64,000 nt of DNA from Candidatus Ozemobacteraceae bacterium (GCA_035388825.1 DAOOQQ010000019.1:225-64224); one strand, 5' to 3'. Shown: positions 1 through 64,000, counted from the stretch's first letter. Numbers and translations are program-made. The notes: generated from the letters alone by a model not told the origin.

Positions 1-120
1 TGCGTCCTTCGTCTGAGTTGACCCATCAGCCCTATCGGCATTTCCTGCGCGAATTCTGATATTCCTTTCGCGGAATTTCTCGGGCCGAACTTCCGCGGCC
101 GGGTCTGGTATCATGCAGAC

Positions 121-1320
121 ATGGGACCGTCCGAATCCGAAGTGTTCGCGCGCTCGCAGTTCCGGCTGCCGGTGATCGTGTTTTTCGGCGTTTTCTGCCT
201 CGTCATCGCCAGCATCGAGGTGGCCCTCGGCCAGGGATTCATGCTGACGCTCGGCCGCGGGGCGGGACTGATCCTGGGCCTTTCCGTGGCCCTGACGGCA
301 ACGGCGATCCTCGCCCGCCGCATCGTCGATGCCCTGCTCGAACGCACGGACCAGGTGATGCCCACCGTCGTTCTCTGGCTGTACCCGCTCGTGACGCTCG
401 GCTGCACCTGGATCCTCTCCTGGATCCTGCTGCGCGGCATCCCGGAGATCGCGGGCCGGGGCTTCTGGACGGGGCTGATCCGGCTGAACGCGAAGACCGT
501 CACCGGGGCGTTCACCGGGCCGTTTCTGGCCTTCTTCCTGCTGCTGCTGGCCTGGACGATCGGGGAAGCCTGGCGGTATCTGAGCTGGTCGATCGGCTGG
601 GGCGAGTTTGTCGCCCGCCTTTCCACCCACAAGGACGGCCCGCCCCCCGTCGAACTGTTGCAGCAGCGCCGGGAGCGGCAGCAGGCGATCCAGATCGACC
701 GGGAGCGCGCACGGCGGTGCAACCGGTGGGGCATGCTCGCCATCTTCCTCACCATGATCGGCAGCTTCGTCTGGATCGTCTTCTTCCGGCCCGAGCTGAT
801 CCTCTACTATCGGGGAATGGCGCAACTGCGCTCGTTCCACAAACCCGACGCGGCGCTCGCGATGTTCGAGCAGCTCGTCCGCCGGTATCCCGGCTACCGG
901 TACCTCGATACGGTGAAGTATCACAGCGCGTGGGTGCAGGAGCGACGGCTCGGCAACTTCGCCGAGGCCGCCCGCGCCTACGAGGCGTTTCTGGCGGAAT
1001 ACGGCACCGACAACGTCTGGGCCGACGACGTCGTGGCCAGTCTCGTTCGTATCGCCCTCGACAAGAGCAATGATCCGGCAGCGGCTCTCCGATGGACGGG
1101 CGAGTACCGTCGCCTGTTCCCCGACGGCATCATGGCCCCCCAGGTCGCTCTCTACGAAGTCCGCGCTCTCCAGGCCCTCGGCCGTCCGGCCGAGGCCGCC
1201 GCCGCCCTCGCCGTCGCACGGGACCGCTTCGGCACCACCGACGTCATCCTGTATGACAGTGAAGATGACTTCGCGGGCCGCATCGGCTTCGACGCTGCCG
1301 CCACCGCCGCCATCCGCTGA
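121..1320 (+). CDS. Hypothetical polytopic membrane protein with a C-terminal TPR-like helical domain
   Basis: 399-aa ORF; several hydrophobic helices in the first ~250 aa; the C-terminal ~150 aa are Ala/Leu/Arg-rich and TPR-like; coding-type composition. Confidence 0.4.
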   Translation: MGPSESEVFARSQFRLPVIVFFGVFCLVIASIEVALGQGFMLTLGRGAGLILGLSVALTATAILARRIVDALLERTDQVMPTVVLWLYPLVTLGCTWILSWILLRGIPEIAGRGFWTGLIRLNAKTVTGAFTGPFLAFFLLLLAWTIGEAWRYLSWSIGWGEFVARLSTHKDGPPPVELLQQRRERQQAIQIDRERARRCNRWGMLAIFLTMIGSFVWIVFFRPELILYYRGMAQLRSFHKPDAALAMFEQLVRRYPGYRYLDTVKYHSAWVQERRLGNFAEAARAYEAFLAEYGTDNVWADDVVASLVRIALDKSNDPAAALRWTGEYRRLFPDGIMAPQVALYEVRALQALGRPAEAAAALAVARDRFGTTDVILYDSEDDFAGRIGFDAAATAAIR

Positions 1321-1406
1321 CGCCTCTGGAAGGACCTCCCCTCGACTCGATGGATCCCCGCTTGCCCCGCCTTTCTGCATCGGCTTCGGCTGCGGATCGG
1401 AATCTG

Positions 1407-1415
1407 TGGTATACT
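1407..1415 (+). promoter_or_regulatory. Extended -10 promoter element (TGgTATACT) upstream of hprK
   Basis: TGgTATACT about 70 nt upstream of the hprK ATG; no strong -35 seen. Confidence 0.3.
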
Positions 1416-1484
1416 GCGGCCGCGCACCGGGCAGGGTACCGCCCCGGGAGCGGAATCGCACCACGAACAACGGGATAGGGCAAC

Positions 1485-2408
1485 ATGGCACTGGTACTGG
1501 TGAAGGAAATCGCCCGCGATCACGGCCTGACGGTGATCGCCGGCCAGGAAGGCCTCGACCGCAAGATCATCTCCTCCGAGGTCCACCGGCCCGGCCTCGA
1601 GCTGGCCGGCTTTTTCGAGCATTTCGGCTACGAACGCATCATCGTTCTCGGCCGCACCGAGCTCGCCTACCTCGGCGAACAATCGCCCGAGACCCGGAAG
1701 GTCCGCCTCCGTCAGCTCCTGTTTTTCAATATCCCATGCATTATAGCAACCGACGACCTGCTCGTTCTCGACGAGCTGATCGAGTTGTGCAACCAGAAGC
1801 AGGTGCCGATCCTGCGCACTCCGGAACGCACCGGCGAGTTCGTCTACCAGTTGTCCCGGTATCTGCACAACCGGTTCGCCCCGCGCAAGAGCGTCCACGG
1901 CGTATTCCTCGAGGTCTACGGCGTCGGCATCCTGATCATGGGCCCCTCCGGCATCGGCAAGAGCGAGTGCGCGCTGGAACTGATCAAGCGCGGCCACCGG
2001 CTGGTCGCCGACGACGCGGTCCAGCTCCTCAAGATCAGCGACACGAAGGTGGTCGGCTCGCCCGACGAGATGATCCGCCACCACATGGAGATCCGCGGCC
2101 TGGGCATCATCGACATCCGCGCCCTGTTCGGCATTGCCGCGACCTCCGACGAGAAGATGGTCGAGATGGTCATCAACCTCGAAAAATGGGATGACCGCAA
2201 GGAATACGACCGGCTCGGCATCATGCAGCGTACCACCAAGCTGCTGAAAGTCGAGGTGCCCAGCACGACGATCCCGGTGCGCGAGGGCCGCAACCTCGCC
2301 GTCGTCGTCGAGACGGCCGCGATGAACTTTTATCTCAAGCGTATGGGCGTGCTCACCGCGGAAAAGTTCGCCAAACGTCTCCAGGCGAAAATGACCGGAG
2401 ACTTCTGA
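1485..2408 (+). CDS. hprK: HPr kinase/phosphorylase
   Basis: 307 aa; Walker A motif GPSGIGKSE; the characteristic HprK C-terminal domain (LVADDAV, EIRGLGIIDI). Confidence 0.85.
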   Translation: MALVLVKEIARDHGLTVIAGQEGLDRKIISSEVHRPGLELAGFFEHFGYERIIVLGRTELAYLGEQSPETRKVRLRQLLFFNIPCIIATDDLLVLDELIELCNQKQVPILRTPERTGEFVYQLSRYLHNRFAPRKSVHGVFLEVYGVGILIMGPSGIGKSECALELIKRGHRLVADDAVQLLKISDTKVVGSPDEMIRHHMEIRGLGIIDIRALFGIAATSDEKMVEMVINLEKWDDRKEYDRLGIMQRTTKLLKVEVPSTTIPVREGRNLAVVVETAAMNFYLKRMGVLTAEKFAKRLQAKMTGDF

Positions 2409-3697
2409 TGCGGTTTTCGCTGCGCCGCTGGTTCGGGCCGTCGATACGGACCCGGCGCTGGCTGATCTTTTTGGCCATCGGCATCCTGATGGTGAGCCTC
2501 GCCGTCGTTCTGGCCGGCCTCGCGATCATGATGCTGACCCCCTTCCACCTCGACACGGTCCGCAGCTTCGATCCCGGCGCGATTGCCTTCGCCGCCCTCA
2601 GTGCCTTCCTGCTCGGCTTCTACTGGCTGTCGCAGGCGGTCGGAAGCGCGTTCCAGGTCCTCAGCATGAAGGATTACGAGACTTCCGAACGGCTCCGGGC
2701 GCTGATGTTCCGGCGTCAGCCCGAGGGACCGCGGCCCCAGCTGGTCGCCCTCGGCGGCGGAACGGGCCTCAGTTCGTTGCTCAAGGGCCTCAAGGAGTTG
2801 CCGGTCGATCTGACGGCCGTCGTGACCGTCACCGACGACGGCGGCTCCTCGGGCCGCCTCCGCAAGGATCTCCAGATCCTGCCTCCCGGCGACATCCGCA
2901 ACTGCCTCGTCGCCCTCTCGGGATCGGAAAGCCTGCTGTCGCGCCTGTTCCAGTATCGATTCGGGGAGGCCGGCGAGATGGGCGGCCACAGCTTCGGCAA
3001 CCTCTTCATCGCGGCCATGAGCGGCGTTCTGGGTGATTTCGGAACGGCGGTGCGCGCCGCCAGCCAGATTCTTGCGATCCGCGGCCAGGTGCTGCCCGTG
3101 ACCTGCGAGAACGTCGAACTGGTCGCCCGCTTCGACGACGAGTCGGAGATCGTCGGGGAAACCGCGATCTCTGCCGTCGGCAGGCGTATCGTCGCGATGT
3201 CCCTCAAGCCTCGCGAGCCGCTTCCCAACCCCGAGGCTCTCGCGGCCATCGACCGGGCCAGGCTGATCGTGCTCGGCCCCGGAAGCCTCTTCACCAGCGT
3301 CATTCCGAACCTGCTCGTGCCCGAGATCGCCGAGCGCATCAACCGCAGCCCGGCGCGCGTCGTATATGTCTGCAACGTGATGAGCCAGCCCGGCGAGACC
3401 GACAACTTCTCGGCGGCCGAGCACGTCGAGGCCCTGCTCCGGCACACGCCACTCCGCCGCATCGACGTGGCCGTCGTCAACTCCCGTCGGGCGGCTCGGC
3501 CGCTGATGGAGCGGTACGAGAAGATGAACCAGTACTGGGTTCCGCCCACCGTGACCCGCATCGAGGATCGCGGCATCCGGGTCGTCAGCGGCGACTTCCT
3601 CCAGGAAACCGACATGGTGCGCCACGACTCCCGCGCCCTGGCCGAGGTGCTGGTGGCCCTCATCGCCGAGGATCCGGCCGTCCGCATTCCCGCATGA
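2408..3697 (+). CDS. YvcK/CofD-family (UPF0052) gluconeogenesis-factor-like protein with an atypical N-terminal membrane anchor
   Basis: LVALGGGTGLSSLLKGLK and VTVTDDGGSSGRLR motifs typical of YvcK; preceded by ~100 aa with 2-3 predicted TM helices; start codon overlaps the hprK stop. Confidence 0.75.
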   Translation: MRFSLRRWFGPSIRTRRWLIFLAIGILMVSLAVVLAGLAIMMLTPFHLDTVRSFDPGAIAFAALSAFLLGFYWLSQAVGSAFQVLSMKDYETSERLRALMFRRQPEGPRPQLVALGGGTGLSSLLKGLKELPVDLTAVVTVTDDGGSSGRLRKDLQILPPGDIRNCLVALSGSESLLSRLFQYRFGEAGEMGGHSFGNLFIAAMSGVLGDFGTAVRAASQILAIRGQVLPVTCENVELVARFDDESEIVGETAISAVGRRIVAMSLKPREPLPNPEALAAIDRARLIVLGPGSLFTSVIPNLLVPEIAERINRSPARVVYVCNVMSQPGETDNFSAAEHVEALLRHTPLRRIDVAVVNSRRAARPLMERYEKMNQYWVPPTVTRIEDRGIRVVSGDFLQETDMVRHDSRALAEVLVALIAEDPAVRIPA

Positions 3698-4581
3698 GCC
3701 GCAGGTATCACCTGGCCCTGAAACGGGATCTGCTCTCCGCGCCCCCCGCGATGCCCTGCTGCGGCGAAGCACTCCTCGCGGGGCTTGCGCGCCGGCGCGG
3801 CTCGACCATGGCCGTGCGCGGTCCGCGCCAACTGCGCCGCTCCCTGTTTCGGGGCGTCGAGGCTGCCTGCCCGCCCGGTGTCTCTCTCGACCGCACGGGC
3901 CGGGAGCTGCGGATCGGCGGGATCGATCCGACCGCCTTGCGCCGGAACGTGGCCGGCCGGATCCGGATTCAGGCGGCCGGCAAGTCCGGCGGCCACTGTG
4001 CCCGGGCTTTCGTGCGCGGCCTGTTCATCCGGGCCGGCTACATGCAGGATCCCGAGCAGGGCTACCATCTCGAACTCGTCCTTCCCGGGAAATGGGCGTT
4101 CCGGCTGTTGCGGCTCTGCTCCGTGTCCCTGCGCGTTCCGTTCCGGTTCTGCCGGCGCCGGGGCCGCATCGTGGCCTACCTGAAGGGGGCCCGGCGGCTC
4201 GTGCGGCTGCTGAAAGCCTTCGAATCCTTCGACCGGGCCCTGCGTCTCGAGGACCTCATCGCGACCCGCCAGCTCCTGGGTACCGTGAACCGGCAGGTCA
4301 ACTTCGAGACGGCGAACATCAACAAGCAGGTTTCAGCCTCGGAGCGCCTCCGGGAGCAGATCGGACGACTTCTCGAACACGCCGACCAGGAGATCTGGAC
4401 CGATGCCCTGCGGGAACTCGCCCTGATGCGCATCCGCTACCCGATCGACTCGATCGAGGCCCTGGGGAAGCGCTGCATCCCCCCGCTCTCGAAGTCCGCC
4501 GTGAACCACCGGCTCCGGCGCATTGCCGCGCTGTACCGCGAAATATTCGAGCCGGCGAAGGGGGGCGTGGCCCGCGAATAG
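3694..4581 (+). CDS. whiA: WhiA-like DNA-binding regulator
   Basis: ~295 aa; C-terminal HTH LSKSAVNHRLRRI resembles the WhiA signature; follows yvcK as in the conserved yvcJ-yvcK-whiA neighbourhood. Confidence 0.7.
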   Translation: MSRRYHLALKRDLLSAPPAMPCCGEALLAGLARRRGSTMAVRGPRQLRRSLFRGVEAACPPGVSLDRTGRELRIGGIDPTALRRNVAGRIRIQAAGKSGGHCARAFVRGLFIRAGYMQDPEQGYHLELVLPGKWAFRLLRLCSVSLRVPFRFCRRRGRIVAYLKGARRLVRLLKAFESFDRALRLEDLIATRQLLGTVNRQVNFETANINKQVSASERLREQIGRLLEHADQEIWTDALRELALMRIRYPIDSIEALGKRCIPPLSKSAVNHRLRRIAALYREIFEPAKGGVARE

Positions 4582-4627
4582 CCGCTTCCCGAAGCCGGAA
4601 GCGCGATTCCCCGCGCCTGAGGCCGCC

Positions 4628-4656
4628 TTGACAGGGGGGGAGGGGTATGCTATATC
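4628..4656 (+). promoter_or_regulatory. Sigma70-like promoter (TTGACA, 17-nt spacer, TATATC) upstream of hpf
   Basis: Consensus -35 TTGACA at 4628-4633, a 17-nt G-rich spacer and -10 TATATC at 4651-4656; SD GGAGG precedes ATG 4714. Confidence 0.4.
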
Positions 4657-4713
4657 TTGATCCCTTGTAAAACACGGATTTCGTGTCCGAACTTCATTTG
4701 GAGGCATCTTGTC

Positions 4714-5313
4714 ATGCAGATCGTCGTGAGTGGAAAGAATATCCACCTCTCCCAGGCCCTGAAGGACTACGCGGAAAAGAAACTGGCCTCGATCAAAAAG
4801 TATTTTGATCACATCATCGAAGTCGACGTGAACCTCTCGACGGACGATGTCCGCGATCAGACCCGCAGCAAGGTGTGCGAAGTCACCGTCTGGGCCAACG
4901 GCATCGTGATGCGCGGCAAGAAAGCCTCCGAAGACCTGTATGCCTCGATCGACATGGTCGCCGACAAGATCGAGCGCCAGATCAAGAAGCACAAGGAGAA
5001 GCTCAAGGACGTTCCGCGCCGCTCCACCGACAAGAAGGATCTGGCCGCCGTCCACTCCGTGCTGTCGCTCGACACCGGCAAGAAGGGCAAGAAGACCGTC
5101 GCCGCCGAGCCGTCCGACAAGGCCCACTCCGAGCACCGCATCGTGCGCAGCGGCACCTTCTCGATCAAGCCGATGTTCGCCGACGAGGCCGCCGAGCAGC
5201 TCGACCTGCTCAAGCAGGAGTTCTACGTCTTCTCGAACGCCGAGACCAACCAGATCAACGTCATCTACAAGCGCACCGACGGCAACTTCGGGCTGATCGA
5301 ACCCGAATTCTGA
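4714..5313 (+). CDS. hpf: Ribosome hibernation promoting factor, long form
   Basis: MQIVVSGKNIHLSQALKDYAEKKLASIKKYFD N-terminus typical of HPF/RaiA; ~199 aa with a C-terminal dimerisation extension. Confidence 0.85.
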   Translation: MQIVVSGKNIHLSQALKDYAEKKLASIKKYFDHIIEVDVNLSTDDVRDQTRSKVCEVTVWANGIVMRGKKASEDLYASIDMVADKIERQIKKHKEKLKDVPRRSTDKKDLAAVHSVLSLDTGKKGKKTVAAEPSDKAHSEHRIVRSGTFSIKPMFADEAAEQLDLLKQEFYVFSNAETNQINVIYKRTDGNFGLIEPEF

Positions 5314-5349
5314 CCGGATTTTTCCGCGTCGGACGCCACAGGAGGCACT

Positions 5350-5805
5350 TTGGAGCTCACCGAATTCATATCACCCCAGCTGATCAAGCTGGAGCTTTCC
5401 TCCACCCAGAAAGTCGACGCGATCAAAGAGCTGATCGACCTCCTGGACAAGGCCGGGTTTCTCACCGACGCCGACGCGTTCCTCAAGTCGGTTCTCGAAC
5501 GCGAGAAGGTCGGTTCGACGGGCATCGGCAAGGGGATCGCCATTCCGCACTCCCGCACGGCGACCGTCCGGGAAGTGGTGGTGGCCGTCGGCCGCTCGAA
5601 GGAGGGCATCGAGTTCGAAGCCCTCGACAGCCGGCCGGTTCACCTGATCTTCCTCATCGCCGCACCCATCGAGTCGGGCGGACTCTACCTGAAGGCCCTG
5701 GCGCGGCTTTCGCGCCTGCTGCGCTATCAGGAGTTCCGGAACGAACTGATGGAAGCCAAGACGGCGGAAGACATCATCAAGATCATCTCGTCCGAAGAGA
5801 AATGA
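5350..5805 (+). CDS. ptsN: PTS EIIA-Ntr type nitrogen regulatory protein
   Basis: 151 aa; PTS EIIA type-2 fold with the GIAIPH phosphorylation-site motif; classic hpf-ptsN adjacency. Confidence 0.75.
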   Translation: MELTEFISPQLIKLELSSTQKVDAIKELIDLLDKAGFLTDADAFLKSVLEREKVGSTGIGKGIAIPHSRTATVREVVVAVGRSKEGIEFEALDSRPVHLIFLIAAPIESGGLYLKALARLSRLLRYQEFRNELMEAKTAEDIIKIISSEEK

Positions 5806-5857
5806 CCGCCGCGGATCCGCTGCCGGGCGGCCGGCAAACGACACATTAGACGCAGGA

Positions 5858-5890
5858 CAGGGCGCGGACCCCGAACGGGGCCGCGCCCTG
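5858..5890 (+). terminator. GC-rich hairpin (possible terminator) between ptsN and secA
   Basis: Perfect 10-bp stem cagggcgcgg/ccgcgccctg with an inner cccc/gggg pair, followed by attctt. Confidence 0.3.
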
Positions 5891-5918
5891 ATTCTTGGAA
5901 AGGGACCAGGTTTCAGGC

Positions 5919-8663
<2,745 letters not shown>

Positions 8664-8700
8664 TTCCGCAAGACGATACAATCTGATACCGAGCGTATCC

Positions 8701-8729
8701 GGAGGGGCGGGTTTCATACCCGCCCCTCC
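8701..8729 (+). terminator. Hairpin (possible terminator) after secA
   Basis: 11-bp perfect stem ggaggggcggg/cccgcccctcc with a 7-nt loop; no U-tract. Confidence 0.3.
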
Positions 8730-8744
8730 TCGCATCTGGTCGAT

Positions 8745-8810
8745 GGAGCATCTGCGGCAACCGAAGAGATCGATCCGCAGATGCCGCAGATGACGCAGAT
8801 GACGCAGATT
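8745..8810. repeat. MITE-like repeat, module B (CGCAGATGA tandem units) in hairpin form
   Basis: gcatctgcgg...ccgcagatgc forms a 10-bp perfect inverted repeat; followed by the tandem units gccgcagatgacgcagatgacgcagat. Confidence 0.6.
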
Positions 8811-8942
8811 AACGGAATGTATCGACTATTGAAGTTGGCACTATATTTGGCCGCGTCGTCGGCCTGACAATTGTGCCGTAGGGGCGGATCGTGATCCGCC
8901 CGCGTCACCCAGGGACGTGATATCCGGTGTGTTGAAAGACGG

Positions 8943-9022
8943 CGCACCACGGAGTCACAGAGACACAGAGCAAAAGGGTGAACAAGTCTGAGAAATTCTG
9001 TGTCTCGGTGACTCGGTGGTGC
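8943..9022. repeat. MITE-like repeat, module A (CACAGAGA tandem units) hairpin
   Basis: gcaccacggagtcacagagacacagag ... ctgtgtctcggtgactcggtggtgc inverted repeat; same module as the copies at 26859, 29651 and 49801. Confidence 0.6.
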
Positions 9023-9073
9023 GTTTCTTCCGGGGTCGCGCGGGGGCGAGAGATTGTGGTATTGTCTAAGACC

Positions 9074-9574
9074 ATGGCTCGGCAGAGGGACGGATTCCGG
9101 CGTCGGGCGGTCACCCTGCTCGAGGTGCTGATCGCCCTGACGATCCTGTCAACCGTTCTGCTTCCCGTCGGCATGTTCATGGTCGAGTATCTGCGCGGCA
9201 GCAGCGAACTGGGGGAGTACCACCAGGTCATGAATATCCTCGAGGAAAAAATGGAAACCGCCCTGGCGCTTCCGTTCGACGCCCTTCCGGTCGGCCGTTC
9301 GAAAAACGTCCGCCTCGGCCATGATGCCGATGAAACCGGAAAACGGAGCGTCACACTGGATCTGAGACCTGTCCAGGTCGGTGTCGAGGAGGTCGGTTTC
9401 GAGCTCGAGGTCGAACCCGTTCCGCTCGAGTTTTCGGCTGTCGCCGACCCCGACACGGGGCGCATGGAGCGCACCCGCCTCGAGGCCTCCTACAAGCGGC
9501 TCATCCTGCGTGCCGGCTGGGGAAGCCGCTCCCGGCATAACCTCGATCTCGTCGCGTACAAGGCGGACCTGTGA
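9074..9574 (+). CDS. Prepilin-type N-terminal cleavage/methylation domain protein (pseudopilin-like)
   Basis: N-terminus MARQRDGFRRRA|VTLLEVLIALTIL has the class-III signal hallmark (Glu at +5 after the predicted cleavage site, hydrophobic helix); SD upstream; start taken at the internal ATG 9074. Confidence 0.55.
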   Translation: MARQRDGFRRRAVTLLEVLIALTILSTVLLPVGMFMVEYLRGSSELGEYHQVMNILEEKMETALALPFDALPVGRSKNVRLGHDADETGKRSVTLDLRPVQVGVEEVGFELEVEPVPLEFSAVADPDTGRMERTRLEASYKRLILRAGWGSRSRHNLDLVAYKADL

Positions 9575-10029
9575 ACATGTTCGAACGCCGCGGAATCGCG
9601 ATTCCCATCGTGCTTGGCATCATCCTGTGCTTCGCCGTCTGGGTCGGCTCGCTGTCCTGGACGATGTCGAACAGCCGGAGCCGCTTCACGCAGACCTTCA
9701 AGCTCCGACGGGCCTACTTCATGGCCCGTTCGGGGTTGCAGCATTTTTTTCTCAAGATGAAAGTCATGCAGCGCCAGCTGCCCGAGACGATGGCGGTCCT
9801 CGATGGGGCGCCGGCCGCGAACTGGGCCTCGCTCGCAAACTCGTTCGTCGAGGATATCGTCATTCCCCAGGAATCCCCCGCGAGCTATGCGCTTTCCTAC
9901 GGCATCGGCAGCTTCACGATCGGCACCCGGGATCTCGACAAGGGCGAGATGACGATCGAGATCGTCGCCGAGGGAAAAGTGGACGGCGTGGGCGAGAGCA
10001 TCAGACGTATTTTCCGCGTGACCCGGTAA
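9571..10029 (+). CDS. Membrane-anchored minor-pilin-like protein
   Basis: GTG start overlapping the upstream stop (GTGA); single N-terminal TM helix IAIPIVLGIILCFAVWV but no Glu+5; size and context suggest a pilus or secretin-associated minor component. Confidence 0.4.
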   Translation: MNMFERRGIAIPIVLGIILCFAVWVGSLSWTMSNSRSRFTQTFKLRRAYFMARSGLQHFFLKMKVMQRQLPETMAVLDGAPAANWASLANSFVEDIVIPQESPASYALSYGIGSFTIGTRDLDKGEMTIEIVAEGKVDGVGESIRRIFRVTR

Positions 10030-10057
10030 TGGGCACGACATCTCAGGAGGTATAACC

Positions 10058-11204
10058 GTGGATTTTGCCATAGCAGAACGCCTTCGCGAACTGAAAACAC
10101 GGCTCTCCGGCATCGGTGAGCATCTTTGACCTGCCCAGACGAAAGAGGCAGATTCAGGAGCTCGAAGAGCTGACCCTGCAACCCAACTTCTGGACCGACC
10201 GGAACCGCGCCCAGAGCACGTCCCAGAAACTCGCCGAGCTGAAGAAGTCGTGCGAGGCATTCGAGACACTCTCGGCCGAGATCCGGGACACTGCCGACCT
10301 GCTGGAGCTCGCCGACGCCGAGCATGACGTGGCGATGTTCGACCAGCTCGTTGCGCAACTCGATCCGCTGACGAAGCGGCTCGACGGCCTCGAGCTGACG
10401 ACCTTCCTCTCGGAGGAATACGACCAGTCCGACTGCTACATCGCCATCAAGCCGGGGGCGGGTGGCACCGAGTCGTGCGACTGGGCCTCGATGCTGTACC
10501 GCATGTACTGCCGCTGGCTCGACCGGAGCGAGTTCAAGTATGAGGTCATGGATCTCCAGGAAGAAGAGCAGGGCATCAAGTCCGTCACGTTGCTGGTGAA
10601 GGGTATGTATGCCTACGGCTATCTCAAAGGGGAAAAGGGCGTTCACCGGCTCGTGCGCATCTCGCCGTTCGACTCGAACGCACGCCGCCACACCAGCTTC
10701 ACCGCCGTCGACGTGACCCCGGTGCTGCCGGATGACGCCGACATCGAGGTGCGCGACGAGGATCTCAAGCTCGACTTCTTCCGCAGTTCGGGCGCCGGCG
10801 GCCAGCACGTCAACAAGACCAGTTCGGCCGTGCGCATCACCCACCTGCCGACAGGCATCGTCGTTGCCTGCCAGATCGAGCGGAGCCAGCACCAGAACCG
10901 TGAAGTCGCGCTCAATATGCTCAAGGCCAAGCTGTACAAGCTGCAGCAGGAGAGCCGCGACAAGGAGCTGAAGAGCCTCCAGGGCGACCAGAAGAACATC
11001 TCGTTCGGAAGCCAGATCCGATCGTATGTCTTCTGCCCCTACACGCTGGTGAAGGATCTGCGCACCGCCGAACAGACGAGCGATGTGCATGGGGTGATGG
11101 ACGGGGATCTCGACCGGTTCGTCAACGCCTACCTCAAATGGCACGCGGCCGGGGAAAAGCCCCGCAACGTCGGCGCCGACGGCGAGGAGGAGCTGGAAGT
11201 CTGA
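10058..11204 (+). CDS. prfB: Peptide chain release factor 2, with a programmed +1 ribosomal frameshift (frame 0 10058-10126, frame +1 10128-11204)
   Basis: SD AGGAGG then GTG 10058; frame 0 reads VDFAIAERLRELKTRLSGIGEHL and ends at the in-frame UGA 10127-10129, in the canonical CUU UGA C shift site, preceded by the SD-like GGUGAG; the +1 frame continues DLPRRKRQIQ... with GGQ (SGAGGQHVNKT) and the SPF-like RF2 motifs. Confidence 0.85.
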
Positions 11205-11287
11205 ACCCACGCGGCTGCACGACCCCGAGTGCGCCGGATCGCGGATTCCCGCAACCCGGCGCGTTCGTGCGTCCGCGCGGAAGCGCG

Positions 11288-12985
11288 ATGTTCCTGCTCC
11301 TGACGGTCGTCGGCCTGTTGTATATCTTCGGCACGATGTTCGTCCGGTATATGACGCAGGAGCGGGCCCAGACGGCAAAACAGGGGGACAGCATCGTCGC
11401 CTACTACCTTGCCGAAGCCGGCATCGAGAAGGCCCAGGTGAAGATGCGCGAACTGTTCACCGAGAAGCTGATCAAGGAAGGCGAGATCAACGACCGGCTT
11501 CTGGCGCTGCTCGACATCGACCGGGCCGAGAATTTCCAGATGAAGGTCGAGATTCCGGATGGTGACCTGATCAAGAACGGCGCGGCCGAAGTGATCGTCG
11601 AGGTCACCAACCTCAAGCTGACTCCCTTCAAAACGTATATCGACGAGTATGAAGAGGTTCCCTCGCCCCTCAAGATCTACCGGAAGCAGAACCGGGACAC
11701 CTATGCCGACAAGGCTCTCGGCGGCTGGGAGGGCAATCTGCGCTTCGTCTCGACCGGCACCTTCAAGAAAACCGTCCGCAAGGTCGAGATGATCCGGGAT
11801 CTCAAGGTGAGCGATCTGACCCCGCCGGCCGAGAACTACACCCTGTTCGTCGCCGGCAAGAAGGACGAGTACATCAAGGAGGGCGAGTTCCGGGTGCGGA
11901 ACTGGAGCGTCGTGCGCTCGCTCAAGGAGATGATCGACGAGATCATCAAACGCACGAACGAGGCCGTCCAGGAGACGCTCGGCAACAGCGCCGAAGCCCT
12001 GTTCTGGGAGCCGAACACCGTCAACATGATCAGCTTCGACGGCGACGTCAAGGTGAAGGTGCTGAAGGTCATCCGCAAACTCGTCATGTCGGTCACCGAC
12101 GTGAAGATCAAGGACTACGTCGATACGACGATCCAGAATCTCCATCCCTACCTGTGGGGCAAGATCCGCACCAATGGCCGGCTGCACGTGTACCTGCCGT
12201 TTTTCGCCGCTGACGATATCATCAACTATTTCGAGGACAACTCGATCTTTTCCCATCAGCGGCCCGAAATCGGCTACCTGTTCTGCAACAACCAGTTGCA
12301 TGACCCCTATCTGAGCAAATACACCTACTACGAGGGCGAGATCATCCGGTATTACCAGAAGCTCAAGCCCTACGTGCTCGGTATCACCGAAACGCCGTAT
12401 CCCAGCTCGGATCCCTACACCATCAACACGAAGTTCGATTTCACCACCCGCCACCCCGACAAGCTGCAGCCGCTGCAGCTCGACCGCATCAAGAAGAACG
12501 CGAAAGAATACTGCCACGAATTCTACGAGAAGGATCTTGTGGTGAAAGGCACCTACGCGAAGCCCGCTTCGGTCTGGGGCATCATCTACGTCCAGGGCAA
12601 CGTGTTCATCGGCGGCCGCATCTCGGGCCAGGCGATGATCGTCACCGAGGGCAACGTCATCCTCACCGACAACGTCATCCACGACAGCGCCGACAGTTTT
12701 CTCTCGGTCGTCGCGCTCAATGGCCTCGTCTCGTTCCGGCCCGGCATGACGAAGGCTAAAATAGAGTCGGCTATTTATGCAAAGAACAGCATCAAGGGCG
12801 GAGAGCAGGTTTCGATCCTGGGCAACCTCGTGGTCGAGAACCTCAACCGCATGGAAAAAGAGGAAGGGCCGGTGCTGATGCCCAAGCGCATCTTCATCAA
12901 CTACGACTCGAACCTCAAGAGCCAGACCGGCAACAACGTCTGCTTCAACATCTCGGAGCGCGTCACCACCTTCCGCGACCTCTGA
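11288..12985 (+). CDS. Large membrane-anchored protein with a PilX-like N-terminal region
   Basis: The ATG at 11288 gives MFLLLTVVGLLYIFGTMF (TM helix) followed by AYYLAEAGIEKA, which resembles the PilX_N minor-pilin motif; the ORF-track start at 11138 would overlap prfB and encode an Arg-rich junk N-terminus. Confidence 0.5.
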   Translation: MFLLLTVVGLLYIFGTMFVRYMTQERAQTAKQGDSIVAYYLAEAGIEKAQVKMRELFTEKLIKEGEINDRLLALLDIDRAENFQMKVEIPDGDLIKNGAAEVIVEVTNLKLTPFKTYIDEYEEVPSPLKIYRKQNRDTYADKALGGWEGNLRFVSTGTFKKTVRKVEMIRDLKVSDLTPPAENYTLFVAGKKDEYIKEGEFRVRNWSVVRSLKEMIDEIIKRTNEAVQETLGNSAEALFWEPNTVNMISFDGDVKVKVLKVIRKLVMSVTDVKIKDYVDTTIQNLHPYLWGKIRTNGRLHVYLPFFAADDIINYFEDNSIFSHQRPEIGYLFCNNQLHDPYLSKYTYYEGEIIRYYQKLKPYVLGITETPYPSSDPYTINTKFDFTTRHPDKLQPLQLDRIKKNAKEYCHEFYEKDLVVKGTYAKPASVWGIIYVQGNVFIGGRISGQAMIVTEGNVILTDNVIHDSADSFLSVVALNGLVSFRPGMTKAKIESAIYAKNSIKGGEQVSILGNLVVENLNRMEKEEGPVLMPKRIFINYDSNLKSQTGNNVCFNISERVTTFRDL

Positions 12986-13048
12986 CCCCCGCGCCGGAAT
13001 CCGTGGACGAACCGCAGTGATACTCCATTGAAATGCCCCCGGTTTCAG

Positions 13049-13145
13049 GAACGCATCCGCAGATGGAGGGCAGATGAACGCAGATGAAGAGTCAGCTGAT
13101 AAGACGTTCAGAATTTCATCTGCGCCATCTGCGTCATCTGCGGAT
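13049..13145. repeat. MITE-like repeat, module B near-perfect hairpin
   Basis: gcatccgcagatggagggcagatgaacgcagatgaa ... ttcatctgcgccatctgcgtcatctgcggatc; inverted copies separated by a ~25-nt loop; lies between convergent genes. Confidence 0.6.
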
Positions 13146-13171
13146 CGGGTCTTTCGGGGTGACCCGGCGGG

Positions 13172-14878
13172 TCAGGGGTGGGCGGCGATATACTCGATGG
13201 CGGGAAGCTCGACGGACTGGCCCAGATCGTTGATCACCCGGTAGCTTTTCCACTCGGCCCGGCCGGTGACGTTGAGGACGGCGCCCTGCTTCGCGAAGGG
13301 CGGCAGGCCGCCTTTCGGGGCGGCGACCAGGAACACCGGCTGATTGTTGAATCCGGGACTGAGCCGGAAATCGTTCCGGTCGCGGCCCATCTGGTCCAGT
13401 TCCTCCTGGGAGAGTTCCTTGATCATCAGCAGGAAGTCGAGGCCATACCGGCTCATCGTGCGGGCGACGTAGCCCCGCCATTCGAGGGTGACCGAGCCGG
13501 TGAACCGTGTCTTGAAGTTGATATCCTGGAGCTGCCGGTAGGTCAGATTCGTACTGGCATAAATCTTCCGCGAGGCGGCGAATCCCTCGCGGGCCGGCCG
13601 GGCGATTTCCTCTGCCTCGGCGGCCCGGACACGGGCGATCTCGATCTTGCGCTGGGCGTCCCTGCGGTAGGTCGAGTCCAGCCCGCCGCCGGCGAGCGCC
13701 TGTTCGAACAGGGTGACCGCTCCGGCGAAGTCCCCGGTCGTGAACGCCTGGCTGGCCCTCAGATACAGATCGTTCGCGACGTCGATCGAGGCCTGGTCGA
13801 GCCGGCTCTGCAGGTTGGGATTGCCCGGATTCATCGAGTTCGCCTTGGCGTAATACTCCTTCGCAAGGTCGGCACGGCCCATGCGTTCGTAGATGCGGGC
13901 GATCTCGACTGCGACGCCGGCCTGGGGCTTCACGGCGAAGTAGGTCTGGTAATTCTTCAGGGCGTCGTCGAGCAGGTTCACCTTCGAGTAGTTCTGTGCC
14001 AGGAGATAGTAGGCGGCATGGAAATGCTCGTCGACCCGGATCGCCTCTTCCAGATGCTTGATCGAGGCGAACAGGTCGCCCTTGAGGCTGAAGGCTTTGC
14101 CGAGCAGGTAGTGCAGCCGGGGATTGTCCTCGTCGTCGGTCGAGAGGGAGTCGAGCAGCTCGATCGCCTGCTGGTACCGGCCCCGTTCGATGAAATCCTC
14201 GGCGCGCGACTCGGCACTGGTCTTGATGCTGTCTTTCGCTTTCTGGGCCGCCTGGGGGGGAAGCGGCGGCACGCGCAGCGTCTCGGCCGGCGGGAGCTGG
14301 GAGGAGGGGGGCATGGCCGGGAGGGCCGCGACGGACTGAGGGGGCCGGGTCGGCGGAAGGACCGGAAGATCCGGGGTGTTCTGGCGGGTCACGACCGGCG
14401 CCTGGGTCGTCCGCTGCGGCCGGGCGGGCTGCTGCGACCGCTGCTGACTCCGGGCGGCCCGCTCCCGGGCGGCATCCTCGAGAACCGCGGCCTGCTCCTC
14501 CCCGCGGCTCCGTTTCATTTCGACGGTGCAGCGGGCGATGCCGCGCCGGGCCGCAACCATCGAGGGATCGAGCACGGCGGCGAGCTGGTATTCCTTCAAC
14601 GCCTCCTGGAAGTTCCCCGTCAGTTCGAAGACCCGGGCGAGATTGAAGTGGACGCCGGGGTGGCGGGGCGACCGCTCGTAGGCCCGTTGCAAAGCCTGAT
14701 GGGCCTGTTTGTATCGTTGCTGATATATATGGTTGACGGCTTCCTCGACCAGGATGTTCGTGTCATCGAAGGCGGCGAATGCCGGCACGGCGGCCGCGAA
14801 CAGAAGCGCGGCGAACCAGGAGTGCCTGGTGCCGGTTCCGCGCCGGAAGGTCGTTTTCAAGGTTGAATCGTGTTGCAT
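13172..14878 (-). CDS. Secreted TPR-repeat protein
   Basis: ATG 14878 gives MQHDSTLKTT...AALLFAAAVPAFAAF, a signal peptide; multiple TPR-like repeats (AYYLLAQNYSKVNLLDDALKNYQ etc.); a Pro/Gln-rich linker. Confidence 0.65.
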   Translation of the reverse strand: MQHDSTLKTTFRRGTGTRHSWFAALLFAAAVPAFAAFDDTNILVEEAVNHIYQQRYKQAHQALQRAYERSPRHPGVHFNLARVFELTGNFQEALKEYQLAAVLDPSMVAARRGIARCTVEMKRSRGEEQAAVLEDAARERAARSQQRSQQPARPQRTTQAPVVTRQNTPDLPVLPPTRPPQSVAALPAMPPSSQLPPAETLRVPPLPPQAAQKAKDSIKTSAESRAEDFIERGRYQQAIELLDSLSTDDEDNPRLHYLLGKAFSLKGDLFASIKHLEEAIRVDEHFHAAYYLLAQNYSKVNLLDDALKNYQTYFAVKPQAGVAVEIARIYERMGRADLAKEYYAKANSMNPGNPNLQSRLDQASIDVANDLYLRASQAFTTGDFAGAVTLFEQALAGGGLDSTYRRDAQRKIEIARVRAAEAEEIARPAREGFAASRKIYASTNLTYRQLQDINFKTRFTGSVTLEWRGYVARTMSRYGLDFLLMIKELSQEELDQMGRDRNDFRLSPGFNNQPVFLVAAPKGGLPPFAKQGAVLNVTGRAEWKSYRVINDLGQSVELPAIEYIAAHP

Positions 14879-15004
14879 CTTACGCCATCCTGTCGTCCGT
14901 CTGGCGGGCAACCGCGAGGCCCCGTCAGCGTGGGGTTTTTGACGTCACCGGAATCCTATGATACCATCAGTTTCAACAAAACCAACTTCCCAATCGGAGG
15001 CCGT

Positions 15005-15091
15005 ATGTCGATTTTCCGTTTCATCTGGTGGGCGATGATCATCAGCCTGGCCGCGTTCGCTGGCTACGTCTACGGGTACCTGTCCGAGTAA
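15005..15091 (+). CDS. Small hydrophobic peptide (28 aa, one TM helix)
   Basis: GGAGG 4 nt upstream of ATG 15005; MSIFRFIWWAMIISLAAFAGYVYGYLSE; followed immediately by a strong hairpin terminator; the ORF-track 73-aa version has an implausible N-terminal extension. Confidence 0.35.
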   Translation: MSIFRFIWWAMIISLAAFAGYVYGYLSE

Positions 15092-15109
15092 GATTCCCGG
15101 GTCCGATCG

Positions 15110-15156
15110 ACGCCTCCCGGCCTGTTGCCAGGCTACGGGAGGCGTTTTGCGTTTCC
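15110..15156. terminator. Rho-independent terminator, probably bidirectional
   Basis: acgcctcccg ... cgggaggcgt 10-bp stem followed by tttgcgtttcc; sits between the small peptide gene (+) and the end of the HEAT protein gene (-). Confidence 0.45.
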
Positions 15157-15177
15157 GGAAGAAGCGGCTGGAGCGGG

Positions 15178-16647
15178 TCACCGGTCGGCGGCAGGGCTCT
15201 GTTTCTGGGCGAGCCAGGCTGCTTCGCGCAGGGAATAGGCCTTCTGCACCCGCTGCAGCTTGTCGTTGTCGTTGAGCAGCTCGGCCATCACTTTCAGAGC
15301 CCGGAAATCCCCGTTTTTCAACATCAGCTCGCCGCAGACCGCCCGCACGCCTTCGCTCGGGTCGGCCGTTCCCTTGAACAGCAGATCATTTGCCTGGCCG
15401 CCGTCGATGGCGGCCCGATACCGGTAGGCAGCGGCCCGGATATTGTGGTCGGGATCCTGAAGCAGCGGCGCGGCGTGGGGCTTGAAATCTGCCGCGCGGA
15501 GACGGGCGAGAAGGTCGATGAACTGGGCCCGGAGAACGGGGCTGCGTTCCTTGCTCCACATCAGGGTGATGCGCGAGGCGTCGGCCGGAGCCATGACCTC
15601 GCCCATGGCCCTGATGAAATGCGTCAGAGCCCACTGGGTTGCATGCGTGTAGGCTGCGGTCAGACCGTTGAAGCTGCCCGGTGCGTTGATGCGGCCGATC
15701 GCCCAGGCGCTCCGGCCCGCGACCACGCCCTCCTCGTCGGAAAGAAGGCGGATCAACGCCTGGACGGCTTCCTTGATCCGGTAGGTTCCGGCCAGCCAGG
15801 CGCCGCTCGAGCGTTCCCACCGGTTCGGCGAGGTCATGAACCGCTGGAGTTCGTTCGTCATGCGGCTGCTGAGCCCGTTTTCGTAAAAGATGCCCATGAC
15901 GTTCGCTTTCACGCGGTTCGAGGGATCCCGCAGGTAGGGGGTCACGACCTGCTCGATCAGCGGAAATGGGAGTTGTCCGAGCGCTTCGATCGCGTTGGCG
16001 CGGATCCGCGCCTCGGAGTGGAGGAGGCTGTGCTGGAAATAGGCGATCAGGGCGGGGTTGTGATACTTCCCGAGGGACAGCAGGGCCGTCGCGAACACGT
16101 TGTTGTTGTCTTCGGATTCCAGCAGGTTGACGAGGATTTCGGAGGCCGGTCGGAGCGGGGCGAGATGGCCGAGGACCAACGCCGCATCGATGCGAACGCC
16201 GATATCGGGATCCCGGGCGGTTCGTGCGAGGAAGTCCCAGGGAACGTGCTCGCCGAAGAAGTGCAGGACGCGCACCAGCGTCTGGCGCACTTTTGGCGAG
16301 GCCTCGTTCTGGACGGTCTGGACGAGGGCCGGGAGAAATGCCGGATCACCGGTCAGGCCCAGCGAATTGACCGCGAACAGCCGGGTGTTGAGGTCTGCCG
16401 AGCCAAGTGCCTTCTGGAGTAGGGGAAGGGCTGTTTTCAGGCCGATGACGCCGCAGACCTGGATTGCCTTCCACTTGACGAACCGGTCGGTGTCGCTGAT
16501 GAGCGGCAGGATCTGTTCGCACTCCGGCGCTTCGGGATAGGCCTGGAGTCCCTCGAGCGCGAGAAAGCGGATGTTCGGGTTCGGGTCCTTCAGGGCAAAC
16601 CCATACTGCCGGATGATCCGTTTTTGAAGTTCCTCTGCCGACGACAT
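15178..16647 (-). CDS. HEAT-repeat (PBS-lyase-like) protein
   Basis: 489 aa; repeated ~30-aa units with a (L/V)xxLxxLGDP-like pattern and N(I/V)R motifs typical of HEAT_2/PBS lyase repeats. Confidence 0.65.
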   Translation of the reverse strand: MSSAEELQKRIIRQYGFALKDPNPNIRFLALEGLQAYPEAPECEQILPLISDTDRFVKWKAIQVCGVIGLKTALPLLQKALGSADLNTRLFAVNSLGLTGDPAFLPALVQTVQNEASPKVRQTLVRVLHFFGEHVPWDFLARTARDPDIGVRIDAALVLGHLAPLRPASEILVNLLESEDNNNVFATALLSLGKYHNPALIAYFQHSLLHSEARIRANAIEALGQLPFPLIEQVVTPYLRDPSNRVKANVMGIFYENGLSSRMTNELQRFMTSPNRWERSSGAWLAGTYRIKEAVQALIRLLSDEEGVVAGRSAWAIGRINAPGSFNGLTAAYTHATQWALTHFIRAMGEVMAPADASRITLMWSKERSPVLRAQFIDLLARLRAADFKPHAAPLLQDPDHNIRAAAYRYRAAIDGGQANDLLFKGTADPSEGVRAVCGELMLKNGDFRALKVMAELLNDNDKLQRVQKAYSLREAAWLAQKQSPAADR

Positions 16648-16802
16648 CTTCTCTTCCCTTCCCCTGCATTATACCATCTGCTATCTCGTCCTGCCTGCGG
16701 TGGAATGCCCGGCCAGGCAAGGCTGGCAGGCCTCCGCAGAGGGCATGGCGCTTTCCGGACCGGCAACATCACCGCCCGTCAGGGCAAGGACGCCTTCCGG
16801 TG

Positions 16803-16988
16803 TCAGCGGGGTTTCATGTGCTTCTTGGCGAGCAGGGCCATATACTCCTCGCGGAGTTCGGCGACACCGTACATCGCCGCCTTGACGATATCGCGCTGCG
16901 TGAGATTGAAGCGGCGCTTGACGTCCGCCATCGGCACGCCGGCCGCCAACTGGTCCAGAATGGCCTCGATCAGGGGGTTTCGAGCCAT
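16803..16988 (-). CDS. Small DUF433-like (HTH-like) protein; orphan antitoxin-like gene
   Basis: GGGAGGA SD then ATG 16988; MARNPLIEAILDQLAAGVPMADVKRRFNLTQRDIVKAAMYGV resembles the C-terminal half of DUF433; the upstream part of the ORF-track 195-aa ORF lacks a start and coding features. Confidence 0.35.
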   Translation of the reverse strand: MARNPLIEAILDQLAAGVPMADVKRRFNLTQRDIVKAAMYGVAELREEYMALLAKKHMKPR

Positions 16989-17170
16989 GGGGGATCCTCC
17001 CGGGTTCTTCACAGACTTCATGCCCTCTCTATCGGCAGCATCCCCTGTTCCGTCCAGAGGCCGGATCATCCGGCTGGCTTTCCGGCCTTGTATCCGGGGA
17101 GTTCCCGGGAGTATGCTCGGTAAACCGGAAGGGCAGTGAGAACATCTTATTTGACGAACGAGGAACGACA

Positions 17171-18196
17171 ATGCAACTGAAACGCTTTTCCCTCTGGATT
17201 CTCTGTCTGGGTCTGATTGCTTCGGCTCTCGCGGGATGTGGTGGCGGCGGAGGCGGCGGTGGCTCGAGCCTGCCCTCGATGAACACGACGATCGCGGGCT
17301 CCCTGGAACCTCCCGATGTGACGACACCCGGTGTTGCCGGAAGTGTTCGGGGATTGACAGGTTTGGAACTCCTCCCGAAGTATGCTGCAAGTGGCACCTG
17401 TACGGTCAACGGACAGGCGATGGCATTTTCTCTGGCGACCGCAACGAAGCATTTCCAGATTCCGGATATTCCGACCGCCAGTTTCTACGACGTGAAATTC
17501 ACCTATAAGAACCTCGTCCTCCGGACCATTGTGCCGCATACTTCACCGTATATGAGTACTCCGGTGAATGTTGATTCGACAGTCAAGGCGTGGATCATGG
17601 AACGTTACGCTTTCACGCCAACGCAGATGGCAAACTGGGAGATCAAATCGACATATGTTACGTACATGGCCAGCAGATTCCAGGCTTGGCTTAAGGATTT
17701 GGGCAGCAGTTTGAGCGGATTCCAAAATCGTTGGACAGCCGAGCTGGCCAGCCTCTCCTACAATGTCCCCACGATTGCTTCTCTGGCCTCCGACCTCACG
17801 CCGGCCGTCGACCTTCGGGGGACGTGGAGGGGCACGAACTGTGTCTTCTATAATCTGAATTTCAATGGGCAACGTGCCACCAAACTCACCGGCGATCTCA
17901 TCTTGAAGGTAACGGGTCAGAGCGGCAATGCCGTGACGGGAACCCTGGCGATCACCGTGAGAAACCAGGAAAAGATGCCCAATGTTGATAACATGATTCC
18001 CGAGCCGAATTATCCGGCAAGCACCTTCACGAGCGGCAACATCTCCTCGACGAAGTTCACGTTCGTGTATGGATACAACAAATTCGAGTTCGAGACGCTG
18101 TCGGATTCGATGCTCGGAAAGGTCTCGAATTGTGACCAGAAATTTGCGGGTCTCGATTCGGACGCCGGAGCCTTCCTGCTGACCAAGGAATGGTGA
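17171..18196 (+). CDS. Lipoprotein of unknown function, noticeably lower GC than surroundings
   Basis: Signal peptide with lipobox LAGC followed by a Gly run; 341 aa; by eye GC is roughly 50-55% across 17500-18200 against ~65% flanks. Confidence 0.55.
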   Translation: MQLKRFSLWILCLGLIASALAGCGGGGGGGGSSLPSMNTTIAGSLEPPDVTTPGVAGSVRGLTGLELLPKYAASGTCTVNGQAMAFSLATATKHFQIPDIPTASFYDVKFTYKNLVLRTIVPHTSPYMSTPVNVDSTVKAWIMERYAFTPTQMANWEIKSTYVTYMASRFQAWLKDLGSSLSGFQNRWTAELASLSYNVPTIASLASDLTPAVDLRGTWRGTNCVFYNLNFNGQRATKLTGDLILKVTGQSGNAVTGTLAITVRNQEKMPNVDNMIPEPNYPASTFTSGNISSTKFTFVYGYNKFEFETLSDSMLGKVSNCDQKFAGLDSDAGAFLLTKEW

Positions 18197-18211
18197 CGGG
18201 CCTGACCACCC

Positions 18212-18250
18212 GCCGCCCTCGGAGCGATCGCTTCGGGGGGCGGTTTCGTT
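18212..18250 (+). terminator. GC-rich hairpin plus T-rich tail after the lipoprotein gene
   Basis: ccgccctcggagcgatcgcttcggggggcgg then tttcgtt; contains the internal palindrome agcgatcgct. Confidence 0.3.
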
Positions 18251-18320
18251 GAGAGCGGGTTTGTGGTATCATCACGCACCTTCGATTCCACCTGAATTCA
18301 CAAGCCACGGAGGCATGGTC

Positions 18321-19769
18321 ATGGGCCTGATGCTGTACAACACGATGAGCCGCTCGAAAGAGCAATTCGTCCCCCTGGTCGAGGGACACGTGGGCATCTA
18401 TGTCTGCGGCCCGACCGTCTACGGCCCTCCGCATCTCGGCCATGCCAAGAGCTATATAACGTTCGATGTGCTCGTGAAGCACCTGCGCCGGCGCGGCTTC
18501 AATGTTCGCTACGTGCAGAACATCACGGATGTCGGCCATCTGACCGACAATGCCGATGCCGGTGAGGACAAGATCCAGCGCCAGGCGCGCATCGACCGCG
18601 TGCATCCCTACGAAATCGTCGACAAATGCATGTTCCAGTATATGCACGACATGGAGAGACTGCGCGTGGCGCATCCGAGCTTCTACGTCCGGGCCTCCCA
18701 GCACGTCGGCGAACAGATCGAGGCCGTCCAGAAACTCGTCGAGAAGGGCCACGCCTACGTTTCCGACGGGAACGTGTATTTCGATGTCGCGTCCTTCAAG
18801 CGGTACGGCAAGCTGTCGGGTCGGACCGTCGACGAGCTGCGCGAAGCCGTGCGCGTCGAGGCCCGTTCCGACAAGCGGAACCCGCAGGACTTCGCCCTCT
18901 GGAAGCGCGCCGAGCCGGACCACATCCTTCAGTGGAATTCGCCGTGGGGCCCGGGGTATCCGGGCTGGCACATCGAGTGCTCGGTCATGAGCACCAAGTA
19001 TCTGGGCGAGACGTTCGACATCCACGGCGGCGGCCTCGAGAACATGTTCCCGCACCACGAGTGCGAGATCGCGCAGAGCGAGGCCGTGACGGGCAAGCCG
19101 TTCGCGCGCTACTGGGTTCACAACAATATGGTCACGGTCGACGGCGTGAAGATGGGCAAATCGCTCGGCAACTTCCGCACCTGCGAAGACCTGCTCCAGC
19201 GGCACAGCCCCGAGGCCATCCGGGTGTTCATCCTCTCGACGCATTACCGCTCGCCCAGCAACTACACGGAAGAGGCGATCGGGGCTGCCGCGACCGGCCT
19301 TCAGCGCCTTGGCCAGCTCCACGCCGCGCTCGAGGAGCACGGGAAACGCCAGGTGACGGAAGGCAGGAATGATACGGAGCTCCTGGCCGCATCCGAGGCC
19401 ACGGAAAAGGCGATCGGCGAAGCCCTCGACGATGATCTCGACACGCCCGGCGCGATTGCGCACCTGTACACGTTCGTCACCACGGCGAACCGACTGATGG
19501 CGGCCGGGATCTCCTCCGGCGCGGCGCATAAAGCTCTTGATATGTTACGCGGCTGGGCCGGCGACGTGCTGGGCATTCTGCCCCCGGTCCAGGGGGCTGC
19601 CGGCGACGGCGTCGATATCGACCCGCTGATGGGCATCATCCTCGATCTCCGGAAAGAGATGAAGACCAGCAAACGGTATGACCTGGCCGACCAGATCCGC
19701 GACCGGCTCAAGACCGCCGGCATCACGATCGAGGACACCCGCGACGGTGCCCGCTGGCGGCGTGCGTGA
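18321..19769 (+). CDS. cysS: Cysteine--tRNA ligase
   Basis: HIGH motif region ([14 protein letters not shown]) and KMSKS (KMGKSLGN); SD GGAGG 8 nt upstream of ATG 18321; the ORF-track start at 18249 is less likely. Confidence 0.9.
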
Positions 19770-20242
19770 GCGGTGCTGCGTTCCCGGTTGACGCCCTGAA
19801 ATTTGCCTTTTCCCGGCCCTGGGTGGCGAGCGAGGTCGAGCGATTACCGGCGCGTACCCTGGCCTATGTCGGCGACGGCGTGTTCGAGTTGGGGGTGCGG
19901 CTGCGCCACGTCGCCGGGGGGACCGACGATGCCGGGCATCTTCACTCCTCCGTCGTGAAACTCGTCTGCGCGCCGAACCAGGCCCGCATCTTCGAAACGC
20001 TCTGGAATACCGTCTCTCCGGCTGAGCAGGAGCTGCTGCGCCATTGGCGCAACGCCAAGATGCCCTACCGGGGACCCCGGATGGACCGGCTCACCTATGC
20101 CCGCGCCACGGCGCTCGAGGCCTGGGTTGGGTATCTGTTCCTGACCGGCCAGGATGGCCGGCTGGAAGACGTATTCGCCCTCGTGAACCCGCCCGAGCCG
20201 GCTGTGCCGGCCGATGAAGAAGGAGAAGACCATGAGCTCTGA
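19766..20242 (+). CDS. mrnC: Mini-ribonuclease III
   Basis: 158 aa; LAYVGDGVFELGVR RNase III-like catalytic motif; cysS-mrnC-rlmB order as in Bacillus cysS-yazC-yacO; start overlaps the cysS stop. Confidence 0.65.
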   Translation: MSGAAFPVDALKFAFSRPWVASEVERLPARTLAYVGDGVFELGVRLRHVAGGTDDAGHLHSSVVKLVCAPNQARIFETLWNTVSPAEQELLRHWRNAKMPYRGPRMDRLTYARATALEAWVGYLFLTGQDGRLEDVFALVNPPEPAVPADEEGEDHEL

Positions 20243-21551
20243 CCGCCCCAGAAAGTTCGATTCCGGTTCCCGTCGTTCCGGTGGCCCCGGCCGCCCGCAG
20301 GGCGGTCGTGATACCAAGAAAAACGAGTGGTGGAGCGAGAAACAGGGTCTTCACAAGAAACATGGCGGCCAGTCCTCCCACGACGGCCCTCCGTTGCGGG
20401 AAAAGCGCGAGCGGTCCGAGCCGAAAGAGCCCCGTGAGCCGCGCGAGTTCCGGGGATCCCGCGATCCGCATGAATCACGCGGATGGCAGGGGGATTCCGA
20501 GAACCGTGAGGCGCCGCGCCGGCACGAGGGGGAACACCATGGCCCCCGCCGTGACGACCGGGGGGCCGGTGGCAGGAAGAAGTTCGGAAAGCCGGATGGT
20601 TTCAAGAAGCGGTTCGAATCGGGCGAGCCGAGGGGCGAGGCCAGGCATCACGGGGAAAAACGGGAGTTTGCCCGTCACGACGAGCGTCGAGAGCGGTTCG
20701 GCGGCGAAAGAAAGCCGACCCGGCGTGATGACCAGGGCTTCGAGCCGGTTCGCCGGCCTCCGGCAGCGCCTGACCTGGGCCAGACCGGTGGTGAAGACGA
20801 AGCCATGTGGATCGTCGGCCGACATGAGGTGCAGGAGCTGCTGAAGACCGGAAAGCCGGTCGAGGCGATCGTCATCGCCGACTCGGCGCATGGGGAGGCG
20901 ATCCGCGCGATTCGCGAGGAAGCCCACCGCCGCCGGCTCAAGCTGCAGGTCGTGCCGGTTCAGGCGTTCCGGCGCATGCATGGGGACGATACGCAGGGGG
21001 TTGCGGCCCGGACGGGGGCTTTCGAGTATGCCGATCTCGACGCTCTGCTTGACGCGTGCGACAAGAACCCGGAAACCGTGCTCGTTGCCTTGAACCACGT
21101 GGAGGATCCGCGCAATCTCGGGGCGATCGTGCGCACGGTCGAGGCGGCCGGGGCGGCTGGCATCATCATTCCGAGAGAGCGTGCCGCGGGCATGACGGGG
21201 GGGGCGATTCGTACAGCCCAGGGGGCCGCTTCCCATCTCACCGTGGCTCGTGTCGTGAACCTCGGCGTGGCACTGGAGCAGGCGAAAAAGCGGGGCTACT
21301 GGGTTGTGGGTCTCGAGGGCGGGGCGCCAAAGCGGTATGACGAGATCCGGTACACGGGAAAGGTACTGCTCGTGGCCGGCGGCGAGGATGTCGGGCTGGG
21401 TGTCCGCATTGCTGGCGCGTGCGACGAGGTGGTTTCGATTCCGCTTGGGGGCAAGACCGCGTCGCTGAACGTTTCCGTCAGTACAGCGGTCGTCCTGTTC
21501 GAAGTCTTGCGGCAAAAGGGGTTTGGGGTTGGCCGCGCGCCGGAAAAATAG
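20232..21551 (+). CDS. rlmB: TrmH/SpoU-family 23S rRNA (Gm2251) methyltransferase RlmB-like with a ~190-aa low-complexity N-terminal extension
   Basis: The C-terminal 250 aa contain the SpoU methylase motifs (LDGVEDPRNLGAIVRT-like: ALNHVEDPRNLGAIVRTVEAAG; GGE; SLNVSVSTAVVLFE); the N-terminal region is R/E/G/K/H-rich with no predicted fold; AAGGAG SD 9 nt before ATG 20232. Confidence 0.75.
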   Translation: MSSDRPRKFDSGSRRSGGPGRPQGGRDTKKNEWWSEKQGLHKKHGGQSSHDGPPLREKRERSEPKEPREPREFRGSRDPHESRGWQGDSENREAPRRHEGEHHGPRRDDRGAGGRKKFGKPDGFKKRFESGEPRGEARHHGEKREFARHDERRERFGGERKPTRRDDQGFEPVRRPPAAPDLGQTGGEDEAMWIVGRHEVQELLKTGKPVEAIVIADSAHGEAIRAIREEAHRRRLKLQVVPVQAFRRMHGDDTQGVAARTGAFEYADLDALLDACDKNPETVLVALNHVEDPRNLGAIVRTVEAAGAAGIIIPRERAAGMTGGAIRTAQGAASHLTVARVVNLGVALEQAKKRGYWVVGLEGGAPKRYDEIRYTGKVLLVAGGEDVGLGVRIAGACDEVVSIPLGGKTASLNVSVSTAVVLFEVLRQKGFGVGRAPEK

Positions 21552-21638
21552 ATATTGACTTTCGATCGAACATCCTCTATAATCGCCAAATACCGGTGGC
21601 CTTGCCGGTACGTTCTTTGACCAATGCATCTCAAACAT

Positions 21639-21711
21639 GCCGATGTAGCTCAACTGGCAGAGCATCTGATTTGTAATCAGAAGGTTGTGGGTTCGATTCC
21701 CATCGTCGGCT
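21639..21711 (+). tRNA. tRNA-Thr (anticodon UGU)
   Basis: Cloverleaf: acceptor gccgatg/cgtcggc, D-arm tagctcaactggcagagca, anticodon loop ttTGTaa, T-arm gtggg-ttcgatt-cccat. Confidence 0.85.
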
Positions 21712-21724
21712 TGTGCAGATACCT

Positions 21725-21807
21725 GGATGGGTGCCCGAGTGGCTAAAGGGGGCAGACTGTAAATCTGTTGGCTCGCGCCTACGGTGGTTCGAATCCATCC
21801 CCATCCA
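21725..21807 (+). tRNA. tRNA-Tyr (anticodon GUA)
   Basis: Acceptor ggatggg/cccatcc; anticodon loop ctGTAaa; long variable arm; T-loop ttcgaat. Confidence 0.85.
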
Positions 21808-21813
21808 TTTCTC

Positions 21814-21886
21814 GCCCGTGTAGCTCAGTCGGTAGAGCACTTGCATGGTAAGCAAGAGGTCGCCGGTTCAATCCCGGCCGCGGGCT
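21814..21886 (+). tRNA. tRNA-Thr (anticodon GGU)
   Basis: Acceptor gcccgtg/cgcgggc; anticodon stem cttgc/gcaag with loop atGGTaa; T-arm gccgg-ttcaatc-ccggc. Confidence 0.85.
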
Positions 21887-21924
21887 TTTATTCACACCGT
21901 TCATACTTCATCAGGAGGGCCCAC

Positions 21925-23118
<1,194 letters not shown>

Positions 23119-23130
23119 TCCGTAACGGAG

Positions 23131-23165
23131 CCCCGGGGCGGGGCAACCGCCCCGGGGTTTTTCTT
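23131..23165 (+). terminator. Rho-independent terminator/attenuator between tuf and rpmG
   Basis: ccccggggcgg-ggcaa-ccgccccgggg stem-loop followed by tttttctt. Confidence 0.6.
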
Positions 23166-23209
23166 CCGGCCCTGTTCGTGGGTCGAATGTTCCGAAAAGA
23201 GGGAGTCCT

Positions 23210-23359
23210 ATGCGAGAACAGATCAATCTGGTGTGCACGAGCTGCAAGCGCAAGAACTACACGTCCATGAAGAACAAGCGCAATGACCCGGACCGCATCG
23301 AGCTGAGCAAATACTGCCCGGCGGAGCGGAAGCACACTCCCCACAAAGAGGGCAAGTAA
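23210..23359 (+). CDS. rpmG: 50S ribosomal protein L33
   Basis: 49-aa [52 protein letters not shown] with the L33 Cys knuckle; missed by the >=60-aa ORF track; canonical position between tuf and tRNA-Trp/secE. Confidence 0.8.
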
Positions 23360-23432
23360 GCATCCCGGACCGCACGGAGAGAAACCAGCGCATCAAACGC
23401 TGGTTTTACCGTCAAAGTACATCTGAAGGTTT

Positions 23433-23505
23433 AGGGCTGTAGCTCAATTGGCAGAGCACCGGTCTCCAAAACCGGGGGTTAGGGGTTCGATTCCCTTCAG
23501 CCCTG
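23433..23505 (+). tRNA. tRNA-Trp (anticodon CCA)
   Basis: Acceptor agggctg/cagccct; anticodon loop ctCCAaa; T-loop ttcgatt. Confidence 0.85.
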
Positions 23506-23538
23506 ATGGCACAAGCACACTGAACTATAGAGGGGCAC

Positions 23539-23766
23539 ATGGATAAGTTACGCGCCTATTGGAAAGAATTGTCCCGGTTTCTGATGGAAGTCTGGATCGA
23601 GGTTCGCCCCGAAAAGGGTCGCGTGGCCTGGCCGACGTTCGAGAACATCAAGCTCTCGACGAAGGTCGTCATCATTTCGTCCATCGGTGTCGGGCTCTTC
23701 ATCGGTGTCCTCGATGTGATCTTCGGTGAAGTGCTGAAAGTCATCGTAGGTGGCGGGAAGGTCTGA
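23539..23766 (+). CDS. secE: Preprotein translocase subunit SecE
   Basis: 75 aa; a single C-terminal TM helix; conserved position upstream of nusG. Confidence 0.8.
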   Translation: MDKLRAYWKELSRFLMEVWIEVRPEKGRVAWPTFENIKLSTKVVIISSIGVGLFIGVLDVIFGEVLKVIVGGGKV

Positions 23767-23768
23767 CA

Positions 23769-24314
23769 GTGAACATCTCCAGAGCAAAATGGTATGTCAT
23801 CCATACCAACTCCGGGTCTGAGTACAAGGTGAAGGCCAACCTGGAACACCGCGTCCAGCTCCTCGGAAAACAGGAACGCATCTTCGAGGTGCTCGTTCCG
23901 ACCGAGAGTGCCGAGCGCGTCCAGGACGGCGAGCGCGTCACCCAGACCCGCAAGATCTATCCCGGTTACGTTCTCGTCCAGATGAATATGGACGACGATA
24001 CCTGGACGGTCGTGAAGAACACCCCCGGCGTCACCGGGTTCGTCGGACTCGGCGACAAGCCGACCCCGCTTCACGAGAAGGAAGTCCAGAATGTCCTTCG
24101 CACGGCCGGCATCGGCCCGCAGCGTTCTGCGGCCATGACGCCGATCGGTTTCACCGAAGGTCAGACGGTCAAGATCATCGACGGTCCGTTCACGGATTTC
24201 ATCGGTGTCATCAAGGAAATCAATCAGGAAAAGCGCAAGGCCAAGGTGCTGGTCTTCATCTTCGGACGCGACACCGCAATCGAAGTCGATCTGATCCAGC
24301 TCGAAGAGTCCTGA
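23769..24314 (+). CDS. nusG: Transcription termination/antitermination factor NusG
   Basis: NGN domain (KWYVIHTNSGSEYKV) and C-terminal KOW (GQTVKIIDGPFTDFIGVIKEI). Confidence 0.9.
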   Translation: MNISRAKWYVIHTNSGSEYKVKANLEHRVQLLGKQERIFEVLVPTESAERVQDGERVTQTRKIYPGYVLVQMNMDDDTWTVVKNTPGVTGFVGLGDKPTPLHEKEVQNVLRTAGIGPQRSAAMTPIGFTEGQTVKIIDGPFTDFIGVIKEINQEKRKAKVLVFIFGRDTAIEVDLIQLEES

Positions 24315-24348
24315 CGCTCTCCCCTAACGTTCGAAGGAGTACGAGAAA

Positions 24349-24774
24349 ATGGCCAAGAAAGTTACCGGTTTCGTCAAACTGCAGATTCCCGCCGGCAAGG
24401 CAAACCCGGCTCCCCCGGTCGGTCCGGCCCTTGGCCAGCACGGCGTCAACATCATGGACTTCTGCAAGAACTTCAATGCCAGAACGTCCAAAGAAGGCGA
24501 TGCCGTCATCCCGGTCATCATCACGGTCTACAGCGATCGGTCTTACACGTTCATCACCAAGACCCCGCCCGTGGCTTTCCTTCTGAAGAAAGCCGCGAAG
24601 ATCGAGAAGGGCAACGCCACCTCCGGCCGCACCAAGGTCGGCAAGGTCACCCTCGCCCAGGTCACCGAGATCGCCAAGCGCAAGATGCCCGACCTGACCG
24701 CCGGCTCGATGGAAGCCGCGATCAGCATGGTCAAGGGCACCGCCCGCAGCATGGGCATGGAAGTCATCGACTGA
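24349..24774 (+). CDS. rplK: 50S ribosomal protein L11
   Basis: [44 protein letters not shown]. Confidence 0.95.
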
Positions 24775-24839
24775 TTGTGATATCATTGACTGCCCGATTG
24801 GGCGGTTGATCCCTGAAGAAAGGAGGAAACATTACCCGT

Positions 24840-25559
24840 ATGCCGAAACACTCCAAGCGTTTTACAGCTCTGAAAGACAAGCACGTCGCCCTGGGTCAGG
24901 TCTCCATCCCGGAGGCAGCGTTCGAGAAGGTCGTGGCCTGCGCGTCGGCCAAGTTCGATGAAACCATCGACATCGCCATCCGCACCGGTCTCGATCCGAA
25001 GTATGCCGATCAGCAGCTGCGTGGCAGCGTTGTGCTGCCCCATGGCGTAGGCAAATCCTGCCGTGTCGTAGTATTTGCCGCTGGCGAGAAGGCCAAAGAG
25101 GCCGAAGCTGCTGGAGCAGACTTCGTTGGTGCCCAGGACCTGGTTACCAAGATCGAAGGAGGCTGGACGGAGTTCGATGCCGCCGTGGCGACTCCCGACA
25201 TGATGAAGTTCGTCGGAAAGCTCGGCCGCATTCTGGGCCCCCGCAACCTGATGCCCAACCCCAAGGTCGGAACCGTGACCATGGACATCGGAAAAGTGGT
25301 TCAGGAACTCAAGTCCGGTAAGGTGCAGTACCGCGTCGAGAAGGCCGGTATCATCCACTCGATCATTGGCAAAGCCTCGTTCGGTGCGAAGAAGCTGCAC
25401 GACAACTTCCTGACCTTCTTCCAGGCCATCAACAAGGCCAAGCCGTCCGGCGCCAAGGGCACCTACATCAAGGGCTGCACCATCAGCTCGACGATGGGCC
25501 CTGGCATCGATCTCGATGTCAACGCCGCGCGTGCCACGGTCGAGAAGATCGCCGTCTGA
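24840..25559 (+). CDS. rplA: 50S ribosomal protein L1
   Basis: 239 aa; L1 family ([32 protein letters not shown]). Confidence 0.95.
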
Positions 25560-25773
25560 TACGTTTTCCCGCTTCCGGTCGCTGACGCGGCCTGAAGCTG
25601 TTCTGAGTCGTAGACGCGGGTCCGATGCGTTAATCGGCTCGATCCGAAAGGGTCGGCCGGCCTGCCGAGACTGATGAAACCTCGTTCGATCACGAAGGGT
25701 TTCCGGTTTCGGACCGGAAACCCTTTTTGATTTCGATGCAAGACACAGCCACCGAAGGAGGTGACTCAACGAA
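25560..25773 (+). promoter_or_regulatory. Probable L10 (rplJ) leader with attenuator hairpin
   Basis: 214-nt untranslated region before rplJ containing the hairpin gggtttccggt-ttcgg-accggaaaccc plus ttttt (25698-25735); position is the known site of the L10-L12 autoregulatory leader. Confidence 0.4.
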
Positions 25774-26304
25774 ATGGCAGATATGAAACTCAAGGAATCC
25801 TACATCAAGGAACTCCAGGAGAAGCTCTCGAAGGCCAAGGTCGTCATCGTGGCCGGGTGTGAGGGCGTGACCGTCGATGAGATGAACGCCGTCCGCAAGA
25901 GCATCCGCAATCTCGGCGACGAGATGAAGGTGGTCAAGAACAAGCTCGCCCGCCGCGCGCTGCACGATCCGCAGCACCAGGCGCTCGAACCCTTCCTGAC
26001 CGGCGAGAATACCGTGACGTTCGGGTATCACGACGAGGCGGCGCCCGTGAAGGCGCTGTTCGAGTTCGCGGAGAAGGCCAAGAAGTTCCAGTTCAAGGCC
26101 GGTCTCCTCGGCGACAAGGTGCTCACCGTGAAGGATCTCGAGGCTCTCTCGAAGCTTCCGGGCAAGCAGCAGCTGCTCAGCATGCTGCTCTCGACCATGG
26201 TCGGCCCGATCCGGAACATGCTCTCCGTCTCTCAGGGCCCGATCCGGAAGTTCGCCTACGCCCTGCAGGCTCTCAAGGAGCAGAAGGAAAAGGCCGCCGC
26301 CTGA
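25774..26304 (+). CDS. rplJ: 50S ribosomal protein L10
   Basis: 176 aa; L10 family. Confidence 0.9.
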   Translation: MADMKLKESYIKELQEKLSKAKVVIVAGCEGVTVDEMNAVRKSIRNLGDEMKVVKNKLARRALHDPQHQALEPFLTGENTVTFGYHDEAAPVKALFEFAEKAKKFQFKAGLLGDKVLTVKDLEALSKLPGKQQLLSMLLSTMVGPIRNMLSVSQGPIRKFAYALQALKEQKEKAAA

Positions 26305-26382
26305 ATCGGCGCCTGACCCTGTTCTATATTGTTACGAATCTTTCGAATTCATCGAAACAAGCACATAAGAAGGAGTTAGAAA

Positions 26383-26751
<369 letters not shown>

Positions 26752-26768
26752 TCCCCGCTGTTTCAGAA

Positions 26769-26803
26769 CCCCCGCACGGCTACGGCCGTCGCGGGGGTTT
26801 TTC
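26769..26803 (+). terminator. Rho-independent terminator after rplL
   Basis: cccccgcacggc-tacg-gccgtcgcggggg stem-loop followed by ttttt. Confidence 0.6.
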
Positions 26804-26858
26804 CATGTCTTGATATTTTACTTGGTGTATATGAGACAGCACTCAATGTTCAAGATCA

Positions 26859-27075
26859 ACGCACCACAGAGACGCAGAGACACAGAGTTTCGGAGAGGCT
26901 TTTTCTCTGTGCCTTGATGGCATGATAAGCGAAGAACCCTCCTTCATACTCGTCGGGTGGCCCCGGTCGTTCGTTCCTCCCGATTTTTCATCTGCGTTCA
27001 TCTGCCCACCATCTGCGGATGCGTACCTGAATCTCAGCGTCTCCGTGTCTCTGTGCCTCTGTGGTGAAGCGTTCC
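26859..27075. repeat. MITE-like composite repeat element (module A, partial A', module B' and module A')
   Basis: caacgcaccacagagacgcagagacacagag ... tttttcatctgcgttcatctgcccaccatctgcggatgc ... tctccgtgtctctgtgcctctgtggtgaagcgttc; the 3' half is near-identical to 50135-50255. Confidence 0.65.
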
Positions 27076-27125
27076 CCCGCATCTCTGAGAGGCGATATTC
27101 AGGCGAATCGATTCTGCCTGCGAGG

Positions 27126-28739
27126 TTAGAACGATTTGGGGATGTCGTTGCGGAGCCAGAACCAGACGCCGACGATGTTCACGAGACGATACTCCTTCTC
27201 GAGGAAGCCCTGGAGGCGGTCGCGCGTCGCGCGGTCGATGAAACCGGTTTTCAACAGATGGCTGCTCAGGACCGTCCGCTCCTGCTCCGGGTACCGTGAA
27301 AACGGAAAGTTGGCGATGCGGTTCTGCGAGGAGATGATGAGCGGCCTTCGCGAAATCAGTTGTTCGGTGAAGCTGCCGAGTGGTTTCTGGAGATCCCCGT
27401 GCAGGACCGGAAACTCGAGGAAGTTCCAGAACCAGGCATGATCGAAGCCCGTGGCGTTCTTGCACAGGATCGGGTGATCCGGATAGATGAGGCTGACCGG
27501 CCCGCGCTCGGCAAGCGACTGGAGAATGTCGATCTGGACCAGCTTCTCGTAGAACGGCGCCCAGGCCGCATACCGGATGTAATACTGGGACGGCAGCAGG
27601 AGGACGACGCAAGTGACGGCCAGAAAAACGAACTTTCCCTTCCGGACGAGCTCCCGCGCCGCCTCTTCCCCCGAGGGGGCCAGCGCCGTTGCCAGAAGAA
27701 GGGTGGACAGCTGGAGGTGATACAGGAATTTGTGCGGGCTGAGGAGCATGGGAACGACGCTTCCGATGCTGGCTGCCGCGAGGATGCCGCGGCGTCTCCG
27801 TTCGTCCGGGTCCGTCCCCGGCCATCTCCACCAGATGACGATCGTCGAAAATATTAAACTTACTGGAATATATCCTCCCGGCGGCTGGTAGGACTGGAAC
27901 TTGCGGTTGAACGTGAACGTTCCGTAGAGACACGCTTCCACGAGATCGTACCTGACCAGCCAGAGTGCCAGAGGGAGAAGGCCTGCTGCGACTCCTGCGG
28001 ATAGTGCGACGAGACGCCGGAAGGCGGAAGCGATGCCTGGAAAAGGCCGGCAGAAGGCATCGGCAAGGGCGGCACAGCCGAGCAGAAAGCCGACTTTCGG
28101 TGTCAGGGAAAGCGCAATTCCGAGAAACAGTCCCGCCGAAAACCGTATCCCGAGAGAGTCTGGACTGGCCGAGAGCAGCAGGATCAGTCCGGTGAGAACG
28201 AAGGGCGCCGCGACCAGATCGGGCCGGATGTAGTTCCACTGGAACGGGATCAGCATGGCTGCCCAGAAAAACAGAAAAACCGCCCGGGAGGGAGCCTGCC
28301 CGCCGTGGAGCCGGCTGCTCAGCTTCCAGGCGAGAACCCCGGAAACGAGAGCGATCGTGAGACTGGCCAGCCGTGCCGTTTCGAGAAGGCTGGAGCCGGC
28401 ATCGAAGAGGCGCGTGACGGGCGCGAGAAGGAACCAGAGGGTCGGAAGATGGTGCTGCCAGAAGTCTCGAAACGGAAGAAGGCCCTGGGAAACCTGCCAG
28501 GCGCAGTTCAGATGCTCGACCTCGTCGTGATCAAGATGCATGAACTGCCAGGCGAACAGCCCGGCGAGAACACTGCCAAGGCCCAGAACCCCTTCGAGCC
28601 GGCGATGACGAGGCCCGTCCGAAGCGAAAACGAACGGGAAAACGACGCGGGCAAGGAAGACGACGAGAAGGATCGGGAGCAACTTTTCGACGACTCCCGA
28701 GAAAAAAAACGATCGAAGATAGAATTCGAGTGGGTTCAT
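27126..28739 (-). CDS. Polytopic membrane protein, GT-C-fold glycosyltransferase-like (ArnT/PMT/DUF2142-like)
   Basis: 537 aa with >=10 predicted TM helices and an acidic motif in the first loop (HLDHDEVEH); topology resembles lipid-linked sugar transferases; family assignment not certain. Confidence 0.45.
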   Translation of the reverse strand: MNPLEFYLRSFFFSGVVEKLLPILLVVFLARVVFPFVFASDGPRHRRLEGVLGLGSVLAGLFAWQFMHLDHDEVEHLNCAWQVSQGLLPFRDFWQHHLPTLWFLLAPVTRLFDAGSSLLETARLASLTIALVSGVLAWKLSSRLHGGQAPSRAVFLFFWAAMLIPFQWNYIRPDLVAAPFVLTGLILLLSASPDSLGIRFSAGLFLGIALSLTPKVGFLLGCAALADAFCRPFPGIASAFRRLVALSAGVAAGLLPLALWLVRYDLVEACLYGTFTFNRKFQSYQPPGGYIPVSLIFSTIVIWWRWPGTDPDERRRRGILAAASIGSVVPMLLSPHKFLYHLQLSTLLLATALAPSGEEAARELVRKGKFVFLAVTCVVLLLPSQYYIRYAAWAPFYEKLVQIDILQSLAERGPVSLIYPDHPILCKNATGFDHAWFWNFLEFPVLHGDLQKPLGSFTEQLISRRPLIISSQNRIANFPFSRYPEQERTVLSSHLLKTGFIDRATRDRLQGFLEKEYRLVNIVGVWFWLRNDIPKSF

Positions 28740-29545
28740 CCGGATGAACCCGGAACTTCATTCATCACCCCGCGGCGGTATCCTTCCTGAGCGATCTCGA
28801 CAAGGGTGAAGCCGAGGGCTTCGAACCGGGGGAGAAGCCCGGGAAGAACCGCTTCGAGGCGGGCGACTTCTGGGGCAGGGACTTCGAGCCGGGCGTAGCT
28901 GCCGTGATGGCGCACCCGTGCATCCGAGAAACCGGCTTCCCGCAGGATCGTTTCGCCTTCCTCGATCTGGCGGAGCATCGGTTCCGTCACCGGCGTGCAG
29001 AAGGGAATGCGGGTTGCCAGGCAGGGGCCGGGGGGACGGATGAGATCCGTCGCGTTCCAGGCCGCCAACGCGTTCCGGATCTCCTGCTTGCCGAAGCCGG
29101 CGATCTCGAGGGGACTGACGACGCCCAGCTCGGCGAGGGCGCGGCGGCCGGGCCGGTGGTCTCCCCGGTCGTCGACGTTCGATCCGTCGGCGAGAAGCCA
29201 GCCTTCGGGCTTGAGGCCGAGGAGGGTGCCGAACACGTGTTTCTTGCACAGATAGCAACGATCGGGCGGATGCTTCGAAAATGCCTCGAGATGCAGAACC
29301 TCGAGCGGGACCTCGACGAGATCGAGACCGTGTTTCATCGCTGCCGCCCGCGCCGATTCGACTTCGTGGCGCGGCATAACTTCCGAGACGATGAGAAAGG
29401 CCCGGGTGTTGCCACCGAGTATGCGTTTCGCCGCGATGGCCAGGAAGGCGCTGTCCATGCCTCCCGAGTAGGCGACAGCCACGCCGGGCTGGCGCGCGAG
29501 CCAGGTGTTCAGGGCGTTCAGGGCATTGCTGGTGCCGGTATCCAT
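28736..29545 (-). CDS. PP-loop ATP pyrophosphatase, LarE/TIGR00268-like sulfur transferase
   Basis: SGGMDS PP-loop after the ATG at 29545; conserved Cys (CYLCKK); ~269 aa; the upstream ORF-track extension to 29623 is not needed. Confidence 0.55.
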   Translation of the reverse strand: MDTGTSNALNALNTWLARQPGVAVAYSGGMDSAFLAIAAKRILGGNTRAFLIVSEVMPRHEVESARAAAMKHGLDLVEVPLEVLHLEAFSKHPPDRCYLCKKHVFGTLLGLKPEGWLLADGSNVDDRGDHRPGRRALAELGVVSPLEIAGFGKQEIRNALAAWNATDLIRPPGPCLATRIPFCTPVTEPMLRQIEEGETILREAGFSDARVRHHGSYARLEVPAPEVARLEAVLPGLLPRFEALGFTLVEIAQEGYRRGVMNEVPGSSG

Positions 29546-29650
29546 GGTGGCGGCAGTATATCCCAATCTGCCCTTTCCCGCAGCCCCGACCGCATCTTCT
29601 GGATACGAAAGCCGCTTCACCACAAAACAGCCAAGACAAGAAAGAGATAC

Positions 29651-29722
29651 GCATCACAGAGGCACCGAGACACAGAGGAAAAGCCTCTTCGAAGCTCTGT
29701 GCCTCGGTGTCTCTGTGGTGCG
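29651..29722. repeat. MITE-like repeat, module A hairpin
   Basis: gcatcacagaggcaccgagacacagag ... agctctgtgcctcggtgtctctgtggtgcg; sits in the divergent intergenic region between the LarE-like gene and the agmatinase gene. Confidence 0.6.
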
Positions 29723-29878
29723 TTGTTTTTTTGCATACCAGGCACCAAGGAAAAAAATGACGGTGATAAATGGATGGGAACTTTGGTGGTGTATCAGAGA
29801 TTCCAGCGGATGGGGCGCGGAGACGGAGGGGGGAGGTGTGGTATGATGGGCGCCTGAATCTTCCCCCACGGAGGTCGC

Positions 29879-30799
29879 ATGTCCCTCGATAAACTGCATT
29901 TCCGCGGCGGCTACAACTTTCTTGGCCTGCCCGCTGACGAAACCCGCTATGAGAACGCCCGCGCCGTCATTCTTCCCGTTCCTTACGACAGCACGACGTC
30001 CTATCGCGCCGGAACCCGCGAAGGGCCGGCGGCGATCCTGATGGCATCGCGGAACGTCGAGCTCTACGATATCGATCTCGACTGCGAGCCGCTGAACAGC
30101 GGTGTCTGCACGTTGCCCGAACTCGAGCCCGACATGTCCGGGCCGCAGGCGACGGTGAAAAACGTCGAGGCGGCCGTCGCTGCCATCTGCGGGGATCACA
30201 AGTTTCCCGTGGTGCTTGGCGGTGAGCACAGCATCTCGACCGGCCCGATCCGGGCCCTGCGGAAGAAATACGGCGAGGAGTTCAGCGTCCTGCAGCTCGA
30301 TGCCCATGCCGATCTCCGCGACTCGTTCGAGAACACGCCGTACAACCATGCCTCCGTCATGCGCCGGGTCTTCGACCTGGCCGAGCTGACCCAGGTGGGC
30401 ATCCGCAACATCTCTTCAGGCGAAATGGAGTTTGTTCGGGAAGCCCGTCACGATGGCATCTTCTGGGCGCACGACCTGCAGGGCTCCGCGGATGAATGGA
30501 TCCCGCGCGTCGTGGACAGGTTGAAAAAACATGTCTATATATCGATTGATCTTGATGTGTTCGATCCGTCGATCATGCCTGCCGTCGGCACCCCCGAGCC
30601 GGGTGGTCTCCACTGGTATCCGGTGCTCCGGCTTCTCGAGACGGTCGTCACGAAGCGCAACGTGGTCGGGTTCGACGTGATGGAATTGTGCCCGATCCCC
30701 GGCCAGATTGCCGGCGACTTTTTGGCCGCCAAGCTCGTCTTCAAGCTGTTGGGGAAGGTGTTCGCGCACAACGGCTGGATCACACGGGACGAGGCCTGA
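29879..30799 (+). CDS. speB: Agmatinase (arginase/ureohydrolase family)
   Basis: Mn-binding motifs GGEHSIS, LQLDAHADL and SIDLDVFDPS. Confidence 0.85.
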   Translation: MSLDKLHFRGGYNFLGLPADETRYENARAVILPVPYDSTTSYRAGTREGPAAILMASRNVELYDIDLDCEPLNSGVCTLPELEPDMSGPQATVKNVEAAVAAICGDHKFPVVLGGEHSISTGPIRALRKKYGEEFSVLQLDAHADLRDSFENTPYNHASVMRRVFDLAELTQVGIRNISSGEMEFVREARHDGIFWAHDLQGSADEWIPRVVDRLKKHVYISIDLDVFDPSIMPAVGTPEPGGLHWYPVLRLLETVVTKRNVVGFDVMELCPIPGQIAGDFLAAKLVFKLLGKVFAHNGWITRDEA

Positions 30800-30805
30800 T
30801 CCGCC

Positions 30806-31627
30806 GTGAGCCCGGTCGATCTCCTGCTCGTCATCCTTGCCGTCCTCCTCGGCGCAGCCGCCGGACCGCGTATATCGTGGTCTATACGGTCCTGGCCGGG
30901 CCACGAGGATCTTCTCGAGGATTACTCGAAATGCCCCGTGTGCATGGGAGGCCTGCGGCGGGGCTGCGTGAATGCGGGGGGGCGTCAGGATATCGCGTAT
31001 CTGGTGTTCTCGGCGGTCCTGGCCGGTTTGTCGGTCGGTCTGTGGGGAGTTGGCACGAAGGCTCTCTTTTCCTGGATGTTCGGTGTCTCCTGCATGATCA
31101 TCACCGTCGTCGACGTGCGGTTCCTGATCATTCCCGACAAGTTGTCGATCAACGGCAGCGTGGCGGGGCTCGTGTATGCGCTTGCCTGCTGGATCTGGAC
31201 CACACCTCTCGGGAAAGCTCCCCCCGAGCAGTATGTGACGCTCACCGACAGCCTGCTTGGCTTTGCCCTGGGCGGCGGCTTCCTCTGGGGCCTGGGCTGG
31301 CTTGCCTGGAAAATCCTCAAGAAAGAGGGAATGGGCGGCGGCGATGTGAAACTGCTCGCGGCATTCGGCGCCTGGCTGGGCTGGAAGCCGGTCATCGCGA
31401 TCGTCGTGCTCGCGAGTTTCCTCGGCTCCGTCGGCGGGATCGGGAATATCCTCTATCAGAAAATAAAATATCGAAAGCAATATAAGCCGCTGACGCACAT
31501 GATCCCGTTCGGTCCGTATCTGTGCGTCGCGTTCCTCTTCATCTTCTACTTCGGCATGCAGCCGCTGTTCTCCCTCATGGACCTCTACCAGGGCTGGGTC
31601 GAGTCCCGGTTCCTCGGCAACCCCTGA
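30806..31627 (+). CDS. pilD: Type IV prepilin peptidase (A24 family)
   Basis: N-terminal Zn-binding CPVC...C, catalytic Asp in IIPDKL and GGGDVKLLAAFGAWLG; polytopic membrane protein. Confidence 0.8.
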   Translation: MSPVDLLLVILAVLLGAAAGPRISWSIRSWPGHEDLLEDYSKCPVCMGGLRRGCVNAGGRQDIAYLVFSAVLAGLSVGLWGVGTKALFSWMFGVSCMIITVVDVRFLIIPDKLSINGSVAGLVYALACWIWTTPLGKAPPEQYVTLTDSLLGFALGGGFLWGLGWLAWKILKKEGMGGGDVKLLAAFGAWLGWKPVIAIVVLASFLGSVGGIGNILYQKIKYRKQYKPLTHMIPFGPYLCVAFLFIFYFGMQPLFSLMDLYQGWVESRFLGNP

Positions 31628-31643
31628 CGGCGGGAGCCGGCTG

Positions 31644-32273
31644 ATGGATGATACGTCACTCGCCTATCTCGACGCGTTTCTGGAACTGCCGGCGGCTCTC
31701 TGTGCGGCTGCCACGCGGCTGAACCGGCAGATCGTCTCGACGGCTGGCGGAACGATCGATTTTTCCCGCGGAACCATTCCCCATATCACGCTCTATATGG
31801 GCCTGTTCCCCGTCGCTGAGCTGAACCGGGTGAAGCGGGAGCTCGGGGCGATCGCCGCCGACACCCCGCCGGTCCGGGTGGCGATGCAGGGGATCGAACG
31901 GGCAGCGGAAGGCTACCTGTTCCTGAACGTGAGGGTCGATGAGCCGCTCCAAAAGCTCCACGAGCGGGTTGTCGTCGCCCTGAATCCCCTCCGGCGCGGG
32001 GCGATACGCCAGAAGTATCTGGACGATCTCGGGAGGTTCACGCCTGGAGAATGTGACAATATCATGAAGTATGGATTTCCCTGGCTGCTGGAGTTGTTCC
32101 GGCCGCATATCACCATCGGCAAGGTCGACGAAGCCGCGACCGAAGGCGTCTCGAGGACTCTTTCTGCCCCCGGGGAGCGGGAATGGGCAACGAGACTCGC
32201 GTTCGGCGAGGTCGGCGAGCATGGAACGGTGGTGTCCGTCAGGTCCGTCTTCGACCTGACCAAAGCCTCGTGA
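31644..32273 (+). CDS. 2H phosphoesterase (LigT-like 2'-5' RNA ligase / cyclic phosphodiesterase)
   Basis: Two HxT/SxG motifs (PHITLYMG and PHITIGKV) at the expected spacing. Confidence 0.65.
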   Translation: MDDTSLAYLDAFLELPAALCAAATRLNRQIVSTAGGTIDFSRGTIPHITLYMGLFPVAELNRVKRELGAIAADTPPVRVAMQGIERAAEGYLFLNVRVDEPLQKLHERVVVALNPLRRGAIRQKYLDDLGRFTPGECDNIMKYGFPWLLELFRPHITIGKVDEAATEGVSRTLSAPGEREWATRLAFGEVGEHGTVVSVRSVFDLTKAS

Positions 32274-32290
32274 AGGAGAAACGGCAACCG

Positions 32291-33316
32291 ATGATCCGTC
32301 ATGTCCTGATTCTGGTCTGCGTCGCCCTCACCCTGGGTCTCTTCCTGACGGCCTGCCAAACCGGCGGCCCTGTCGTGACCGTCTATGTCACGGTCGATCA
32401 GCCGTTCGCCGAACCCGTTCTTGCCAGCTTCACGGCCAAAACCGGCGTGACCGTCCAGCCCGTCTTCGACACCGAGGCGGCCAAAACCGTCGGCCTGGCC
32501 AACCGCCTTCGCGCCGAACGCGCCCGTCCCCTGTGCGACGTGTTCTGGAGCTCCGAGTTCGCGCATACCGTGCGACTTGCCGATGAGGGTCTCTTCGAGG
32601 CGCGGGAGTGGCCGACGGCCACGGGACTGCCCGCCGAGCTGTGCGATCCCGGCCGGCGTTGGGTCGGGTTTGGCCTGCGTGCCCGGGTTCTTCTCGTGAA
32701 CACCAAAGCCCTCGCTGCGGCCTCGATGCCGACCCGCCTCGCGGATCTCCTCGACCCCGCATGGAAGCCGGGGGAGGTGGCCATCGGGCTCCCCCTGTTC
32801 GGAACGACGAACACCCATGCGGCGGCCCTCTACGCCATGGAAGGGGAAGCGGGCATGCTCGACTTTTTCGAGACGTTGAAAGCCCGCGGTGCGGCCATCG
32901 TGGACGGAAACGCAGTCGTGCGTGACCGGGTGGCGGCCGGCGCCTGTCTCGTCGGCCTGACGGATACCGACGATGCTCTCGTGTCGGTCGCCCGGGGCGA
33001 TCCCGTGAAGATGATCCTTCCCGACCAGGAGCCGGGCGGTTCGGGAACCCTCCTGATCCCGAATACGGTGGCCGTCGTCGCGGGGGCCCCCCATGCGCGC
33101 GAAGCGGCAATGCTGGCCGATTATCTTGCCTCGGTCGAGGTCGAAAAAATGCTGGCTGACGGGGAATCGAAACAGATCTCGGCCCGACGGGGCGGTCCCG
33201 TGCCTGCCGGCCTGCCCGCCCCCGACAGCCTCAGGCCTCTTCCGGTCAGTCTCGCGTCTGTCGCCGCCGCGATCCCGTCGGCGACCATCCTCCTGCGGGA
33301 TCGCTTCATGCGCTGA
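32291..33316 (+). CDS. ABC transporter substrate-binding lipoprotein (Fe3+/thiamine SBP family 1 type)
   Basis: ATG 32291 gives MIRHVLILVCVALTLGLFLTAC (lipobox); FbpA/ThiB-like fold; the ORF-track start at 32183 overlaps the ligT-like gene. Confidence 0.65.
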   Translation: MIRHVLILVCVALTLGLFLTACQTGGPVVTVYVTVDQPFAEPVLASFTAKTGVTVQPVFDTEAAKTVGLANRLRAERARPLCDVFWSSEFAHTVRLADEGLFEAREWPTATGLPAELCDPGRRWVGFGLRARVLLVNTKALAAASMPTRLADLLDPAWKPGEVAIGLPLFGTTNTHAAALYAMEGEAGMLDFFETLKARGAAIVDGNAVVRDRVAAGACLVGLTDTDDALVSVARGDPVKMILPDQEPGGSGTLLIPNTVAVVAGAPHAREAAMLADYLASVEVEKMLADGESKQISARRGGPVPAGLPAPDSLRPLPVSLASVAAAIPSATILLRDRFMR

Positions 33317-33326
33317 TGCTGCGGTG

Positions 33327-34898
33327 ATGAGCGTCTGGCGACCGATGGCGGGCCACACGGAGCGGGTGATCCGCTTCGTCGTGGTTGCCGTCACGATTCT
33401 TCTGCTCGTTCCGCTTGCGGCGATCCTCGTGCCGGCTGCCATCGCGGCATGGCGCCAGACCGGTGCACCGGCGGCCGGCTGGGAACGGCTGGGGCTCCTC
33501 ACACTGCGATCGACGGCCATCGCCGGAGGAGCGGCAACACTTGCGACCTTCGCCGGGGCCGGTCTGGCCTGGGTTCTGGCAGCCCGGCCGGGCCTCTGGC
33601 TGCGATTTCGCGTGCTTCTGCTTCTGCCGCTGGTTCTGCCGCCGTATCTGCTGACGCTGGGCTGGGTGGCCGCGACGGATGTGGCGGCTCTGCGCTGGGG
33701 CTTCCAGCCCGGCCTGAGCGGCATTCTCTGGGGAATAGCCATCCTGGGCCTCGCGGCGGCTCCACCCGCGGCGCTCGTCCTGGGGACGTTCCTGCGCCGG
33801 GCTCCAGTGGCCCCGATCGAGTCCGCCCTGCTCAGTCTCGGCCCTGCCGGCGCCCTGCGAACGGCGATCATCCCTCTCTGGCGACGTCCCGCCGGGGCCA
33901 TCTGGCTGTTCGTCTTCGGCCAGACGCTTGCCGAATACGGCGTGCCACTGTATCTCCAGACACCGGTGCTTGCCACGGAGCTCGTTTCCGCCTTCACCGG
34001 CGGGGAGCCGGCCGGAAACGTGCTGCTCGCCTCCTGGCCTCTGGCTCTCCTGCTCGCCGGCACCATCGCGGCCTGGAGTTCGGCGGCCGCCGTGGAGGGC
34101 GTTTCCCGTCGTGCGCCGAGCCAACCGGGGAAGCTGTCCTGGCTCGAGCCGGCATCCTGGCCCGGCGCGTGGCGCCTGGTGACCGGGATCGGCTGCCTTG
34201 TCGCGGTGGTCGGCCTCGCCGTCCCTGTCGTCGGGCTTGCCCTGGGCGCTTTCCGTCCGGGGAACGGCGGCGCGGGAATCCTTCTGGCGGCTTTGCCCGC
34301 CCTGCGCATGTCGGTCTTCCTGGCGGCCGGTTGTGCCCTCCTCGCCGTGATTCCGGCGCTTGTGCTCGGGGATCTCCTCACCGCTGCACCAAGCCGCCTT
34401 CCCCTGGTGCTTTCGGCTCTCGCTCTCGCGATTCCGGCCGGCTGCACTGGGGTCGCCCACGCGACGTTCTGGATCCTGACCCCGTTCGCGGGAGGGGAAA
34501 CGGCGATCTGGTGCGGCCACCTCGCCAGAATCCTGCCGGTCGCCTGGATCGTCGCCGCCCTGACACGAGGTCCGACCGGCCGACTGCCGGCGCTCGACGC
34601 CGCCATCCTGCTCCCGGGGAGCTCTCTCGACCGCTTCCTTCTTCGCCTGCGGCTCGAGCTTCCACGCGTTCTGAGTGTGGCCGGGGCCGCATTCGTCCTT
34701 TCCATACGCGAACTGGATGTCTCGCTGCTCACCGTCCCGCCGGGCGGCGAGACCCTGCCTCTCCGGCTGTTCAATCTCATGCACTATGGTGCCGGCGCCG
34801 ATGTGTGCCGGATCGGCCTCGTGCTCGGCGGGGTGCTCTGGCTTGCCACGCACATCGTTGCCGCGCACGCGTGGCCGATTCGAAAGGAGGGTACGTGA
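33327..34898 (+). CDS. ABC transporter permease, fused two-domain (FbpB/ThiP-like)
   Basis: 523 aa; ~12 TM helices in two repeated halves; start 33327 follows the SBP stop. Confidence 0.7.
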   Translation: MSVWRPMAGHTERVIRFVVVAVTILLLVPLAAILVPAAIAAWRQTGAPAAGWERLGLLTLRSTAIAGGAATLATFAGAGLAWVLAARPGLWLRFRVLLLLPLVLPPYLLTLGWVAATDVAALRWGFQPGLSGILWGIAILGLAAAPPAALVLGTFLRRAPVAPIESALLSLGPAGALRTAIIPLWRRPAGAIWLFVFGQTLAEYGVPLYLQTPVLATELVSAFTGGEPAGNVLLASWPLALLLAGTIAAWSSAAAVEGVSRRAPSQPGKLSWLEPASWPGAWRLVTGIGCLVAVVGLAVPVVGLALGAFRPGNGGAGILLAALPALRMSVFLAAGCALLAVIPALVLGDLLTAAPSRLPLVLSALALAIPAGCTGVAHATFWILTPFAGGETAIWCGHLARILPVAWIVAALTRGPTGRLPALDAAILLPGSSLDRFLLRLRLELPRVLSVAGAAFVLSIRELDVSLLTVPPGGETLPLRLFNLMHYGAGADVCRIGLVLGGVLWLATHIVAAHAWPIRKEGT

Positions 34899-35551
34899 TG
34901 GGGGTCTCTCTCGAGATTACCGGCCTGGCCCGCCGCTTCAATGGCCGTCCCATCTTTGCCGGGCTGGATCTGAGGCTGGATGCGGGCGAGGCTGCGGCCC
35001 TCCTCGGGCCTTCCGGATGTGGGAAAAGCACGCTCCTCCGGCTGATCGCCGGCCTGGACGAACCCGAGGCCGGAACGATACGGATTTCCGACAGCGACGC
35101 TTCGGCTCCGGGGCGTTTGATTCCTCCCTGGCAGCGTCGAACGGGCATGCTGTTCCAGGGCGATGCCCTCTGGCCGCATCTGCGGGTTGGCGAGCAGGTG
35201 CGCCGGGTTGCCGCAACGGCGTCGCAGCCGGTTCCCGAGGAGCGGCTGCGGGAGATCGCCGGGATGCTCGGAATCGGCACGCTCTGGGAACGATACCCAG
35301 GTGACCTCTCCGGCGGGGAAGCCCGCCGCGTCGCCCTTCTGCGCACCCTAGCCGGCGCCCCCGATCTGCTGCTGCTCGATGAGCCGTTCGCCCACCTCGA
35401 TGAGGAGCTGCAACGCCGCGTTGTCGAAGTCATTCGAGCCTGGCATGCCGACACCCGATCGACGCTCCTGCTGGTTTCACATGAATCACCCCTCATTGTC
35501 GACTGGCCCGGTCGCCATATCCGGTTTCCCGATCTGCGCCTGGCGGATTGA
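34898..35551 (+). CDS. ABC transporter ATP-binding protein
   Basis: Walker A GPSGCGKST, signature LSGGEARRV, Walker B LLLLDEPFAHLD; TGATG stop/start overlap with the permease. Confidence 0.8.
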   Translation: MGVSLEITGLARRFNGRPIFAGLDLRLDAGEAAALLGPSGCGKSTLLRLIAGLDEPEAGTIRISDSDASAPGRLIPPWQRRTGMLFQGDALWPHLRVGEQVRRVAATASQPVPEERLREIAGMLGIGTLWERYPGDLSGGEARRVALLRTLAGAPDLLLLDEPFAHLDEELQRRVVEVIRAWHADTRSTLLLVSHESPLIVDWPGRHIRFPDLRLAD

Positions 35552-35559
35552 CAGCGCGC

Positions 35560-35752
35560 GCCGGAAGGGGTACAAGTGAATCTGCCTGCGGCTGAGTGCC
35601 ACGGGCGCGGTCGGGTGAACGGAAAACGGTCGAACGCCGTTGCGAGTCCGTCGCTGTAGCCGGGGACGACCGCCGCATCCAGCCACCGTTGATATCGACG
35701 GGAAGGCGCGGCGGGAGAACGATCCGGGAGCCAGAAGACGTTGCCCTGCCGT
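35560..35752 (+). promoter_or_regulatory. Probable cobalamin (AdoCbl) riboswitch
   Basis: Contains GCCACCG...GGGAAGGCG and a B12-box-like AGCCAGAAGACGUUGCC (consensus AGYCMGGAGACCKGCC) plus a 5' GUGAAUCUGCC element; lies immediately upstream of a BtuF/BtuD/BtuC-like operon. Confidence 0.5.
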
Positions 35753-35874
35753 TGTGATCGATCATGCCTTCGCGACAAGGAGACGGCAGAATGCCTGATG
35801 CATCATCCCCCCCCCCCCGTTCCGTTTCGGCCGGTTCGTCTGCTCTGGCCCCCGAATCGCGGAGCCGCGGGCGC

Positions 35875-36828
35875 ATGCTCGGACGGGGGATCGGAATGCT
35901 TGTCCTTTCCGTTCTTCTCTGGCTTGCCTGCTCGGCCTATGCCGGAAAGAATGCCGCCGGCACGGGAAAAATTGAAGAAAATATAAAATCAAAAGGTATA
36001 CCTGCTTCGGCGGGCGCGCGGGTGCCGATGCGCATCGTTTCGCTCGTGCCGAGTCTGACCGAGACGCTGTTCGTGCTCGGACTCGGCGACCGGCTCGTCG
36101 GGATCACGGATTTCTGCGAGCACATTCCCGGGGCCCGGAAGATCCCCTCGATCGGAACCTGCCTCGAGCCCAGCGTGGAAGCCATTGCGGCAAGAAATCC
36201 CGACCTGGTCCTGTATGGCCCGGATCAGGAGGCGATCGCGCGGCGTCTTGCTGCGCTGGGGCTCGACACCGTTTCGGTTCGCCAGATCGCCCTGGACGAT
36301 ATCCCCGGCGCCCTCCAGCGGATCGGGGACAGATGCGGTGTTCCGGCGGCCGCGGCTTCGGCGGTCGTGCGATTCCGGGATCGCCTCGCCGCAGTATCCC
36401 GGGCGGTCGCGGGATGTCGCAAACCCCGCGTTCTGCTCGTCGTCGGCCGCGACGTCTCGGGCGGCCGGATCGAACAGGCCTACGTGGCGGCTCCCGGAGC
36501 GTATCACGATGCCCTTCTCCGGCTGGCCGGCGCCGAGAATGCCTGGCGGGGAAAAGCCCTCACCGTCTATCCCGTCGTGTCCCAGGAAGGCCTGATGGCC
36601 CTGAATCCCGACGCCATCGTTGATCTCGTTCCGGATCCCGACCGGCAGCCGGGCGGACTCGACGGATTGAAAGCCGCCTGGGCGGCGGTTCCCGGAATGA
36701 CCGCCGTCGCCTCGGATCGCGTCCTTCTCCTCACCGAAACCCATCTGTCGATCCCGGGGCCCGAATCCGCCGCCGATGCCGCCGAGCGTCTGGCCCGTCT
36801 CCTGCATCCGGAGGGGGCATGGCGATGA
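35875..36828 (+). CDS. Periplasmic binding protein, BtuF/FhuD class (cobalamin or siderophore)
   Basis: Signal peptide MLGRGIGMLVLSVLLWLACSAYA; PF01497-like motifs (RIVSLVPSLTETLFVLGLGDRLVGITDFC); start after the riboswitch and the poly-C tract. Confidence 0.65.
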   Translation: MLGRGIGMLVLSVLLWLACSAYAGKNAAGTGKIEENIKSKGIPASAGARVPMRIVSLVPSLTETLFVLGLGDRLVGITDFCEHIPGARKIPSIGTCLEPSVEAIAARNPDLVLYGPDQEAIARRLAALGLDTVSVRQIALDDIPGALQRIGDRCGVPAAAASAVVRFRDRLAAVSRAVAGCRKPRVLLVVGRDVSGGRIEQAYVAAPGAYHDALLRLAGAENAWRGKALTVYPVVSQEGLMALNPDAIVDLVPDPDRQPGGLDGLKAAWAAVPGMTAVASDRVLLLTETHLSIPGPESAADAAERLARLLHPEGAWR

Positions 36829-37655
36829 TGCCAGCCGAACCCGCCGCCCCGATGCCCGCCCTGCGGACCGAAAGCCTGTGCGTCGCACTCGGCGGCAGAT
36901 CCATCCTCACTGATATATCTATCGATGTACCATCCGGCTGCCGGGTCGCGATCATCGGACCGAACGGCGCCGGCAAAACGACCTTGCTGCGGGCGCTGGC
37001 GGGGCTGGTTCGACCGATATCCGGCCGGATCCTCGTGAACGGCCGGACCATGTCCGGGCTTTCCTCGCGGGACCTGGCGCGACAGATCGCCCATGTGCCT
37101 CAGATGACCGAAAAAACCATGCCGTGCCGCGTTGCCGACTTCGTGCTCCTTTCCCGGTATGCGCATGGCCGGCACCTGTTCGGCTCGGCCGATGCGGGGG
37201 ATCGCGAAGCGGCCGCGCAGGCGATGGTCCGCACGGGCATCGCCGAGTTTGCCGACCGCGATCTGGCCACGCTCAGCGGCGGGGAGCGGCAGAAGGTGCT
37301 CGTGGCGGCCGCCCTGGCGCAGGAGGCTTCCATCCTGCTCCTGGACGAGCCTGCCGCGTTTCTCGATTATCGCCGCCAGCTCGAACTGGCCGCTCTGCTT
37401 GAAGGGGTGCGGCGCGCAGGCGGCGCCGGCAGGCTCTGCACGATCGTCAGCGTCGTGCACGATCTCAACGGGGGGGCGCTGGAAGGCGATCTCGTCATCG
37501 CTCTCGCCGCCGGCCGCGTGGCGTTCTCCGGCCCTCCTGAAGAACTCGTCCGAAGTGGCAGGCTTGCCGAGATCTACGGGGTCGAGTTCGAACTGCTGGG
37601 GCGGCCGAACTCCGGCCGAAGCCTGGTCGTTCCGGTGAGGATCGCCAACCCATGA
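36819..37655 (+). CDS. ABC ATPase, FecE/BtuD-like
   Basis: Walker A GPNGAGKTTLL, signature LSGGERQKV, Walker B LLLDEPAAFLD. Confidence 0.8.
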   Translation: MAMMPAEPAAPMPALRTESLCVALGGRSILTDISIDVPSGCRVAIIGPNGAGKTTLLRALAGLVRPISGRILVNGRTMSGLSSRDLARQIAHVPQMTEKTMPCRVADFVLLSRYAHGRHLFGSADAGDREAAAQAMVRTGIAEFADRDLATLSGGERQKVLVAAALAQEASILLLDEPAAFLDYRRQLELAALLEGVRRAGGAGRLCTIVSVVHDLNGGALEGDLVIALAAGRVAFSGPPEELVRSGRLAEIYGVEFELLGRPNSGRSLVVPVRIANP

Positions 37656-38647
37656 ACCACCGGACGATTCTTCTCCTGCTTGCGGGATTCGCCGCCGTGG
37701 TCGTCCTCGCCAGCCCCTTCATCGGGGGCGTGCCCGTCTCGTTCGATGCCCTGCTGCGCCCCTACGGGGATGATCCGTCCGCCATCCTCCTCTGGAAGCT
37801 GCGCCTGCCGCGGATCCTGGCGGCGTTCTTCGCCGGGGCGGCCTTGTCCGTCGCGGGCGGCGCGTTCCAGGCGCTGTTTCGCAACCCGCTCGCGACCCCC
37901 TTCACGCTGGGGGTTTCCGGGGCGGCATCGCTCGGAGCGGCTCTGTATCTGCGCTGGGGAAGCGAATCCGGGTTGTCCGGCCCGGGCGGCATCCTCGCCT
38001 CGTTCGCCGGCGCCGCCGTTTGCGTAGGGGCCGTCTATGCCCTTGCCTGGGGCCGGGGCGGGGTTTCGAACGCGCGTCTGCTGCTGGCGGGGGTCGCGAT
38101 CAGCTTCTGCTGCTCGAGCCTGATCATGTTCTCGCACTACGCTTCGACCGCCACCGACGCGTTCCGCATGATGCGCCACCTGATGGGAAGCCTCTCGGCA
38201 AGCGGCTGGGAAACGGTCGCCGTCCTTCTGCCCGTCACCCTGGTCGGCGGGCTGGTGTTGTGGGCGCTTGCCTGGGAACTCGATCTGCTGGCCGTCGGGG
38301 AGGATATCGCCCAGAGCCGCGGCGTCGCCGTCGAGAGAATACGGCACCTGATCTTTCTCGTCACCTGCGCGCTGGAAGCCTTCGTCGTGGCTCTGTGCGG
38401 CCCGATCGGCTTCGTGGGGTTGATGATCCCCCACTGCTGTCGCCTCTGGTTCGGAGGCGGCCACCGCGTTCTCCTCCCGGCGGCGTTTCTTCTGGGCGGC
38501 GCGTTCCTTGCCGCATGCGACACCGTCTCCCGCACCGTCGTCGCCCCCTCCGAAATGCCGGTCGGCGTCCTCACCTCCCTGATCGGCGGCGTCTTCTTCC
38601 TCTGGCTCCTCTTCGGCGCCACCGGCTCCGACACCCCCCTCGATTAG
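37652..38647 (+). CDS. FecCD-family ABC permease (BtuC-like)
   Basis: 331 aa; ~9-10 TM helices; FecCD motifs (LRLPRILAAFFAGAALSVAGGAFQALFRNPLATPFTLGVSGAASLG). Confidence 0.8.
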   Translation: MNHRTILLLLAGFAAVVVLASPFIGGVPVSFDALLRPYGDDPSAILLWKLRLPRILAAFFAGAALSVAGGAFQALFRNPLATPFTLGVSGAASLGAALYLRWGSESGLSGPGGILASFAGAAVCVGAVYALAWGRGGVSNARLLLAGVAISFCCSSLIMFSHYASTATDAFRMMRHLMGSLSASGWETVAVLLPVTLVGGLVLWALAWELDLLAVGEDIAQSRGVAVERIRHLIFLVTCALEAFVVALCGPIGFVGLMIPHCCRLWFGGGHRVLLPAAFLLGGAFLAACDTVSRTVVAPSEMPVGVLTSLIGGVFFLWLLFGATGSDTPLD

Positions 38648-38919
38648 CAGGGGGCATCGGGATTCCCGGAGGGATCTGTCGCCTCAGATCGTGAAGGGAA
38701 ACCCGCATGCCCATGAAGAGATGCGGGAAGGAACTGTTGAAAATTGAGGAGGGGGATATTATCTTTTCCCCGAGATGAGCCGATCCATCGGCTCGCAAGA
38801 AGGTTGTACGAGAGAGGTTGATGGCAGTTTTCCCTTCGATCGAGAGCAAAGAGCTCGTTCCCGATACGGCCGTGCCGTGCCTTGTCGCGCGCGGTTTGGC
38901 GATGCTGGAGGTTGATTCC

Positions 38920-41900
38920 ATGTCCACCCCCCTGCGTGTTCGTTTTCGCTTCCCCTGGCCGGCGTGCGTGCTGTTCGGGCTGTTGTGCCTCTGTCTCGTC
39001 GCCCCCGCCGCAGCCGATATACCGGCCCTCGAAACCGAGCGGGCGAAGGCGACCAAAGAGCTCGAAGCCGTCATCGGCACCATCAACCTGTCCGAAACGG
39101 CGGTCAGATCGGCGGGTGAGCTGATGAGCGGCCTCGAAACCGCCCTGGGAAAATACGTGTCGGCCCGGGACGCCCAGGCCGGCGTTGTCGCCGGCATCCG
39201 CGGCAAGCTTCGCGAGATCGATATCCAGCTGGCAAAGCTCCGCTCCCCCAACGATCTGGCCACGGCCTGGGGGGAATACAAGAACAACCGAACCCAGGAA
39301 AATTTCATCAAGCTGTATATGGTGGTGCGCGGCGTGAAACCGGACAACGCGACTCTGGAAAGCTATGTCCAGCAGGAATCGATCCTCCAGCTGGAGATCC
39401 GCAACAAAGTCATCGTTCCGGTTCTCCAGGTGCTGGTCAAGCTTGGCGGTCTCGTCAAGCAGATCAACGAGCTCGCCTTCAACGGGGTCGGCATCTGCCA
39501 TCCCCGCGACGCGGACGGGGCCCTCGAGGCCGTCGACGAACTTCTCGGAACGATGCAGAAGCATTTTTCGAAGCTCGAGACGAAGATGGGCATGAAGGAC
39601 GACCAGCTGCTCGTCGCCGGGGTGGCGGTCGAGCTTTCCAAGAACTTCCAGGACTTCTTCGATCCGAAGGAACTCATCCCCGACAAGCTCAAGGAGTGGT
39701 CGGACGCCTTCGAGGAGAGCAGCTACTCGAACTGGATTCCCGGCAAGGCCGCCTCCAAACTCCAGGCCGAGGCGGAGAAGATGGCCGAGGAGTCCTATGA
39801 GAAATTCAACGAGGATACCTACGGAACGAAGGATCGCGCGCGGGATTACGAGAAATTCTCCCGGATGCGCGAAGAGTTCGCAACGGCTGCCGATGAATCC
39901 GAGGCTGTTCTGAAAGAGTTCCAGAAGCCTGTCGACGAGTTTGCGGAAAAGGTCGCCGAGAGCCGGGAAAAATACAAGCGCATTCTCGGCGCGTATGAAG
40001 GCCTGCTCGAGCGCAAGATGGAGCTCGAACGCCGGATTCCCGACCTCGCCGCCCGGATCGATGATGAGAAGTGGCGCGAACTCTCGAAGCCGATTCCCGG
40101 CGAGAAACTTGCCGAAGAGGCTCCTGTTTTCGCTTTTCTCAATCCCGACCGCTCGGCCGGCTTCCTTGCCGCCGACGACCTGACGGAGATGGTGCTGGGC
40201 TACCCCCGGCAGCAGCGGTTCGCTCTCACGACCCGGGTGGCGCAGATCGTTCGGTCGAAAGCGAAAACCACGGTCTCCACGGGATCCGGCAGTCGCGAAA
40301 CGATCATCTCGCTCATCTCCCGTGGCGATTCGGGTGATGTGTACAAGTATCCCGGCGTCAAAATGCGTGACGAGCAGGGGCGGGTCGAGATCGACACGGC
40401 GGCCATGAGACTGGTTGGAAAGGCTCCCGGAACGGCGAAACTCGTGTTCGAGGTTCCCGGCTGGGGCGATATCACGACGGATCAGGCCGGCAACCACGTG
40501 CTCCAGACCCGCACCTACACGTCTCGCCGCGAAATTCCGGTCGCCAGGCTCACCGGAATCGAGGTTCGGAACGCTCTCGGCCCTGTCGGCCGGGTGGATC
40601 TCGTCTCGACAGCCGAGTCCCGCGGCGGCATGTTTGGGATGAAGGTCGAGGCGCTCGTCGAGCACGGCGCCGGAACGTCCCGGCAGCCTGTCGAGATGTC
40701 CCGCCTCGCCTTCACCCTGACGGGCGACTCCTGCGCCATCGTCAGGAAGTCCTCGGCGACCGAATTCGCCATCGAGGCCACCGACAGGCCCGGCGTCTGC
40801 ACCGTCGAGATCGGGGTTGCCGGCTCGGCCGGCTCGGCCCGGAAGGTGGCGAAAATCCGTGTCACGAACAGTGTTCTTCGGGCTTCCCGAAGCCTCGCTG
40901 ACGGTGAAAAAGTTGCCGCGGGCGTGAGTCGGAAGGCCGAAGAGCTGCCCATCGGTGCCTCTGGCAAGATCACGATTCTGATGGACGGGCCCGCTCCGGC
41001 TGAGGACTATATCGCCGAGTTGGTCTGTTCGCGCGGCAGCGAGGATCTCGAGCCTGGCCGGGGCGGCATCTCGGGAACCGCCCGCGCGGGTTTCGACTCT
41101 TCCGGCACGCTTTCCCAGGCGCTGCTTTCCTTCTCCCTCGGCAAGGAATGCCTGAAGATCGACGAGGCGCAGAAGAAGGGAACCTGGTTCAGCCGCGAGC
41201 CGATCACGGTGTCGGCCATCGTCCGGCGCCGCTCGACCAATGCGGTCGTCAGCCATTTCGGCTTCGGTGAGATCATCCCGGTCGCGACCGTCAAACGCCT
41301 GCGCGTCGTGATGCGCGGGAGCGGCGGCGATGGGGCCGTGGTCGATGCGATGCCCCTGTTCCGCCCCGCCGACCGGCAGCACAACCAGTGGCCGTTTGCG
41401 ATCCGCATCGAGCTCGAATCGGGCGACCGGATCACCGTTCCCCTCGACGCGGTCGAGCAGGGCCGGCCCGGGAGCCTGCTCTTCGGCATCGACGGGAAGA
41501 GCGGAAGTATTCTCTTCAATATCGGTGCCATGCAGCGGGTCGGCTGGGAAACCCTGACCTACCGGCTTTCCCCAAGCCGCGCGGCGCGGATGCACGTGAA
41601 CCTCGCGGGGGATTACGAAGACGGTTCGATCCTCTTTTCCGTGAACCGGCTCGAGCTCTGGAAGCACGAAAACGGCGTCCGGATGACCGTTCTCGGCCCC
41701 CAGAAAGACGCGATGGACGGGTATGCGGTCCGGTGGAAGGCCGGCTCCGGCATGACCACGACCCCCTTCCGGAAGGACCAGGGGGAATGGGTCTGCGACG
41801 GCCCAGAGAACACGCCGGTGTTCGAGGCCGTGCTTCTCAGTCCGCGCGGTGCCGAGTGCGGCGTCGTCCGGGGAGCCGACGGCAAGGCCATCGCGTCCTG

Positions 41901-44106
41901 CGAGCCGGACCACCGGCCGACCATGGCGATCGAGACTCCGACACCCCTCAAGGCCGGTGCGATCGCCAGCGTCCGCGTCACGTGCAACGATCTGCCTTCC
42001 GACGGCCCGCTGTCGATGGGATCGGCCGAGTATTACACGCTCTGGAAGACCACCGGCCCGTTCGGCAAGGTCAGAACGGCCGAAGGCCCGGTGTATCCCC
42101 TGGGCCCCACGGGCTTCCTCTCGATCGGGCATGTCGAGTATCTGCGCGGTGTGCCCGAAGGCGGCGCCAGGATTCCCGTCGAGGTCGAGTTGTACCGCCG
42201 CACTGACTGGCAGAGCTATCAGCCGAAAGGACGGCTCGTCGCTTCGGCGAGAGGAACGCTCGAGGCGCTCTACAATCCCTCTCTGCCTCCCTTCACGGGC
42301 CAGATCCGCATCGTCCAGGGAAGTGACGGCGGCCGGACGGTTGCGACGCAATGGGTGGAAGGCGCCCCCGAGGTGAGCCTCGAGCGCATGGTCGCCATCG
42401 ACGGCAACAACCCCTTCAATGTCCAGAACCCGATCGTGAACGTGACCAGAAACGGCCAGACGCTCGTCGCGACCGATGCCGTTCCGATCACCTCGCTTCC
42501 CGAGCCCCCCGTGCCCGGGGAACCGGTCGTTCCGGCTCCCCCGGCGCCGCCCGAGCCGCCGGCCCCCGTTCCGACGCTCACGACGGCGGCCCGCGACAAG
42601 TCTGATGGCGACAAGCTGCTTCCGTCGACCGGCGGCACGATCGTGGATACTGTTAGCTATACAAATCTGACGGCCGGTCGCTCCTACACGCTCAAGGGCG
42701 TCCTGATGAACCGCGCGACGGGCCAGTCGGCCGGGATCACCGCCGAGAAAACGTTCACCGCCGCTGCCGCGGCTGGGATCGTCACCCAGGAGTTCGTCGT
42801 CGGCGCCGGCGAGGCCGATCGGACACTCGTGGTGTTCGAAACCCTCCATGCCGACGGCGCCGTGGTGGCGCGGCACGAGGACCTGCTCGACGCCGCCCAG
42901 GCCGTGGCGGTCGGTGCCCCGCCGCCTCCGCCCGAGATGACGACGGCTGCCCGCGACAAGGCCGACGGCGACAAAGCCCTCCCGTCCGCCGGCGGCACGA
43001 TCGTGGATACCGTAAACTATAAAAACCTGACCCCGGGCCGCTCCTACACGTTGAAGGGCGCGCTGGTGAACAAGGCGACGGGCCAGGCGACCGGGATCAC
43101 CGCCGAAAAGACCTTCACGGCGCAGGCCGCCGATGGAAGCGTGACGCAGGAGTTCACGGTCACGATCCAGCAGGCGGGCCGCACCCTGGTCGTGTACGAA
43201 CGACTCTCCGATGGAGCCACGCTCGTGGTGAAGCATGAAGACCTGAACGACGCCGCACAGGCAGTCTCGATCGGAGCCCTGGTTCCGAGCCTGACGACGT
43301 CGGCGAAGGACAAGGCGGACGGGGACCGGACGCTTCCGTCAGCCGGCGGCACCATCACCGACACCGTCGCGTATACGGATCTCGTTCCCGGAAAAACCTA
43401 CACCCTGAAGGGCGAGGTGATGGACAAGGCGACCGGCCTTGCCGTCGGCATCACGACCCAGAAACCCTTCACGCCCTCCTCCTCCGCCGGCACGGTGACG
43501 CAGGAGTTCACGGTCACCGCACAGCAGGCCGGAAAAACGCTGGTTGTCTACGAAACCGTGCTCGACGGCGGTGCGGTGGTCGTGAAACACACCGATCTCA
43601 CCGATGCCGCCCAAACCGTTGTCGTCGAAGAAGCCCAACAGGGCATCACCGGGCTGACCTCGACCGTCGCCTTCGCGAACGTGAGTCCGGCGAACCCGAC
43701 GATCCACATGGCCTGTATCCTGCTCGACCCGAACACCAGTCAGGGAAGTCTCAGCGCCGGTGACGGCCAGATGTTCAGTGCCAACCGCGTCTTCGACATC
43801 CATGTGACGCCGACCTACAACATCGGAGACGGGGACCCGTGGATCCATTTCGAGCGCGCCCAGGCGAACTCCGGCAGCCCGAACTGGAGGCTGTCGGCCG
43901 CGACCGGTGCAACAAATACGTTATTTTATAATACTGGACAAAATATCACTGTATTCAACGTGAACACCCGGGTGACCCTGTTCATCGAGCAGGCCGTCGC
44001 CGGCGGATCGAAAATCAGGCTCGAATTGACGGTGACGCGTAATGGCAACGGCACGGCGGCAGGCGATTACCAGCTGGTCGTCCATACGGCCGAGTATGTG
44101 AACTGA
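38920..44106 (+). CDS. Giant secreted surface/adhesin-like protein (1728 aa): N-terminal helical domain, Ig-like beta domains, Pro-rich linker and three tandem Thr-Gln ester-bond stalk domains
   Basis: ATG 38920 gives the signal peptide MSTPLRVRFRFPWPACVLFGLLCLCLVAPAAA; the first ~450 aa are charged and coiled-coil-like; central beta-rich repeats; PEPPVPGEPVVPAPPAPPEPPAPVP linker; 3 x ~120-aa repeats each ending HEDLLDAAQ / HEDLNDAAQ / HTDLTDAAQ (the HxDxxDxxQ ester-bond signature) and containing VVFE/VVYE; no LPXTG. Confidence 0.8.
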   Translation: MSTPLRVRFRFPWPACVLFGLLCLCLVAPAAADIPALETERAKATKELEAVIGTINLSETAVRSAGELMSGLETALGKYVSARDAQAGVVAGIRGKLREIDIQLAKLRSPNDLATAWGEYKNNRTQENFIKLYMVVRGVKPDNATLESYVQQESILQLEIRNKVIVPVLQVLVKLGGLVKQINELAFNGVGICHPRDADGALEAVDELLGTMQKHFSKLETKMGMKDDQLLVAGVAVELSKNFQDFFDPKELIPDKLKEWSDAFEESSYSNWIPGKAASKLQAEAEKMAEESYEKFNEDTYGTKDRARDYEKFSRMREEFATAADESEAVLKEFQKPVDEFAEKVAESREKYKRILGAYEGLLERKMELERRIPDLAARIDDEKWRELSKPIPGEKLAEEAPVFAFLNPDRSAGFLAADDLTEMVLGYPRQQRFALTTRVAQIVRSKAKTTVSTGSGSRETIISLISRGDSGDVYKYPGVKMRDEQGRVEIDTAAMRLVGKAPGTAKLVFEVPGWGDITTDQAGNHVLQTRTYTSRREIPVARLTGIEVRNALGPVGRVDLVSTAESRGGMFGMKVEALVEHGAGTSRQPVEMSRLAFTLTGDSCAIVRKSSATEFAIEATDRPGVCTVEIGVAGSAGSARKVAKIRVTNSVLRASRSLADGEKVAAGVSRKAEELPIGASGKITILMDGPAPAEDYIAELVCSRGSEDLEPGRGGISGTARAGFDSSGTLSQALLSFSLGKECLKIDEAQKKGTWFSREPITVSAIVRRRSTNAVVSHFGFGEIIPVATVKRLRVVMRGSGGDGAVVDAMPLFRPADRQHNQWPFAIRIELESGDRITVPLDAVEQGRPGSLLFGIDGKSGSILFNIGAMQRVGWETLTYRLSPSRAARMHVNLAGDYEDGSILFSVNRLELWKHENGVRMTVLGPQKDAMDGYAVRWKAGSGMTTTPFRKDQGEWVCDGPENTPVFEAVLLSPRGAECGVVRGADGKAIASCEPDHRPTMAIETPTPLKAGAIASVRVTCNDLPSDGPLSMGSAEYYTLWKTTGPFGKVRTAEGPVYPLGPTGFLSIGHVEYLRGVPEGGARIPVEVELYRRTDWQSYQPKGRLVASARGTLEALYNPSLPPFTGQIRIVQGSDGGRTVATQWVEGAPEVSLERMVAIDGNNPFNVQNPIVNVTRNGQTLVATDAVPITSLPEPPVPGEPVVPAPPAPPEPPAPVPTLTTAARDKSDGDKLLPSTGGTIVDTVSYTNLTAGRSYTLKGVLMNRATGQSAGITAEKTFTAAAAAGIVTQEFVVGAGEADRTLVVFETLHADGAVVARHEDLLDAAQAVAVGAPPPPPEMTTAARDKADGDKALPSAGGTIVDTVNYKNLTPGRSYTLKGALVNKATGQATGITAEKTFTAQAADGSVTQEFTVTIQQAGRTLVVYERLSDGATLVVKHEDLNDAAQAVSIGALVPSLTTSAKDKADGDRTLPSAGGTITDTVAYTDLVPGKTYTLKGEVMDKATGLAVGITTQKPFTPSSSAGTVTQEFTVTAQQAGKTLVVYETVLDGGAVVVKHTDLTDAAQTVVVEEAQQGITGLTSTVAFANVSPANPTIHMACILLDPNTSQGSLSAGDGQMFSANRVFDIHVTPTYNIGDGDPWIHFERAQANSGSPNWRLSAATGATNTLFYNTGQNITVFNVNTRVTLFIEQAVAGGSKIRLELTVTRNGNGTAAGDYQLVVHTAEYVN
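42574..43632 (+). repeat. Three tandem ~360-bp coding repeats (TQ ester-bond / VaFE-type domains) inside the giant protein gene
   Basis: Repeat starts at 42574, 42934 and 43288; protein repeats TTAARDK(S/A)DGDK(L/A)LPS(T/A)GGTIVDTV.Y.NLT.GRSYTLKG... are ~65-75% identical to each other. Confidence 0.8.
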
Positions 44107-44123
44107 GAGAAAGGAGAACGACC

Positions 44124-44666
44124 ATGAATCGCATCATTCCGACCACCGTGCTGGCTCTCCTTCTCGCTTCAACGGCAGCGATCCTTTCCGCCGCCGAGTT
44201 CCGCTCGATCAATACGATCTCGACGCCGCAGGCCGGCTCCGGCCCCGCCCTGGCCGCTTCGGCCGACCCCGGTCTCGAGGTGGCCCGCAAGAGCCTCGAA
44301 AAGCGCACGGTCGATCTCGCCCGCGCCGGTCTCACCCGCCTCATCGAGGCCTGGCAGAGGGGCGACAAGCTTGAAGCCCTGCTCTCGGACTCGTTCAATG
44401 ACCGCGACCGGTTTCTCGACATCCTGCGCCGGGTCAGCCCGGGGGATGCGAAACTGCGGCTGCTTGCGATCGATGCCGTCCGGATCGTGTCCCGCTCGTT
44501 CGACCCGGCCGGGCCTGAGGGCAAGGGCTGGGCCCTGACCAGCCGCGTCTCGATCCGCGCCCGCACCCAGATCGAATACACCCACCCGAAGGGCGGCTAC
44601 CAGAAACTCGACGGGATCAACGAGTTCGTTCTTCGCGTGGTCCAGCCGCTTCAGACGCAACGCTGA
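44124..44666 (+). CDS. Small secreted protein of unknown function (co-oriented directly downstream of the giant protein)
   Basis: Signal peptide MNRIIPTTVLALLLASTAAILSAAEF; 180 aa; 17-nt gap after the giant gene stop. Confidence 0.5.
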   Translation: MNRIIPTTVLALLLASTAAILSAAEFRSINTISTPQAGSGPALAASADPGLEVARKSLEKRTVDLARAGLTRLIEAWQRGDKLEALLSDSFNDRDRFLDILRRVSPGDAKLRLLAIDAVRIVSRSFDPAGPEGKGWALTSRVSIRARTQIEYTHPKGGYQKLDGINEFVLRVVQPLQTQR

Positions 44667-44690
44667 CGAATCGCAGGGAATGGTGACGAT

Positions 44691-46847
44691 ATGAAACGGA
44701 TACGAATCTTCGGCTGCTCGCTTCTTCTCTCCCTGTCGCTCTGCCTCTGTGCCGCGCCCGAAAGCCGCGCGGAACCCCCGGTCGATGGGGACGTCAATCT
44801 CGGCGGCGACCTGATGTTCCGCGGCGACCAGTATGACGTCGACGGGGACGCTGCGCGGGCTCCCTACCCCTACACCGGCATCCACCGCTACCTGGATTTC
44901 AACTTCGAGCTGTATCGCAAGGCGAGCGCGTTCGAAAACTGGAACCTGCGGTTCGGCGGTGTTCAGAATAATTCCAGCTATAGAAGCCGAGACTGGGGAA
45001 CCGAGCTTGAACGCTTCCGGTTCGTCTGGGAAAAGGGGGATCGCGGCACCCCCTTCCGCCTCGAAGCCGGCGAAATCTACGGCAACTTCACGAATCGCAC
45101 GCTCCAGCGCGCGCTCCACGGCTTGCTGCTCGATCTCCAGCCGGTCATGAAGGGCGACGTGAAACGCTCGATCCAACTGTTGTGGGGACTCGCCCGAGGC
45201 GAGTGGAAAGACCCGTTCGAGGATCGCGACCAGAGCATGGGCATCTCCCTTGTCGAGGAGCGGCGCGATGACTTGCGGTTCTCGCTGAACTGGGTGACGA
45301 ACCGGCGGGACCCGACCGCGACCCGCGCCGGCCTGCTGCAGCAGGTCTGGAGCGCGGCCTTCGAAAAGCCCCTCGATCGGGAGCGGCGGCACGTGCTCGA
45401 GTCGGAATACGCCTGGTTCTCGGGCGATCACGAGGGCGACGGCACGCCCGGAAGCGGCCTGGATCGGTATGACACCGGCCTGTTCATGCAGCTGCGGCAC
45501 CATTCGACTCCGTTCGGCTACACCTGGCGGTTCGAGGAATACGGAAAAGACTTCCGGCCCAACGGGGCGAACATCACCCAGAATCGCAAGGCTCTCGAAG
45601 GCTATCTTTCCTGGCAGCTCGAGAAGATCCGCACGCTCTCGGTGCGCCTCCAGCGGTTCCGCAACGCCTGGGAGAGCCCGAACCCCCTCGACTCGGATAT
45701 CGCCGGGGTGACCCTCAGCGGCCAGGTTTCGCCGAAGGACAAACTCTACGCCAGTCTCAACGCCTATGTCGACCGCTCCGACGATCGGCTCGACACGGTC
45801 GACTCGCGTTCGCGCAACCTCGATCTGAACCTGTCGCGGCCCCTCACCAACGACCTGAATGCCCGTCTCGGCTTCGGCTATCGGGACTTCGACAACCGGC
45901 TCGGCCCCGCCGGCGACAACCGGGCGCTCCAGGCCCTGCTCGGTCTCGACAAATCGATCGAATGGAACAACGCCCCGCTGACGATAGGGCTTAATTTTAT
46001 ACGCAATGCAATTGATTCTTCGGGCATCTTCTCGAATGACTGGAACACCGGGCTTTCGGTGTATCGCACGGCCGGCAACCAGGAGTTCGGACTGACCTGG
46101 AACACCCAGGCGCTCGATTATCGCCCGCAGCCGAACGCGGATGTCTACGCGAATGATTTCGGCTTCCGGTGGCAGCGTCGCAACGGGGATACCGTCGTGG
46201 GTGTCGAGATCGCCCGGAACCGGCGCGACGAAACCCGCGCCTGGCGGTACGGCTTCTATCTCGGCACCGAGTTCGACCGGGCCCTGATGCGTGCTCCGAA
46301 GAGAGAGGCCGCCGGTGAAAGCGTGCCCGGCGAGGTGACGGAGCAATTTGACCTTGCCGCCATCGTGCCCGGCACGGCGGTTGCCTCGTTCGTCGACGCG
46401 CTCGACCGGCGCGGCATGGCGATGACGAAGACCGGAAACCTCTACTCCGCTGATCACCCGGTGTTCGAGGACTTGTTCCAGCGGCAGACCCTGGCGGCGG
46501 AAGCCGACGATGCGGGGAGTCTCGTGCGTGCCGGCGTCGTGGTCCGGCTCGAAGAGTATGCGACATCCTCGGACATCATGGACGCCTATGACCGGATCCG
46601 GCGCCGCCTGCTCGACCGACTGGGCAATCCCGCGAACTCCTACGAACGGGGTGCCGTCGGCCCCGCCCTTGCCGACGAGATCCGTTCGGGGGCCTTCGTT
46701 CGCGTTCTCGACTGGAAGACGCCCCATGGCCTCCTCCGACTCGGTTTCCCGCGTCGCCTCGATGGTCGGATCCGCCTCGAGGTGCAGGTTGCCCGCGAAT
46801 TCCCCGGGGAGACCGAAGGCATGTGGGGCTTCGACAGTCTGAACTGA
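44691..46847 (+). CDS. Large secreted beta-rich protein, putative outer-membrane beta-barrel
   Basis: Signal peptide MKRIRIFGCSLLLSLSLCLCAAPESRA; 718 aa with many short alternating-polarity segments and Gly/aromatic-rich turns (FGYRDFDNRLG, GLNFIRNAIDSSG, FGLTWNTQALDYRP); C-terminus is not a canonical aromatic residue, so barrel assignment is tentative. Confidence 0.4.
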   Translation: MKRIRIFGCSLLLSLSLCLCAAPESRAEPPVDGDVNLGGDLMFRGDQYDVDGDAARAPYPYTGIHRYLDFNFELYRKASAFENWNLRFGGVQNNSSYRSRDWGTELERFRFVWEKGDRGTPFRLEAGEIYGNFTNRTLQRALHGLLLDLQPVMKGDVKRSIQLLWGLARGEWKDPFEDRDQSMGISLVEERRDDLRFSLNWVTNRRDPTATRAGLLQQVWSAAFEKPLDRERRHVLESEYAWFSGDHEGDGTPGSGLDRYDTGLFMQLRHHSTPFGYTWRFEEYGKDFRPNGANITQNRKALEGYLSWQLEKIRTLSVRLQRFRNAWESPNPLDSDIAGVTLSGQVSPKDKLYASLNAYVDRSDDRLDTVDSRSRNLDLNLSRPLTNDLNARLGFGYRDFDNRLGPAGDNRALQALLGLDKSIEWNNAPLTIGLNFIRNAIDSSGIFSNDWNTGLSVYRTAGNQEFGLTWNTQALDYRPQPNADVYANDFGFRWQRRNGDTVVGVEIARNRRDETRAWRYGFYLGTEFDRALMRAPKREAAGESVPGEVTEQFDLAAIVPGTAVASFVDALDRRGMAMTKTGNLYSADHPVFEDLFQRQTLAAEADDAGSLVRAGVVVRLEEYATSSDIMDAYDRIRRRLLDRLGNPANSYERGAVGPALADEIRSGAFVRVLDWKTPHGLLRLGFPRRLDGRIRLEVQVAREFPGETEGMWGFDSLN

Positions 46848-46856
46848 CCTATCGCC

Positions 46857-46884
46857 GTGGGGGCGCATCGCGCTGCGCCCCCGC
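46857..46884 (+). terminator. GC hairpin after the beta-barrel-like gene
   Basis: gtgggggcgca-tcgcgc-tgcgcccccgc perfect stem; no U-tract. Confidence 0.3.
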
Positions 46885-46934
46885 AATTCGCAAGGCATGG
46901 CCGGAGCGTGATCCGCCCGGGCGGAAGGAAAGCA

Positions 46935-46990
46935 TTGACTTTTCATGTACGGGTTGATAGACTTGCCCCCTGTCTATCTCATGTACGGTT
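46935..46990 (+). promoter_or_regulatory. Putative secG promoter region with direct repeat and palindrome
   Basis: TTGACT (46935-40), 17 nt, TAGACT; a 13-nt direct repeat TCATGTACGG(G)TTG at 46943-56 and 46978-90 flanks the palindrome GATAGAC-N9-GTCTATC (46956-78); SD AAGGAG before ATG 47010. Confidence 0.3.
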
Positions 46991-47009
46991 GTAAAAGGAG
47001 TCTCTTGGA

Positions 47010-48904
<1,895 letters not shown>

Positions 48905-48917
48905 TCGCCAGAAAAGC

Positions 48918-48958
48918 GAACGCCCCGGCACCCTCCGTGGTCGCCGGGGCGTTCTTGT
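48918..48958 (+). terminator. Hairpin terminator after eno
   Basis: gaacgccccggc ... gccggggcgttc 12-bp perfect stem with a 13-nt loop. Confidence 0.45.
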
Positions 48959-49040
48959 ACATCCTATATTCCTGCTGCCACCCAAGGACTCGTGATCATT
49001 TCAACCCTGATCCGCCCAATGCAGCAAGGGGAAGAACGAT

Positions 49041-49712
49041 TCAGTAGGTGCGATCGAACGAGTCGGCAGGGGTGCCGGCCGGCATCGGGCCGGAAAGAAG
49101 CGGCACGGCGGGGGCGGAGGGCATCGAAGGGGCCGGCGCCGGCGTGTCGAGGGAACTCATGTGATCGAGTAGCCGCTGCTTGATCTGATCCGCTTTCAGG
49201 CGGGAATCGGGAGTCATGCCGGCGCTCTGGGCACGCGTCAGCAGGCGCTCCATCTTCATGTCGGCATCCCCGGGAAGCGGCTTCGAGGCCGCAATGCCCC
49301 CGTCACCGAGCGGGGTGAGCTGGACCTGCATCGGCGGAGCCGGCGGCATCCCGCCCGGAATCATCGGGAACGGTGTGACCACGTCGGGGGCCGGAACGGC
49401 CACCTGCGGCGGATTCTCGGCCAACTGCTTCCGGTGCGCCGCCATCGCCAGCTCCCAGGTGTAGACGTCCGGCTCGTAGATGAGCTGCTGCTGGAGCGTC
49501 ATGCCGTGAACGGCCTTCCGCTTCTCTTTCACGTAAACATCGTGGTTCGATTTTGGATAGATCGAGCTTTTGATCAGATGTTCACTGAAAAACTCCCTCT
49601 CGAGAACCTGCCGCGTCGGCCCGTCGGTCACGGCCCGCGCCGGGGCGGTTGACCAGAGAATACAGATCGGCAGCGCCAGGACGGCGACCGGGATGGCGTA
49701 TTTGAGACGCAT
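49041..49712 (-). CDS. Secreted Pro/Ala-rich protein of unknown function
   Basis: Signal peptide MRLKYAIPVAVLALPICILWSTAPARA; 223 aa. Confidence 0.45.
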   Translation of the reverse strand: MRLKYAIPVAVLALPICILWSTAPARAVTDGPTRQVLEREFFSEHLIKSSIYPKSNHDVYVKEKRKAVHGMTLQQQLIYEPDVYTWELAMAAHRKQLAENPPQVAVPAPDVVTPFPMIPGGMPPAPPMQVQLTPLGDGGIAASKPLPGDADMKMERLLTRAQSAGMTPDSRLKADQIKQRLLDHMSSLDTPAPAPSMPSAPAVPLLSGPMPAGTPADSFDRTY

Positions 49713-49800
49713 TTTCGACCTCCATGTGTACGAGAATCCTGCGACGAGGCAAGAATGTCTGTACCGATCGCACCTTTGTCAAGGACAAAAAAAAGGGGAC

Positions 49801-50255
49801 GAACCACAGAGTCACCGAGACACAGAGATGAGAAGATTCACCACGAAGCCACGAAGACACAAAGCGTGGTTTCTTTTGTATTCTCCAACTTCGTGTCGTG
49901 GTGTCCTGGCGGAGAAAGAGCCTCTGCGCCTCTGTGTCTCTGCGGTGAAGGATTCTTCGAATGTTCGTGGTTCGTTCTCTTTTGTGTCTTGGTGCCTGGT
50001 ATGTGGGTTTCGTCAAAAGAACCGATCCACAGATGACACAGATGACGCAGATGAAATCCTGAGCGTCTTCAACCATGGAGTTTGCGGCGCATACTGGATA
50101 CAAGGGGGGGCCAGGCGTTCGTTCCTCTCTGGTTTTTCATCTGCGTTCATCTGCCCTCCATCTGCGGATGCGTTCTTGAATCCGAGGGAAATTTCAACGG
50201 AGTATCTTCGTGGTGAAAGAGCCTCTGTGCCTCTGTGTCTCTGTGGTGAAGCGTT
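49801..50255. repeat. MITE-like composite repeat element, largest copy (A, A-variant palindrome, A', B, B', A')
   Basis: gaaccacagagtcaccgagacacagag; caccacgaagccacgaag/cttcgtgtcgtggtg; cctctgcgcctctgtgtctctgcggtgaag; gatccacagatgacacagatgacgcagatgaa; tttttcatctgcgttcatctgccctccatctgcggatgc; cctctgtgcctctgtgtctctgtggtgaagcgttc. Confidence 0.65.
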
Positions 50256-50357
50256 CTTCGATCCTCTCTGGGGGCGTTACACGCGTTCAGGCGGGGTTCC
50301 CGGAAATGACGATGGGGGCGGGTTCGAAACCCGCCCCCATGCCTGGATCAGAGCTTG

Positions 50358-50777
50358 TCAGCCGACGGTGACCTGGATCTCGCGGGGCTTGGCCGCTTCG
50401 GCCTTGGGCAGCGACAGAACCAGCACGCCATGCTTCAGTTCGGCCGTGATCTTGTCCTGGGCGACGCTTTCCGACAGTTCGAACTGCCGGAAGAAGTTGG
50501 TCGGCTCGTATTCCCGGATCAGCAGGCCGTCCCGCTGGGCGGTCGAGGCCTTGCCCTCGATCGTGAGAATGCCGTCTTCGACCTGGACCTTCAGCCCTTC
50601 CTTCGTGACGCCGGGCAGATCGGCCAGAACGGTCAGACCTTCGCGGGTCTCGTAGATGTCGACGAGCGGCGTGGCAAAATATTCGCGGTTGCGGGTCACT
50701 TCGCGCTGAATGACCGGCGTATCTTTCTTGATTTCGGGAACGGTTTTCTCAGCCATACGTCTTTCCTCCTTCATCAA
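50358..50777 (-). CDS. Small heat-shock protein, Hsp20/alpha-crystallin family
   Basis: ACD motifs ([36 protein letters not shown]...GVLVLSLPK). Confidence 0.85.
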
Positions 50778-51220
50778 CTGTGCTTGATCTCGATCTGGTG
50801 CGGGCGGGCGGCGGCGGCTTTCGGCAGGGTGAGGCTCAGGATGCCGTTCTTGTACTCGGCCGATACCTTCTCCGCGTCGATGTCTACGGGCAGCTCGACG
50901 GTGCGGGTGAACTTGCCGGCGGCGCGCTCGCAGCGGTGATAGTCCTCTTCGGGGATGCTCGATTTGGCCTTCTCGCCACTGATCGTCAGGGCGTTTTTCA
51001 CGACGCTGACCTTGAGGCTCGAGGGATCGACCCCGGGGGCGATGGCTTCGACGAAAACCGTGTTTTCATCGCTGCCGATATTCATCAGCGGGAAGTGCCG
51101 TGCCGAGAGACCCGGCAGGAACGCGAGCTTCGGGAACCGGCCCGCCGAGAAGTCCCGCGACAGCTCGCCGAGCTGGCTCTGCAGGTCTTCCATTTCCTTG
51201 AAGAAATTCCAGAGATTCAT
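50774..51220 (-). CDS. Small heat-shock protein, Hsp20/alpha-crystallin family (second tandem copy)
   Basis: ACD motifs ([28 protein letters not shown]...GILSLTLPK); start overlaps the downstream copy. Confidence 0.8.
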
Positions 51221-51483
51221 ATGTCGTACCTCCTCGTGATTCGAAGTGGTTTTTCAACCTCGATCAACAATAAAGCAACGTCCATGCCAATAGGCGAAAA
51301 TCCGCTTCAGAAGCCGCGATGGCCAATTCCCTGACGTTCGTGCCGGAGCCCTGCGACGTCGCCGCGACGTCACAGGCGGTGCGAGGGAGGACCTCCTTCT
51401 ATCCGTGCCTCATGTATCATGTAACCGTTTGGACGTTCGCGCGAATCATGAATTGAGAACCGTCAACGGAGGGATGGAGCCCT

Positions 51484-52518
51484 ATGGCTCTGAAATATTG
51501 GGAACAGCGCATCGCGGCGCTTCTCGAGAATTCGCTCGAGGAGGCCGAGGCGAAGGCTGTCCGGGAACATTGCAGAACGTGTCGGGAGTGCGGCGATGCT
51601 CTGACTGCCGCAACGCGCGGGCACGAGCTGTTCAAAGGGGCGACCCTGACGGCTTCGGTCGACATCCTTCCGAAGCTGGTCCCCCAGCTTCAGCCCCTTC
51701 CCGTCTCCCCGGGAACCCGCCTCCTGCCCTGGATTCTCTTGGCCGCTGCCGCTGCCGTGCTTCTGGCCTGGCTGGTCATTCCGGTGGACCCCGGACGGCC
51801 GAACTCCGAAAAGTTCCGCCCCCCGGCGGCAACGGCGCCGGATCAGGAACCGCCGCCCACCGCCAAGCCGTCGACACCCCGCGCGGGCGTGGTGGGAGTT
51901 ATCGCCCGCCAGATGGAAGGCCGGGAGTCTTCCCCGGAAAACGTGGCGGCCGGCCAGATGCTCGAGACCTCCCCGACGGAAATCGCTCATATCCGTCTGA
52001 TGAAGGCGGAATACATCGCTCTCCTGCCGGATACCCGGATTCGGCCCCAAGAGAACGGGTTCCACCTGGAGCGAGGAAATATATGGTGTGATATACCATC
52101 CCGGCAGGGGATTCCCCCCTTCCGGATCACCACTTCCGAAGGGGAGATCGTCGTGCGGGGAACGAGCTTCGGTGTCGAGGCCTCGCCAGGCACCGTTTTC
52201 GTCGATCTGGTCGCAGGGCTTGTCGAGATCTTCGATCCGGCATCCCGGTCGCATCTGCTCGAAGCCGGATCGACCGCAACCCTCGCATCCGGGGCAATCG
52301 CCATCTCGGCGACACCGCCGTCACGGGGGCGGCGCTGGAGCGCCTGGCGGCTGCCGAAACCAACGGAAACACCCTCCGATACCATCCGGATCGAAAAGCC
52401 GTCGGCCGGTGTTCCGGCATCGGCGAGCGGCTTCGCCGCACCGGCTGATCTCCTTGCAACGCCCCCGAAATCCGGAATGCCTTCGTCCATCCTGGGAAAT
52501 CACCGCCTTGGGCACTGA
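51484..52518 (+). CDS. Anti-sigma factor, zinc-finger N-terminus plus TM plus periplasmic FecR-like domain
   Basis: HCRTCRECGDAL ZAS-like motif, a single TM helix (LLPWILLAAAAAVLLAWLVI) and a FecR-like beta domain (FHLERGNIWCDIP...GEIVVRGTSFGVEA). Confidence 0.6.
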   Translation: MALKYWEQRIAALLENSLEEAEAKAVREHCRTCRECGDALTAATRGHELFKGATLTASVDILPKLVPQLQPLPVSPGTRLLPWILLAAAAAVLLAWLVIPVDPGRPNSEKFRPPAATAPDQEPPPTAKPSTPRAGVVGVIARQMEGRESSPENVAAGQMLETSPTEIAHIRLMKAEYIALLPDTRIRPQENGFHLERGNIWCDIPSRQGIPPFRITTSEGEIVVRGTSFGVEASPGTVFVDLVAGLVEIFDPASRSHLLEAGSTATLASGAIAISATPPSRGRRWSAWRLPKPTETPSDTIRIEKPSAGVPASASGFAAPADLLATPPKSGMPSSILGNHRLGH

Positions 52519-52545
52519 AGCGCCACCGCGCAGGGGAGGAACCCC

Positions 52546-53430
52546 ATGATCCGATCCGTCTGTTCCGCGTGTCTCGTCATCTTCACCGTGACTCTGCTTG
52601 GCATCGGCGGAACCGTGTCCGCCGGCGAATTGACCGCGATCCTCAACCGTCATCAGGTCGCCAACATCTCGGTCTCTCCGTCGGCCTCGCCGGCGGCGAT
52701 GAAGATGCGTATTGCCACATATAATATCGCCCACGCGCGCGGCAACAAGCGCGGAGGGCTGAACGAGCTCGGCAACATCACGTATCTGTACGGGATCGGG
52801 AAACTGCTGAAGAACGAAAAGGTCGATCTGGTGGGGGTCACGGAAATCTCCAAGTTCGACCTGCGGTCGGGGTTGTACGATCAGGCTTGGCTGCTGGCCC
52901 GCATGCTCGGCTTCAAATACGTCATCGGGGAGAATGCCCGGGAGGCCCTGCTGGCGACGAGCCAGGGCAACGCGATCCTTTCCCGATACCCGATTCTCTG
53001 GTCGAGGAATCACAAGCTGTACCGGGAATCGACAAAGGAAGAACAGCGCGGCTGTCTGGAAGCCCGGCTCGATCTCGGCCGGGGCCGGCATCTGCGGGTG
53101 TTCGTCGCCCATCTGAGCCTCAAGCCGGCCGAGTCGACCCGGCAGCTCCGGGAGATCTGGGGCTTCATCAAGGATCTGAAAGAGCCCGCGGTGCTGATGG
53201 GCGACTTCAACTCCTTCCCCGCCGATGCGCGGATCAAGGAGTTGCAGATGCGGATGACGGATATTTCCGCGAACGTGAATACGACCTACATGAACAATCC
53301 CGGCGTCAAGATCGATTATCTGTTCGTCCACGGGCCGATCAAAGAGGCCGGCGACGCATGGGTGCGCGGATTCAAGGAGGGGTATTCGGATCACGGTTGC
53401 CTGGTGAACGATGTGCTCGTGAACCCCTGA
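52546..53430 (+). CDS. Secreted endonuclease/exonuclease/phosphatase (EEP) family protein
   Basis: Signal peptide; MRIATYNIAHARG N-terminal EEP motif, catalytic GDFNS and SDHGCLV C-terminal motif. Confidence 0.7.
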   Translation: MIRSVCSACLVIFTVTLLGIGGTVSAGELTAILNRHQVANISVSPSASPAAMKMRIATYNIAHARGNKRGGLNELGNITYLYGIGKLLKNEKVDLVGVTEISKFDLRSGLYDQAWLLARMLGFKYVIGENAREALLATSQGNAILSRYPILWSRNHKLYRESTKEEQRGCLEARLDLGRGRHLRVFVAHLSLKPAESTRQLREIWGFIKDLKEPAVLMGDFNSFPADARIKELQMRMTDISANVNTTYMNNPGVKIDYLFVHGPIKEAGDAWVRGFKEGYSDHGCLVNDVLVNP

Positions 53431-53436
53431 GGGGCG

Positions 53437-54024
53437 TCACGTGCCGTTCTTCGGCTTCAGTGGCTGTTCCTTCGGATCCGTGAGCTTCGTTCCCATTTCG
53501 CGTCGTGCGCGGAACAGCCTGATTTTCACGAGATCCACCGATATCTCGAGGATTTCCGAAATGTCGCGACAGCTCCGGTCCAGGAAGTAATACAGCCATA
53601 CGACCATCTTGTGGTCGTCGTCGAGCTCGTGAAAACAGGCCAGAACGGCGTTTTTCGCCTCCTGGTGCACGTGAAAATCGAGAGGGTCGGATTCTTCCGG
53701 GACGATCGGATCGACCGGATGCCGCGCGATCATCTTCCTGCGCCGGTTGAACTGGAAACAGTGATGGCTCGAGATGCGGAGAAGCCAGTTCACGAAGGGG
53801 CGCGCCGGGTCGAACCTCGGAAGGCTTTGGTATACGGCAAAAAATATATCCTGGGTCAGGTCGAGGGCTTCTTCCCTCTGGTGGGTGTAGGACCAGGCCA
53901 TGCCGAAAATCCGCTGCTGATACTTCTGGACGAGAAGGGCGAAGGCGTTTTTGTGGCCGTTGAGAGTAGCGACGACGAGGGTTTCGTCGCTTTCCGCAGC
54001 AGAGGGGTGATCGTTGTTCGTCAT
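53437..54024 (-). CDS. ECF-type RNA polymerase sigma factor (sigma-70 family)
   Basis: Region 2 (FALLVQKYQQRIFGMAWSYTHQREEALDLTQDIFFAVYQSL) and region 4 HTH (RDISEILEISVDLVKIRLFRARREM). Confidence 0.8.
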   Translation of the reverse strand: MTNNDHPSAAESDETLVVATLNGHKNAFALLVQKYQQRIFGMAWSYTHQREEALDLTQDIFFAVYQSLPRFDPARPFVNWLLRISSHHCFQFNRRRKMIARHPVDPIVPEESDPLDFHVHQEAKNAVLACFHELDDDHKMVVWLYYFLDRSCRDISEILEISVDLVKIRLFRARREMGTKLTDPKEQPLKPKNGT

Positions 54025-54643
54025 CGGCCCAGAAGTGTCACGAGTGCCTCGAGTGCTGGAGTTTCGAGTGTCAGATCCGTCGTCCAGGTATGGGGACAGA
54101 GTATCTCAGGGGAATCTCATGAAGCAAGCCGGGAAAGGAGAGGGTCTATGTATCGGCATTGGATCGAGCCGGGGTTCGGTTACAATAATTGCTCTGAAAA
54201 ATAGTGTAACCGATATCCGCGTCTGCACAATATTCGAATGATTGAACGTGGGCGCAACAATGATTGCCATCTCCCGGGAAGAGGGGTAATCTTTGGGGTG
54301 TTGCAGGGCGCGAGACGGAGAACAACGCTCGACCGGGGATGGCGCAACGGACGGTGCGGAGGATGTGGTGAAAAGACGCGTGAGGGACGTGGTGGCTCGT
54401 GGGACGCGGTGTCTGCTGGCATGCATGTGCATAGGCCTCGGAACGGCCCCGCCGTTCGGCACGTCGGAAGCGCCTTCCCGCTGATGCAGAGCGGGGCGGT
54501 TTCGGCTTCGCTGGCCTCGGAGAGCGCCGTCGAGCTTCATCCGGCAGGGGACCGGTATCTGGTGAGAATGCAGGCTGGTGAATGTCGCATCGGTTCCGCG
54601 CGTGAGATGCCTGGCACGAATGTACGAGTGAAGGAGAGAGCGT

Positions 54644-55540
54644 ATGCGCATCAAAGAACGCGGATGGATCTGGGCGGAGCTGCTCGTTGTCCTTCTGCTG
54701 ACGATGGCCGGCGATGTACTGTTCGCGGGCCAGATATATATCGTTGGAAATAATATTGACCGGGAGGTCGCGCGGGATGCCGGCCTTGCGGGGAGCTACG
54801 TCTCGGAGTGCGATGAAATCCCTGCGGGGGCGAATGTCGTGGTGCTCGGCCGGGCGGATGCCGCGGGCGGGGTCGACGAAGCCGAGTATGAGTCGCTTGC
54901 CGGCGACGGCTGCCGCTCGATCCGGCTGGGGGCGAAAAACCGGCTCGACGTGAAACAGGCCGCCGCTTCCCTCAAGAAGATGATCGACGCGGGAGCGGAT
55001 CCGTTTGCTGACGTGAGCCGGACGATGGGGCTGATCGAGGCGTCGCGGGAGTACCCGCTGCTCAGCCAGGCGGAGCTGAACAAGCAGGGAAAAACCTCGC
55101 TCAATCCGCAATTCCAGCCGCAGAATCTGTTTCCCCGGGCTGCCACCCCGACCGTCGATCTGAGTCCGGAAGCTTCGTCCCTGGCTTCCAAGCTCGACCG
55201 GGACGGCCGGGTCGCCCTGTATATCAACTTCAGCCCGCAGAGTCCCGTCATCAATCCTCGCTCATTCCCGACTCTCCGCCAGGTTCTGGATCTCCTCAAG
55301 GCGCGGCCCGCCATGAAGCTCCTCATCGAGGGGCATACCGACAATTACCTGAGCAGCGAGTTCAATCAGACCCTGTCCGAGCAGCGTGCCTACAATGTTC
55401 GCCGCTGGCTTGCCGATCGCGGTGCCGTGGCCGGCAATCTCACGTCCGTCGGGTATGGGGAAACGCGCCCGATCGCCCCGAACTTCACATCGGCGGGCCG
55501 GGCCAGGAACCGCCGGGTCGAGATCGTGAAGGTTCGCTGA
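54644..55540 (+). CDS. OmpA/MotB-family protein (N-terminal TM or signal anchor, C-terminal peptidoglycan-binding domain)
   Basis: The C-terminus (LLIEGHTDNYLSSEFNQTLSEQRAYNVRRWL...GYGETRPIAPN...RRVEIV) is the OmpA-like domain; SD AAGGAGAG before ATG 54644. Confidence 0.75.
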   Translation: MRIKERGWIWAELLVVLLLTMAGDVLFAGQIYIVGNNIDREVARDAGLAGSYVSECDEIPAGANVVVLGRADAAGGVDEAEYESLAGDGCRSIRLGAKNRLDVKQAAASLKKMIDAGADPFADVSRTMGLIEASREYPLLSQAELNKQGKTSLNPQFQPQNLFPRAATPTVDLSPEASSLASKLDRDGRVALYINFSPQSPVINPRSFPTLRQVLDLLKARPAMKLLIEGHTDNYLSSEFNQTLSEQRAYNVRRWLADRGAVAGNLTSVGYGETRPIAPNFTSAGRARNRRVEIVKVR

Positions 55541-57651
55541 TGTCGATGGTTGCCCGCAAGCCGATGCCCTGCGCAGGTTCTCCCAAATCCGGAAGTGCGC
55601 TGGTCATCGTCGCGACGGGGCTGATCCTGGTATTCCTCGCGGGAAGCTGGTTTGCCCGGCACATGATCGCGATCCGGAACCAGACCCACCGGCAGGGCAG
55701 CCAGCAGCTCACCTGGAACTTCGTGCGGGGCCTCTCGATCCTCGCCGCCCACAAGATCCAGTATGACCTCTTGTCCGGCTCTCCTTCGGATGACCGCCTG
55801 AAAACGGCTCTTTCCCTCCCGCTGGACAAACTGCGCGACCTTTCCGCGATCGAGCTTGACCTCGCGGAACAGCCCGGCTCGCTCCGGGGACCGCTCGAAC
55901 GCCTCGTCTCGCCCGTCGCGGCCCAAGGCAGGATTTCTCATACCATCACCTATACGTTGAATCGGGACGATTTCGAATTCTGCGGGGCGACGGCCTTTCC
56001 CCGCGAAAAACGCGGCCTGATCCGGCTCGTGATCGAAACCGAGTTCAAGGGGGAGGCCGAGACTCATCTCTTCGCCATTCCCGTGCGCGTCGCAGCGACG
56101 GTGATTCCGGGGATCTCCAAATTCTCCCTTTTCCTCCAGGATGCGACTGACGGCGACGCGGGGGGCAAGAATTCAGGATTATTCAATATAATATCTACAG
56201 ATATAGATGGAAAGTTGCGGCCGGGCTCTCGTGGAAAGCCGATCGTGCTCGAGAACGGCGATCTGGCGCGAGGGGACATCAAGTGGGAGAACTTTTTCAA
56301 TAAGCCCGTGGGCCTTGTCTATCTCGGGGGAGGGGATGTCATTCTCAACCTGGCCCGGGGCGAGAGCCGGACAGGGGACTACGGGGAGGCGTTCCATTTC
56401 TACGAGGTCAACTACGAGGGATTCTGGGACGGGCTGTATGCGACGAAGATCGGCAACCATCCCACCCATGGGGCCTATGCCCTGATGAACTGGGACAAGG
56501 GGATCTGTGACGACTTCGCGACTCCGGAGGCGCGGGAGTGGTGGAGTTTCGTCATTTCCTCCCCTAATGCTGGTGACATGCGGCTCAATTCGGCGCTGAA
56601 GCTTTTCGGCACCGACAAGAAGCAGTCCCCCACCCTCGTGCTTGGCCGTGTGTTCCGGGGTCAGATCACGGCGCGGGCGTATAAAACCGCCGACGAGAGC
56701 CTGCCTTCCGCATTCTTCTACCATATCGAGGGGCTGGATATGTGGCGCCGCGCTCTCGACGACAATCCCTGCATGGCTGCGGATGACGGGATCAATACGA
56801 TCGCCCGCTTCGCCCGTGACGTCCTCGAACTGGAACCGGATGCGGCTTCTCTCGAGAAATATCAACAGAAATATGCCAGTGACTATTCCCACTACCCGTA
56901 CAACTCCTCGCTTGCCTTCTACGCGACCAACAACATGGTTGCCGATGCCCCCTCGAAATTCGGCGGCGAGCTGGGGAAGCGGATGGAGGTCGACCGGACG
57001 AACCCCCTGCTCGACACGCTCCCCGCGGAGCTGCGGCCAGTGTTCGGAAACACGTCGACGGTTCCCTCGCTTCTGGCCTGCCTGAAAGGCGGGGATACCG
57101 TCGAACGGCGGATGGCCTGGTCGATCGATCTCGCAGGGAAGGCCGGCGCATTTCCCGAGTGTCTCGTTTCCCGCGGGCTGGCCCGCATGGAAGGGGAAAC
57201 CCTGCATCTGAGCCTGAACGGGTGGATCAGGCTCGAGAGGGTGCCCGGCACCGGCCTTGTCTTCGACCGTCCCGTCGTCGTCGATGGCCCGGGTGGAATC
57301 CTTCTCGATCGCGGCTCCATCGTGATTCGCGCGCCGATCGACGGCCGGGGGAATGCGAGCCGTCCCCCGACGATCCTGACGCTCGCGACGTGTGACGGCG
57401 ACCTGACGGTCGAAACCGAGGGACGGGTCGATGCCGCGCTCGTCGCCCCCGGGCGGGTCTGCATCGGGAAGGGCGATCCCGGCCGGGTTTCCATCTGGGG
57501 CAGCGTCGCGGCCGGACGAATGGACCTGAAAACGGCGTCCGAAGGGGCCAGAATCCAGTACAACGCCGCCCTGGCCTGTCTGCCGCCCTATCTGGATGAA
57601 ACACCCGCGCTTTCCTACAGCGTCGATCCGAACCCGATCCTGGTCAAATGA
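55540..57651 (+). CDS. Large (703-aa) membrane-anchored protein of unknown function, in operon with pseudopilins
   Basis: N-terminal TM helix (SALVIVATGLILVFLAGSWF) without Glu+5; ATGA-type overlaps with both the upstream OmpA-like and downstream pseudopilin genes; possibly a GspK/PilX-class minor pilin or pilus tip component. Confidence 0.45.
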   Translation: MSMVARKPMPCAGSPKSGSALVIVATGLILVFLAGSWFARHMIAIRNQTHRQGSQQLTWNFVRGLSILAAHKIQYDLLSGSPSDDRLKTALSLPLDKLRDLSAIELDLAEQPGSLRGPLERLVSPVAAQGRISHTITYTLNRDDFEFCGATAFPREKRGLIRLVIETEFKGEAETHLFAIPVRVAATVIPGISKFSLFLQDATDGDAGGKNSGLFNIISTDIDGKLRPGSRGKPIVLENGDLARGDIKWENFFNKPVGLVYLGGGDVILNLARGESRTGDYGEAFHFYEVNYEGFWDGLYATKIGNHPTHGAYALMNWDKGICDDFATPEAREWWSFVISSPNAGDMRLNSALKLFGTDKKQSPTLVLGRVFRGQITARAYKTADESLPSAFFYHIEGLDMWRRALDDNPCMAADDGINTIARFARDVLELEPDAASLEKYQQKYASDYSHYPYNSSLAFYATNNMVADAPSKFGGELGKRMEVDRTNPLLDTLPAELRPVFGNTSTVPSLLACLKGGDTVERRMAWSIDLAGKAGAFPECLVSRGLARMEGETLHLSLNGWIRLERVPGTGLVFDRPVVVDGPGGILLDRGSIVIRAPIDGRGNASRPPTILTLATCDGDLTVETEGRVDAALVAPGRVCIGKGDPGRVSIWGSVAAGRMDLKTASEGARIQYNAALACLPPYLDETPALSYSVDPNPILVK

Positions 57652-58097
57652 GAATGAACATGCGCCTCTCTGCGGGAATGGGCATGGTGGAAATTGCTGT
57701 CGCGCTGCTGATCGTCGGCCTCGCGATGGTTCCCATCTATTCGATGATCACCCACGGCTCGTCCGGGACGGTTCAGACTAGTCAGGAGGTACAGGCCGCC
57801 ATCTATGCGAACAACCTGCTCGAAGCCGTCAAAGCCGCGTCGGATTTCGACGACGACCCCCTGCTGCAGCCGTGCGAGTCGAGAGAAGTTCCGGAGCTTC
57901 TTGGAACCCAGTCCCGGCGGCTCGAGCCGATACCGATGAATCCTCGGTTCAAACGCTTCCTTTCGGTGGCGGAGGAACGTCCGGATGGATATCCGTATCG
58001 CTATAAAATTATCCTCGCCGAGGTGCGATGGGACGGCCCCGGCGGCGTCAAAAGTCTCAGGATTCCCGGACTCGCCTTTGCGGGAGGCCGGCGATGA
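57648..58097 (+). CDS. Type IV pilin-like / pseudopilin (prepilin-type N-terminal domain)
   Basis: SAG|MGMVEIAVALLIVGLAMV: Gly at -1, Glu at +5 and a hydrophobic helix give a canonical class-III signal; 149 aa. Confidence 0.6.
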   Translation: MRMNMRLSAGMGMVEIAVALLIVGLAMVPIYSMITHGSSGTVQTSQEVQAAIYANNLLEAVKAASDFDDDPLLQPCESREVPELLGTQSRRLEPIPMNPRFKRFLSVAEERPDGYPYRYKIILAEVRWDGPGGVKSLRIPGLAFAGGRR

Positions 58098-58660
58098 ACG
58101 GAAAAACTCACTTCCGACGCGCCTTCACCCTGGTCGAACTCATCGTCGGGGCGATCATTCTGGCGGTGATCATGCTGATGGTCACCCGCCTGATTTCCGG
58201 GAGTATGAAGAGTTCGATGAAGGGCTCGTCCCATCTGAACAACATCCAGGCCGCTTCGCTGCTGCTGGCGCGGCTCGAGCAGGACATCCGCCGGGCGACG
58301 GAGCTGCAGATCGACGGGGATCAGCTCGAGGTGACCTTCTGGAACGACATCAACCGGGGGGCGCTGATCTCCGAGACGGCCGTCTTCCAGGCACGTCCGG
58401 ACCGGATCGGCCTCGTGCGGCGTCAGGGGGCCGAGGAGCATCTGTTTTGCCCGGGGCTGATCGTCGAAGCCGTCGGCACGGGCACCCCGATCTTCGCCCC
58501 GGCAGGATTTGCTGCAGCGAAGACCGGGGTGCTCGTCAGGCTGAAAATCTCGAGCCCGAAGCATACCGAGCCGTTCGAGATCGAACGCGTGCTGTTCTGT
58601 GAAAACGTCGCTTCCAATACGGCCTTGCCGGGGTGGCGCCGCGACGAGCCGGGATCCTGA
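58094..58660 (+). CDS. Pseudopilin (GspH/FimT-like prepilin-type N-terminal domain protein)
   Basis: ATG 58094 (ATGA overlap with upstream stop) gives MNGKTHFRRA|FTLVELIVGAIILAVIML, the TIGR02532-type motif with Ala at -1 and Glu+5. Confidence 0.65.
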   Translation: MNGKTHFRRAFTLVELIVGAIILAVIMLMVTRLISGSMKSSMKGSSHLNNIQAASLLLARLEQDIRRATELQIDGDQLEVTFWNDINRGALISETAVFQARPDRIGLVRRQGAEEHLFCPGLIVEAVGTGTPIFAPAGFAAAKTGVLVRLKISSPKHTEPFEIERVLFCENVASNTALPGWRRDEPGS

Positions 58661-58671
58661 CCGGGGGCGGG

Positions 58672-59694
58672 TTACAGCGGCTTGCGGCTGATTTCCAGAC
58701 CGCTCATCGCCGTCTCGCTCACGCCGGACGGCCGGACGAACCAGAGACTCCCCGTGGCCACATCGAACGTGCCGTCCCATTCCCCGATCGGAAGCGAGAG
58801 GAAGGGGGATGCGTGGCCTGTGCCATCGACACGCAGAACCGTCATGCGGATATCACTCGAGTCCGACCCGAGATAGAGCTTGCCGTAGGAAATTCCGTCT
58901 TCGGGTTCGTTGGCGTCCGGCTCTCCAGGCATCGGAGGATACATCAGGAGCAGGGCCGTCCCGTCGGGCTGCATGCCGATGAGATTCGGAACGCCCGGAT
59001 CGAGCATGACGCGGCGAGAGGTTCCCGGGGATTCCCGTTGTTCCGACATCTCCGAGCGGGGTGCCACGGGGGTTTCCTCGATGAGAATCCCCTGCGCATC
59101 CTGGTCCAGGGCCATCGTGAAGCCGCCGTCGGGCATCGGGACGAACGTGACCGGGCAGGGATACGAGTTGATCAGTTGGCCGTCGGGGCCGCAGACATAC
59201 AGGGTCTGCGCCGGCCGGTCGTGGATGAAGAAGTTCCCGGTCGGTCCGACGGCGAACCGGTACTGCAGGCCCGGTAACGCCACGCTCAACCCCCCGAGAG
59301 GGATGGTCCGCGGCGTGCCGGCTTTCCGTTCCATATACCCCATGGCCGTTTCCGCGTCGTCGAATGCCAGGATCGAGTGTTCGCCGAGCAGATACGTCTT
59401 TCCATCCGGACAAAAAGAGATCATGAACCGCCCTTCGGGAAAAGCAAGGGTTTTCACCGGCTTGTTCGCCGCGAGATCGTGGATCAGCAGCTTGCGGGCT
59501 TCGAGATCCTGGATCAGCGCGTTGGGCCACCGGACCGTGAGAAGGAACTCGGAGCCGGCATTCCGGCCGTCCGTCGGTTTCGCATACGGGATCCGGGCAA
59601 CGGTCTCCCCCGAGTCGGCAACCGGGATGTCGACGGCTGCGGCGCACGTGATCAGGCACAGGACGAAAAGAGAACATGAGAGGATATATTTCAT
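58672..59694 (-). CDS. Secreted protein / possible lipoprotein of unknown function (beta-propeller-like)
   Basis: Signal peptide MKYILSCSLFVLCLITCAAAVD; 340 aa. Confidence 0.45.
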   Translation of the reverse strand: MKYILSCSLFVLCLITCAAAVDIPVADSGETVARIPYAKPTDGRNAGSEFLLTVRWPNALIQDLEARKLLIHDLAANKPVKTLAFPEGRFMISFCPDGKTYLLGEHSILAFDDAETAMGYMERKAGTPRTIPLGGLSVALPGLQYRFAVGPTGNFFIHDRPAQTLYVCGPDGQLINSYPCPVTFVPMPDGGFTMALDQDAQGILIEETPVAPRSEMSEQRESPGTSRRVMLDPGVPNLIGMQPDGTALLLMYPPMPGEPDANEPEDGISYGKLYLGSDSSDIRMTVLRVDGTGHASPFLSLPIGEWDGTFDVATGSLWFVRPSGVSETAMSGLEISRKPL

Positions 59695-59719
59695 GAGAAA
59701 TTCTCCAGTATTTCGGGAA

Positions 59720-61255
59720 TCAGAAGCTGAGTTCGACTTTTTTCATGATCGATCCGAGCGCGCGGAAGGAGTTGAGCTGGCCGACGGCGTTGCGAGAGCT
59801 CGTCGTGTCGAGCCCCACCCATTTCCCGTCGACGTAGGCATAGGCCCACACGTGGCCGCCCCGCAAGCCGCTGCGCCAGACGCAGGAGGTGCAGTGGCCA
59901 TACTGGGCCGGAATGCCGCAGGCCCGCAGGAGGCTGACGAGCACGTGCGCCTGGTCGGTGCAGTTGCCGCTCATGGACGAAAGGGTTCCGAGTGCGCCTT
60001 TCCGGGTGTTGGCGTAATACTGGTAGGTGATCTTCCTGCCGAAATTGAAGATGTTTCGCACCGTTTCCATCGCCGTCTTCCCCTTCAGTTGCTTCGCCTT
60101 GGCGACGATGGTCGCATTGTTCGCCGGCGACCCCTTCGACGAGGCAAGGTATTTCTCATACCCTGCCGGCGCCCAGGACGTCTTGCCCGGTTGGGACGAA
60201 GCCTGGGTCGAAGGCGTCGGAGTGCCCGCCGATGCTGCGATGCTTCCGGTGCCGATGAGCTTCGCGCAGAGAGCCTGGTCGGCCACGCCGGTGACCGGAA
60301 GACCGTGATCACGCTGGTATTCCATGACGCCCAGCTTGGTGTAGGGCCCGAACCAGCCGTCGACACGGCAGTTGCGCCGTTTGCCGGTGTTGTCGAGATA
60401 GTAATAGTAGCCCGCCTTGATCAGCGCGCTCTGCAGGGCGGCCACTCGGGCCGAGGATTGCGAGGTGTCGTTCTTCGCCGTGCTGACGAGAGCCTCTTCC
60501 CCCGCGGATTCGCTCTTCGAGCCGGACGAACTCGCCATCCCGCCACGGCCGACGATCTCGGCGATCTGCTTCGCGAGGATCGGCACCCGCTTCGGGTTGT
60601 TACAGGGCTTCGTATGCTCGGGAGACTCGGCGACGAACATTCCATTCGATGTGATATAATCATAGGGGTTCTCGAGCCCCTTGAAGGATGCGCCGGAGAA
60701 GTTGTCGTCCCAGGCTTTGGGGAGAAACTTCATGCCCTTCAACTGGTAGGGGGAGAGGTTCAGGAAGATGAGCCCCTTGATCCGGTTCTTCGTCCAATAG
60801 CTGCGAAGATACCCCTTCTTTCCCAGGGCCATGTCGCGGAACGTTCCCGCGCAGACGCCTGAGGCGGCGGTCACGAGCCAGTGATCCGGAGGCATGTTCT
60901 TGATGGACAGCACGTGGTCGTTCGGCCCGCTGCAGTAGGGCGAGATGATGACGGTGATGCCGTATTTTTCCAGTTCGGCCTTGAACAGCTTCATCAGCGC
61001 CATATCCTTGGATTTGGTGACGAGGCCGTCGGTGTTGAGATACACCCTCGCCGAGGTCTCCTGGGAGGCGTTCGACGGGGCCGCGGACGTCACGCCGGTG
61101 ATCGGATGCTTGGAGAGCACGTCGGCGGCCGATCCCGCCAGGCAGGTGCCGGTTCCGAACAGGCACGATACGGCCAGCAGGATGATCATGAACGATCGCA
61201 AGAGCGCATTCATAAGCTTCTCCCGAAAATGGATTTCATCGATGGTGTTCATCAC
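59720..61255 (-). CDS. Secreted transglutaminase-like cysteine protease domain protein with a peptidoglycan-binding domain
   Basis: C-terminal transglutaminase core (GNCTDQAHVLVSLLRACGIPAQYGHC...GHVWAYAYVDGKWVGLDTT: Cys, His and Asp); central PG_binding_1-like segment (LQSALIKAGYYYYLDNTG...DGWFGPYTKLGVMEYQRDHGLPVTGVAD); likely true start at ATG 61213 (MNALLRSFMIILLAVSCLFG signal peptide). Confidence 0.55.
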   Translation of the reverse strand: MMNTIDEIHFREKLMNALLRSFMIILLAVSCLFGTGTCLAGSAADVLSKHPITGVTSAAPSNASQETSARVYLNTDGLVTKSKDMALMKLFKAELEKYGITVIISPYCSGPNDHVLSIKNMPPDHWLVTAASGVCAGTFRDMALGKKGYLRSYWTKNRIKGLIFLNLSPYQLKGMKFLPKAWDDNFSGASFKGLENPYDYITSNGMFVAESPEHTKPCNNPKRVPILAKQIAEIVGRGGMASSSGSKSESAGEEALVSTAKNDTSQSSARVAALQSALIKAGYYYYLDNTGKRRNCRVDGWFGPYTKLGVMEYQRDHGLPVTGVADQALCAKLIGTGSIAASAGTPTPSTQASSQPGKTSWAPAGYEKYLASSKGSPANNATIVAKAKQLKGKTAMETVRNIFNFGRKITYQYYANTRKGALGTLSSMSGNCTDQAHVLVSLLRACGIPAQYGHCTSCVWRSGLRGGHVWAYAYVDGKWVGLDTTSSRNAVGQLNSFRALGSIMKKVELSF

Positions 61256-61288
61256 GATATTCGCACGGACCGAACGATGGTTACAGAA

Positions 61289-62092
61289 CTATTCGAGAAA
61301 CAGTTCCGGCGAGAGAACCTGGCCGTTCGGGGGCGGCACGTTTTCGAGGCTGTGAATCTCGCGGAACGTGCATCTGGCCGGGGCTTCGGGGTCGCGCATC
61401 AGGATCAGGCCGAAGTCCTCCCATTTCCCGGTGCGGTGATAGGCTTCGAAGATCGTGCGCAGGATGTCGGTGACGTCGAGCTCGACCTCGGCGGCCCCCT
61501 TCCGGGGAAGGGTCCCCCAGGCGCGGGGCTGGTAGAAATAATCGCCGCCGGCGTTTGCCCAGGGGAGTTCGCCCGTCGCCATCGTCCAACTGCAGCCGCG
61601 CTCGTGCCGGGTGTTTCGGCCGCGCGAGCCGGTGCCCTCCTCGAAGGGGCGCGCCAAGGCAAACGCCACGAGCGGGACATCCTCGCGGGCATCCCCGTCG
61701 GCAAAGACGCGCAGAACGAGCGTGGCCCGGCCGGGAGTCCAGGCGGCGGGATCGATCCCCGCTTCCAGACAGGCTTCGGGAATGTCGAACCGTACGAGAT
61801 ACCGGAGGCCGGTCACCGTATACCAGGATCCGATCGGTCCGCGGAACTGGCCGCCGGCATTCGCGGCCGACCGCCGGTTGGGGGAGGCATCGTTGGGCCC
61901 CCGGATGAACGCATCCCGGCCCCGTCGCACGACGACCTTCGCAGGCCGCGACCGGCCCGGAACGGCAGGCCAGCCGATCGACCTCAGACAGGACGGGCAG
62001 ATCACCGCCGCATCGGGAACCGCCAGGGTGCAGGCCGGACACGGCTTCGCCGTCGCGGGAGAAACGGCCGCGATGATATATAATAATATCAA
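61289..62092 (-). CDS. Secreted protein of unknown function (start uncertain)
   Basis: Frame with a good coding C-terminus (…WEDFGLILMRDPEAP…); a TTG at 62092 would give the signal-like N-terminus MILLYIIAAVSPATA; the overlapping Arg-rich frame 61281..62108 is rejected as a GC artefact. Confidence 0.35.
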   Translation of the reverse strand: MILLYIIAAVSPATAKPCPACTLAVPDAAVICPSCLRSIGWPAVPGRSRPAKVVVRRGRDAFIRGPNDASPNRRSAANAGGQFRGPIGSWYTVTGLRYLVRFDIPEACLEAGIDPAAWTPGRATLVLRVFADGDAREDVPLVAFALARPFEEGTGSRGRNTRHERGCSWTMATGELPWANAGGDYFYQPRAWGTLPRKGAAEVELDVTDILRTIFEAYHRTGKWEDFGLILMRDPEAPARCTFREIHSLENVPPPNGQVLSPELFLE

Positions 62093-62243
62093 TAATACGA
62101 TGTCGCATGCGAGATGACCGCGAAACCCGGATGCCTGGCTTTCCGGTCCCCGGGCGGGGGCCGGGCCATGGCCGGAGGGTCGCGGCGTGTCAGCGTTCAT
62201 CGTGGCTGTCGGGCAGTGTGCGGCAACGTGGCCGGTCGGCGGC

Positions 62244-63965
62244 TCAGGAGCCCCCGAGCAGTTGTTTCGACTCGACGCGGATCTTGTCGAGCATTTTCGC
62301 GGCATACAGGCCGTGCTGGCTGCGCGGATCGACGGCCTTGGCGATCGTCTGGAACGTCTCGAGCGCTTCCTTGTAGGCGCGGCGCCGGTAATACACCATT
62401 CCGAGGTTCAACCGGAGCGTGATGTCGCGCGGCTCGACCTGGACGGCCGCGACGTAGGCCTTGGTCGCGTCGATCAGCTTCCCGGTCTTGTAATACAGGT
62501 TGCCGAGGGCCGAATACACATACGCGGCGCGCGGATTGATCTTGAGCGCCGCCTTCAGTTCCCGTTCGCCGTCGGCCATGGCGCCGAGCCGCATCTGGCG
62601 CATGCCTTCCTGGAAATGCGACTGGAACGCCTCCTGTTTGCGTCGCGTCGCCGTGAGCAGCTCCTCCATGCGACGGAACTCCTCGGCCGGCATGATCGCC
62701 TTGAGGGCGGCGAGCGCTTCGCGGCCGATCAGCGGGTCGGTGTCGCGCAGCGTCTCGAGCAGCGGGGCCTGGGCCGACGGGGCCTGGAGCCGGCCCAGCG
62801 CGCGGATCGCAGCGCGCCGCTCCTCCCAGGGGTGAATGGGCTTCACCAGCTCGATCAGCTCGGGCACGATCGCCTGCTGGCCGATCGCGGCGAAGGCGTC
62901 GATGTAGGCCGTCCGGGTCTCGATGTCGGTTTCCCGGTCGAACCGGTCCCGGAGCGCCTTGTAACTGTCGGGATGGCGGATCTCCCCGATGGCGCGGATG
63001 ACGGGGAGTTTCAGGTCCAGCGCCTCCTCGTCCATCATCCGGAGCAGGTCGGGCACCGCGCGACGGGCGCGCATCGTGCCGAGGGTCTGGATGGCCTGGG
63101 CCTTGACGGTCCACGATTCCCGCTGCAGGGCCATGATGAGGCCGGGAACGGCCCGATCGTCGCCGATGCGGCCGAGCGCTTTGCAGGCGGCCAGGGCGAG
63201 ATCCTCGTCGTCGTCGTCCAGCGCTTCCAGGAGCGGTTCGACAGCCGACGATGCGGCAAGGATGCCCAGGGTTTCGGCCGCCGCGATGCGGGCCGGCCAG
63301 TGTTCGTCCTTCAGGTGCGGTATGACGATCTCGGCGTCCTCGGGCCGGCCGATCTGGCCGATCACGTGGATGGCCTGCCGGCGCACCTCGTTGGCCTTGC
63401 TTTCGAGAAGCTGGATGACGGGTTTGCGCGAAGCCGTCGGGAAGCCCTCGAGCACCCGCCGGATCCAGTAGCTGAAATGCTCGTCGAACTTTCCCAGGGC
63501 ATGGCACAGCCGTGGAACGACGGCCTCGGCCGGCATCTGCCGCAGCGTCTGCACGACGCTTTCCAGCAGCCGCCGCTTGTCGCTCTTGAATAGCGCGAGC
63601 AGATCGTCGAGGATGCCCGTGCCGTAGTTTGCCAGCGCTTTCTGCGCCGAGTTCCGGATCGCTTCGGAGGGATCCTCGAGGGCACGGAACAATAATGGAA
63701 GAGATATATTCGATCCTATTTTGCCGAGCGCCTGAAGGACCCAGTACCGGACCTCCGAATCGCCCTCGGCGGCCAGCCCCGTCAGCTCGACGAGCGCCTC
63801 ATCGCCGAAGGTGCTCAGGACCTCCGAGGCGGTTTTCCGGATCGTCCAGGAGCGGTCGCGCAGCAGCTTCACGATCTCGGGGAAGATGCCGGCCGGCCGG
63901 ATATCGCCCAGGGCGCGCAGGGCCCAGTATCGCACATCCTCTTCGACCGAGCCGAGAGCGCTCAA
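62244..63965 (-). CDS. HEAT-repeat protein with C-terminal TPR repeats (possibly N-terminally incomplete at the window edge)
   Basis: Many PBS-lyase-type HEAT units (VRxxAxxALGxIG...) followed by TPR-like YYKTGKLIDATKAYVAAVQVEP; the ORF reaches within 35 nt of the window end. Confidence 0.6.
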   Translation of the reverse strand: MSALGSVEEDVRYWALRALGDIRPAGIFPEIVKLLRDRSWTIRKTASEVLSTFGDEALVELTGLAAEGDSEVRYWVLQALGKIGSNISLPLLFRALEDPSEAIRNSAQKALANYGTGILDDLLALFKSDKRRLLESVVQTLRQMPAEAVVPRLCHALGKFDEHFSYWIRRVLEGFPTASRKPVIQLLESKANEVRRQAIHVIGQIGRPEDAEIVIPHLKDEHWPARIAAAETLGILAASSAVEPLLEALDDDDEDLALAACKALGRIGDDRAVPGLIMALQRESWTVKAQAIQTLGTMRARRAVPDLLRMMDEEALDLKLPVIRAIGEIRHPDSYKALRDRFDRETDIETRTAYIDAFAAIGQQAIVPELIELVKPIHPWEERRAAIRALGRLQAPSAQAPLLETLRDTDPLIGREALAALKAIMPAEEFRRMEELLTATRRKQEAFQSHFQEGMRQMRLGAMADGERELKAALKINPRAAYVYSALGNLYYKTGKLIDATKAYVAAVQVEPRDITLRLNLGMVYYRRRAYKEALETFQTIAKAVDPRSQHGLYAAKMLDKIRVESKQLLGGS

Positions 63966-64000
63966 TAGCGCCTGGACCGCCGGCGTGCCGCAGGCGATCA

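Follow-up and report, generated by a model that had tools for sequence, protein, structure and literature searches.

Organization of the three-gene locus

The window, a 64,000-nt stretch of the genome of a Candidatus Ozemobacteraceae bacterium, contains three consecutive genes on the + strand that encode, in this order, a giant protein of 1728 amino acids (aa), a protein of 180 aa and a protein of 718 aa, with intergenic gaps of 17 and 24 nt (Table 1). The giant gene lies in an ORF spanning 38818–44106 (+) in the ORF scan, and its ATG at 38920 is preceded at 8–9 nt by GGAGG. Since GC3 reaches 0.81–0.83 in the three frames (0.81 in the giant gene), all of them were taken as coding, and the long antisense ORFs were dismissed as high-GC artifacts. 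The best reading is that the genes form one operon, because of the short gaps, the promoter-like site upstream and the hairpin downstream, which was missed by the terminator scan because it has no T-run. A prepilin peptidase gene is also present in the window.

Table 1. Features of the cassette, with positions counted from the first nucleotide of the window
Feature	Position	Strand	Basis or remark
Promoter-like site, TTGAAA-17-TATCTT	38737–38765	+	Consensus scan, pattern match only; 5' of giant gene
Giant secreted protein gene, 1728 aa	38920–44106	+	ORF, GC3, orthologues with PF18202
Signal peptide, residues 1–33 (...APAAA, then D), without lipobox	38920–39018	+	Read from sequence
Charged helical N-terminal region, residues 34–440	39019–40239	+	Composition; weak coiled-coil-type matches
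Variable beta-rich middle module, residues 441–1100	40240–42219	+	Homologous modules in 16 loci
Strand-GNNPF-xx-NP segment, residues 1140–1185	42337–42474 (GNNPF 42403–42417)	+	jackhmmer and HMM searches of loci
Pro-rich linker, residues 1186–1218	42475–42573	+	Sequence
T-Q ester-bond domain 1, residues 1219–1332	42574–42915	+	TTAARDK ... VVFE ... HEDLLDAAQ
T-Q ester-bond domain 2, residues 1333–1452	42916–43275	+	TTAARDK ... VVYE ... HEDLNDAAQ
T-Q ester-bond domain 3, residues 1453–1575	43276–43644	+	TTSAKDK ... VVYE ... HTDLTDAAQ
C-terminal beta-rich end domain, 153 aa	43645–44103	+	After stalk; in Ozemobacteraceae orthologues only
Small secreted protein gene, 180 aa: signal peptide, conserved FRxxxP[IV]xTP peptide, NTF2-like domain	44124–44666	+	
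Outer-membrane protein gene (predicted barrel), 718 aa	44691–46847	+	
Predicted beta-barrel, residues 35–531, ~26 strands	44793–46283	+	Structure model
C-terminal alpha/beta domain of barrel protein, residues 555–718, invariant PRRLDG motif	46353–46844	+	Alignments
GC-rich hairpin, likely operon end	46859–46882	+	Sequence; 12 nt past barrel stop codon

The N-terminus of the giant protein, MSTPLRVRFRFPWPACVLFGLLCLCLVAPAAA followed by D, resembles a type I signal peptide. Residues 34–440 are 26% D/E/K/R (E 11.8%, K 8.4%), and residues ~81–320 are the best-conserved part of the protein among Ozemobacteraceae orthologues (47–75% invariant columns); outside this lineage, the N-terminal region is common only to one Desulfobacterales homologue. 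The middle module has 10–38% invariant columns among Ozemobacteraceae, and its homologues come from Desulfobacterota, Minwuia and Kordiimonadales. Pro makes up 16% of region 1101–1212. Orthologues of the giant protein are 1623–1963 aa long and all contain PF18202; outside these repeats, no Pfam or PDB match was found, and hence no recognizable adhesive domain. The C-terminal domain, which varies among orthologues, likewise had no match in Pfam or PDB.

Most of this architecture had been read from the sequence in the original prediction, which described a secreted 1728-aa protein with a charged helical N-terminal region (backed here by composition and weak coiled-coil-type matches only), a Pro-rich linker and three ~120-aa tandem repeats with HxDxxDxxQ and VVFE/VVYE, now located at residues 1186–1575. 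The two co-oriented genes for secreted proteins that follow it directly, the OmpA-like protein encoded in the genome (54644–55540 in the window) and the lack of an LPXTG signal were likewise confirmed. With regard to the latter, the sortase signal (C-terminal LPXTG, hydrophobic stretch and charged tail) is absent from the giant protein, which ends in ...HTAEYVN and whose sole LPXTG-like string is LPSTG at residue 1234, within repeat 1; the corresponding string in the other two repeats is LPSAG. A sortase-anchored Gram-positive surface protein was rejected, as there is no C-terminal sorting signal or membrane anchor.

The tandem repeats and the Thr-Gln ester-bond family

At the DNA level the repeats have a 360-nt period with a 75% match. 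Each contains TT[AS]A[RK]DK (starting at residues 1221, 1341 and 1459), [IV][VT]DT, VV[FY]E (1304, 1424 and 1542) and H.DL.DAAQ (1319, 1439 and 1557). Their proposed identity as ester-bond domains was borne out by profile searches, in which Pfam TQ (PF18202) matched three stretches of the giant protein with 264.5 bits (cutoff 23.8; E = 2.1e-79) and NCBIfam VaFE_rpt (NF033903) scored 245.5 bits (cutoff 24; E = 9.4e-74). One repeat alone matches Cpe0147 (4mkm, E = 1.2e-9), and sequence searches found the repeats homologous to ester-bond domains of solved structure (4mkm, 8dj2 and 7ui8). These matches place all three in the T-Q ester-bond family, far beyond chance.

The catalytic residues of Cpe0147 are T450, D480, E547, H572, D577 and Q580 (PMC12679949). 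When aligned to 4mkm, all three repeats keep counterparts of the six, namely the first-strand Thr, the C-terminal Gln, the His/Asp pair within HxDxxDxxQ, and two acids that are buried, one being the Asp after the first strands and the other the Glu of VVFE; ester bonds probably form in them. Close orthologues have two to five copies of the domain, as expected for a surface stalk.

The partner proteins and distribution of the cassette

The 180-aa protein, which has no Cys, is predicted to adopt an NTF2-like fold, with the alpha+beta cone of that superfamily, and would be periplasmic. For the 718-aa protein, the model supports the outer-membrane barrel originally suggested, here predicted with ~26 strands: it has a signal peptide, a predicted even number of antiparallel amphipathic strands and an aromatic-ended terminal strand, ending at the near-invariant F528, and every predicted loop is of 14 residues or less. 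This model is of moderate confidence (pLDDT 65, 6 sequences), with low confidence for the C-terminal domain, which is presumably periplasmic. No Pfam or NCBIfam family matched the 718-aa protein at E ≤ 0.1, nor did any PDB sequence. When 44 members of the barrel family were compared with NCBIfam, no consistent family was found there, at most two of the 44 sharing one, at E ≥ 0.0014; one member had a lone AmiC match. As no family model matched, the assignments to type V (autotransporter, TpsB, intimin), usher, Slam/DUF560, LptD and TonB-dependent transporter were all rejected.

The barrel family comprises 465 cluster representatives. Across 80 species genomes, none of a recognizably monoderm lineage, the small gene is nearly always directly 5' of the barrel gene (53 of 62 loci), with a large secreted protein encoded 5' of it; in L040/P0058, the small protein is fused onto the N-terminus of the barrel. 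All Ozemobacteraceae relatives whose flanking sequence is long enough keep the trio, and dozens of species of other diderm phyla keep it minus the ester domains. Several genomes contain two cassettes, with one large protein apiece. Most large proteins with readable N-termini have a Sec signal peptide without a lipobox. We link the barrel/small pair to a large cargo because an ORF of at least 600 aa ends at the small gene in 38 of the 44 loci with enough flank, and at least 46 loci share a cargo motif.

Apart from this motif, strand-GNNP[FY]..[DN]P (residues ~1150–1175 of the giant), no part of the large protein is conserved from phylum to phylum; jackhmmer and HMM searches of the loci detected it in 31 and then in at least 46 (iE < 0.01). 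It is a candidate docking, recognition or processing element. The stalks, in turn, differ among lineages: Big_1 (×6) and Big_9/cadherin (×9) occur in the cargo of other lineages, Big_1 repeats being used in a Burkholderiales version of the cassette, while the ester domains and the 153-aa end domain were found in Ozemobacteraceae only. The latter two lie C-terminal of the motif, whereas Inquilinus has an Ig-like stalk N-terminal of a weak motif. As judged from these loci, the core is a generic cassette, to which the ester-bond stalk is a lineage-specific addition.

Proposed role and relation to known surface systems

The barrel family and the OmpA-family gene, together with the Ozemobacteraceae lineage, which we take to be diderm, argue for a diderm envelope; host lineage and partner genes point to an outer membrane. 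Slightly better than even (a probability of about 0.55) is our estimate that the trio is a dedicated cassette for outer-membrane export and/or anchoring plus a giant cargo with an ester-bond stalk. Sec would take all three products to the periplasm, and the 718-aa protein would enter the outer membrane as a wide, short-loop barrel with its C-terminal domain facing the periplasm. The NTF2-like protein would join it 1:1 at the periplasmic side, as plug or adaptor, and the pair would bring the giant to the cell surface or keep it there. The contact on the giant is probably the strand-GNNPF..NP segment, but the N-terminal helical region could be the true one, because among Ozemobacteraceae it is better conserved than the motif. 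In this lineage the segment is followed by the Pro-rich linker, the two to five Ig-like domains and the end domain, and each Ig-like domain would lock itself by an autocatalytic Thr-Gln ester bond, with Thr as nucleophile, a His-Asp base/acid pair and the two buried acids. The outcome would be a covalently stiffened stalk of ~10–25 nm. Because this stalk lies C-terminal of the docking-type segment, what it would keep at a distance from the docking point is the 153-aa domain and not the N-terminus, an arrangement like that of a fibrillar adhesin. This topology is tentative, given that the tail past the motif ranges from 50 to 777 aa across the large proteins and that the Ig-like stalk of Inquilinus lies on the other side of its weak motif. 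Such adhesins, in the definition attributed to Monzon and Bateman, reportedly combine stalk repeats, an adhesive domain and an anchor; the giant has the stalk but no recognizable adhesive domain, its anchor would be new, and a binding function is presumed.

Alternatively, the barrel and NTF2-like protein may be a one-cargo secretion pore that releases the giant to the medium or matrix, with a function akin to that of two-partner or type 11 secretion and with GNNPF as secretion signal or self-cleavage site. This would fit the single barrel per large protein, the multiple cassettes in a genome and the position of the motif in many Gammaproteobacteria, where it is as close to the C-terminus as a C-terminal secretion signal would be; the motif also contains Asn-Asn-Pro and [DN]-Pro, whose bonds would be chemically labile. 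However, 410–777 aa come after the motif in Ozemobacteraceae and Robiginitomaculum, an internal position that would be strange for a terminal signal. Moreover, cross-linking of a stalk is most sensible with one end fixed, and release seems unlikely.

We find it distinctly improbable that the giant remains periplasmic, with the NTF2-like protein and the periplasmic domain of the barrel as its tethering points and the stalk as a strut or tether from the outer membrane to the wall or inner membrane. Although its crossing of the outer membrane is itself presumed, the NTF2-like protein and the C-terminal domain of the barrel would both be periplasmic, and some envelope tethers do have a long charged helical region like that at its N-terminus, variation from two to five stalk domains among close relatives is hard to square with a fixed periplasmic width. 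Furthermore, the middle module and the end domain show the hypervariability of exposed surfaces, the Big_1 and cadherin-like repeats of other cassettes are typical of surface proteins, and a wide short-loop barrel would be purposeless.

Very little weight is given to the idea that the repeats are Ig-like spacers of the TQ family that ceased forming ester bonds. They do lack a segment of ~13 residues that Cpe0147 has between the VVFE strand and HxD, and the catalytic case, like their folding, was judged at the level of sequence; nevertheless, although overall identity is 48%, the six catalytic positions are intact in the three repeats and in the inspected orthologues (P0007, P0010, P0011 and the L001 protein). 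That the gene order has no functional link, the barrel serving as porin or uptake channel alongside an accessory protein and the giant being exported otherwise, e.g., by type II secretion, is scarcely credible, as the order large-small-barrel recurs in dozens of loci over several phyla amid differing surroundings, the cargo motif co-occurs with the small/barrel pair, and the barrel gave neither a TonB plug domain nor a TBDT match in Pfam. None of the three outcomes that the original prediction had set against itself beforehand came about, two of them having been checked in full and the first at the level of sequence.

Thr-Gln ester-bond domains have been described from sortase-anchored Gram-positive adhesins (PMC12679949, PMC8382745). 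The giant shares with the Cpe0147/VaFE adhesins (PF18202, NF033903) the domain family, tandem stalk arrangement and full catalytic set, but it lacks their sortase signal and a recognizable head, its repeats are shorter (~120 aa), and its stalk is near the C-terminus, after an unrelated 1200-aa module. Inverse autotransporters (intimin/invasin, type Ve) also combine a barrel, a presumed docking or passing segment, an Ig-like stalk and a C-terminal tip domain; their barrel, however, is fused and has 12 strands, whereas the one predicted here is separate, has ~26 and comes without IAT_beta or LysM matches, and neither the NTF2-like protein nor the ~1100-aa N-terminal module of the giant has a counterpart. 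TpsA/TpsB and type 11 (Slam/DUF560) systems are alike in having a dedicated barrel gene beside a single Sec-dependent cargo, several paralogous pairs per genome and a short conserved recognition element on the cargo. They differ in that no POTRA, ShlB, TPS-domain or DUF560 match was found here, the barrel is much larger, there is an NTF2-like third component, and the cargo motif is another and can be internal.

Ushers (FimD, PapC) handle polymerizing pilins, whereas the cargo here is one giant polypeptide; no usher model of Pfam matched, the barrel has no inserted plug domain, and a chaperone gene is absent. Unlike LptD-LptE (no OstA or LptD match) and MtrB-MtrA(-MtrC), the cassette has an NTF2-like partner and, as far as its sequences indicate, a function that has nothing to do with LPS or electron transfer; an MtrAB-type porin-cytochrome complex was ruled out, with no CXXCH haem motif in the giant and no Cys in the small protein. 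Isopeptide-bonded (CLIPPER/DUF11) fibrillar adhesins are known in Gram-negative bacteria, and these too are diderm proteins with covalently cross-linked Ig-like stalk domains; they differ in domain family, in their bond (Lys-Asn isopeptide instead of Thr-Gln ester) and in using known anchors (T9SS tails, T1SS and others) (PMC12617251).

Returning to the export or anchoring cassette, we tentatively suggest, at somewhat less than even odds, that the NTF2-like protein, the ~26-strand barrel and a GNNP[FY]..[DN]P giant constitute an unrecognized, phylogenetically wide outer-membrane secretion/anchoring system, a new type onto which Ozemobacteraceae grafted a Gram-positive-type ester-bond stalk. 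It would be unrelated in sequence to types V, VIII, IX, XI or the ushers, and the motif would be a recognition site or an intra-barrel self-processing site. The three-gene cassette is so far uncharacterized and unannotated, with no Pfam, NCBIfam or PDB relative. Its presence in cultured bacteria (Inquilinus sp. CAU 1745 and Kordiimonadales IMCC3096) makes genetics possible.

If the Ozemobacteraceae stalk sits on the outer membrane, Thr-Gln ester chemistry extends to diderm surfaces, which would parallel the recent isopeptide-bond case (PMC12617251). The more important point is the partner-gene cassette. In surveys, most fibrillar-adhesin-like proteins lacked a known anchor (PMC8286594), and the cassette is a concrete, testable candidate for one of the missing surface routes; if true, the new system would explain how a share of the many anchor-less fibrillar proteins of diderms reach, and stay on, the cell surface.

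The ester-bond repeats and their probable operon

The three tandem repeats of about 120 aa, originally predicted to be Thr-Gln ester-bond domains, occupy residues 1219–1575 of the giant protein, preceded by a Pro-rich linker, and every one of them contains TT[AS]A[RK]DK, [IV][VT]DT, VV[FY]E, and H.DL.DAAQ. Three matches each were obtained with the Pfam TQ model (PF18202, E = 2.1e-79) and the NCBIfam model VaFE_rpt (E = 9.4e-74). A single repeat used as query retrieved the solved ester-bond domains of Cpe0147, 4mkm (E = 1.2e-9) and 4ni6, as well as other "adhesin" ester domains (8dj2, 7ui8, and 9blo), and in the alignment with Cpe0147 its Asp, Glu, and HEDxNDxAQ fall on the equivalent residues. 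The catalytic set of Cpe0147, established by experiment, consists of T450, Q580, H572, and D577 together with two buried residues, D480 and E547 (PMC12679949), and was found intact in all three repeats. Judged by sequence, the repeats belong to the TQ/VaFE family, as had been predicted. Orthologues with 48–90% identity keep the architecture with two, three, four, or five repeats; a varying repeat number is the usual behavior of stalks. No sortase signal was found in the giant protein, in line with the lack of an LPXTG motif noticed originally, and it was rejected as a sortase substrate.

The three genes lie in the same orientation, separated by gaps of 17 and then 24 nt, and their GC3 of 0.81–0.83 indicates that the three frames are coding. 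No terminator-like sites were seen on the + strand between them. Two long antisense ORFs over the giant and barrel genes were identified by codon-position GC as high-GC artefacts and not genes. The surroundings are core chromosomal genes: an ABC/FecCD transporter on the 5′ side, SecG and enolase on the 3′ side, and, more distant in the window, HprK, YvcK, WhiA, SecA, RF2, and CysS. Given this context and a PHROGs search without a match, a phage or defence element was rejected. The HprK-YvcK-WhiA arrangement, typical of Firmicutes and Actinobacteria, is here found in a lineage with outer-membrane-type genes. An OmpA-family gene is present, as the original prediction had stated, and with the ORF that overlaps its stop codon it may form another envelope-associated pair. 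The nearest public relatives are MAGs named Candidatus Ozemobacteraceae (94% for the barrel protein); literature and taxonomy look-ups on the envelope type of this family returned no information.

Features of the window (positions in nucleotides)
Feature	Position	Strand	Remarks
Probable three-gene operon	38920–46847	+
Promoter-like site	38737–38765
Giant protein gene	38920–44106	+	1728 aa; ATG 38920, stop 44106
GNNP[FY]xx[DN]P motif	42403–42432		giant residues 1162–1171
Small protein gene	44124–44666	+	180 aa
Barrel gene	44691–46847	+	718 aa
GC-rich hairpin	46859–46882		directly 3′ of barrel gene
Antisense ORF	38644–43236	−	1530 aa
Antisense ORF	44169–46946	−	925 aa
OmpA-family gene	54644–55540		PF00691
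OmpA-family gene and next ORF	54644–57651		ORF of 703 aa, stop/start overlap, no Pfam match
HprK, YvcK (CofD-like), WhiA	1485–4581
ORF	11138–12985	+	615 aa; coding-like GC3, no Pfam match
ORF	27126–28739	−	537 aa; coding-like GC3, no Pfam match
ORF	28736–29623	−	295 aa; coding-like GC3, no Pfam match

The predicted barrel, the small protein, and their distribution

Neither the 718-aa protein, which carries a signal peptide, nor the small NTF2-like protein had a relative in Pfam, NCBIfam, or PDB sequence searches, and NCBIfam returned no consistent family for 44 members of the barrel family. An AlphaFold2 model (6 sequences, pLDDT 65) fits the earlier suggestion of a beta-barrel, as it predicts 26 consecutive antiparallel strands at residues 35–531, with every connecting loop of 14 residues or less, followed by a poorly modeled alpha/beta domain at residues 555–718. 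The comparison of this protein with known barrels gave values of 18 for SlpA, 17.2 for FhuA, 17.1 for FimD (4.4 Å over 359 residues), 16.5 for PapC, 15.4 for MtrB, and 13.6 for LptD. The final strand, with alternating hydrophobic residues and a terminal Phe conserved in 41 of the 44 members, resembles a BAM beta-signal and is consistent with a putative outer-membrane location. With a barrel so wide and loops so short, the modeled lumen would have to be filled by something. A natural fusion occurs in one Victivallales locus (L040:559–3357) and in protein P0058: the small protein continues in frame into the N-terminal end of the barrel protein, and the barrel part has no signal peptide of its own. 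This "Rosetta-stone" fusion argues for a 1:1 complex on the periplasmic side.

A profile search for the barrel family detected 465 representatives at 50% clustering (293 with E < 1e-30), nearly all of 700–750 aa. When one genome per species was scanned with a 14-sequence subset of the 44-sequence alignment, 80 loci were found, distributed among Ozemobacteraceae, Desulfobacterota (Desulfobacterales, Syntrophorhabdaceae, and Smithellaceae), Nitrospirota, Lentisphaerota (Victivallales), Alpha-, Beta-, Gamma-, and Zetaproteobacteria, and Magnetococcales. No locus came from a recognizably monoderm lineage; a few of the 80 were labeled only "uncultured bacterium". A plasmid tblastn search with a gammaproteobacterial barrel gave no match. 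The gene order was conserved: the small gene was immediately 5′ of the barrel gene in 53 of the 62 distinct loci with upstream flank (one more had a frame-split barrel, and in five the small gene was elsewhere in the cluster), and an ORF of at least 600 aa ended at the small gene in 38 of the 44 loci whose flank reached 3 kb or more. Four MAGs contain two barrel-gene loci each; in the pairs L010 and L040, and L021 and L038, each locus has its own large protein.

Conserved and variable parts of the large proteins

When parts of the giant protein were used one by one as queries against the loci, they gave very different distributions. The helical N-terminal region (residues 34–440) was found only in Ozemobacteraceae and one Desulfobacterales MAG, the middle module (residues 441–1100) in 16 loci, and the TQ repeats with the 153-aa end domain only in Ozemobacteraceae, while the segment around residues 1140–1185 was detected in 31 loci, and in at least 46 with its HMM. 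In this segment a hydrophobic strand leads into GNNP[FY], and [DN]P comes four residues further. In most lineages it lies 50–270 aa from the C-terminus of the product of the gene adjoining the small gene; in Desulfobacterota, Minwuia, and Kordiimonadales it is encoded by a separate gene of 250–340 aa, and in Robiginitomaculum a weak variant, below threshold (iE 0.37–1.6), is located mid-protein. A limited literature search, which does not prove absence, returned no description of the motif or of the cassette formed by the large, small, and barrel genes.

At the Desulfobacterales locus, a 1046-aa protein without a TQ domain aligns to giant residues 16–1092, and the next gene encodes the motif. 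Together with the distribution of the pieces, this indicates that the Ozemobacteraceae line gained the ester stalk and the end domain, behind the conserved segment. A comparison of the end domain with the C-terminal part of the separate ~250–340-aa motif proteins of Desulfobacterota gave only the motif by BLAST (E = 4e-4) and, by hhalign, a probability of 10.7%, covering only the last strands. Other cassettes have stalks of different families, such as six Big_1 domains in a Burkholderiales MAG (L060:5253–9380) and nine Big_9/cadherin-like domains in Inquilinus sp. CAU 1745 (L062:4764–9359), so that the stalk module seems interchangeable. Where the N-terminus of the large protein could be read, it mostly carried a type I signal peptide without a lipobox, and a charged helical start was frequent. 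In four diverged orthologues from Ozemobacteraceae, invariant columns amounted to 47–75% at residues 81–320, 50% in the motif region, 10–38% in the middle module, and 15–38% in the end domain. In a 69%-related Ozemobacteraceae MAG, a 275-aa gene just 5′ of the giant gene (L001:2080–2907) resembles giant residues ~262–353 of the helical region (4.8e-20) and looks like a paralogous fragment.

Proposed role of the cassette

We propose, with a probability of about 0.55 for the overall picture, that the cassette is dedicated to a single giant protein, which it exports at the outer membrane and/or anchors there. The products would leave the cytoplasm by Sec, the barrel would be inserted in the outer membrane, and the NTF2-like protein would bind on its periplasmic side, acting as a plug or adaptor. 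A conserved contact would then pass the large protein to the surface or hold it there, the best candidate across phyla being the GNNPF segment and the second, within Ozemobacteraceae, the N-terminal helical region. In the presumed topology, three Ig-like domains locked by ester bonds would form, with the Pro-rich linker, a stiff, protease- and force-resistant stalk that presents the variable end domain, possibly for adhesion.

Secretion only, in which the cargo is released, is an unlikely alternative. In the invariant motif, Pro follows two successive Asn, and another Asn/Asp-Pro comes four residues on. SPATE autotransporters cleave themselves inside the barrel at an Asn-Asn site, and the bonds Asn-Pro and Asp-Pro are labile chemically. 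The motif could conceivably be self-processing, and the cargo might be cut at the Asn-Asn-Pro or [DN]-Pro of the motif. Less likely still is a strut or tether within the periplasm, since stalk length varies from two to five domains and the modules are hypervariable. That the repeats, with their complete catalytic set, no longer cross-link is improbable, and synteny of the three genes with no functional link, in loci of so many phyla, is the least credible reading.

The surface device we favor resembles known systems in its logic: inverse autotransporters, in which an Ig-like stalk and then a C-terminal tip follow the barrel; two-partner secretion and type 11 secretion, with a barrel encoded beside a single cargo; and LptDE and MtrAB, in which a small partner fills a barrel of 26 strands. 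The cassette belongs to none of type V secretion, ushers, Slam/T11SS, LptDE, TonB-dependent transporters, and Mtr, for which the family models all failed, and a porin-cytochrome conduit was rejected because the giant protein has no haem motifs. Conservatively, this is a variation on what is known, namely surface proteins with a TQ stalk and surface display by way of a barrel; that the cassette is a new type of outer-membrane secretion or anchoring system is put forward only tentatively. The observation that started this analysis was thus confirmed and its interpretation supported, with a refinement on where the novelty lies: it is mainly in the outer-membrane cassette, which is conserved and unannotated and which one lineage has elaborated with the ester-bond stalk.
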